Assembly: GCA_003427395.1 (NCBI GenBank)
Contig: BFEA01000032.1
Location: 586,328 to 629,803 of the forward strand
DNA from: Chara braunii
Taxonomy: Eukaryota > Plantae > Charophyceae
Length of the DNA: 43,476 nucleotides
Direction of reading: 5' to 3'
Shown: one piece after another, positions 1 through 43,476 of the stretch
How positions within the stretch are numbered: position 1 is the first letter of the stretch
How the letters are laid out: each line of letters opens with the position of its first letter
Made by a program: the position numbers and the translations under genes
Notes under the pieces: model-generated
Seen by the model: only the letters and a program-made list of their open reading frames with translations
The model's database searches: none
What the model was told of the DNA's origin: nothing

Positions 1-39
1 ACACACACACAAACACACACACAAACACACACACAAACA
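1..39. repeat. (AC)n microsatellite, truncated by window edge
   Basis: Directly visible AC repeat. Confidence 0.9.
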
Positions 40-67
40 GATATTAAGATTATGAAGTTCGTTGCCA

Positions 68-140
68 ATGGTTGTCGTCGGGGTTTGAACCAAGCCACAT
101 AGTTGCGATATGGAAATGCCCTAACCACTCGGGTCGACTG
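68..140 (-). pseudogene. tRNA-like relic or tRNA-derived SINE head
   Basis: Minus strand has an A-box-like GACCCGAGTGGTTAGGG and a B-box-like GGTTCAAACC at tRNA spacing, ending ...GACAACCA. Acceptor and anticodon stems are imperfect. Confidence 0.4.
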
Positions 141-289
141 TGTCCCTATGTGTTTTCGGGGACTGCTTCTTTATGAAGTGTATCTAACGTCAGGCAGCTG
201 GCAGGTCAGGATGTGCCTGTGTGTCCAAACCCTAACATTGCAAAGTGTGGCAGGCGGGTCCAGTCCTGCAATTTTGAAGCGCCAAGTCT

Positions 290-917
290 CGCGATTTTTC
301 ACGCTCAGACAAATTGAAGAAAAAATATGAAAAAATTGAGATTCTCTAGGTTAGGTTGCGATTTTTTCAAAAAAAAAAAAAAAAAAAAAAAAAAAGACCG
401 TGAAATAAATGTCGTGCTATTTCATTGCATTCTCCATTTTTGCCATTCTGGCACGTGTTGGCCAACGAGAAAAGTACCTCATTTTCCGCGATTTTTTGCG
501 CTTACAAGGATAACTCCACAACTCTGAAAATTGAAAAGTCAGTAGATTGGGTCGTGATATTTCTACGAAAAATATTGAAAATAAAAAAATAAAAAAAATT
601 AAGGTCGTGAAATCAATCCCGCGCCAATTCGTCCTATATTCATTTTTTTATGTTTTTTGTTGTTGTATCACGTGTCGTCCAACGGGAAAAGTACCCCAAC
701 TTCAGTGATTTTGTGTGCTAAGACAGATGACTCTACAACTCTGCAAATTGAAGATCCTGTAGATTTGGTCGTGATCTTTTCCACTAAAAGTTTTTTAAAA
801 GAATTAAAAAATATTAAGATCATGAAATAAATATCGAACCAATTTGTCCTATATTCCATTTTTGAGTGTATAGCGAATATGACAACACACACACAAGCAC
901 ATACGCATACACACACA

Positions 918-958
<41 letters not shown>

Positions 959-1420
959 GGTCACACACATACATACACACATACACAGTCCCACAGACAG
1001 ACAGACAGACACACACGCACGTGACACACATAGACACACACGCATGTGACACACATACACACACGTGACACACCCACACATGCACACACGCATACACACA
1101 CATTTACACACACATACACACACACACACACAGGGGGCACACACACACATACACATATACACGCATACACACATACACACAGACATACACACACACGTGA
1201 CACACACACACATACTTACACACACATACATACATCATTCAAATGCATCATAGGCCGATTTTTTGTGCTAAGAAAAAACCATTAAAATATCTGGAAATTT
1301 AAGGGTCCGTAGATTAGGTCGTGATCTTTCAGGGAAAAATATCAAAATTTTTTTTGTTTTTAGATGGTGAAATATTTGCCACACCGATTTGGTTTATTTT
1401 CGATTTTTGTCGCAAATTTC
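290..1420. repeat. Degenerate ~200-bp tandem repeat, 4 copies, interrupted by a CA tract
   Basis: Motif GTAGATT.GGTCGTGAT.TTT recurs near 542, 759 and 1310, with a degenerate copy near 348. Confidence 0.65.
884..1233. repeat. Degenerate (CA)n microsatellite
   Basis: Directly visible; explains the VC- and HT-rich spurious ORFs. Confidence 0.95.
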
Positions 1421-1624
1421 GTATGGAGGCCCGCTCGGTTTCCCACGCTGTACTACCGGTACCCGTAGTGAGACGACGCTACCGGTACCCCTGAGGTTTT
1501 CTGATGTCAGGAGGACCAGCGGTTTAAACCTCCTGATAAGTTAGTGAAAGTCCGACGAAGCAGTCTAGCACAGTCTGAAGTGTGGGGACCAAAGAGTTGG
1601 CCTCGAACTTCGAAAAAAAACAAT

Positions 1625-2492
1625 TACTCTACGACACTTTACTCTACTCTACTAAACTCTGGTGAACAACATTCTACTCTACGACACACTACGACACTCT
1701 TTCTCTGCGCTACTCCAATCTACTCTACAACACTCTACTCTATGATACTCTACGACACTCTATTCTACTCCACTCTACTCTACTTTACTGTACTCTACTC
1801 CACTCTCTTTTTCTCTCCTCTCCGACACTCGACAATACTCTACTCTACAATACTTTAATCTATTCCACTCTACTCCAACCTACTTTTTTCTACGATACTT
1901 CACTCCACTCCACTTTACTTTACTCTACTTCTCTCTACTCTATGACACTCTACCACACTCTATGTAACTCTACTGTATGATTACTTTACTCTACTCTACT
2001 CTACGACACTCTACGACACTTTAGTCTACTCTACTCTACTCTACTCTACTCTACGATACTTTACTTTACGACAATTTATTGTACTCTACTTCAAGACACT
2101 CTACTCTATGACACTCTACTCTACTATACTCTACTATAAGTACCCTACCCTACTCTACGACACTCTACTCTACTCTATGACAGTTTACTCTCCTTTACTC
2201 CACGACACTCTGCTTTACTCTACGCAACTTTACTCTACTCTACGACATGCTACGACAATCCACTTTACTCTACTATACGAGACTCTACTCTACTATACGA
2301 GACTCTACTCTACTCTAGTCTACTTCACTCTACTCTACTCTACTGTACTCTACGACACGCTACGATACCCTACTCTACTCTACTCTACGACAATCTATAA
2401 TGCTCTACTTCACTATACTCTACTCCATGACACTCTATTCTATGACACTCTACTCTATGACACTCTAGTCTAAGGCACTCTACTCATCACTC
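1625..2492. repeat. Degenerate (TACTC)n pentanucleotide satellite
   Basis: TACTC, GACAC and TACTT units over about 870 bp. Confidence 0.95.
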
Positions 2493-2539
2493 TATTTGTA
2501 CGCTTGTAGTCAAATACAAGATAAAGTATAGCACATTCA

Positions 2540-4029
2540 TTTGCTCAAAATTTGCAAATTTCACATATCCCCACAGTGATTCCGGGAGTGATAGCATTGC
2601 AACGAAGGAGTAACTTTTCCGTTTTGGCCTACTGATTTTTTTAACAGTATTGCGATATCTGTTTTAGATTTTATAATAAGTAATGAAAGTGGAAATATAT
2701 TTCATGCATGCCTAAGTAAATCCTAAAAATGACTTATCCTCGCGTGGATGTTTACTACAAATTTTCCCTTGGGTGCTTAGTACGACCACCACACAATGTG
2801 TGGTTCAATTGCTCTGTATAATTATGAAATGTTGCAAACGTTCACATTATTGCCGTTTTGTTTCGCATTCTACTGTCATTTACTGAAAGTGAAAAAATAT
2901 TTTATATATTCCTTAATCCGTACGCCTGTACTAAACTACGAGATAAATTAAAATGTAGTCATTTACTTATAATTTGCAAATTTCACATATCCCCATACTG
3001 ATTCCGGCACTGACGACATTGCAAGAAGGGGGTGAATTTCAGATTCTGGAATGTTGCAAAAAATTACAATATAACAATTTTTGTTTCACATTTTTTTGTC
3101 AGTTAAAGAAAGAGAAATTATAGTAAAGCAAATCCAAAACATTTCTCATCATTGCTTTCTTGTGGCACTGCAAATGTTCGCTTGGGTGCTAAGTACAACC
3201 AAAACATCGTGCAACGCTCTATCAAATTCACGAATGCTGCAAATATTTACAATATTGAGGGGATCGTGTCAGAATTTTTTTTTTTTTTTTTCATCAAAGT
3301 GAAAATATAATTTAAAATTATAAGAACAGTTAAATCATACAAATTTACTCATCCTCACATGAAAGGCCATTGCTCGCTTCGCTCCCCAGCACAAACAACA
3401 CACAATGGGTCGTCCAAACGCTTGATCTTTGCTTCACAATATTTTGTTACTTCATCAAAGTGAAAATATATGATTCGCAGAAAAAGTTATCCAAAAATCA
3501 GATCATGTTTGCGTGGATAATCACTACAATTGTTCGCTTAGGTGCTCAGTATATCGACACTGACGACATTGAAAAAAAAAGGTGAAGATCTGATTGTGGA
3601 ATAGTGCAAACATTTACAGTATATACGTTTTTATTTCATATTTTTTTTGTCAAAAAATGAAAGAAATATATTTCATTCCTAAAAAGGAAAAACCTAAAAT
3701 GACTCATCGGCTTGTGGATGCTCACTGAAAAACACCACGCATCAACCGATTATCATACATGACTTGTTCAATTTATCGGTCTCATTGTAGAATGCTACAA
3801 AGTTTCACAATACTGCAATTTTGGTTTCACATTCTATTATTAGTTCAAGAAAGTGAAAATTTATTTTATGCTTGGAAAGACAAATCACATTCCTCGCATG
3901 AAAGTTCATTGCAAATGTTTGTTTGGGTGATCACGACAACCATCACACAATGGGTGGTCGAATTGCACGGTCTCATTCAGAAATGCTGCAAACATTCATA
4001 GTACTTCGGTCTCTGATTCATCTCATAAT
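2540..4029. repeat. AT-rich degenerate satellite with ~200-bp subunits
   Basis: AATTTGCAAATTTCACATATCCCCA at ~2549 and ~2971; TGGGTG..AGTAC/ACGAC motif at ~2770, ~3183 and ~3924; recurring AAAGTGAAAA. Confidence 0.65.
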
Positions 4030-6729
4030 TCTCACGATATGGCTGACACTGTCTCATTTCTGAAACAGTTTTTCTTGTATTTTTCTGACCATTATTCCAG
4101 GAGTTATGAATTCCTAAAGTTTGACGTACCTGGCTATTCTTCCCAGTGCCGGTACGTCGGGGAAAGGCTGGACTTAGTTCCCTATGCATCTTAAGCCCTT
4201 CTCTCCCTTTGATGGGTTCCCAGCCACGAGATCCTTTGATCTCAATGGCGGGAATCCCCTTATGATGCCTCCTGTCCTACTCCCATGTGCTGCTGTCCTA
4301 TCCCCGACATTCAACCCCACCCCCAGGATCAGAAAGATCCAACGTGGGGGTGCTGAGTTTGCAAGGTGGTCATAATGGCTCAGCTGAGGCCAAAGGAGGG
4401 GCCATAATGGCCGTTACTTCTCCCAACCGCAGCCACGACCTTTTCGTGGTGCTAAATCAGGTGCCCAGGGTCGAACTCAGGTGTAGCATGGGGGTGGGCA
4501 CCTGTTTTTCCTTCAGGCGCAACGCTACCTAATGTGCAAAAGGAAATTGAATCTTCTGCTAGAACACGGGGAGATACTCTCCCACTGATATGGGCGGCTT
4601 ATAGAGAAACGTTATTAATAAAAAAAAGAAAAAAAACAACAAGAAAATAATAAAATAAAATAAAGAAACAAAACAACAGAAATCCGTTAGAAACGGATCC
4701 AGTTTGTCGCCTTGAGGTCCCCCCCCCATGCCATCTGGCGTCTAATAGTTTGTCTGTTTCTTTTGTTTTTCTTTCTGTCATTTTTCATTTTGTTTTATTT
4801 CGTCCGTTTTTCTTTTTAACGCGCTTTCTTCTTTTTCTTTCCCGGTAGCCCACGGTTCGATTCCTGATTACGTAGGCGCGCCAGGAGAAAATTTGAATCG
4901 TTTTTATTTTCTCGTTTCCTTTTTCGTTCCCCCCCGTTTCCCTCTCATCGCACCTCTCCGTTCTCGCTGCCCACAGTTCGAGTCCCGCCGCGTCAGAGGA
5001 GGGTTTTAGAAGTTGACTTGTTTTTGGCGGCGGACTCCGTTTCGTGCGATTTCCCAGGCGGCATGGCGGATGCCGCCCTGTGCCTTTATCGAGTCGGGCG
5101 CCTTCGACCTTCCTATTGCCCACTAAAACATGGCGTGCGTGGGCTCGATCCCAGTATCTGGTGGTTGTCGGACCACCCGCAGACCCATTGGGCTTAGCTC
5201 TTTTCCTGGTGTGAGGAGTGTCGTAGGTACTTGAGTTGGCAGGCGTGGTGTCTTATCGGTACTTCCGAGGTGACTTCCCTTCATATTCAGTGGCCCTGCT
5301 CGAAAAGGGAGCTAGCCGGCAGGCGGATTTTCGACCGCGCAATTTTCCCAGATCGCGTGGTTCTCGGAGAGGTGTTCTTCTGCTCCATGAAAAGGAGGTA
5401 GTCCGCCGGTTGGTGGTGCGCGGGCTCGATCCCTGTGTCTGGTACTCAGTAGTCCGCCACCTAAACCGACTGGGCTAGCCCTTACTTATGTATAGGTAGG
5501 GACACCACTTTTATGTGAGTGGCTGCGCCAGGCGCATTCTCGCTTTCCGAAAATGGAGCCAGCCTGGTTGGAGTCGCGCGGGCTTGATCCCTGCATCCGT
5601 TATTTAGTAGCTCGCCACCCAAACCGACTGGGGTGGCCTTTACCACTGTGTGGGAAGGGGTACCACTTCTGTATGAGTGGTTGCGCCAGGCGCAACGCCA
5701 GCAACCCGTGGCATCCCCCCCCCCCCACATTTTACACCACTCACCCACCCTCCGAGCCTAGCAGCGTAGGGTGGTAGGTAGGTATGGCGTAGGCGCGGGG
5801 TTAGGCTTATAGAAATTCTAAAAGGGTATATTCTCGCGGGTAACTTTCCGTAGGTTATTTTTCAACTCCAACCCTTAGTTTTCCCCGTTATCACGCTGCC
5901 TTCAGACCATTGTCCAGCGCGACCGTCTTCAACTGCCGAGCTCAGAATCGCGTGGCCTATCGACCGCGCGACCCCATTCTCTTTAGGTTGTCGCGCATTG
6001 TCCTAGCGGTAGGAACATCGGGGAATAATTGATCCCGACGTGCCTATCTTTGCGGCTCCTTCTCATATCACATGAACACCCATTCTGCCTTAATTAAATG
6101 GCATGGCGCGCACACACACGACATAGGAGCAGAGTTGAGTCCTATAGGGGTTGCGGTAGGGTAGGTTCTTTTCCGATAGTCTTTTCGGATAGGCCTTTAA
6201 TTCGAGCGCCTCTTTCTTAGACTTTCCCCCTTTCTCCTATGTCGCAGTCATGCTTCAGGTATTTCTTACGTTGGTCCTTTCTTCCGATGGACCCTGAATT
6301 GCGCGGCCGATGGGCCACACCGCGACCTTTTGTTCAGGTCGTAGTGCGTCGTTCTGATGGTGGGGGCGAGGGGGAATGGTAGCCCCGACGTCCCCGTCGT
6401 CTCGGCTTCCTTCCTTTAGTAGTTTCCGTCGCGGTATGCCTTGGTAGCATCAATTGCCCTTCCTACAGCCACTTGGGTGCCCAACCCTAGAGTTTGAGTA
6501 ACAGATTTGGAAGAGACAGATGCGGGGTCAATACACGACAAGAAAAGAAATGTAAATATGTCCAGGGGGTTGAGATACCAATGAAATCTTTTGCCGCGCC
6601 GCGGCGGATTATCTTTACTTTGTCTTTTACTCGCTTACCGACGCCCTGTCATCTTACGGATAGAACGGCGCCTTCCCGCAAGCCGTCAAAATGCCGGCAG
6701 ATACCCTTGTAAGGGATTCTGCCCCGACA
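4030..6729 (-). repeat. 3' LTR of element 1 (U3 part only, left end truncated)
   Basis: Colinear with 20718-23157 apart from substitutions and a ~220-bp indel near 5650-5870. Homology stops exactly at GCCCCGACA in both copies. Confidence 0.8.
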
Positions 6730-6914
6730 GTCATCCCGGATCCCATTAAACGACGTCCTCGTCGTTTAGGATTTATACATAGGTAGATAATGCTGTGCGC
6801 GCTTTGGCGTTTCCAATCATATTGGTTGTAAGGTCTCTTAAAACACGCTTGTCCCTTATCCTAAAAGACGACCCATTTTGAATTCAAACATGCTTTCAGA
6901 ATTTAACAACCAAA

Positions 6915-7270
6915 CTGGATTCAGCCTCCAGAAGCACAAAATTTACAGGAACGGTACCAGTTTCAGCCTTTAGAAACATAAAACCAATTGAAAGTGTTTG
7001 TGGATGAAACCAAATTCAGCCATCGGCAGTCCAAAACACAGTCTTCTCATGATTTACTGGGTTCAGCCCCCAATCAGTCTCAAACAGTTACTGAAATGGC
7101 ACCAGATTCAGCCTTTGGCTAGCCAAAAATTTCAGAACTTGGGATAATGTTCAGATTCTGCCTTTGGAAGCCCAAAACCAATTACTGAAATGGTACCAGA
7201 CTCAGCCTCTGGCTAGCCAAATTCTTCGAACTTGGAAAAGTGTCCAGATTCACCCTATGGAAGCCTAAAA
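6915..7270. repeat. ~45-50 bp minisatellite in the 3' UTR of element 1
   Basis: About 8 copies of CAGATTCAGCCTTTGG....CCAAAA-like units. Confidence 0.75.
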
Positions 7271-8172
7271 CCAATGTGTCTTCCTCCAGAATGGTTCCAG
7301 TATCATCCCACCGGGGACCAGAACAACATCAGTCTCTTCGAGTGGTACCGGATGCAACCTCCGGCTAGTAAGCAATCGACATCCATCAAGTTGTTTGAAT
7401 AGTTCACTTGGGGAAACATTCATTCACCGCCGGGATTCCAACTCGGGTCTCTCTTGAGCCATAGGGATGCAAACACCACACCTCGACACTCTTTCAATCG
7501 TGCCGCCAGGAATCCAACCTGGGCCTCCTATGTCCCACGAGGATACTGTCACTGTATTACGGTAATGGATGTCGGGGATGGGATAAACACTAAGGTCCCG
7601 AGTCTCCTATCAACCCCTTATCGAAGACTCATCTCGACCTCATCAAAACCCAAATGAGCCAGGTATAGCCCCTGACAAGCCTCCCATAATACAACCATCA
7701 GGAGTTGTCCAGATAACGTATGGACCCCACCCGTTTCGAGAAAAGTCATTCATCAGAAGTTCTTATTCCAAGTCCTCCCCCATTTCAACCTCAGAGAGAG
7801 GCAACATTTTCATCCAACACACACGTCCCAATTTGCATCCATAACAATTCAACAATATGAAGCTCTTAATCAATTAACTCATCCAATTTGCAAGAATGCA
7901 GCACCACAATACCAAAATAATGAGCAGGAATTTAAAATGAACGACCAATGTTCCTTTTAGAATTCCAAATTTGCACAGTACGGTCAAAGTACATCCAACT
8001 GATCTACTTTATTGGGTTCCAGCAGAAAATTTAATTGACAATGTCCAACATTTTTCATATCAAGCCAACTGAGTCAAAACATGGAGTCAAACAGAGTCAC
8101 CAAGAGTTTTGACATATGTATACATATATAGTTATATATAATATAGGTATACACGTATGCCTTAAAATTATA

Positions 8173-9181
8173 TCATGGTTCCAATCTGGTTTCCTCTCTA
8201 AGAACTGGGCAATCTCTAACCTTATGACCCGTTTTCTGACAGACGACACAGAAGGGAGGTCCCGATAATGGTGTCCCCTCTGTCCTCAAAGAGTTCGTTC
8301 TACCATTCGACCCAGACAGCGGAGGACTAAGAACCCTCCTCAACCTTGCTACGTTGTTCCGTGCTGAGTGCATTCCCTCTCTCTCGGGCTGAGGAATCGT
8401 CTTTGACAATCTTTGTCGGTATTTCATTGCTAGACATTATGATCCTATCTCTCTTGCTTCCAACAATTACGTCTTTCTGAGGTGCCGGCCTAGCAACCTT
8501 CATGAACTCCGACACTCCGTCTTTTATTTTCGCCTGCGACAAGCTTCCTTCCTTGATTACCAAGGATCCTGTGTTGTGAAGGTCTGCCCTCCAGAGATTT
8601 CCTCTGAGTACTTCTCGAGGCAGGCTCAACCACTTTCTCCTTCCCTTTTACCGAGGCTGTGGTTGGCTGCGACCCATAATATTTCCTTCCCTGTGCCCCT
8701 TTCAGGTGGGTAACACGACGATCCAACTCATCGAGCCATTCAATGATACTTGTCAGTAACTCTGTAATCGATGTGTTTCCGGCTCCAGCCTTGGTCTCTA
8801 CAGGGGTGATTTGTATCATGGCTTGGTTGCTCTTTTCTTCCATACTTCCAAAGTTAAAGGTATCTCTCATGACCGCAATGAAGTCGGCCCAATTTCTTGA
8901 CGCCTATGCAAAAATAGCAACAATGGGTCTCCAGTATTCGTCCGAGTACCGAGCCACTTGGTCTCTCATCTAATCCTCAGTCCATTGTTCCTTGTTAGCG
9001 AGTTTCGTGAAAAGATCAATGAATTCTTCCACATTATCCCCCATGAACTAAGGAACTCCCTTCTTTGAGCTACCAATCTCTCGGATAAGCGAGCGATCGC
9101 AACCCACACCATCTTCTGAACCTTGTCTTGGCGAGAGCTCGATGTCATCTCGAACTGTAGCTTCACTTCCCCTTTCCCTCC
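8173..9181 (-). pseudogene. Second Gag-like ORF downstream of integrase (capsid N-lobe-like region plus CCHC), disrupted
   Basis: The frame of ORF 8490..8870 extends upstream through 3 TAG stops as VP*FMGDNVEEFIDLFTKLANKEQWTED*MRDQVARY...NWADFIAVMRDTF, resembling the Gag N-termini in this window. CVVCQKTGHKVRDC lies at 8209-8250 after frameshifts. Confidence 0.7.
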
Positions 9182-9339
9182 CTGTCGCCACAAGGATAGT
9201 CACAAAAGAAAGAAAGGAAACCCATCAGTTTTCACTGAAGGCACGACTCGATTGATTAAACAAATAATCACCAGACAATGATGCAGAAATGTATTCAACT
9301 TAGGCGAAAGCGTGTCGATCCTTACCTCATTTAGACCCT

Positions 9340-10380
9340 TTATATGAATTTCTTCAACTTCGATCCTGAAACCCAATCCCGTCTTCGAGGTCCGTTAAGT
9401 TCTTCGACCTCATACGCTCCGTGTTCCGATTTCTTGAGGATGCGATAGGGTCCCAACCACCTATTATCCAGCTTCCTCGACCATTGTTTCTCCAACGAAG
9501 AGTCATAGAGAAGGACAACATCACCGACTTCTAAGGGTTCCTTGTGGACCCGCGGCTGTGTGTCCCATCTCTCCTTGTCCGCCCTTCTACTTGCTACAGT
9601 CGAAGCGACGGCCTCTTCAATCCTTTCCTCCATGGCCATGATCTGTTTGACCCTCAGGTCGAGTAGCTCTTCCAATGTGAGGTTAGCCTCTAAGTCTTGC
9701 CTCTGCCACGTTGTCAGGAGACTCTCAATCGGAAAAGTTACGTGCCATCCAAACCAAAGAGTTGCCGGAGCATACCCAGTCGTCCTTTTTACGGTGATAT
9801 TTTCAACGAACATTGCTGTCCGAAGGTACACCGGCCACCTAGAAGGCTTTCCAGCACACCACTTAGCCAACAAGTTTGTGAGGGTGGAGTGTCCCCGCTC
9901 AACCAGAGCGTTTGCCTGCGGATGCACCCTCGTGGTATATCGGTACTTCACGCCGAACCTCCCTAGGAGAGTTTGAACTTCTTTCGCTCGGAACTCACCA
10001 CCGCGGTCCATTACGATTTCGCGGATGAAAGGATACCGAAGGTAGTATTCTTCGATACACTCAGTTAAAACCTTTTCGGTCCTTTCTCGTATTGCACAAC
10101 CGTCGACGAACCCTGTCAGAATATCTCTTGCATCAAAGATAAACCGATACCCATTCATTCCTAGCGGTATAACCACCAAGTCGAGGTGCACCACGACTCC
10201 TGGTTCAACAACGTACCGTGGGTGAAGGGGTTTGACATACTCATGGTTGGAGCGTTCTTGACAAGGAACGCACGAGCTGCAGTAATCCGTAACCATTTTA
10301 CTCATACCGTCCCAGAAATAAAGATGTCGTAACTTCTGGAGCGTCACTCAGGCCGAGCGATGCCCTCCTGCCATCCCGTC
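9340..10380 (-). pseudogene. Gypsy integrase (HHCC, DDE, GPY)
   Basis: LHDGMAGGH...CSSCVPCQ zinc finger (one in-frame stop), HLD / MDRGGEF / VERGH catalytic triad, WLGPY motif. Confidence 0.95.
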
Positions 10381-11787
10381 ATGGAGAGCTGCAATCACGT
10401 TTAATTGCCTCGTCATTCCACAAACGACCCTTTTTGGGATGCCGTCTTCGTTTTTCTTAAATAGATGGCCGTACCTAACCACAAACTCTTCACTTTTTCG
10501 ACGAATATCACCTTTTACACTTTTCTCGCGTACCTCCTTACTCAACCCTAATCCGATATCTCTATATATCCCATCGTACTCATTTCCTCTAAAGGACTTT
10601 TTCATCCCACCGTCCTCGTCAGCTGGTACCAATGCCCGCAAATCTTCCTCAATTAATGCGTTGATCACAAAACACGTCCCGCCAGATACTCTGAGGACCT
10701 CATCGGCATGTCGGAAACCTTCTTGAATTGACAAGGGGTCGTCCGACAACCGAACGGAGTCAGAGAGTGCGAGGCTCATCATCTGCTCACCGGACCTCTC
10801 ACCCCATGGATCCTCCTCGATAAATAACTCTTTTTTCACCAGCTCAGGACGAACTTGATAAAAGTTGGGAGCGTTCCACATAGACCTCCTTTGTCGGCAA
10901 GATGCATCAACCAGATAATGGTAAGAATTTATACTTAGTTGACCTTCCTTGATCTCCAGAAATCCGTCAACAAGCATAGAGTCCTCTGGTCGAATCTTGG
11001 AGTTGTCCCAGTCGATTCTGCTTAGCCCGTCTGCTCGATTCTTCACGCCGGGTATCCTCTCAACTTCAAAATCGAACATCCAAATATAGGTAAGCCATCT
11101 TGCGATCGTCGGATCGGAAGGGGAATAATTTCTTAATGACTGAGCCAAGGCAGTCGGATCAACCCTCAGGACGAATCTTCGACCGAAAACATAATTGCGA
11201 AAAATTCTTAGGTAATGAAGCACCGCTAAAGTCTCTCTTTTGAACTGGGAATAGTTTCTCTCCGTGAGGTTGAGGGTTCTACTTTCAAACCTTAACGGAC
11301 GCTCGACCCCGCTCTCGTCCTTTTGAATAAGGACCCCTCCTAGAGTCGTAGGTCCTGCATCGGTTTCAATAATGAATGGTCGCTCTGGGTCGTTATCGAA
11401 GCATGAAACCCCGAGCACCATTCCTCCCCAGCGAAACTCAGCCTCTATGTCCTCAACAACTTTTTGTTGATCTGGTCCCCATTCCCAATCTTGGCCCTTA
11501 CGCACGCGTTTGCGTAAGTGCTCCACCCTTGCAGCAAAATGTTGGATGAAGATCCTCCAGAACCCACAAGTCCCGATAAAACTCCTTATCTCACTAACAG
11601 ACTTAAGCGGAGTAGGCGACTCTAAGATCTTATTCGTTTTCTTGGTATCCGGTCGACGACCTTTCTTGTCGCATAGGAATCCCAAGATCGTAGCTTCACT
11701 CATGCAGTGTCTGGATTTTACTCCACTCGCCGTGAGATTATACTTCTTTAATTTAGAACTTTTTTGATGTCGTGAATGTGATCCCAA
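10381..11787 (-). pseudogene. RT thumb/connection and RNase H of Gypsy pol
   Basis: LGFLCD, IRSFIGTCGFWRIFI, ETDAG..LGGVLIQ, ERNYSQFKRETLAV, NRADGLSR. Confidence 0.95.
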
Positions 11788-12620
11788 ACGAACTTACGTA
11801 TGCCTGGTTTCACTTCAGATTCATCCTTCTCCCTTGGTCCTGGAATCGACAAGTCATCGATATATGGTGAGGTCACGTCCGGACAAAGCGGTTGCATAAC
11901 CTTCATCATATATCGTTGCACGATAGCGACGACATTAGTCCAACCTTGAGACGCGGAACACATGTGAACCAACCCCCTAGGTGTATGCATTGCCGTCATA
12001 GGTCTATCAACCGTGTATAAAGGAAACTGATCATAGCCAGAATAAAGATCAATCAAGGTTATGATGGGTCTACTGGCGCTAGCTTCAGACAATTGATCCG
12101 CGTTTGGAAGTCCACCGGCATTCCGGACCGTCATCGTGTTCAATCTCTGCAAGTCTTATACCCACCGTAAGACAATGTTAGGTTTGTCAAAACAAAACCA
12201 TGGAGACGCATATGGTCCATAGGAGTAGTCGGCTACCTTCGTCTTGATTTTTCCATCTAGGTAGTCTACAACGTTCCGATGGTCATCCGGGTTAGGATAG
12301 CGTGGCCCCCTTATATTCCAAGGCTGGTGTGGTACTGTATGTATCCTAATCATCGGGATTTTATCAACGTAGAATCTTCCCCTCTCACCGCGACATCAAT
12401 CATGAGGTTTCTCTCTTCTGTTGTCAGGAAACCCTCTTCTCCAATGATCATCTCCTTAATTCTTTCACCGGTCAAACGACACGACTCTCTTTCACATTTT
12501 TCTCTCATCGCCCTAATCCACTCTCTCTCCTCCTTGTAATACACTTCTTCGTCGTGGGTGACTAGAACGGGGAGAGGCTTGGCTTTGTCAGCTACTTTCT
12601 TATACCGCCGCTTTGATCCA
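11748..12620 (-). pseudogene. Reverse transcriptase, with stops and frameshifts
   Basis: IRIHTVPHQPW, GPYASPWFCFDK..LRWV, DLYSGYDQ, QGWTN and YIDD motifs spread over split ORFs. Confidence 0.95.
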
Positions 12621-12702
12621 ACTCTAAGTCTCCCTCCTCTAAAAAAGACCCTTGCTTGGCTTGTGGGATCACACCTTCCCCACCAACTGACTGGGTGTGA
12701 GG

Positions 12703-13863
12703 TCAGTATGTTAAGAACATACTCCCCGTGCTACCACCTTCAAACACAATCTCAGTTAGTGTTTGTACAAGGTTTCGGTCGATCTCAGAGTGGGTTGAAA
12801 CGAATTCCAAAGCCTGTGAAACATCGGGAAGAGCTAAGGAAAACTCCCTCGGGTTGTCCCCATCGTCCTCCCCATATGACTCTTGTTCTCTCACCAATTG
12901 TTCTGCTTCCTCGAAGCTAAAGGATTCTGGATTCAACCTGTTCCTCGAATTCTTAGGCCCGGTGTTCAAGCACTTGATCACCTCGAAGTGTCCACACACT
13001 GGATCGCACAGTATTATGAAAATTGTCTCATCATGCTTATTGATGATGATGGACTCCGATCGGCATAAGAATGATCGTCCCAACATCACCCCATGCTCAA
13101 CCAGTGGCAACACGTAAAAATAAGACCGTACCTTTACCTTGCCGACCTGTACACTAACATTACTGGCAGTTCCACAGAAGGGCGTTGACCCTCCGGCGCA
13201 AACCAGAAATCCATTATCAGTGCGATCAAAATCAATCCCTAATTCTAGCGCCTCTTTTTCCCTTAGTATGTTCATCTCTGCTCCGGTGTCAACGAGCGCA
13301 AGATGTTGTGAAACACCTATCTTGACCATTACGTGTCCAGTCGCTATACACCTCCAATCCATCTTTGCTCCCGCAGGAGTCCAATTGGCCTCAGGTGGGA
13401 TTACCTTCCCTAGTTTAACCGTCATCACTTTTCGTCGAGTTGGTCTTTGCTTAAGCTCTTCCCAAATCTTTGGCGAGACTGCCAAAAATTCCTTGAGTGT
13501 TACCAAATCTCGATGACTCTTAAGTATCTTATCCACCATCTTCTCAATGTCGATCCCTTCCTCAATCGGAATCGTGTACCGGTTCTTCTTCTTCTGGTAC
13601 TCTTCCTCTTCTCCCTCATCCTTTTCCTTATCTTGATTCTCATCTAGACCTCGTTTCTGGGCGTGTAACCTTGCCTGACGCTCGTCCTCTACCCTTAATT
13701 TCTCATCTTCCGTGTCCAAGTCTTCTTCCACGATTACTACCGGCACCTCTTGTTGCGTCTTCGCACTGACAACGGGTGCGACTCGAGGTTGGATCCCCTT
13801 CTTAATCTTTTGTGCTTGAAGGACCACTGGTGACGTTCCTCTTCTGAGAACGGGCCTGTTCAA
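12703..13863 (-). pseudogene. Retroviral-type aspartic protease region
   Basis: LALVDTGAEMNIL active-site motif and VMLGRSFL. Confidence 0.9.
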
Positions 13864-15467
13864 GACGGAACGCGTACCCGCAGAGGCCGTCTGAAGGTGG
13901 GACGATGACGGTTTCTCCGTACGTAATGCTGACAGAGCGCCGCCAAAAGAGCCATGCCCCTTCTCCCATCGTGTCCACTAAGCAGAAACATATTCGGCAC
14001 GCCAGGCCAAACTCTTTCCATGTCGAGACCCAGTCTCATAACTTGGCTTCCAAATTCCTCTAAACCGCTTCTCGAGCTTGAGGCTTCTCGCACATCCCTT
14101 TCCTTTTCGGTCTTGCCCTTACTAACATCAAGCTTACTAACAATTGTATGGCGTGCAGCCTCTCTAGACTCAAGAATCTTCATTTCCTCTTTCGAGGTCA
14201 ACCGGTAAGTGCAGGGCATGGTCCGGTTCATGCGCCGAAACGCTTCCTTCCTCATTCCTCCTTCTATGTATGAATCGATAAAGTTCCCTTCGAAATCGAA
14301 CACCTCGCCTCGAATGTTCGTGTACACAATCCGATCCTCCTCATCTTTAGCGAGGGTCTGACAATATCGGACACCGTGCCCTCCTTGTGCGCAGTAGTTA
14401 CAATTTCAATCCTTATTACCGTAACCGCGACCATCTGAAACTCCCCGACCACGTCCCCGACCTCCTCCGCCTTGCGGCCGAAATTGTCGGGGCTCGGTAT
14501 CTTGAAATTGTCTTTGATGCTGATTGATAGTATCACAATTATCATTCCCATGACCACTCTTATTCTTGGATTGCTTTCCATTCGTACCTTACCCTCCCCG
14601 TGTTTGATTCATGGCCTTTCGTTCGGCCTTCGTCGCTTTCCAAGGAGATTCTTCTTCTTCTTACTTTTCACTATCTTCCTCGTCGGACTCTTCTTCCCTT
14701 TCTTTTCCTTTTCTCTTGCCGTCTTGTTGCCTCACCGTCAGTACCTTGCCACACAATCCCTCCTTCCTCATTTCTTTCATCATCATCCTAACATCCATAA
14801 TCGCACTGAACATCTTCTTATCCTTATCACAACTCACTAACTCATCCTCCTGCATTTTCCTTTGATTGCGCAGGAGGTGATAGAGCATTTGGTCGAAGTC
14901 ACCGACCTTAAGATTCTCCTTAATCTTATCCCAGTCGTACCTGGTAGTAAAACCCTTCATCAATTCTCTTTGCTCGACATCCGTGAAGTTGGTCAGAAAG
15001 ATAATGCATTTCATTTTATCGGGAAGATCGGGAACCCTCTTAGCTACCTTCTCAAATCTTTTTAGGAACCCTTCGATCGTCCCAAATTTCTCCCTACTTA
15101 CTTTACGAAGGTTAGAGACGTCCAACAATCCGTCTCCTAGCTGGTATTTTTCCAACATTCGTTCACGGAACGTTTTCCAGATTCGTGTCCTACACGCCAT
15201 CTCGCCGACTTCTTCTGCAAGATCAACGTGCACATAGCATTTTACTACTTCCAACATCTTTCATTTAGTCCATTGACGCACATGAGCATTTAACTCATAT
15301 TTTTCTAGCTAGTCTGTAACATTCTCCTGATGGAACAGAGGAACCTTGATTTTTGGAAACTTCTCATGTGACGTGGTGGTTTGCCGGATAAGCCTCGCGA
15401 ATTCCTGAATGTCATTGCGCCTCTCGTCGCCCAGACTATCGTTCTCATCGAGATTGGGGCTCCCCAT
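13860..15467 (-). pseudogene. gag: Gag (capsid plus CCHC nucleocapsid), disrupted
   Basis: ORFs 15309..15500 and 14661..15257 are in one frame separated by stops. CNYCAQGGHGVRYC zinc knuckle at 14361-14402. Homologous to 37864..38583 (LGDGLL, CIIFL/CVIFL). Confidence 0.85.
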
Positions 15468-15768
15468 CTTGAGTGAAGTGTCAGGAGAAACAACGATCAC
15501 AATCAGATACGCGAGTCATGAAAGATTTGTATCAAACTCATTGCATTATGCGGTTTCTGACCGATCGGGATGACCCATCCGTGTTAAGTCATTATTATCT
15601 CACACTCTCTCAGTCGTACTAGGGTCATTGTCACGATAATGCCACTTGTCCTTATGAGAGGAAACCAAATCACAACCGGACCGCTTAGTTAAATAATAAT
15701 ACAAGGTAATTATTCGGGATTACCTTACCCGAGTGTCGTTCCACCAGGGACAACGGTAGATAGCCGTC

Positions 15769-15787
15769 ATCCTCGGCAACGGCGCCA
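15769..15787 (-). promoter_or_regulatory. Primer binding site, tRNA-Asp
   Basis: TGGCGCCGTTGCCGAGGAT 2 nt after the LTR end CGACA; one mismatch to the Athila-type plant tRNA-Asp PBS TGGCGCCGTTGCCGGGGAT. Confidence 0.9.
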
Positions 15788-18320
15788 CCTGTCGGACGCA
15801 ACGGCCCCCCTTCGCATCGTAGCGCATAAAGGGGGACCTCCCGACCGCATCACTCAGGAGTTTGATATCTTTATTTTTAGAGTCGGAATGCTTTCCCCAA
15901 AATTCATCGAGGTGAACAACGGGGTTTTGCCGCTCTAGCCGGGTGCATCAGTCGTACTTCTCGCATTTACCTACGACAGGTCAGGGTCCCGCGAGACACA
16001 ACTCGTCTTCTCTGAGGAGTTGTAACCATCCTCAGATGCGTATCCCTACCGAACTGCTGATCTACATACGAAAGTTTTTACATGCAATCGCAGAGGTAAA
16101 CTAGCCAGGGGCGTTTTGCTCGTTTCGCCATAGTACAGGCAATTCTTATAGGTGAATATAGAGCCGCTTTCCGGAAGATAGTATCATCGCAGCAGCAAAC
16201 ACACATGTGGGTTACATGAGACATTCAGACGTTACAATTAAACACGTGAACGTAAACAACTACGACACAAACAGATGTTGCTAACAACCATGCGAGAGTG
16301 GTAACCAGGTTACACGTAGATGTCGCATTAAAACACATGAGCGTTACAACCAAGCATTTTTGAAGTCGTTACCAAAAACACATACATGACGGCCAAAGCA
16401 CATAGAGGATGCAAACGAAGACATACAAATGCATCCTGCATATACCGAATCATCCCAAAGGCGGAAATATGACGACAGAGAACACGCCTTTGTTTTCACT
16501 ATCTCATAAAGTTGAAAGGAAAGTTTCCAAGAGCGTTCCACAATTGATGTATGTGAAAACTGACAAGAGGATCGCCTCCTCGATACCGTCGACAGTCACA
16601 ACTTGCAGAGACAAGAACTTACTGAATCAAATTTGCAAAGACAACTCCACATCGTAGCGATATGCCCAAGGCACTGTCTATTATTTTTCCTGTGACTCCC
16701 TGTTATCCAACCCACTCGCATCCCTCCTAGTACAGGGGCTATCGCCTAACTGCGAGCGACCACCAATCTTAAATATATACAGAAGAAAATAACAATTTTT
16801 ATGTGCCGCGTTCACCCTTCATCATGACACCAGCGAATTCATCGAGAGAAAAATGATAATCATAGGGGTAGGCTGGCCATGTTTTCTTGGTCGGCACAAC
16901 TGAGTCTTATCATGTTTTAGCCCTCTCGAGGGCGAAGCCCGATGATCCGATCGTAGGAGTCTAACTCGCTACCCTCCGCTGGACGGTCCACTCTAGGGGA
17001 ACCTATAGAGGGTGGACGACTCCTAGTGGCCGTAAATCGTGTGAGTCGCCCGAGCGCGTCTGTCTAGCCGGGTATGTCGCCGGATGAACGCCTCGTTAAT
17101 CGCCATCCTCCGCACTCATCCTTGCCATCATAGTCGTAGGTCGCCCGTGCTGTAGAGTTCCACCATTCGTCGCGCCAATGTCAACAGGACGGACCAGAAA
17201 GGTTCACCGAGGCGCTTAAGGTGTCGGGCGGAAGTGTCTCGAAGCCAAAGGAACACCAGTCGCGCTCCGGATTGTCTGAAGAGTACTCCAGCGGTGACTC
17301 GAGAGACAAGCTCCATGTTCGAGACACGATGGAAATACAATGTATGCCCCTGCAACTCGTTCGGACGTCAAATCACGTTCGGTCGAATCTCCGGTCGCTC
17401 TTCCGGAAGAAACCCACGTCCGTCGTTGACGACTCCGACAAAGTCGAGCCATCGAGTCGGAGTCGCATCGAACACCATTGACATCCTCTCCGCCTAGGCG
17501 TTGCGGTCTGCATCGTTCGTATCTCGAACCAAGAGATACCAGGGGATCGTCAGGTCGTGCTGAGCTCCAATGATCCCGCATCACAAGGACCCATCATCAG
17601 ATATGAAAGAGTTTTAGCAAATTCTCCTCCTGCCGCTGGAGAGCCTCATCGTCACATCTCTCCGCGACACGGAATCCGACCTCATACGGTCCCACGCGAT
17701 CGTAATGCTCGATGTATATGAATGACCCCTGCCGAGCGTGGTGGTTCCTCATAATGCGCAGGGACAACCACATGATCTCGTCCTCGAACTTGCGGTGGAT
17801 AGACTTGTTCACGACGTCGTAGACGACCCCGACGTCGAATCAATGCGTCTCCCTAAGGGGGCAGACGCCAACGCTTAGCACCAACTTCATGGCCGTTGTC
17901 ACAAATGCATAAATCCGTGGCGGGTCCTCAAGGGTCCCTTGGTCCGTCCCTGAGCTCCACCTCGGTCGGAAAGACGTCCGCGGGATGGAAGACCATGCGG
18001 CCGACTCTCGCCCATCCTTGCCTAAATCCTCCCACGGCTACAGCAGACGCCCTTGCCTCCATCTTGCTTGGAAACAGCATGGTGGTGGCGACTGTCGCGA
18101 CCCTTCGTCGGGAACTGCTCCAGGCGGCACCGCTTGCGGCGCCTGTGTTGTCTGCTACCCGCGCCCCCATTTCTCCGGCTGGCCGCCTCACTCCCTTTGC
18201 CAATATTCGGTACGATAGGCGATGCAGGCCACGACGAACCAACTTCCGTCGTCCTCTTAGAAAAGGAATCGGCGACACAAAAACCTTGTAGTGAAGTGAA
18301 GTATACGAGAAGCTGGGCTA

Positions 18321-18339
18321 CTTATATAGAATGACGTCA
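18321..18339 (-). promoter_or_regulatory. Candidate LTR TATA box with adjacent TGACGTCA
   Basis: Minus strand TGACGTCATTCTATATAAG followed by a pyrimidine-rich Inr-like stretch. Confidence 0.4.
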
Positions 18340-19074
18340 AGCGTGTGCACGCTAAATGTAGGGTGATTCCTATCGCTACTTAGTCCCACAAGGCCCAGGG
18401 GGATTGGAAGCTACCCATCCTTCCGTGGTACTCCTCAAGCCAGACGAGGCTGCTAGGTGCACGCTCATCGGAGGTATTTCCTATGCGCCGGATAGTTCAG
18501 AAAAGAAGGCAAAAGAGTAAAATAGTGGAGCCTTGTCGACCCGTTTCGCCGTGTCCTAGAATTTTTGTCGCGAGTAATAGGTGAGGGTCGCTTCATAGTA
18601 ATGTAATGGACGACCCACATCGTTGAATTCCTAATGCGGAGATCTCCTAACTGGACAAAGGAAGACAAAATCAATAACAAGATCCCTCCCTCGTGAGCCT
18701 CAATCGACCAAGGATCTTATGAACCGAAACAAAAAAAAACATTCGAGTTTTTCATAGGCGGAGCGTCTCATCCGCAAGACCCCAGTCCTCGTTGGACATA
18801 CAAAGTTTTTGCTCACATGCCTGCTACAAAAGTACAAAGCCAAGACATATTCCAAGGGTAGGCAGGAACACTCGGGGTCAGACAACACTTCCCTTTTCAC
18901 GTTTGAGCACACACAAACCAGCCTTTCTTTCTTTCAACTAAATATTCAAGGAAATAGAAATGGGGCAAGCAAAAGTGTGGTTTCACGTGGGGAGTGATGG
19001 GTCTGAGTCATTAACTGACCTTGAGTGAAGTGTCGCTGATGCCGACCGGCTCACCCAAAAAAGCCAAGTTGAAA

Positions 19075-19544
19075 NNNNNNNNNNNNNNNNNNNNNNNNNN
19101 NNNNNNNNNNNNNNNNNNNNNNNNNNNNNNNNNNNNNNNNNNNNNNNNNNNNNNNNNNNNNNNNNNNNNNNNNNNNNNNNNNNNNNNNNNNNNNNNNNNN
19201 NNNNNNNNNNNNNNNNNNNNNNNNNNNNNNNNNNNNNNNNNNNNNNNNNNNNNNNNNNNNNNNNNNNNNNNNNNNNNNNNNNNNNNNNNNNNNNNNNNNN
19301 NNNNNNNNNNNNNNNNNNNNNNNNNNNNNNNNNNNNNNNNNNNNNNNNNNNNNNNNNNNNNNNNNNNNNNNNNNNNNNNNNNNNNNNNNNNNNNNNNNNN
19401 NNNNNNNNNNNNNNNNNNNNNNNNNNNNNNNNNNNNNNNNNNNNNNNNNNNNNNNNNNNNNNNNNNNNNNNNNNNNNNNNNNNNNNNNNNNNNNNNNNNN
19501 NNNNNNNNNNNNNNNNNNNNNNNNNNNNNNNNNNNNNNNNNNNN
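19075..19544. other. Assembly gap
   Basis: Run of N. Confidence 1.
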
Positions 19545-20468
19545 ACGAGTGATGAGTGGCACCTTCGGCTCCAAATTGGTTCCGCCGGGCCCAATGTAAT
19601 GTCGGTTGTAGACGCCCTTCAAAATAAATCCCTTGGCGTCGAGATATCAAAAGTCAAATCTATAAGACCGTCGATGCGGCGCAACCCCAAATAGTCCCAA
19701 TGGTGCCAAGGACCGGTACCAAGGATTCCACCACGCTAAACATCAAAGACTTGCGTCGCTCTCGCTAAAAAAAAATCCCTTGCGTCATACCGCCACAAGT
19801 TTGCACCGGTGTTCGCCTTGAGCATGTGCCGCACTCGGCACCTCCCTTGGACCGCAACAACACACTTGGATCGCCACACAAAAATTACTTGGTGCCACCG
19901 CCATGAACCACTAACAAGCGGTTAAGCGGTACCGTCGCCTCGTCGCACCGCAATCCGGGACCCTTGCTTCCAAAAATAAAAGGCACCGCCTTGGTGTCAA
20001 AAACCAGGCCCAACGACGGTCCCACGATACTCTCACAAAATTATCTCGACACCCACGTACGACAAGGCTGGTAACGCTCCTTCGCATGCGGACGTAGCTT
20101 TGCCGCTTGATTATTCCGATAGCATGCACCCTTACGTCGGCCACGCCCAAGCTCAAAATAATAAAACCCGGCCCCCGGCCAAAGCTAAGTCCAAAATGTC
20201 ACTCCCTTGAGTCTTGGAGGTGAGCTCCCGCTCTAATGGAGTGGTCCTTAGCACATGTGCCGTAGGTCCGGTACCAACTCAAGGTGTTGGCAAGGTGCCT
20301 CCACCTTGTGGCTATGGTGGCTCCTCCTCCTCCTCTTGGCTCCAGCAGCTCCTCTAGTAGGCTCCGAGCAGCACTCCCAAAACACTCCCGCAACTCACAA
20401 ATGCCTTAGAGTGTGCGACCACTACCACAACACGTGCTCCTTGTGTGGCAATTGCAGGGCATTGCCTG

Positions 20469-20572
20469 TTTTTATAGTCGAGTTTGAGAGTGTGCCTCGA
20501 CACTCTAGCCCTTAGACAATAATTCGAGGTGGAGAGTGTGCCTCGACACTCTAGCCCTAGGCAATAATTCGA
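20469..20572 (-). promoter_or_regulatory. Second candidate TATA box with an upstream 46-bp tandem duplication
   Basis: CTATAAAAA on minus at 20469-20477; two copies of GAGAGTGTGCCTCGACACTCTAGCCCT at 20486 and 20532. Confidence 0.4.
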
Positions 20573-23157
20573 GATGGCCCTAGGCCTTCGATTTTTGTGA
20601 GATCGACGGTGTGACGTCGTCGCACCGCAGTCGCACGCTTAGTGCAACTGACTTTGACTATTCCCCTTTCTCTCGTTTTTATCTATTCAGGGTTAGTTCA
20701 ATTAGTCATCTCGTACGTCTCACGAGATGGCTGACACTGTCTCATTTCTGAATCTGACCATTATTCCAGGAGTTATGAATTCCTAAAGTTTGACGTACCT
20801 GGCTATTCTTCCCAGTGTCGGTACGTCAGGGAAAGGCTGGACTTAGTTCCCTATGCGTCCTAAGCCCTTCTTTCCCTTTGATGGGTTCCCCGCCACGAGA
20901 TCCTTTGATCTCAATGGTGGGAAGCCCCTTATGATGCCTCCTTTCCTACTCCCATGTGCTGCTGTCCTTTTCTCGGCATTCAACCCTACCCCAGGATCAG
21001 AAAGATCCAACCTGGGGGTGTTGAGTTTGCAGGGTGGTCATAATGGCTCAGCTGAGGCCAAAGGAGGGGCCATAATGGCTGTTACTTCTTCCACCGCAGC
21101 CACGGCCTTTTCGTGATGCTAAATCAGGTGCCCAAGGTCGAACTCGGGTGTAGCATGGGGGTGGGCACCCGTTTTTCCTTCAGGCGCAAGGCTACCTAAT
21201 GTGTAAAAAGGGAGTGAATCTTCTGCTAGAACATAGGGAGATACCCTCCCACTGATATGGGCGGCTGTAGAGAAACGTTACTAACAAAAAAAAGAAAGAA
21301 AACAACAAAAAAACAATAAAATAAAATAAAGAAACAAAACAACAGAAATCCGTTAGAAACGGATCCAGTTTGTCGCCTTGCGGTCCCCCCCCCCACGCCA
21401 TCTGGCATCTCATAGTTTGTCTGTTTCTTTTGTTTTTCTTTCTGTCCTTTTTAATTTTATTTTATTTCGTCCGTTTTTCTTTTTAACGCGTTTTCTCATT
21501 TTTCTTTCCCCGTAGCCCACGGTTCGATTCCTGATTACGTAGGCGCGCCGGGAGAAAATTTGAATCGTTTTTATTTTCTCGTTTCCTTTTTCGTCCCCCC
21601 CCGTTTCCCTCTAATCGCGCCTCTCCATTCTCGCTGCCCACAGTTCGAGTCTCGCTGCGTCAGAGGAGGGTTTTAGAAGTTGTTTTGTTTTTGGCGGCGG
21701 ACTCCGTTTCGTGCGATTTCCCAGGCGGCGTGGCGGATGCCGCCCTGTGCCTTAATCGAGTCGGGCGCCTTCGGCCTTCCTATTGCCCGCTAAAACATGG
21801 CGTGCGTGGGCTCGATCCGAGTATCTGGTGGTTATCGGACCACCCGCAGACCCATTGGACTAACTCTTTTCCTGGTGTAAGGAGGAGCATCGTAGGTACT
21901 TGAGTTGGCAGGCGTGGTGTCTTATCGGTACTTCCGAGGTGACTTCCCTTCATATTCAGTGGCCCTGCTCGAAAAGGGAGCTAGCCGGCGGGCGGATTTC
22001 CGGCCGCGCGATTTTCCCAGATCGCGTGGTTCTCGGAGAGGTGTTCTTCTGCTTCACGAAAAGGAGCTAGTCCGCCGGTTGGTGGTGCGAGGGCTCGATC
22101 CCTGTGTCTGGTACTCAATAGTCCGCCACCTAAACCGACTGGGCTAGCCCTTACTTATGTATAGGTAGGGCACCACTTCTATGTGAGTGGCGGCGCCAGG
22201 CGCATTTCCGCTTTTCGAAAATGGAGCCAGCCTGGTTGGAGTCGTGCGGGCTTGATCCCTGCATCTGGTATTTAGTAGCCCGCCACCCAAACCGACTGGG
22301 CTGGCCTTTACCACTGTAGCGGAACCCTTAGTTTTCCCCGTTATCACGCCGCCTTCAGACCATTGTTCAGCGCGACCGTCTTCAACTGTCGAGCTCTGAA
22401 TCGCGTGACCGAGCTCTTTAGGTTATCGCGCATTGTCCTAGCGGTAGGAACGTCGGGGAATGATTGGTCCCGACGTGCCTATCTTTGCGGCTCCTTCTCA
22501 TATCACTTGAACACCCATTCTGCCTTAGTTAAATAGCATGGCGCGCACACAGACGACGTAGGAGCGGGGTTGAGTCCTATAGGGGTTGCGGTAGGGTAGG
22601 TTCTTTTCCGATAGTCTTTTCGGATAGGCCTTTAATTCGAGTGCCTCCTTCTTAGACTTCCCCCCTTTCTCCTTTGTCGCAGTCGTGCTTCAGGTATTTC
22701 TTACGTTGGTCCTTTCTTCCGATGGACCCTGAATTGCGCGGCCGATGGGCCACGCCGTGACCTTTTGTTCAGGTCGTAGTGCGTCGTCCTGATGGAGGGG
22801 GCGAGGGGGAATGGTAGCCCCCCGTCGTCGCGGCTTCCTTCCTTTAGTAGTTTCCGCCGCGGTATGCCTTGGTAGCGTCAACTGCCCTTCCTATAGCCAC
22901 TTGGGTGCCCAACCCTAGAGTCTAAATAACAGATTTGGAAGAGACAGACGCGGGGTCAATACCCGACAAGAAAAGAAATGTAAATATGTATAGGGGGTAG
23001 GGATACCCATGAAATCTTTTGCCGCGCCGCGGCAGATTATCTTTACTTTGTCTTTTACTTGCTTACCAACACCCTGTCATCTTACGGATAGAACGGCGCC
23101 TTCCGGCGAGCCGTCAAAACGCCGGCGGATACCCTTGTAAGGGTTTCTGCCCCGACA

Positions 23158-23872
23158 CCGTAATTTCTTCTCCTCGCTAGCGGTCAACGCAAGATTGGCG
23201 ATCTCCAGGTACGAGATGCCCCTAACCCCTTGCGCACACCTCCTAATCAAGTCCCTGTCCACCTCACCAGCTTGCCCGGAGAACATAGGCTTGATGAATT
23301 CTCCAATGCACGCCCACCACTCGAAGTCTGTGTCCTCTCTCAATTCCCAACACTGGGTGAATAGTTCGTGCCCCCCTTCTTCACCTAATGGAAATTTCTC
23401 TATCACCTGTCCCCTAAATCGGACCCTCCTTACGGTCGCGTCGTCAGCATAGAGCAGTCGGTAGGCCCAGGTCAGGATCTCCCAAGTCCTCCCGTGATCC
23501 GCCCTTAGAACTTCTGACCTTCCTCGGTATTCTACCCTATCGATCAGGCTCTCCCCGGCAGTGCCTCCTCTCAATCTCCTCAACCGGTCCAGGGCCCTTC
23601 TGGCGATGCCTAGGGGGTCCTTTCCTTCTGCCAATTCAGTCGCAAAGATTAGTCGGTCGTCGGGGTACAAAAAAATTAGCCTTTCTAGTGCAGTTGCCAC
23701 CCTCGCATGCCACTAAGAACCTGACCACCGGCTCTTGCCCGTAGATTTCAAAGAACTCGGTAGACACAACTCCTTCCCCTCTAACCTTAGGGAGGGTTAA
23801 TCCATACCTCTCTCCCGTTTTCCAACCCCTTTCCAAGATACCAAAAGGGTCCCCCCTGTCGTATCTAATCAT
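23158..23872 (-). pseudogene. Accessory family Y member, frameshifted near 23700 and truncated by element 1
   Basis: LIFLYPDDRLIFATELAEGKDPLGIARRALDRL aligns with QIFLSKEGYIEIACSLLAEKDPLWDSRAMRDRL of 24536..25288. Confidence 0.65.
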
Positions 23873-23879
23873 AGGGGTC

Positions 23880-24356
23880 TCACCTCACGCCGGACAGCCT
23901 TGTGGCGGCCTCTACCAGCGACTCCTCGCACTTAGTGCGACCGGTCTCTCTGTCCTCTCGCAGAGTTTGGCGCAAAGCCTTTTCGTACTCCCCCGTCCTA
24001 TCCCAAAATCGGGTCTCCACAAGGTGCGTCCTAGATGTCAGCGGGGTTCCTAGATACCTAGAGTCTTCTTCGAACCTTCTCTCTACTTCCAGCAAAGGTT
24101 CCCTCCAATTCCTAGAGGACCTCACTCCACCCGCGTCTCTAATGTGGATCGAAAAGCTAGCTTGCGTGGTCCAGCTCCTCCTTTTCCACAACGTCAGCCG
24201 CCGGACCTCCACTATAAATTCCTTGTCGGCACGGATCACCTGATCCTCTCCCAACTCGGGGATAAGCTCCGCACTTCCCTCGACCCTAACTTCTCTACCG
24301 TCCTCGTAGGTCTCCAACTCCCAACGAATTCTATTGGAGACGAACGAAGCTCTCAT
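23880..24356 (-). CDS. Unknown accessory ORF, 158 aa, possibly a partial family Y member
   Basis: ATG 4 nt after the upstream stop; VIRADKEFIVEVRRLTLWK resembles VIREGAYAWVRARRLTWK. Confidence 0.55.
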   Translation of the reverse strand: MRASFVSNRIRWELETYEDGREVRVEGSAELIPELGEDQVIRADKEFIVEVRRLTLWKRRSWTTQASFSIHIRDAGGVRSSRNWREPLLEVERRFEEDSRYLGTPLTSRTHLVETRFWDRTGEYEKALRQTLREDRETGRTKCEESLVEAATRLSGVR

Positions 24357-24360
24357 CCCC

Positions 24361-24549
24361 TCACCGCGCGAGAAGATCTATCGTTACTTCATCGAGGATA
24401 GTGATTGCCGCTGTCTCAAGTAGCTTGATCCTAGCTAAGGACACAGGCCTAGCCCTCCTTTCTTCCTCCCAGCATAGCGCGAGGATCCGGTGAACTTCTT
24501 CTTTTACCCTTTCTAACCCCTCTAGTCCGTCCAGGTCAAGCCCGCTCAT
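24361..24549 (-). CDS. Small helical accessory ORF, 62 aa
   Basis: ATG overlaps the end of the upstream ORF by 14 nt and the ORF exactly fills the gap between neighbours. Confidence 0.5.
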   Translation of the reverse strand: MSGLDLDGLEGLERVKEEVHRILALCWEEERRARPVSLARIKLLETAAITILDEVTIDLLAR

Positions 24550-25288
24550 CCTCTAGCTTCCGTCGGTGACAGGCAATCACGACTCGAATGAGGGTCGAGG
24601 GGTCTATCCCCTCTAATTCCCCTTCGCAGAGCTTCCCTAAGTAGCTCCACGATATCTTAGACTCCCTGGCGTGCCGGCCCCACCCTTCAAAGGCGTACGT
24701 CGGGTCCTCTAGAGTCGACCAATCGTCTCTATAAGGATCCCGAAAACACCATGTTAGCAAGGTGTGTAGGTCCGACCCTGTGAACCGAAACTGGCCTAGA
24801 ATCGACACCCTCCTTCCTATTGCCCTTATGACGTCTTCGGAGGGGTAGATTCGTTTGAGGATGAAACAAGGAACCCCCACTGGCTCACTGGAGGTGAATA
24901 GTGAGATCGCCTCCCACCCTTCGTAGGTCACTCGGTACTCTACTAGCCCTTCTTCGAGAGGCCTTACGTCCCTTACGAGTTCCTCTAGACGGTCCCTCAT
25001 GGCTCGTGAGTCCCAGAGAGGGTCTTTCTCCGCTAGCAGGCTGCATGCTATCTCTATATACCCTTCCTTTGAGAGGAATATTTGGGCCTCGCTGATCACT
25101 ATTCCTCCCTCACTACTTACCGAGAATCGTATGAACGCCTTCCCACGTCGGATCCCTCCTTCTTCCTTTAAGAGGATTATTGCCTGCCCTTCCAACCTGG
25201 CTCTTGATAGGGTAACTTGGACCACTTCCTCGGTGCCTCCTACGGGTGCTATCGAGGCCCAGAGAGATCCTGGGACCCTCCTTATCAT
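24536..25288 (-). CDS. Accessory family Y protein, 250 aa, unknown function
   Basis: Intact ORF; ATGA start/stop overlap with the upstream gene; GGIRRG..QIFL..VPCFIL motifs shared with paralogs. Confidence 0.7.
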   Translation of the reverse strand: MIRRVPGSLWASIAPVGGTEEVVQVTLSRARLEGQAIILLKEEGGIRRGKAFIRFSVSSEGGIVISEAQIFLSKEGYIEIACSLLAEKDPLWDSRAMRDRLEELVRDVRPLEEGLVEYRVTYEGWEAISLFTSSEPVGVPCFILKRIYPSEDVIRAIGRRVSILGQFRFTGSDLHTLLTWCFRDPYRDDWSTLEDPTYAFEGWGRHARESKISWSYLGKLCEGELEGIDPSTLIRVVIACHRRKLEDERA

Positions 25289-26013
25289 CGACCCTCAAAG
25301 CCTCTTCGGTTGGCTACTTGCTCTTCCCCGAATAGGCGGGCGTACAGGACGTCAGCCACGTGTGCCCAAATTCCTTCAAATTCCCTAAGCCTTTCGAATA
25401 TAGCTCATAACTCCTCTCTCGGGGGAACCCCTGCGTCCACGCACTACGTGTAGAGCCAGTACAAACCCCTAGCGCGCACCCTGGACTCCCGAGCCGCTCT
25501 AAGTACTTCTACTACTCGCTCCTTCGGGTCTCTAAAAAATGAGTCCGTCAAGAATTTGGGAAAGTTCGCGTGACGGACTCCTGACGCGCGAGGGACCTCA
25601 CCGGGCTCGGCGAAGGACACTAGTGTCCACGACTCGAAAGTCCCTTCCTCGTAGTTAGCTAACACTAAGTTGTTTGCCACAAGCCTCGCGGCTTCTCTGT
25701 ATTCAAAATGCATTAGGAGCCCGGTTACCAACCCCCTCCAAACTTCGGTCCACACCTCTTCGTTGAGGAAGATTGTAGCCCGGATCTCTAGGAAACGACC
25801 AAGGTCGGGTGGGCCTCCTCTTTCCACACCTTCCTTCCAAGTGAGTCTTCGAGCTCGAACCCACGCGTAGGCCCCTTCTCTGATCACTCCCCCTTTCTCA
25901 ATGCTCATCCAGTAAGGGGTCACTCGAGGGTCCCCCGGGGTCAAGACTTTCCCTGTGTCACTAGCCTGTATCGACTCTACCGCTCCGTTCTCATTGAGCA
26001 CGAATCTCACCAT
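25285..26013 (-). pseudogene. Accessory family Y member, 242 codons with two premature stops
   Basis: Reading through stops gives LYWLYT*CVDAGVPPREEL*AIFERL, matching LWTLYMHCIDRGIPPRRKLWGIFNRL of 25991..26677. Confidence 0.75.
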
Positions 26014-26677
26014 CTACCGATGTTGTTTTGAAAACCCACCGGTGGTATCTCTCTGGTGAGAGAGCGAAGGGTTTCTCTAAAGACTCCAATCTATTAAAAA
26101 TGCCCCAAAGCTTCCTGCGTGGAGGGATACCCCGATCGATGCAGTGCATATACAGCGTCCACAGGGCCCCGAAGGGTAACCCCAGACTCCTTCCCCTTTC
26201 CAGAAACCTCACTATCTTTCCTTCGTCAGTCCCTTGGAACAGGAAAGACGACACCTTCACAGTTAACGGATAGCACGCCCTCGGAAGCTCTTCCTTTCCT
26301 GCCAACCTCTCCTTCTCTATAGCCGTAAACGCAAATCGCTCTCGAACCCTACTTATCCATCCCTCTCTTATTTCCCTCGCTTCTCGTAACAACCTATCCA
26401 ACCCACCCCCTTGTCCCAGGACCAGGGGCACTATGACCTTCGCCCAAGCCTCGGGGGCTACGAAGATAACCGAGGTTACCTTGAGACACCTCTCACCCTC
26501 TCGGTCCTCAACTTTTTTTGACTCTATCCACACGAACTCTCCGCTCACGGTGGCCTGACCTCCGTCTATCCTTTCCCAATTGGGAATCTCCCTATTGCTC
26601 GGGATCAATCTAAGGGTGTTACTGGCTTCCAAGGAGGACTCGACAAAGCGTCCCTGTTTCCTATCGTGGAACACCAT
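25991..26677 (-). CDS. Accessory family Y protein, 228 aa
   Basis: Intact ORF; GEFVWIES...VIFV...IVPLVLG matches GEQTFIWIES...VILYI...IINLVLG in element 3. Confidence 0.75.
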   Translation of the reverse strand: MVFHDRKQGRFVESSLEASNTLRLIPSNREIPNWERIDGGQATVSGEFVWIESKKVEDREGERCLKVTSVIFVAPEAWAKVIVPLVLGQGGGLDRLLREAREIREGWISRVRERFAFTAIEKERLAGKEELPRACYPLTVKVSSFLFQGTDEGKIVRFLERGRSLGLPFGALWTLYMHCIDRGIPPRRKLWGIFNRLESLEKPFALSPERYHRWVFKTTSVDGEIRAQ

Positions 26678-26681
26678 TCAT

Positions 26682-27005
26682 TTAAAACATTCTCTGAGGC
26701 ACTCCGAAGACCCTTTGGCAGCCGTAATCTCGCCCGCCCTCGCGGTCCCGAACCGATTCCCTAAAAATCCCCGCGCGAATCCTACAGGCTTTGATCCCGT
26801 ATGGTACAGGGTTATCCACGCAGTAGGTGTTGTACCAATGAAGCGACCTAACGGAGAGTTGCCACCCCCTCTCTCGCACTATGGACCGCACAACCCTCTC
26901 GTACCGCTCCTCCTCCCCGTTCACCCTTCGGAAAACGAACGACGGGAATATGGCCCTGATGCACTCTGTGGCGCGAGGGTACGCCTCGTCTCGAGTGCAG
27001 GTCAC
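26682..27005 (-). CDS. Unknown accessory ORF, ~107 aa, start uncertain
   Basis: Stop lies 4 nt before the next ATG; same strand and composition as the cassette; GTG start. Confidence 0.4.
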   Translation of the reverse strand: MTCTRDEAYPRATECIRAIFPSFVFRRVNGEEERYERVVRSIVRERGWQLSVRSLHWYNTYCVDNPVPYGIKACRIRAGIFRESVRDREGGRDYGCQRVFGVPQRMF

Positions 27006-27417
27006 CCTTACCTCAATTGGTGGGCAGTCTCTAAGGGGCTCCGCCTAAAAAATCTGTCTCAATATCGGACCCGCTCGTGCCTCCCAATGATCCGCACGTT
27101 ACCAACCTAGGACTAAGTGAGTGACGTAATCGACCCTGGCCTCCTTACTCAAATAGACAGTTCCCTCCGCACGGACCACCGTTCATCTGGGTCTCTTCCC
27201 GTTCTAGGGCCTGTTCCGGGACCACCTGTCCCCTTCCCAAGTTCCTACAGTGAAACGAGCCCAAAGGAAAACCCCTTGTTCTAACTCTTACCCCCTCTCA
27301 CGGCCGGCTAGATACCTCTCGGTTCAGTGGTCCAAAGGGACGCTAAAGCACTCCCTGTCTTTGCTTAAATCAACTTTCTCTATTCGAACCCCTTCTTCTC
27401 CAGTACCTTCTACGATC

Positions 27418-27783
27418 CTAACCATCCCCTTGGACTATCTCCTCTATGGTTTGAACTAGTGCTCTCCACCCGTCCGATCCGTCTAGGAAGGCTTCCGGAA
27501 TAGAAGGAACAGGCCTACTTCCTCGTGAATACGTCCTACACCCCAACGAGTAGAAGTAGTTAATCTCGTAAGCCCCCAACAGTTGCCTCTCGAGCTGTGC
27601 GTGACCGACCGCTTCCTCCCAGCTATCCAAATATCCTACCTCTCTATCAACACCCTCTTCTGTGTACAAGGCTACGTCGAAATGGCCGGTCCACCAGTAG
27701 AAAGTATAGCACCACACGTCTACCCCACCTCGATCACCCACACTAATTCTCGCAGGTTCAAACTCCTGAGCCCTCAAACTCAT
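27418..27783 (-). CDS. Accessory family X protein, 121 aa
   Basis: Clear paralog of 27800..28138 (GGVDVWCY.F..WTG.FDV, YFYSLG..TY.RG.RP). Confidence 0.75.
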   Translation of the reverse strand: MSLRAQEFEPARISVGDRGGVDVWCYTFYWWTGHFDVALYTEEGVDREVGYLDSWEEAVGHAQLERQLLGAYEINYFYSLGCRTYSRGSRPVPSIPEAFLDGSDGWRALVQTIEEIVQGDG

Positions 27784-27799
27784 GGATTTGCCGTTCTCA

Positions 27800-28138
27800 C
27801 TACCCTCTCCACGATCCCACTAGCACTTTCCAGTCGTCCGATCTGTCGAGATAAGCGTCAGGAATTATTGGCGCCGGACGACCACCTCTGGGGTAGGTTT
27901 GGTATCCTAAAGAGTAAAAATACTTATACTCGTAACCCCTCAATTCCTTCCTCGAACCGCGAGAGTAGCCTATCGCCTCTTTCCACCCAGGAAGCAAATC
28001 CTCCTCTTGATCTAGTCCTTCCTCTACATAGACACCCACATCAAAGTCACCCGTCCATAGTCGAAAAGAGTAACACCACACGTCAACACCTCCGTACGTA
28101 CACACGCTAATCCATTCCGGAACGGCTTCTAAGCTCAT
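27800..28138 (-). CDS. Accessory family X protein, 112 aa
   Basis: Tandem paralog of 27418..27783; both are open and begin MSL. Confidence 0.75.
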   Translation of the reverse strand: MSLEAVPEWISVCTYGGVDVWCYSFRLWTGDFDVGVYVEEGLDQEEDLLPGWKEAIGYSRGSRKELRGYEYKYFYSLGYQTYPRGGRPAPIIPDAYLDRSDDWKVLVGSWRG

Positions 28139-28744
28139 GCAATATAATCAAAAGAAAATTCCTTAAGTCCCTACTTCCTTTTGGCCACTCGAGAGACCAC
28201 CTCTAACCCGCAAGGAGAAGAAGCCTGTGAGCTCAGAAGGATCAAATGGACCAGAGAAGGAACGCCATCTCACTCGGCTACCTTCCTGTCCTTCCCCGCT
28301 GAGAGACCCCTTCCCACCTCCGGTATAGAGACTAGCCGCGGACACAGGTTATCCCCAAGGAAAGGTGGCAACCCCGTCTCCGGAGTCGAACCGAAGTCAC
28401 ACACCTGGGTCCTATGTCCCCCACTGAACCGATCCCTAGTCCTAAGTTAGCCTATCCGGTACCACGCCTCTACTCAGCCCACCTCAAGCGTGGAATTACC
28501 CGGGTCCCAGGACAAGATCCACCTATTTATCAGAAGTCACTAGCCTATCTACTCCCCCCCATTCTCCTCATCGTGAACTCTTCGCACTTCGTTCCCTTCT
28601 TCTTTTTCCGCCTCCTGCTGCCTCTTTCCTCTCTTGGAATCACTGGAATTCAAATCGGGAAGTCAGAAAAAGTGGGGTGGGAAAAGCGAAGCTTTTAGGA
28701 AGAGTCCCTCAGGTTGAGTTGACAAGCATACGTACCTTGAGTCT

Positions 28745-29302
28745 TCAATATTCGTTATCATAATCCCAATAGTCCCCCAGGTCCGAGTCCGAGAAATCGG
28801 CTAGACACCGGTCCACCCGGGATTCGGCCTCCGATCCCTCGTCCAAGGGCCCCCAAGTATCCCCTTCTTCTCTAACCCCCTCGCTAGCAACTGTAGGTGT
28901 GTCTCTCTCTCCCCCTTGCCCCGACACTCGTAGCACCACTCTCCTCACCCCCAAGTCCCCAACCGGTCCCGTTTGAGAGCCCCGCCCTCTTGCGGGAGTC
29001 GGCCCTCGCAAGGAATCCGACATCAGCCCTCGCGGGTCGAGAACCGAAGCCCCAAACCCTTCTCTAGACACCCTCTCTCGTGCAGGACTTTGCCCTCGGG
29101 TAGGTACTCTCCATAACCCGTGCGGATCAAGTATACTCGGCGACCCCCTTGGGTCCCAAATGGATAGCTCCCCCGGACCCTCTCGGACCCTTCTCTCCTC
29201 TCTTCCCCTCGCCCCCTCTCTTTCTTCCCCTTGAGCAGACCCCCTTACACTATTTTCCCGGACGGTTCTTCTTCCCATCCCTTCGTTGTTTTTCACCCTC
29301 AT
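28745..29302 (-). CDS. G/R/E-rich low-complexity ORF with acidic-aromatic tail
   Basis: 185-aa ORF, first in the cassette; repeated S(I/V)(W/L)DP.G motifs; ends DYWDYDNEY. Confidence 0.4.
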   Translation of the reverse strand: MRVKNNEGMGRRTVRENSVRGSAQGEEREGARGREERRVREGPGELSIWDPRGSPSILDPHGLWRVPTRGQSPARERVSREGFGASVLDPRGLMSDSLRGPTPARGRGSQTGPVGDLGVRRVVLRVSGQGGERDTPTVASEGVREEGDTWGPLDEGSEAESRVDRCLADFSDSDLGDYWDYDNEY

Positions 29303-29764
29303 CCAGTCCCCTCAAGCAAACTGTTCACCCTCTTAATTTTAAAATTTTTAGAAATAAACAATCGCAAAAATCAAACACTAAAAAAAGGGAACTAACATGT
29401 TTTACCCTTCGGAGGCCAGGAGCGGGAGCCGAGGCCACAAGCGGGCCGGAGTGGACCTGCAAAAAGCCAAGGAGAAGCCCGATACCCCAAGTCCCCCGCA
29501 CCCAAAAAACAGCCCCGACAACCCTCCCAAAAGAAAAACAAGCCCCAAGGAGTTCCCCCTCCGCTGCTGCCCGAGTGAAATTGGCACTAAGAACCCCCGA
29601 GCGGCCCGAAGAAAAACTCAGTCGTGCCGAAGAGAACGTCGTAGAAGATGCTGATGTCCTGAAAAAAAATTGGTGCCGAAGAAAACCCCTGCCACTACCT
29701 GTCACGCCGGTCCTGCCCTTACCCTGTAGTTGCTGAGTCGGCCGCGGTCGTGGGAGAAACGCCC

Positions 29765-29783
29765 ATCCCCGGCAACGGCGCCA
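29765..29783 (-). promoter_or_regulatory. Primer binding site, tRNA-Asp
   Basis: TGGCGCCGTTGCCGGGGAT, 3 nt after CGACA. Confidence 0.9.
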
Positions 29784-30144
29784 CTTTGTCGCGTCCACAC
29801 CTCCCTCGAGACCCTCACCCGCCCCGGTCGGTCCCGCGGCCCGGTTTCCGAGTGTTACCCTGTCCCGTCGACGCACACCCCCGACCCGGTACCTGTGACC
29901 GTAGGCCCGCGACTCCGACCCCTGTTTCCGGACGGACGGCCAAGGCCCCCTTGTCTCCCCCCCGTTACACCCCCTCTTTTTCCCGCTATGTTCTTTGCGC
30001 AGTTAAGTAGGTCGTCGTGCATTCCCCGCCGGCCCCTTTCCAACTGGTCGGGCGACTAAGCAGGTACGACAGAGCCCAACAGAGTCGGAAACAACAGGTG
30101 CCACAGAGCCCAACAGGGATGGTAACAACAGGATTCAAAGAATA

Positions 30145-30785
30145 GAGGTTCAGGCTCGATATGGACAACAAATTCAAAGAGGACCGAGAGCACGACCTTC
30201 GAACTTGGATTCCCTAACACCACCGAATCTGATCCGGAAAGCCTCCGAACTTGCTTCCACACAGACGCTCTCTGCGCGAACTGTTTATGCAACCCTCTAG
30301 ATCTTCAGAGGTAAAAAAAAAGGAAAGAAGAGAGGTTCAGACTCGACACGGACAGCAAATTCAAAAAGGAACGAGAGCACGACCTTCGAACTTGGATTCC
30401 CTCGTATCACCGATTCTGATCCGGAAAGACTCCGAACTTGCTTCCACACAGGCGCTCTCTGCGCAAACCGTTTATGCAACTCTCTAGATTTTTAGAGGTA
30501 AAAAAAAAAAAAAAAGCAAAGAAGAGAGGTTCAAAATCGACATGGACAACAAATTCAAAGAGGAACGAGAGCGCGACCTTCGAACTTGGATTCCCTCGCA
30601 TCACCGATTCTGATCCGGAAAGACTCCGAACTTGCTTCCACACAGGCCCTCTCTGCGCAAACCGTTTATTCAACTCTGTAGATCTTCAAAGGTAAAAAAC
30701 AAAAAAAAGAAGAGAGGTTCAAACTCGACATGGACAGCAAATTCAAAGAGGAACGAGAGCGCGACCATCGAACTTGGACTCCCTC
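30145..30785. repeat. ~190-bp tandem repeat, about 3.4 copies
   Basis: AGAGGTTCA...TCGACATGGACA.CAAATTCAAAGAGG units near 30145, 30331, 30525 and 30713. Confidence 0.9.
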
Positions 30786-31825
30786 ACATTACTGGCACGG
30801 AAACTGGGGGGAGGAACGAGAGCGCTGACAGCCCGCTCGCAAGAAACCCGGTTCCCAAAGGGGAAGTCTTCCAACCCCGCGGCACACTCGGGGGCCCTCT
30901 AGGCGGCAGCACAAGGTGTGGCGGGCGCAGGACGAAAGACTCATGTTGGACGGAGACGCCGAGCTCAGAAGGGACTGTCAACAAGAGCCTCGAACGTGGT
31001 CTTCGTATGTCGTGTAGATGCGGAGCTTAAAGGACTTCGAACTCCCCTAGGCCAGCTTTTGAAGATTCTTCCGCGACTGACAGTGCCCCCGCCGCATGAG
31101 CGCGTGGCGTTCTCCGAAGTTCAAAAGCAGTTCAAGCTCGAAGCGGTCGCGAACTCGAGAGGGGACCACGAACCCGGGCTCGACGCGTATGTAGGCTCGC
31201 TTTGGAGCCGGGAGTCAGCGCTAGCCTTCGATGGCTGGGCGTCGACAACTTTCCTTCACTCGCGTTCGCCGACCGGTAACCCTTAGGAAACGGTCTTGAA
31301 GTTGGCCGCCTGCGCGCTCGCGATGATTGGCGGATTCTCACTCTCTCTCTCTTTCCTTTCTTGCCGCTCTCTCCTTCTCTCTCTCTTCCTCCTCTCTTGT
31401 TTCCTCCTCTCTCTCTTCTTTCTCTCACTTTCTCTCTCTCTCTCTCTTTCTCTCCTCTTTTCCTCTCCGTCAGCTCCCGCCAGCCGTCGTGCCTAAGCAC
31501 ACTGTTCCCCACTTCCCACCCGAGTCTTGACTCCCCCGTACCCGATCGACCCGTCTTCTCCCATTGCGCACAGGCTCTCCCCTCGTTCTTTGGGCGCGTT
31601 CAAGCGCCGCGAGCGCTCTCCCCCTGTTTGCTCCCTCTTAGGTAGCTCGACGGAGTTCTAAGCTACAGCTAACGTGAGAAACACCCACCATGTACGCGAA
31701 CACCGAAGGTTTCCCTCCTTCCTTCCCAAAGCCCGCTCGCGACGAGCGCTCCCTCGACACCGTGCGTTCAAACACCGCCTTTCCTTCTTTCTGACGATCT
31801 CTACCCCGCTAGGTAAGGTAGCCCT

Positions 31826-31826
31826 T

Positions 31827-31885
<59 letters not shown>

Positions 31886-32139
31886 NNNNNNNNNNNNNNN
31901 NNNNNNNNNNNNNNNNNNNNNNNNNNNNNNNNNNNNNNNNNNNNNNNNNNNNNNNNNNNNNNNNNNNNNNNNNNNNNNNNNNNNNNNNNNNNNNNNNNNN
32001 NNNNNNNNNNNNNNNNNNNNNNNNNNNNNNNNNNNNNNNNNNNNNNNNNNNNNNNNNNNNNNNNNNNNNNNNNNNNNNNNNNNNNNNNNNNNNNNNNNNN
32101 NNNNNNNNNNNNNNNNNNNNNNNNNNNNNNNNNNNNNNN

Positions 32140-32220
<81 letters not shown>
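31826..32220. repeat. (CT)n microsatellite containing assembly gap 31886-32139
   Basis: Directly visible; a degenerate CT tract also lies at 31336-31465. Confidence 0.95.
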
Positions 32221-32224
<4 letters not shown>

Positions 32225-33877
32225 TCCCCTTCGCGCGTGCTCACTGTCCCCTCCCGTTCTCGCGGTGCCGAGCGCAATGCTCCGGAGCCCGCCCGGCGTG
32301 CTGAGTGCAAGCCCGTGCACGTGCCTCGTGCTTCGTCCCTCCTCCCTTCTCCTCTCTCTCTCTCTCTCTCTCGTCGTCTGGCTCGCTGCCGCTCACTACC
32401 CGCGCTTCCATGTGAGCAAGCTCCATGCGCTGTGACCAACGAGCGCTCCTCCTCCTCTCCCTCTCTCCCTGTCTCGATCGCGCATCGTGTGAGTTGACGG
32501 GCCCTGTCCGCTGTAGGTACGCTCCCCGCATTCTTGAGCCTGCCCCCCCTTTATACCCCACCGATCTCGTTTGGTGCTCGTACTTCTTTCTGTGGCCCGG
32601 GGCGTATGGTTCTTAAGGCGGCAAAGGTTGAAATTTTCAATCCATTTTTGAACTTTCGTTCTTCATTTCATACTTCCTCCCACTCCCGCTTTCCCTCTCC
32701 CATCATCCATTCTTGCATGCCTGCTCCAATAGAATCCAATCTACCTCCGATGGTCGGATCGTTCTTAAGCAAGGACCCTCTTCGCTGCGCCTCCGCTGAC
32801 GGAAACCCCCGCTCGTACGTGCGCGCGTAACCTTGCTTGCATGTTTGAACAGTCAAATCTCTCTTTCGCAGCGGGATCCTGATTATTCTTGAAAATCAAG
32901 ATTGCTCCCCGGTCCCCCCCTTTTAAGGCGTATCAGCATCCAACCCTCCTTGTCTGCATTGGTACAAATGTTTCTCCTAATGTTCGGTGAGGGGTCAGCC
33001 ACAGAAACAGTTACCAAGAAAGTCAAGAACTCTCGCTTATTCGTAACTGTTTCGAAGGTGGCCCACGATCTGGCCAGATTACCATCAAGAGCCAGTCTGT
33101 GGCCTCACCATGGCGGAACCACGGACGGTTAAGGCTACAGACTTGGCTAGTCTCTCCGCCTTCCATCATGCTATTCTCCCTTCCCTGGTATTGTCCTGGT
33201 CGTACTCCTTCTTAGTGTCCTTGCTCCTTTTCGATCGCCCATCCCGTTTTTTATGTCCCTTGATCGCTTTCCGCAAGAGCTCAGGCGTTCTTGAATATCC
33301 ATAGGGCTTGACAGTCCGGACAAGCTACCCGCACCTTGTTTTTTGCCAAGTCGCTGCTTCTCCTCGTCGAAACCCCACCGTTGCGGTCCTTGCGCGATCT
33401 ATCGGCCTGGCTACTCCCGCGCCGATCGTTTCGACTCCCTTTACTCAGCACCGAGGTAGGCCCTATGTTGATCGAGCCGACTCGCATCTTGTAACATCAA
33501 CCCCAGATCTCCGGTAGGGTTTACAGTCGCCGGTATTCGCTGGTCCTACCGCTTCCCTCGGTGAGTCTTCTTCGTCAAGGTTTTCTTCCTCGAATCGTCG
33601 GTGACTACCCCCAACACGCATTCTCTTCGCGCGCCTTTGAAAACTCTGACTTTGGGTCCGCTCTCAGCCCTGCTTACGATCCGGCGTCCGCTGCCTGTTT
33701 CCCTGCTTGTTAAACGTTAGCAAAAAAAAAAAAAAAAAAAAACTCTAAAAAAAAACCCTTCAAGGCTCGTCTATTCATGCATCAACCACGCAAAACCAAT
33801 AAAACAACCCAAAAAACAAATCACGATTTTCCCAAAGAGTGCACTCGGCTGGTAGCGCTAACATTTGGAATGAATAT

Positions 33878-34055
33878 GGATGACCCTAACCAGGTTGTCC
33901 GATGGAAATGGATAAGGATGACCCTAACCAGGCTGTCCGATGGAAATGGATAAGGATGACCCTAACCAGGCTGTCCGACGAAAATGGATAAGGATAGCCC
34001 TAACCAGGCTGTCCGATTGAAATGGATAAGAATGACCCTAACCAGGTTGTTCGGA
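33878..34055. repeat. 38-bp tandem repeat, about 4.6 copies
   Basis: GGATGACCCTAACCAGGCTGTCCGATGGAAATGGATAA at 33878, 33916, 33954, 33992 and 34030. Confidence 0.95.
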
Positions 34056-34139
34056 ATGGCCCCTGACAAGGGTCATTCTTTGGAATTGGCACTGGGGTCC
34101 CCTTGCATAGTTGTGTGAGATGGATGAGATTGAGAAGAG

Positions 34140-34390
34140 ATGAGCATTGGAAAATATAATGGACTCAGCTTTGGAAAAAATATCTGACTCAGCTTTGAAA
34201 AAAATATTGGACTCAGCCTTGGAAAAGATATTGGACTCAGCATTGAAAGAGATATTGGATTGAGCCTTGGAAAAGATATTGGATTGAGCTTTGGAATTGG
34301 ATTGAGCATTGGAAGTGGACTGAGCTTTGGGATTGAGATTGAGCCTTGGAATTGGATAGGGCATCGGAATTGAACGAGCATTGGAAATTG
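34140..34390. repeat. 24/18-bp minisatellite
   Basis: Units like AGCCTTGGAAAAGATATTGGACTC. Confidence 0.85.
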
Positions 34391-35344
34391 CATTGCACAA
34401 ATAGGGGACCCTAGGCAACTTGAAATGGACATGGAAATAGCATTGAAATGGATTTCTCTTTTCTTCTAGTCCTTGACCTCAGCAAAGGAGGGTACCAGTG
34501 CTTGCACCGCAACCTCAAGACCTCTACCCCTTTCGGGGGGAAAGTCTCAGCGTGACCTATTCCTCTTGAAAGGGGATGAGGGTTAAAGGACCAAGGCACC
34601 TACCACTTGGATCGGTGCGGGACGTCCGGGACTGACCCCGACAATGAGCTCTAGTCGGGGAGTTCAAATTGCGCCTCGTATTGAGAGCCTAAACGTCAAA
34701 GGGTGAGAGGACCAAATGGGCGAGAGAGTCATTCTTATTCTAGTCTATTTCGTTACTCTCCAACCACACGCCATACCATAGAGGGGTGGCATGGCCGTTT
34801 GGGTCGGACCTCGGCTGCCCGCACTAAGTTGGGCGGCACTGTCCAAGGGGAGGGGCTGGGCGAGGTACCGTGTGGAGGCCACCACCACCACGGAGCACTG
34901 ACACTGCCCTGCCGGAACATTACAACCGTTTCGGGAGTAATTGCGAGGTCTTCGTAACTGCACTCGCGGACTAATAGAGAGTCTCAACTCTCTTGAAAGG
35001 AAGAGGCCGGATCCAGAAAACTACCACTCTGGAGGAACGATTCGCGTGGAAAGCTCTTACGGATAGACGAGGCCCTGGAAGGTTTGGAGTGGATCAGCCT
35101 GCTAGATGTGAGGAGGAACCTCAGTGTTGGTGCTCGCCACGTAATAGTAAAAGGTCGGATCGAGTAGGAGGATGAGGCGCCACCCGCTGGGGAGGAACTG
35201 ATCACTCTTCTCTTGTGAAGCGGATGGGCTTGTGTCCTTGACTGCGGTCGGCGGGTCAAAGGTCTGCGTACCTCCGAGTGAGAACCAGTCGCGCGATGGA
35301 GACATCGCGTTTTGAGGGGGGGGAAGGTGTGTCATCTAACAATA

Positions 35345-35590
35345 AAAACGCATGGAAAAGACTTGTGAAATTGGCTTTGCGTGGGCATGAGAAAACGGGT
35401 CTGGCACGATGCCAGAATAGAAAAGATTTGTGTAATTGGTTTTGCGTGAGCCTGAGAAAAGGGGTCTGGTAAGATGCCCAGAACATAAAAGATTTGTGTA
35501 GTTGGTTTGCGTGGGCCTGAGGAAAAGGGGACTTGCAAGATGCCCAGAAGAGAAAAGACTTGTGTGATTGATTTGGCATGAGCTTGAAAA
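35345..35590. repeat. ~59-bp degenerate tandem repeat
   Basis: AAAGA(C/T)TTGTG...TTGG.TTTGCGTGGGC.TGAG units, about 4 copies. Confidence 0.75.
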
Positions 35591-35882
35591 AGCGTCGGGC
35601 GAGACGTCCGAAAAGGAAAAGACTTGAGAAAATGGCAGGTTGGGCAACGAATGAGTAATTGGCTTGCATGGGCTTGAAAAGAAGGTCTGACAAGGTATCT
35701 AGAAAAGAGATGCATAAGGATGAAATGAGCATTGCACATAGAAAGCAAATTAAGCGAGGGGCAGGAAAGGAAAAAGGGTGATATGCATGCGAAATTGGCA
35801 GGACCTGAGAAAGTCCGGGTAAAATGACCCGGGGGAAATGTATGTGGATTTGGCAAGCATGAACTTCGGGGAAGGGTGACGG

Positions 35883-36089
35883 GAAAACATGGATTGCACG
35901 GGCCGAAAGACCCGAAGGAAAGTTGTATTGAAAGCATTGATTGCATGGGCCGAAAGACCCGAAGGAAAGTTATATTGAAAATATGGATTGCACGGCCCGA
36001 AAGACCCGAAGGAAAACTGTATTGAAAACATGGATTGCACGGGCCGAAAGACCCGAAGGAGAGCTGTATCGAAAATATGGATTGCACGA
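35883..36089. repeat. 47-bp minisatellite, left part (target of element 3)
   Basis: CATGGATTGCACGGGCCGAAAGACCCGAAGG units; the array resumes in register at 42326. Confidence 0.9.
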
Positions 36090-37169
36090 TGTCGTGCGCG
36101 GCGGTCCCACACCCAGACGCAAAGTAGTTTTTGTGTCGGACCTCACGGTCGTGTCAAGCAGGAATCTCTTTGTCACTTTTACGAAATACCAACTCCGATC
36201 GTGCGTGCGTGCTATACCTCTCGCGACTCCCTACGACATGTTAGGGATCCCGCGAGGTACAACATACCTCCACCTGCGGGAGCTGTCACCATCCCTTAGG
36301 TGGGCGTATCCCTACTGAGTTCATGACCCACGTGCGAAGGCTTTTACATGCAGTTGCAGAGGTAGGCCAACCGATGACGTTTTCTCGATCGCCGTAGCAT
36401 AGGCATACGCGCGGTAGAACGCCTTAAGACTGACCCGTTTGTCGTGCCCCGAGGTACTGACTCCTCGGATCAGACTATCTAATCAGGTCGACTTGTTCGG
36501 ACTGTCTTTCACGCTTAGCAACTATGACAATAACTCTATATTTACTTTATTAACCGTTTAAGAATACCAGGGTCGAAACCCTTTTCTCAATATCTCAAAC
36601 AGGCTTCTAGACAATAGTTCCCCAAGCTCAGACCAACTATGATCTTAGTCACAGATATACATATATATGTAAATAAGTATGTTTGTTAATCAGGGGAGTT
36701 GTATGAGCGTGAAACTTACTTTCACAATTGTTGTGCCCCGTCGTCCAAAATGATCCCAAATTCAGAAGATAGCACAAACGTTCAACACCTGTGCAGATGC
36801 AAGACATCACATATACGTATACCGATGCAGACACAAAATGCGCTACAAGAATCAACCTTAATTTCATTCACAGCAAGCTACTCATGCCCCAAAACCTTGA
36901 AAACAACATTCCTTCCTAAACCTGACTCCTTTTACCCCAGCCCTTCACATGTTTAAAGACCTCTGAGTGTGATTTGGACAAATTTAGGTGTAGATACAGG
37001 AGGAAGATTTATCTGTTCCCTTCTTAGGTCTTGTCTTCGGAGTGGGTATCAGGCGATGGTGGAAGTTGAGTCGGAGTTCTACCGACCTGTTATCCAATGA
37101 TAACAAAATGTATAATTCCCTTACGGATTTCTTCCGTAGTCCTCTCCAAGTGCGTTGAACCCTGTAGAC
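36090..37169 (-). repeat. 3' LTR of element 3, missing first ~99 bp of U3
   Basis: Colinear with 41146-42226. Confidence 0.9.
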
Positions 37170-37499
37170 ACAGCACAGTCCGAAAGAATCTTAACGTCTT
37201 TCCTTCGACGCTGGGGTCTAGAAGATCCCTTCTAGCCTTGTGACCAAGTGTTTCGTACTCACCGTCGACTTACTGCCTAACTTTTACCCTCACTATCAAT
37301 TCGCTCGCCTGATTGGTATAGGTAATGAACATAATTCATTCCCAGCATGTTTGTCTCAACGGTTACACTATGTTTCTTCCTCTTAAGTTAATTATGAGCC
37401 CCATGTCCCTAATTTCTACCATCATTCCTACCTTTTCCACGTCCTTATCCTTGTCCTTGTCCTTGGGACCTGTTCTGGTTTTGTTCACCCTGGCGACTC

Positions 37500-38583
37500 G
37501 ATCGTGGTTGGTTCTGCCCTGTTAGTTGGAGTTGTCCCGTGTTTTGGTCTCCTCCCAAATTCTGATTCTGGGGTAACATGAGATATGGACCTTGCGTAGG
37601 TCATGGCCCTATCGGGAAGTACCCAGGCCATGCCCCCATAGGCGGACCCACGGGCCACTGTCCATACCGAGCCGTGCTTGTTGACGGCTCTTGCCCATAC
37701 TGGACTATCGGTTGTTGAGTCACCTGCCCTTTTCCCGAACCTTGTCCTCCGATATCGATATTTTTAGCCTTCCTATGACACTTGGTCAGTTTGACCGTTC
37801 CTTCTGGTTCTCCTTCTTCGGCCTCCTCTCAATCTTCTTCTTCCTTCTTCTCTTTCCTGACGGCTATGTCACTGTCAGTACCTTTTCAGGTGTCACTCTT
37901 TCCCTAAGCTCCTTTATCTCGTTTGCCATATCGCTGAACACTCCTCCAAGTACACTATCCGTCCCTTGGATTGTCCCAACAGCATTTCTTTTCGTTCGTT
38001 CGACCTTGATTTGGTGATGAAATACCTGGTTCATATCTCCCGCCGCGATGTTCCTTTTGATGGTTTCCCACTTCCTCCCGGCGGCTCCCCCTCGGGTTAG
38101 CTCCATCGCCTCATACCCAGATAATTTTCCTAGGAATATGACGCACTGCATCTCTTCAGACAGCCCCTGGACCCTCTCGGTTGTCTTTTCGAATGTGTTG
38201 GCGAACGCCCTGATCGTGGTGAAATCATCTCTGTTCATGTTATAGAGATGATCAATCGTGAGCAAACCATCTCCTAGTTTAAACGTCTTTTGCATGCCCC
38301 TTTTAAACTCAGCCCAATCATTGTTGGACTTTCTCACTACCTCTTCTACGTCAGATGTGCATTCACACCATACGTACTCGAACAACTGGGCAAACTTCTC
38401 GGCCGGTGTTAACTGGTTGAAGATTTGTTCGAGTAGCTTTAACCAATGAGTCACCCTATCCCCTTTGAAAGGGAAGATGTCTATTCTCGGTAGGTTAGAC
38501 CTTTTTATCGTTCTCTTCTCTCGTAACTTGACGATTTCCGCCGAGGTGATTGGCGACCCTCCATTGGCGCTGGCATCGCCCAT
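37500..38583 (-). pseudogene. gag: Gag of element 3, open for 239 aa then disrupted
   Basis: LPRIDIFPFKGDRVTHWL, WAEFKRGMQKTFKLGDGLL, QCVIFL; homologous to element 1 Gag. Confidence 0.85.
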
Positions 38584-38856
38584 CTTTTCCCCTTTTCTTT
38601 CTTGGTTCCTGCTAGACCGTAGACCCTGTTAAGACACACAAAACGACCATTGATCCACCCCCTTCGTCACTATCTTGACGTATCCTTTGCTCTTGTCACT
38701 TGTCCTTACCCTACGTGACTTTATACCCCTTTTCACTTAACCGAGTATTTCTTCTAGGAACACTCAGTCCCCATGCCAAAAGTTTCTAACCATACCAAAT
38801 AAAGAAGGGATATCATCAATAAATTATTCAATACATGCCTCCCGGCAGAGGTTTCG

Positions 38857-39516
38857 TCAATAGGTCGAAAGATCCTCTAGACTGTAGATACGTAGGTACG
38901 TGTTTACCACGCACAACATGCTATAAAAATATTTTTCCTTTAGTCTTGGTCTCATTTCCAAGTATAGACGGTAAACAACTTCCGACGCCTCGAACTCGAA
39001 ACCCATCTCTGGAACCGATTGAGCTACGAGTACCGCTCGTTCCACATTCTCTATTCCCCAAAATGCTTCGTTGATTATGAAATTCGGAAGCGTGGTCTTA
39101 ACGTACTTCGTCGGATATGTGAATTCGGCTGCCCACTTAGCATCGATTGATTTTATAACCTCCCCTTCTTCTCCCCAGTACATCTTCCTTGAAAATGCGT
39201 CAAGGGTCATTCCGGCTAACAACACGTACTTAGAGACGGGGCGGTTTTTCCCTATCGCAAGATCGATCGCGTGAGCCCTCCAGAGAAGGGCCTGTAGATA
39301 AAGGGTCACTTTTACCATTGTCTGCCTTTCCCTTGTGGTCCACCCAGTTTCTATCCAAAGGAAGGTTTCCTGTCCTATCGGTATCCCACACTGTGAGTCC
39401 ATTTCTTCATCTAGATTTATTGTTCTCTTCGGCAGTGTCATTTCAACCCCTCCTTCCTTTGGCTCGGGCAGGTTGATCAGAAAGCTCCGATCAGCGAACC
39501 ACATTAAAGAAGTCAT
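38857..39516 (-). CDS. Accessory family Y protein, 219 aa
   Basis: Intact ORF; GIPIGQETFLWIETGW, TLPNFII and VYRLYLE are shared with the adjacent paralog. Confidence 0.75.
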   Translation of the reverse strand: MTSLMWFADRSFLINLPEPKEGGVEMTLPKRTINLDEEMDSQCGIPIGQETFLWIETGWTTRERQTMVKVTLYLQALLWRAHAIDLAIGKNRPVSKYVLLAGMTLDAFSRKMYWGEEGEVIKSIDAKWAAEFTYPTKYVKTTLPNFIINEAFWGIENVERAVLVAQSVPEMGFEFEASEVVYRLYLEMRPRLKEKYFYSMLCVVNTYLRIYSLEDLSTY

Positions 39517-39598
39517 CCTGATATCCTATTATAACAGTCAAAGAAAGAACCTTTCCCTTCTTAGTAACCATTCAATTTCTCATTTCTTAATAAATTTT

Positions 39599-40265
39599 CT
39601 ATCTCAGTCCATCATGAGCACCCCTTCCTATTGGATCGAGGATCCCCTGCTTTAGTTCCTCCCAGTAGACATGCCTATTTGCCCAATCGTATTGACGTGC
39701 ATATGAGTCGACCCGCGATAGTATGTTTTGCGAATCCCTTCCTTCAATCAAATGCTCTATCTCTAGGTATATGTAGTATACCAGCAGAGAGGTAGATGTG
39801 TAATATTCTCTCTCAGGTATCGCCATTGCGGCTTCCGCAGCCATTTCCACTCGGGTTCTCCCTCCGAAGGCTGCATCTACGATGAACATAGGAAGGGTTC
39901 CTCTTAGATATGCTGCTGGTGGAAGAAATTCGCTTGCCTTTCTTACCCTCACAGATCCTATGACCCTCTCAAATCCATTCAAACTAACATCTCTTCTTCT
40001 AGATTCGATGAATACCTAATACTAAATTTATTATGATAGATTGCAAATTCTCTGATGCGATATACAGAATAACCCTCTCTACCGCACAGTTCTCGCCTCT
40101 AACCCATCCAGACTCAATCCAGATGAAAGTTTGTTCCCCCACAGAAATCCCCCAACAATACCCTGTCTCTCCATTCTCTTCGTAGCGACTGGGTAGATTC
40201 ATCATAAGGCCACGCTTCATTTGCACGACCTCTCTGACCGTGATTTGGTATAGGACGAAAGACAT
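39599..40265 (-). pseudogene. Accessory family Y member, one frameshift near 40010
   Basis: ORFs 39999..40289 and 39599..39982 together align along 38857..39516 (GISVGEQTFIWIESGW; TLPMFIV; VYYIYLE). Confidence 0.75.
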
Positions 40266-41124
40266 CCTCTGTTTGTCGGTACACTCCACCTACCACATAA
40301 CACAAACCAACCCACATCCTTCCATTTAGCTTGCAGGCTTTCAACCCTAAGATCTGACTAGTTTCCCCTTTTATTCCACCACCTTTTCCAACCCTCTTAG
40401 ACCCTTATATAATCTTTTTATACAACAAGTAAGATATCAACCCACAGATCTCTAATTGATACAATATAAACATTAAGAGTGATAGGCACATTCTCCTATC
40501 ACGAGACGCAGACTGCGAAACCACAGGAGGATCAGGTACGCGTGGTATCTCGTGACGCCCTTGTTGGTGAGGCGGGGGAAGGACGATCAGCTGCCTCTCT
40601 TGAGACAAAGGGTAAGGGTTATGATGCGGGCGACTAGACAGCTCGAAGCGTGGTGGAGATTCTTCGGACAACGCCTTGCATACCTATATGAATAATAAGC
40701 CATTTCATCAGGGTCTAGGGTATGCATTCGCCTCTCCTCCCTACACCTTCTTGCCCTCAATCCTTCATCCTTCTCTTATAGTCCTTCATCATCTTTTTTC
40801 CACTCCTCCCTTTCTCTGGTCAAGTCTACAGGCCTTTCAGTTGCCTTCCCCTGTCTGCCGCCTCTTCCTCTACCAGTTCCGGTCCCATGACCCTTAGATT
40901 TCATATTCGTTAACTCTTAGTATAAGTAGGACAATTGTACTTATGTGTATTTAGTCCCTATCTTACACAATGATTTATTTGGAGCAACAACTCGTCACCA
41001 ACTATCAAAGTTACCGTACTCTGCTTAGAATCTTAGCCAATTCCCTGATTTTTTAATGATTGTCGTTTTGCCAGGATCTTGCCTTACCCGAGTTCGTTCA
41101 CTAAGGACCTCGGCTAGAAGCGAG

Positions 41125-41143
41125 ATCCCCAGCAACAGCGCCA
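41125..41143 (-). promoter_or_regulatory. Primer binding site, tRNA-Asp
   Basis: TGGCGCTGTTGCTGGGGAT (two C>T changes) 2 nt after CGACA. Confidence 0.85.
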
Positions 41144-41145
41144 CC

Positions 41146-42325
41146 TGTCGCGCGTGGCAGTCCCACACCCAGACGCAAAGTAGTTCTTGTGTCAGACCTC
41201 ACGCTCGTGTCACGCAGGAGTCTCGTTGTCACTTTTATGAAATACCAACTCCGACCGGGCGCGCGTGCTATACCTCTCGCGACTCCCTACGACAGGTTAG
41301 GGATCCCGCGAGGTACAACATACCTCCACCTGCGGGAGCTGTCACCATCCCTTAGGTGGGTGTATCCCTGCTGAGCTACTGACCCACGTGCGAAGGCTTT
41401 TACATGCAGTCGCAGAGGTAGGCAAGCCGAGGGCGTTTTCTCGATCGCCGTAGTATAGGAATACGCGCGGTAGAACGCCTTAACACTGACCCGTTTGTCG
41501 TGCCCCGAGGTGCTGACTCCTCGGATCAGACTATCGAATCAGGTCGACTTGTTCGGACTGTCTTTCATGCTTAGCAACTATGACAATAACTCTTTGTTTA
41601 CTTTATTAACCGTTGAAGAATACCAGGGTCGAAACTCTTTTCTCAATATCTCAAACAGGCTTCTAGACAATAGTTCCCCAAGCTCAGACCAACTATGATC
41701 TTAGTCACAGATATACATATGTATGTATATAAGTATGTTTGTTAATCAGGGGAGTTGTATGAGCGGTGGACCTCACTTTCACAATTGTTGTGCCCCGTCG
41801 TCTCAAATGATCCCAAATTCAGAAGGTAGCACAAACGTCTAACACCTATGCAGATGCAAGACAGCACATACACGCACACAGATGCAGACACAAAAGGTGC
41901 TACAAGAGTCAACATTAATTCCATTCACAGCAAGCTACTCACGACCAGAAACCTTGAAAACAACATTCCTTCCTAAACTTGACTCCTTTTACCCCAGCCC
42001 TTCACATTTTCAAAGACCTCTGAGTGTGATTTGGACAAATTTAGGTGTAGATATAGGAGAAAGATTTATTTGTTCCCTTCTTAGGTCTTGTCTTAGGTGT
42101 GGGTATCAGGCCATGGTGGAAGTTGAGTCAGAGTTCTACCGACCTGTTATCCAATGATAACAAAATTTATAGTTCTCTTACGAATTTCTTCCGTAGTACT
42201 CTCCAAGAGCGCTAAACCCTGTAGACTTTCCATTCTAGACTGGCTTCGTCACGGTAGCCGACGTCGTCACTGTGTCGAATGCAAAAGCATGGCCAAATAC
42301 CCTTGTAAGGGTATTTGGTTCGACA
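41146..42325 (-). repeat. 5' LTR of element 3 (1180 bp)
   Basis: TGTCG...CGACA, adjacent to PBS and TSD. Confidence 0.92.
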
Positions 42326-42570
42326 ACGGGCCGAAATACCAGAAGGAGAGCTGTATCGAAAACATGGATTGCACGGGCCGAAAGACCCGAAGGAGAGCTG
42401 TATCGAAAACATGGATTGCACGGGCCGAAAGACTCGAAGGAAAGAAGTATTGAAAACTTGGACTGTACGGACCGAGAGACCGGAAGGAAAAAAGTATTGG
42501 AAACATGGATTGCACAGGCTGGAGGATCTTAAGGAAAGCGAAATTGAAAAAATTGATCACACGGGCCGAA
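42326..42570. repeat. 47-bp minisatellite, right part
   Basis: Same unit as 35883-36089. Confidence 0.9.
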
Positions 42571-43381
42571 GGACCCAGACGAAAGGGGTGTTGAGGATGA
42601 TGGTAACCGAAAATGAACCTGACCGGCATGAGATGAGAAAAGAGAAACCCGAAGAAGAATCCCTCGACTCCCCATACCCTCCTCCACCCCACGGGCGGAA
42701 AACTAAAGAAAACTCTGAGAAAAGAATGGAAAAGGACAAAAAGAACCCTGACAAGATAACTACCCCTCACACCCCACCCCTTCTTCTCCTGTGTCTACCA
42801 CTGCAAAATCCCTACTGACTATGGATTGGTGCGCGATGAGGACATCCCGAATGAGTGGGGGGAATATGTCGAGACTGGTGAGTCCCGAATAACATCCCGT
42901 CACTCGAGAGACTGTATATGGTCAGTTTGTGCACGACAGAGAAAGTCGGAGGCAAGGAGGATGGAAGAATCGAAGGCGTAGGCACATACACTTGGGATCT
43001 AGAGGCTGCCCGAAGTAGCTGGGGCCATAGAACCGCGAGGAAATTAGCGGAATGGGAGGCGGCAAAGGACCGCAAGAAAATGGCAAAGGCGACCCTTCCC
43101 CGGAAAAGGAGAATGACCGCCGAGAGAAGTAGCGTCATGAGGCGCACGCCGCAAGGGAAAGAGGAAGGGAGAAGAGATAGTAAATAAGATGCTGGCATGA
43201 GAAAGGTCGCCGGGCCGAGAGGGTCACTGGGACGCAGCGTCAAGAAGGCCGAGGGGCCATGGGCCAAGTGAGGACCACACCCGAGGAGGACGGTGCGTGG
43301 GACGCAAGAAGGCACGAGGGAAGGAGGCTGCCATGAGCCAGAAAAACGGCAAGAGTGTCAACGAGACCGCCGGTGGGACAT

Positions 43382-43476
43382 GTACCGGTGGGACAAAGTG
43401 TCGGGGACCACACGGGACTAGGCAAAAATGCGGTACCAGTGGGACAAAGTGTCGGGGACCACACGGGACTAGGCAA
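43382..43476. repeat. 51-bp tandem repeat at window end
   Basis: GTACC.GTGGGACAAAGTGTCGGGGACCACACGGGACTAGGCAA twice. Confidence 0.85.

Follow-up and report, generated by a model that had tools for sequence, protein, structure and literature searches.

The window analysed here is a 43,476-nt stretch of the Chara braunii contig BFEA01000032.1, which contains sequence of LTR elements 1, 2 and 3. In element 2, nine abutting minus-strand genes (28138-23158) and one doubtful ORF (o1) are located 3' of the PBS. The features needed below are as follows.

29787..29790, minus strand: inner (3') edge of the element 2 5' LTR, which ends in CA; the LTR extends toward higher coordinates
29765..29783, minus strand: PBS of element 2, of the same type as those of elements 1 and 3
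29303..29764, minus strand: leader, with one short uORF and a U-rich tract close to its 3' end
28745..29302, minus strand: o1, putative ORF, 185 aa, Arg/Gly-rich, low-complexity
28139..28744, minus strand: 606 nt with no intact ORF, a decayed gene or spacer
27800..28138, minus strand: A1, 112 aa, paralog of A2
27418..27783, minus strand: A2, 121 aa, paralog of A1
26682..27425, minus strand: B0, family member of ~247 codons, broken in this copy by 6 in-frame stops
25991..26677, minus strand: B1, 228 aa, intact family member
25285..26013, minus strand: B2, family member of ~242 codons, broken by 2 in-frame stops
24536..25288, minus strand: C1, 250 aa, intact, paralog of C2 with a weaker link to the B family
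24361..24549, minus strand: s, 62-aa ORF between C1 and E, putatively coding by its packing only
23880..24356, minus strand: E, 158 aa, intact singleton
23158..23872, minus strand: C2, C-type, with a frameshift near 23640-23710 and truncated by element 1 at 23158
20706..23157, minus strand: outer part of the element 1 5' LTR, 91-93% identical to 4018-6729; its edge at 23157 is the breakpoint
39599..40265, minus strand: D1 of element 3, family member split into two frames
38857..39516, minus strand: D2 of element 3, family member of 219 aa on which the fold was predicted
37864..38583, minus strand: element 3 gag (Retrotrans_gag, E 5e-4), downstream of D1-D2

The PBS of element 2, TGGCGCCGTTGCCGGGGAT (29783-29765), lies 3 nt inside the LTR edge with its CA end at 29787, and near-identical PBSs are found at positions 15774 and 41130. 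We take it to be of the tRNA-Asp type, from the 3' end of plant cytosolic tRNA-Asp. A check of the PBS pattern in viral contigs hit no tRNA (60 of 68 viral loci scanned). The leader RNA structure is not unusual (z +1.96) and contains no stable hairpin, so ribosome shunting is unsupported. At the other end, the LTR edge of element 1 at 23157/23158 cuts C2, the last gene of the array. Many contigs and reads stop at this edge with varied flanks, and a sister copy agrees with the window as far as 23158 and differs beyond. The gag and pol of element 2 are absent from the window, and element 2 is not resumed at the far flank of element 1, whose own pol has the order PR-RT-RH-INT. An earlier note had described 6 kb of same-strand ORFs between a tRNA-Asp PBS and the insertion point of element 1. 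The PBS with its LTR edge, the ORF coverage and the cut at 23158 bear this out, the PBS being taken as tRNA-Asp type; the ORFs are not "directly behind" the PBS, since the first begins 460 nt past it and is followed by the 606-nt gap.

Stop-free frames of at least 100 codons cover 76% of the minus strand of 23158-29302, a level reached by 0 of 200 dinucleotide shuffles of this segment (mean 12%, maximum 36%). The plus strand also has a coverage of 52%, and coverage by itself is therefore weaker evidence than paralogy. A1 and A2 share 55% identity, with codon-position identities of 0.69/0.74/0.34 and with pN 0.27 and pS 0.85, from protein-guided alignments that bias pN/pS low for distant pairs. 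The codon-position comparison also covered five further accessory-gene pairs or part-pairs, some outside the cassette. Four comparisons within B, C and D gave third-position identities of 0.25-0.35 versus 0.40-0.62 at positions 1-2, and gag3/gag1 gave a similar pattern. The accessory paralogs show saturated third codon positions, as in gag, and past purifying selection.

The array is built largely through tandem duplication of one ~230-aa family, which includes five array genes, three of them secure and two weaker. B0 matches the iterated family profile with a domain E of 1e-37. C1 aligns to C2 (z 9.8) and to the B0 fragment (z 4.5), and hhalign connects B and C at E 0.002; the iterated profile did not recover C1. 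Sequence comparison weakly suggests membership of C1 and C2 in the family. The ORF o1 has no paralog, no homolog was seen for it and its codon periodicity is slight, making it a doubtful coding ORF. In the DNA runs, the deepest bins of the array fall in 28139..28744. The roughly ten unknown ORFs counted earlier stand as nine genes with no Pfam match, but they boil down to about five kinds, and three of the nine are broken in this copy (B0 and B2 by in-frame stops, C2 by frameshift and truncation).

A family search returned 24 matches among 1.84 billion representatives, and 17 of the 20 matches looked up were named Chara braunii models. P0015 and P0018, both repeat proteins, were judged false and left out of the iterated profile, in which P0021 and P0026 were retained. 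B1 is 72-82% identical to P0003, P0004 and P0013, E is 82% identical to P0003 176-324, B2 matches P0012 at 79%, and C2 has homologs in P0003 (88%) and P0016 (37-56%). P0004, in which B1 stands behind a DUF659 transposase fragment, was read as a chance fusion model. P0003, the model of the sister copy (CBR_g39819), is an automatic, probably spliced gene model, not a transcript, with the order B1, E, C2 tail, gag, protease (protease E 1e-6; gag region 28-29% to Pfam-positive gags). It carries on the gene cut at 23158. Since the sister copy runs from the cut gene into gag and protease, its gene model shows the array to lie 5' of gag-protease.

Other Chara models have one to three family copies ahead of other gags, and P0023 combines the same accessory family with RT, RNase H and integrase. 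The family stands ahead of at least four gag types in Chara braunii models, these gags being only 22-33% identical to each other, and its copy number ranges from one to five. Element 3 has two family homologs between PBS and gag, with the homology of D2 extending past its stop to about 38767, and element 1 has merely 514 nt there, partly gag N-terminus, in agreement with the earlier note. P0003, P0023 and the other models likewise uphold its proposal of a Gypsy lineage in which a variable accessory module precedes gag. P0003 follows the proposed order LTR-PBS-cassette-gag-pol from cassette genes to protease, and RT-RNase H-integrase appear in P0023. With B1 and C1 as single queries, no protein of comparable length was matched, and a search of longer proteins found P0003 and P0004 only. 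None of the 10 exact sequences was present in the protein collection searched, metagenome and viral contig scans gave no matches, and the ESM Atlas gave no usable match for B1 or P0006.

No cassette ORF matched Pfam at E<=1 in a search that recognised both gag and pol in elements 1 and 3, consistent with the reported lack of gag, pol or env motifs. Searches of PHROGs, NCBIfam and PDB sequences found nothing significant; for the A pair, rows to polyhedrin and antibodies (E>=0.1) were discarded. D2 was predicted from 23 aligned rows to have a compact, confident fold (pLDDT 85). The D2 model had no match at E<=1e-3 in PDB and BFVD (best Z 5.5) and none at Z 8 or more among 48,161 chains, and its phosphatase, RavZ and gelsolin rows were dropped as background level. 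Modelled from its single sequence, C1 gave a poor fold (pLDDT 42), so its Z 6 matches to HAT1 and connectase were disregarded. Conserved family columns are mostly Pro, Gly and aromatics. The maximum 19-residue hydropathy is 0.14-1.37 in 11 of 12 proteins, and the B1 peak of 1.78 is in a segment that aligns with a strand-helix in the soluble model. The lack of clear transmembrane segments speaks against env-like or fusogen roles. The proteins are predicted to be soluble, non-enzymatic, dispensable host-interaction factors. Sequence, viral contig and BFVD searches detected no viral relative for any array gene, and the virus-like module envisaged earlier consists largely of tandem paralogs from one family, not of diverse genes.

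At all eight junctions from A1 to C2 the gaps are -23 to +16 nt, and the stop of B2 overlaps the start of C1 (ATGA). Internal Met accounts for 6 of 1542 codons in the array versus 39 of 1487 in gag-pol (Fisher p 2e-7), and Ile codons are not scarce. Out-of-frame ATG occurs 15 times versus 31+/-4 expected (0 of 500 synonymous shuffles as low), against 48 versus 50 in the control. On the sense strand ATG is the most depleted of the 64 triplets, and on the antisense strand it is undepleted. Of the surviving out-of-frame AUGs, 13/15 open at most 8 codons, versus 43% at baseline (p 0.001; p 0.72 and 0.41 in the controls). The sole internal AUG of A2 is the overlapping B0 start, E has zero internal AUG in all frames, and internal Met is lacking from the B1 parts of both P0003 and P0004. 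Most array starts have weak context as judged by the -3 base, not by Chara's own consensus (pyrimidine in 6 of 9, versus purine in 3 of 3 element 3 starts). About 40 AUGs, several in good context, are left from the PBS to 23158. When all ten segments are counted, out-of-frame TAC is depleted like ATG (z -3.9 vs -3.6), and junction bias therefore contributes. The tandem copies in element 3 and in the P0016/17/22/23 lineage have a normal Met content (2-5%), and so the mechanism is not general.

These touching ORFs, the internal Met loss, the halved out-of-frame AUGs, the mini-ORFs and the weak starts are new, and as far as translation signals go they make the term "operon-like" literal. That start codons are so scarce suggests that all genes are likely read from one RNA. 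The array is multi-copy and the element high-copy: in run X1, 5356 contigs map to the array (3928 of them <95% alike) and 30/30 bins are covered. Few poly(A) reads fall on the array: X6 has 425 of 16.7 million and X5 has 11 of 8.9 million. Most are <95% alike, and both strands are represented (depth sums 62 vs 42).

We consider it somewhat more probable than even that the locus is the 5' accessory array of a Gypsy-type LTR element, formed by duplications of one family, likely translated polycistronically and encoding soluble host-interaction proteins. An LTR-driven RNA would be translated as a polycistron by leaky scanning with some reinitiation. Scanning ribosomes would bypass weak starts across AUG-poor coding sequence or, alternatively, resume at an abutting start after a stop. 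We lean slightly toward the inference that these routes yield graded amounts of up to nine proteins. It is distinctly unlikely that each gene is instead expressed from its own subgenomic mRNA, with a common LTR leader spliced to an acceptor as in complex retroviruses. Each of the nine starts has a YAG no more than 60 nt upstream, that of B2 being pyrimidine-rich, the leader has a U-rich tract, and Ogre uses partial splicing (PMC6317226, in excerpt). However, eight of the nine upstream regions are purine-rich coding sequence with no pyrimidine tract, no joints were seen in short poly(A) reads at low depth, and splicing leaves the AUG loss deep within ORFs, the mini-ORF bias and the abutting junctions unexplained. 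Pure termination-reinitiation in place of leaky scanning, possibly through an element-encoded CaMV TAV-like protein, appears improbable. Every junction is within its range, one being the ATGA overlap, and CaMV, caliciviruses and some non-LTR elements use it (PMC5902531, in excerpt), but reinitiation would disfavour AUGs near stops and not throughout ORFs, following the argument in the excerpted part of PMC11892635, and a TAV-like match is absent from the Pfam and fold searches.

As for function, the proteins may aid the element in countering silencing or other defences of the host. We infer such a counter-defence role, as against other functions, more weakly, at somewhat below even confidence, because of repeated lineage-specific duplication, fast divergence and the lack of an invariant catalytic set, and because the family is absent from element 1, which replicated without it. 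They could instead be particle or transport components that move element RNA or particles in giant cells or through plasmodesmata, which seems unlikely. The proteins would share an RNA with gag, element 3 has the family and gag without pol, and the best structural rows are gelsolin-type actin-binding domains; yet those rows are at background level (Z 5.0-5.5, rmsd 3.7-5.1, <95 residues aligned), BFVD gave no match to viral movement or coat proteins, and element 1 does without the family. It is very improbable that the ORFs are captured or chance sequence, passively carried and now decaying. The three broken genes and the lack of independent support for o1 and s fit such decay, but synonymous divergence is saturated while frames and proteins are conserved, the fold is confident and the family is present ahead of several gag lineages. 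For A, B, C and D this explanation is largely refuted.

In plant LTR elements an extra ORF usually stands alone, has no relative in other lineages and is of unknown origin (PMC6317226, PMC7264820, in excerpt). Plant Ty3/gypsy elements that carry extra ORFs on the 5' side, Ogre among them, share with the present element a PBS for a non-Met tRNA, very long LTRs containing tandem repeats and the extra ORFs themselves (PMC6317226, PMC6431247, PMC7264820, in excerpt). Ogre has one or two, often with a plant mobile domain (PMC6317226, in excerpt), whereas here there are about nine, mostly paralogs, with polycistron-type signals. This domain, found in the 5' extra ORF of 57% of Ogre elements, is absent here at Pfam E<=1. 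The Drosophila MDG1 group likewise has accessory ORFs 5' of gag, sORF1 and sORF2, on an unspliced LTR-to-LTR RNA with translation shown (bioRxiv 10.1101/2025.03.14.642691, in excerpt); translation of the Chara array is predicted. As excerpted there, these two ORFs are of about 110 and 70 aa and sORF2 is a membrane protein, whereas the array encodes tandem 112-250 aa proteins with no clear transmembrane segments. The planarian Burro/GYPSM1 is also a gypsy element of very large size, and some of its accessory ORFs are upstream, but its accessory domains are recognisable host-like ones plus env, mostly in one polyprotein (PMC6431247, in excerpt), while the family here is private, unmatched and duplicated.

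A close analogy in expression may be ORF I-II-III of RTBV and badnaviruses, which rely on leaky scanning through AUG-poor upstream ORFs with weak starts and short overlaps (PMC5902531, in excerpt). These are also reverse-transcribing, with small ORFs before a capsid polyprotein. By this analogy, the abutting ORFs, AUG scarcity and weak starts would be a tungro/badnavirus-type leaky scanning signature, over 5 kb versus 0.9 kb. In the excerpted account, RTBV is a non-integrating virus with two upstream ORFs over 900 nt and no internal AUG, whereas the array is in an LTR element and has nine ORFs over 5 kb, with AUG strongly depleted, though not wholly lost from this decayed copy. No sequence relationship to RTBV or badnaviruses was found, nor any precedent in the literature for scanning past nine starts over 5-6 kb. 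Green-algal nuclear polycistrons similarly have weak upstream start context and few internal AUGs, but those in the excerpts of PMC11892635 are chlorophyte host genes, mostly of two ORFs, and include neither transposons nor streptophyte algae. Our literature search on Chara, accessory ORFs and gypsy leaky scanning found no description of such an array; the Chara genome paper or repeat databases could list the elements. For the proposed function, the model is VANC, the transposon-borne, fast-diverging and lineage-specific anti-silencing protein of Arabidopsis VANDAL transposons. VANDAL, however, is a DNA transposon with a single gene, and Pfam and PDB searches found no similarity of array proteins to VANC.

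One family recurs ahead of at least four gag lineages, can be folded with confidence and is assayable, and the AUG statistics provide a testable model for how one eukaryotic RNA could yield many separate proteins. At least 17 'hypothetical' models in the Chara braunii gene set contain the family and so contaminate that set. It is possible, though doubtful, that Chara harbours a clade of elements with a virus-style mRNA of about nine cistrons scanned over 5 kb and a graded, expandable arsenal of paralogs with a new fold. If true, this would be the longest known scanning-read eukaryotic polycistron and a gene-accordion counter-defence in a retrotransposon.

Three LTR elements, all on the minus strand and with one PBS type in common (15774, 29770 and 41130), lie in the window, and the gene array considered here belongs to element 2:

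From the element 2 PBS to the element 1 LTR edge (23157/23158), minus strand: element 2 array.

Long frames on the minus strand occupy 76% of the array region compared with 12% in shuffles, and none of the 200 shuffles reaches 76%. Since plus-strand frames also cover 52%, we relied on homology instead of frame coverage. The units after the PBS are o1, a 606-nt gap, and then A1, A2, B0, B1, B2, C1, s, E, and C2. The earlier note described about ten unknown ORFs behind the PBS; ten units are obtained when reading through breaks, but many are paralogs, and o1 and s lack independent support. A1 shares 55% identity with A2, the alignment of B1 to B2 spans their length (tblastn E 6e-12), both B2 and C1 are matched by B0, and C1 matches C2. 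In profile comparisons, the B pair matches the D pair (D1 and D2, the family members of element 3; E 4e-4) and more weakly the C pair (E 0.002), with no match between the C and D pairs. Synonymous sites are near-saturated and codon positions 1 and 2 conserved in all paralog pairs, as in gag. The paralogous ORFs are thus genuine genes, of which three carry breaks in the present copy.

A search with a five-row family profile against 1.84 billion representatives gave 24 matches, two of which were discarded as repeat proteins. Twenty matches were looked up, comprising 17 Chara braunii models and three short-contig proteins. The identity of cassette proteins to Chara braunii gene models, 72-88%, makes Chara the probable host. 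One model, P0003 (CBR_g39819), joins B1 (82%), E (82%), and the C2 tail (88%), runs past the residue that is cut at 23158 in the window, and continues into gag and protease. This continuity fixes the breakpoint at 23158 and, subject to P0003 being an automatic gene model, would place the array 5' of gag, in agreement with the accessory module upstream of gag proposed in the earlier note. The homologs it had noticed in element 3 are borne out by D1 and D2, which precede gag. Ahead of another gag, three family domains each are found in P0017 and P0023 and one each in P0022 and P0024; P0005, P0007, and P0010 have D-type domains ahead of further gag-like regions. The gag types behind family members are 22-33% identical to each other. 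P0020, known only from a 1.3-kb contig, is a stand-alone 252-aa member about 23% identical to D2.

A 20-row tree, limited to rows of at least 170 aa, unites B0, B2, and B1 (99/96) and separates them from the D clade (99/97); C1, B0, and B2 form long branches. The B and D grouping points to duplication of the family within lineages. Every array bin is covered by many contigs, mostly 80-95% alike, in two DNA runs that may be those behind the assembly, and therefore the array as a whole forms a diverged family with multiple copies. Between o1 and A1, the summed contig depth of 28168-28655 is three- to fourfold above the rest of the array; this segment may be shared with another family.

Element 1 carries gag, protease, RT, RNase H, and integrase, and its LTR segments are 91-93% identical. 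Its 5' LTR may be about 7.4 kb long (inner edge 15790, outer edge 23157). Only 20706-23157 has a partner (4018-6729), so the 3' LTR seems to be cut short near 4018. Located 3' of its integrase (8173-9200) are a zinc-knuckle-like peptide and a decayed second gag-like frame, whose start resembles by eye the Chara gag N-terminus; blastx of this region against the 24 proteins of the family search gave no match. Element 3 (36090-42325, 6.2 kb) reads LTR-PBS-D1-D2-gag-LTR without pol, has 93% identical LTRs, and is inserted among 47-bp tandem repeats, where its flanks show a 4-bp duplication carrying one mismatch. Element 3 could represent a non-autonomous family or just one copy with a deletion; its relative P0005 has RNase H remnants. 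A palindromic CCCTTGTAAGGG motif lies some 15 nt in from the outer LTR edge in both elements 1 and 3 (6704, 23132, 42300), and the terminal 35-nt LTR stretch containing it is all that matches in many further contigs and RNA reads. Between the two elements, the inner LTR regions (15955-16141 vs 36215-36405 and 41271-41459) are 73-75% identical despite gags of 33% identity. Tandem arrays right of the element 2 PBS (30136-30789, 33869-34395, 35355-36088; units of 194, 38, 24, 65, and 47 bp) are probably within its LTR or a nested element. A degenerate 5/10-bp CTACT satellite at 1625-2500 adjoins (CA)n repeats at 885-1225.

From A1 to C2, each start lies -23 to +16 nt from the preceding stop, with one ATGA junction. 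Internal Met amounts to 0.4% in the array vs 2.6% in gag-pol (p 2e-7), and out-of-frame ATG is at half of expectation on the sense strand only. Among the remaining out-of-frame AUGs, 13 of 15 open at most eight codons (p 0.001), with both controls differing, and six of nine array starts have a pyrimidine at -3. The rice tungro bacilliform virus (RTBV) study describes leaky scanning with the same features, and a small uORF inside ORF II that did not block ORF III (PMC5902531); algal bicistrons behave like RTBV (PMC11892635). The array is likely read by leaky scanning, in which scanning ribosomes would pass weak starts through the AUG-poor array and make several proteins from one RNA. Against this reading, AUGs are depleted but still present, out-of-frame TAC is as low as ATG, the Met content of other family lineages is normal, and poly(A) reads are few, on both strands, and from other copies. 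Expression of the genes via splicing appears unlikely, and pure reinitiation somewhat less probable still; leaky scanning remains our preferred reading.

Extra 5' ORFs are known in Ogre (PMC6317226), the MDG1 group (bioRxiv 10.1101/2025.03.14.642691), and Burro (PMC6431247). The array differs from these elements, as described there, in its gene number, paralog array, unmatched fold, and polycistronic signature. We found no description of it in literature searches on Chara, accessory ORFs, and leaky scanning in gypsy elements, whose results did not include the Chara genome paper.

The D2 structure predicted from a 23-row alignment (pLDDT 85, pTM 0.82) opens with a beta meander at the N-terminus, also has helices and another pair of strands, and closes with a helical bundle at the C-terminus. 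Foldseek with this model returned nothing at E<=0.001 from PDB and BFVD, and a wide structure search, which barely tested the C-terminal helices, reached a top Z of 5.5. Pro, Gly, and aromatic residues make up most of the conserved family columns; a single Glu is shared by 16 of 21 rows, a Cys/His set is absent, and no clear transmembrane segment was found in the proteins. We infer that the family protein is a soluble binding protein and not an enzyme or envelope. The array is accessory, because element 1 replicated without it. Host conflict produces repeated duplication with fast divergence, and for this reason we put counter-defence first as the candidate function of the array proteins, with particle transport as the second choice.

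What the first reader, a model, noticed from the sequence alone, without database searches (positions are those of the whole stretch)
23158..26677. Unrecognised protein family Y expanded as 4-5 highly divergent tandem paralogs
By-eye alignment shows a common plan: G-x-x-G-F/Y-x-W-I/V strand, an IFL/IFV strand followed by a helix ending LVxG or LAEKDP, a P-x-F-I/L motif, and an LxxLYxxC helix. Examples: LWTLYMHCIDRGIPPRRKLWGIFNRL vs LYWLYT*CVDAGVPPREEL*AIFERL, and LAEKDPLWDSRAMRDRL vs LAEGKDPLGIARRALDRL. Protein similarity with little visible DNA similarity implies long-term coding selection. Diversified paralog arrays are typical of host-conflict genes (inference).
Basis: partly seen in the sequence, partly recalled or inferred. 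Interest (0 to 1): 0.85.

Follow-up and report, generated by a model that had tools for sequence, protein, structure and literature searches.

The report
Algal retrotransposon carries multigene accessory cassette
In the alga Chara, a multi-copy Gypsy-type retrotransposon carries, ahead of its gag gene, a tightly packed row of nine extra reading frames, five of them divergent copies of one protein family that matches no catalogued family, is kept by selection and likely helps the element against its host.

Summary
Five ORFs (Y6, Y5, Y4, Y3, Y1; 27425-23158, minus strand) are real paralogs of about 230-250 aa. They are not host genes. They sit in a nine-ORF cassette (99% coding, junctions -23 to +16 nt) behind an LTR-type end and a tRNA-Asp primer site. 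A second LTR element in the window carries two more copies before its gag. A profile search of 1.84 billion proteins gave 27 hits: 19 of 21 looked up are Chara braunii gene models, 2 are unnamed. In 10 of 11 hits with gag, Y comes first; five hold 2-3 Y domains. Among copies of the element, 24 of 30 shared differences in Y1 are synonymous (p 7e-7), so the protein was kept by selection. No Pfam, PDB or fold match, no invariant catalytic residue, no shared membrane segment. Verdict: a new family of LTR-retrotransposon accessory proteins, expanded in tandem in at least two element lineages (about 0.9). Function is inferred only: a binding protein acting on host control of the element (about 0.4).

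The parts
26682..27425 (-).
   Evidence: (30 bits left out)
25991..26677 (-). Y5: family Y paralog, intact, 228 aa
   Evidence: 72-82% identical to P0003-P0005
25285..26013 (-). Y4: family Y paralog, 242 codons with two stops
   Evidence: 79% identical to P0012
24536..25288 (-). Y3: family Y paralog, intact, 250 aa
   Evidence: E 1e-10 to 7e-12 to the Y1 orthologues P0006-P0008
24361..24549 (-). 62-aa ORF in the cassette, not family Y
   Evidence: no stop in its frame, 7 and 5 in the other two
23880..24356 (-). 158-aa ORF in the cassette, not family Y
   Evidence: 82% identical to a part of P0005
23158..23872 (-). Y1: family Y paralog, frameshifted near 23.7 kb, 3' end cut by the LTR of element B
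27800..28138 (-). [not shown]
27418..27783 (-). [not shown]
29766..29783 (-). Primer-binding site of element A, complementary to tRNA-Asp
   Evidence: the same string is given as the tRNA-Asp PBS of FIDEL in PMC2844528 Table 1
29787..34643 (-). Inferred 5' LTR of element A (ends in CA three bases before the PBS; the left end rests on a TG-start motif only; holds a 194-bp tandem repeat and an N gap)
   Evidence: no second copy in the window
15790..23157 (-). 5' LTR region of element B, a separate Gypsy element joined to the end of Y1
   Evidence: 20706-23157 matches 4018-6729 at 91-93%; PBS at 15787; many different flanks at its end in contigs
9340..15260 (-). gag, protease, RT, RNase H and integrase of element B (no Y ORF in front of its gag)
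   Evidence: Pfam; six-frame profile search
39599..40265 (-). Ca: family Y copy in element C, in two frames
   Evidence: 39 and 87 bits against a profile of database seeds
38857..39516 (-). Cb: family Y copy in element C, intact, 219 aa, directly upstream of gag
   Evidence: 151 bits
37864..38583 (-). gag-like ORF of element C (LTR pair 41146-42226 and 36090-37169, 93% alike; PBS at 41143; no pol)

Best explanation
Family Y is a set of accessory proteins that Chara Ty3/Gypsy retrotransposons carry between their primer-binding site and gag, kept by purifying selection and duplicated in tandem; the proteins are likely non-enzymatic binding proteins that likely weaken the host's control of the element. 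Shown: position, paralogy, many copies, selection on Y1, and a second element of this window plus at least one further lineage with 1-3 copies. Inferred, step by step: (1) the LTR promoter gives one RNA with the cassette ahead of gag; (2) the abutting ORFs are read by termination-reinitiation or from spliced RNAs; (3) each Y protein folds into a small beta-sheet/helix domain plus a helical bundle and binds a host factor or the element's own nucleic acid; (4) duplication and divergence widen the set of targets. About 0.9 for 'selected accessory cassette', about 0.4 for the anti-host role.
For: LTR-type end plus tRNA-Asp PBS upstream of the cassette. Two homologues between PBS and gag inside the LTR pair of element C. 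27 hits among 1.84 billion representatives; 18 of 20 looked up are Chara braunii gene models and 2 unnamed, P0003 is Chara too. 8 of 26 carry protease, RT, RNase H or integrase. Y precedes gag in 10 of 11 proteins with both; P0005 runs Y5, the 158-aa ORF, the end of Y1, gag, protease. 3,973 contigs of one DNA run lie on 7.5 kb, most 90-95% alike. 24 of 30 differences shared among copies in the Y1 frame are synonymous, against 35% expected for transitions (p 7e-7), while 1 of 9 private to this copy is. No invariant polar residue in 29 rows. Precedent: accessory proteins of plant transposons include the anti-silencing factor VANC and show more predicted host contacts than the core enzymes (PMC13547354, passages).
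Against: No test of function was possible. Positive selection was not measured. The fold is unresolved (pLDDT 54 and 53). In 3 of 27 database proteins (P0006, P0008, P0016) pol domains come before a Y domain; gene models that run across nested elements would explain this, but Y downstream of pol in some elements is not excluded. These are ab initio models that splice ORFs together, so order is supported but fusion is not. Element A's own gag, pol and 3' LTR are not in the window, and its 5' LTR is inferred. RNA is scarce: 243, 8 and 7 reads in three libraries. Selection was tested on Y1 only, from 39 of 96 listed differences. Element B has gag-pol and no Y, so related elements exist without the cassette.
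Confidence: 0.5

Rival explanations
1. Same cassette, different job: Y proteins bind single-stranded RNA or DNA of the element (chaperoning, export, packaging, or promoting reinitiation on the polycistronic RNA as the caulimovirus TAV does) and do not target host defence.
For: Foldseek's three best PDB rows for the N-terminal model are PC4 (E 0.32-0.34), with Borrelia Pur-alpha at ranks 14 and 35. The strand-strand-helix order with an (I/L)-Y-L-S-x-E motif resembles those families by eye (recalled, not from a call). A nine-ORF row ahead of gag needs some special means of expression (PMC5972666, passages). Y5 and Y6 are net basic.
Against: The E-values are not significant, TM-scores 0.15-0.20, rmsd 9-11. 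Y3, Y4, Y1 and Cb are neutral or acidic. A housekeeping role gives no obvious reason for five paralogs at 20-30% identity.
Confidence: 0.25
2. Y proteins are structural or movement proteins of the virus-like particle, for example helping it pass plasmodesmata; the element behaves like a simple plant virus.
For: Position next to gag; packed ORFs as in caulimoviruses. A plasmodesmal role has been proposed for plant env-like ORFs (PMC7264820, first third read). The end of Y1 is followed by an acidic stretch and then gag in P0005.
Against: Only 2 of 8 family pieces have a 19-residue hydropathy above 1.6 (Y5 1.78, Ca N-part 1.63). Element B has gag-pol without Y.
Confidence: 0.15
3. Y is a host gene array, an endogenous virus fragment or inert captured DNA that only happens to lie among transposons.
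For: The cassette's own gag-pol is missing from the window; three of five copies are broken here; P0004 joins a Y domain to a DUF659 domain.
Against: PBS directly upstream; homologues inside a complete LTR pair; gag downstream in 10 of 11 database cases; hundreds of diverged contigs per 600 bases (603 and 608); synonymous excess among copies; every named homologue is from Chara (19 of 19 named).
Confidence: 0.05

Closest known systems
5' extra ORFs of Ogre/Tat (OTA superclade) Ty3/Gypsy elements (PMC6317226 sections 9 and 13; PMC4408406 passages)
   Same: Sense ORF between PBS and gag; long LTRs with tandem repeats; non-Met tRNA primer; function unknown.
   Different: Ogre carries 1-2 extra ORFs (PMC6431247 passage), often with the plant mobile domain; here nine ORFs with five paralogs and no Pfam domain, in an alga. 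PMC4408406 found no extra ORFs in the early (moss, lineage I-II) Tat elements, so this is probably a separate acquisition (inference).
Athila/Calypso/FIDEL elements and their env-like ORF (PMC2844528 passages)
   Same: Identical tRNA-Asp primer-binding site; an extra gene beside gag-pol.
   Different: Their extra ORF lies 3' of pol and has membrane segments; Y lies 5' of gag and has no shared membrane segment.
VANC anti-silencing proteins of VANDAL DNA transposons (PMC13547354 passages)
   Same: Transposon-encoded accessory protein with no role in the core chemistry; the working model for Y.
   Different: VANC is related to MAIN and belongs to DNA transposons; Y shows no such domain, and no anti-silencing effect is shown.
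Caulimovirus polycistronic RNA with TAV-driven reinitiation; SART1 coupled stop-start (PMC5972666 passages)
   Same: Consecutive long ORFs that abut or overlap by a few bases in a retroelement.
   Different: No TAV homologue found; coupling here is read from sequence only; the ORFs are paralogs.
Retand antisense TRP28 ORFs (PMC11963269 passages) and bdelloid LTR ORF3 types (PMC5408684 abstract)
   Same: Extra ORFs conserved across most copies of an LTR family.
   Different: Those lie 3' of pol, antisense or enzymatic; Y is 5', sense and has no recognisable active site.

Membership tests
Ty3/Gypsy LTR retrotransposon (element A, carrier of the array) | PBS just behind an LTR end in CA | tested here: met
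   PBS at 29783, three bases behind a CA end of the same form as in elements B and C; tRNA-Asp per PMC2844528
Ty3/Gypsy LTR retrotransposon (element A, carrier of the array) | Pair of LTRs with target-site duplication | tested here: inconclusive
   No second LTR of A in the window; its 3' part is replaced by element B at 23157. Element C, with two Y copies, has an LTR pair
Ty3/Gypsy LTR retrotransposon (element A, carrier of the array) | gag and pol downstream on the same strand | tested here: met
   Not in the window, but P0005 (82% to Y5) continues into gag and protease; P0011 and P0028 of another lineage go on to RNase H and integrase. Rests on gene models
Ty3/Gypsy LTR retrotransposon (element A, carrier of the array) | Many diverged copies | tested here: met
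   3,973 contigs on 7.5 kb, 1,922 of them 90-95% alike; 603 and 608 on 600 bases; one study only
Ogre/Tat or Athila clade | RT/RH/INT phylogeny within OTA; extra archaeal-type RNase H for Tat | not tested
   No reference RT set at hand; element A's pol is not in the window
Ogre/Retand/Athila extra-ORF proteins | PMD (PF10536), Transposase_28 (PF04195) or Athila ORF-1 (PF03078) domain | tested here: not met
   No Pfam family on any Y domain: window ORFs, 26 database proteins, 21 alignment members at E up to 10
env-like ORFs of plant LTR elements | Position between pol and the 3' LTR | tested here: not met
   Y lies between PBS and gag in A and C and before gag in 10 of 11 database proteins; 3 of 27 have pol domains ahead of a Y domain
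env-like ORFs of plant LTR elements | Conserved membrane-spanning segment | tested here: not met
   Best 19-residue hydropathy 0.42-1.15 in 6 of 8 pieces, 1.63 and 1.78 in two
VANC-type anti-silencing factors | Sequence-specific loss of methylation on the element's family; MAIN/PMD-related fold | not testable with these tools
   Activity needs an experiment; no PMD hit by sequence; models too weak for a fold verdict
PC4/PUR/Whirly single-strand binding fold | Curved antiparallel sheet followed by a helix, dimeric | tested here: inconclusive
   Foldseek ranks PC4 first but at E 0.32; model pLDDT 53

The most novel reading that the evidence does not exclude
Chara Gypsy elements evolved a virus-like accessory region: a single LTR-driven RNA with up to nine coupled ORFs ahead of gag, read by serial termination-reinitiation, in which one new protein family has expanded independently in several element lineages as a gene accordion against host silencing, as large DNA viruses do with host-range genes.
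Probability: 0.3. Interest if true: 0.82.

Novelty: new variant of a known kind. Interest (0 to 1): 0.62.

Why it matters
Extra ORFs of plant LTR retrotransposons are common but of unknown function, usually one or two per element, and were thought to appear late in land plants (PMC4408406, PMC6317226). This shows a much larger, selected, paralog-rich cassette in a charophyte alga, with a protein family absent from Pfam, PHROGs and the PDB. It gives intact, soluble-looking proteins (Y5, Y3, Cb) and natural paralog series with which the long-open question of what these ORFs do can be tested, and eight stop-start junctions for testing polycistronic translation in a green-plant cell. It also shows that at least 19 'hypothetical' Chara gene models are transposon parts.

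Full report
1. The observation. Reading broken frames through with X, I compared all ORFs of the region against shuffles: Y5-Y4 z 26, Y6-Y4 z 16, Y6-Y3 z 8.6, Y3-Y1 z 7.8; several other pairs are not significant, so the family is a chain. Leave-one-out profiles recover Y4 (50 bits), Y6 (30), Y5 (28), Y3 (14.5) and, marginally, the C-part of Y1 (5.3, best of 200 shuffles 5.2). Y1 is secured by its database orthologues: Y3 hits P0006-P0008 at E 1e-10 to 7e-12, and a profile lacking Y1 scores two of them at 26 bits. A profile of seven database proteins from other element lineages scores Y6, Y5, Y4 and Y3 at 26, 25, 16 and 14 bits; those seeds were found with the window's profile, so this check is only partly independent. 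The 158-aa and 62-aa ORFs inside it are not members. There is no DNA similarity among paralogs and third positions are near random.

3. Relatives. One profile search of 1.84 billion representatives gave 27 proteins at E up to 0.001. I looked up 20 of the 26 new ones: 18 are Chara braunii gene models, 2 have no name; P0003 is also Chara; 6 were not looked up. 8 of 26 carry pol domains and one a DUF659 domain. 11 of 27 have both Y and gag; Y is first in 10, and the eleventh (P0016) has a Y1-like piece ahead of its gag by blastp (the gag profile included pieces of three of these proteins, but blastp against the window's own gags supports eight of them). In P0006, P0008 and P0016 pol domains precede a Y domain; I read these as models running across nested elements, which I could not verify. 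Five proteins hold 2-3 Y domains. A FastTree tree of 29 rows (truncated rows included; fragments Ca, Y1 and ten database proteins left out) puts the paralogs of element A, those of the P0010-type lineage and the C-type copies in three groups, with weak support at the base (0.38, 0.74, 1.0). Separate expansions are therefore likely but not proven.

4. Selection and expression. One search showed 40 of 96 differences over Y1; I used 39, dropping one beyond the frameshift. Of 30 that vary among copies, 24 are at third positions and synonymous (expected 35% for transitions; p 7e-7); of 9 where this copy differs from nearly all others, 1 is (Fisher p 4e-4). Of 24 mostly private differences shown over the other ORFs, 3 are synonymous. 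So the family kept Y1 under purifying selection while this copy decays. The other ORFs have only indirect support (open frames, 72-82% identical orthologues, saturated third positions). RNA: 243 reads of 16.7 million in X6, only 2 of them 99% alike, with first mates mostly on the plus strand over Y4-Y5 (sense, if the library is the usual stranded kind); 8 and 7 reads in X5 and X7. This is faint transcription of other copies in one of three libraries.

5. The protein. No match in Pfam, PHROGs, PDB sequences or the ESM Atlas. AlphaFold on 7 rows gives three antiparallel strands, two helices, a strand and a four-helix C-terminal part at pLDDT 54; the N-terminal model reaches 53. Fold searches are uninformative; PC4 tops one list at E 0.32. 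The best-kept columns are Gly, Leu, Ala, Pro, Phe and Trp; the commonest polar ones are a Glu in 20 of 27 rows and a Ser in 21 of 28; no Cys or His column is kept. This points to a binding or structural protein (inference).

6. How it most likely works. Shown: a selected, duplicated 5' cassette of Chara Gypsy elements. Inferred: transcription from the LTR, expression by reinitiation or splicing, and binding of host factors or element nucleic acid. I commit to an anti-host role at about 0.4 because repeated duplication with divergence to 20-30% identity, variable copy number between lineages and absence from element B fit dispensable counter-defence genes better than core machinery. Rivals: nucleic-acid chaperone or translation transactivator (0.25), particle or movement protein (0.15), host or inert DNA (0.05).

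7. Against what is known. Extra ORFs of plant LTR elements are well known, heterogeneous and unexplained (PMC6317226, passages and sections 9 and 13; PMC4408406, passages; PMC7264820, first of three parts; PMC11963269, passages). Ogre has 1-2 (PMC6431247, passages). Bdelloid elements capture varied ORF3 types (PMC5408684, abstract). Gypsy is the main LTR class in Chara (10.1101/835561, passages). Tightly spaced long ORFs are read by reinitiation in caulimoviruses and SART1 (PMC5972666, passages). VANC is the precedent for counter-silencing (PMC13547354, passages). Y works like a 5' extra ORF but lacks the domains that mark the known ones. Six searches listed no description of this cassette; I did not see the Chara genome paper, Repbase or the REXdb supplements.

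8. Verdict. Real feature; new variant of a known kind: a new protein family and an unusually large, paralog-rich accessory cassette of LTR retrotransposons. Interest 0.62.

Noticed in passing
[not shown]
   Followed up: partly
window 23880-24356 and 24361-24549 (-): Two unrelated open ORFs between Y3 and Y1; the longer is 82% identical to part of Chara model P0005. No family match.
   Followed up: partly
[not shown]
   Followed up: no
window 36090-42226 (-): Element C has two Y copies and a gag-like ORF but no pol, so it looks non-autonomous; it sits within a 47-bp tandem array (35883-36088 and 42326-42576).
   Followed up: partly
window 8493-9083 (-): A second, decayed gag-like frame downstream of the integrase of element B.
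   Followed up: partly
window 30136-30789: 194-bp tandem repeat (3.4 copies, 88% matches) near the 3' end of the inferred LTR of element A; further arrays of 38, 24 and 18 bp at 33869-34395.
   Followed up: no
window 17600-17890 (-): A short open-looking frame (about 80 codons) inside the 5' LTR region of element B that has no counterpart in its other LTR copy; not family Y.
   Followed up: partly
P0010, P0011, P0016, P0020, P0028: Another Chara element lineage with 2-3 tandem Y domains before gag, whose paralogs group apart from those of this window in a rough tree.
   Followed up: partly
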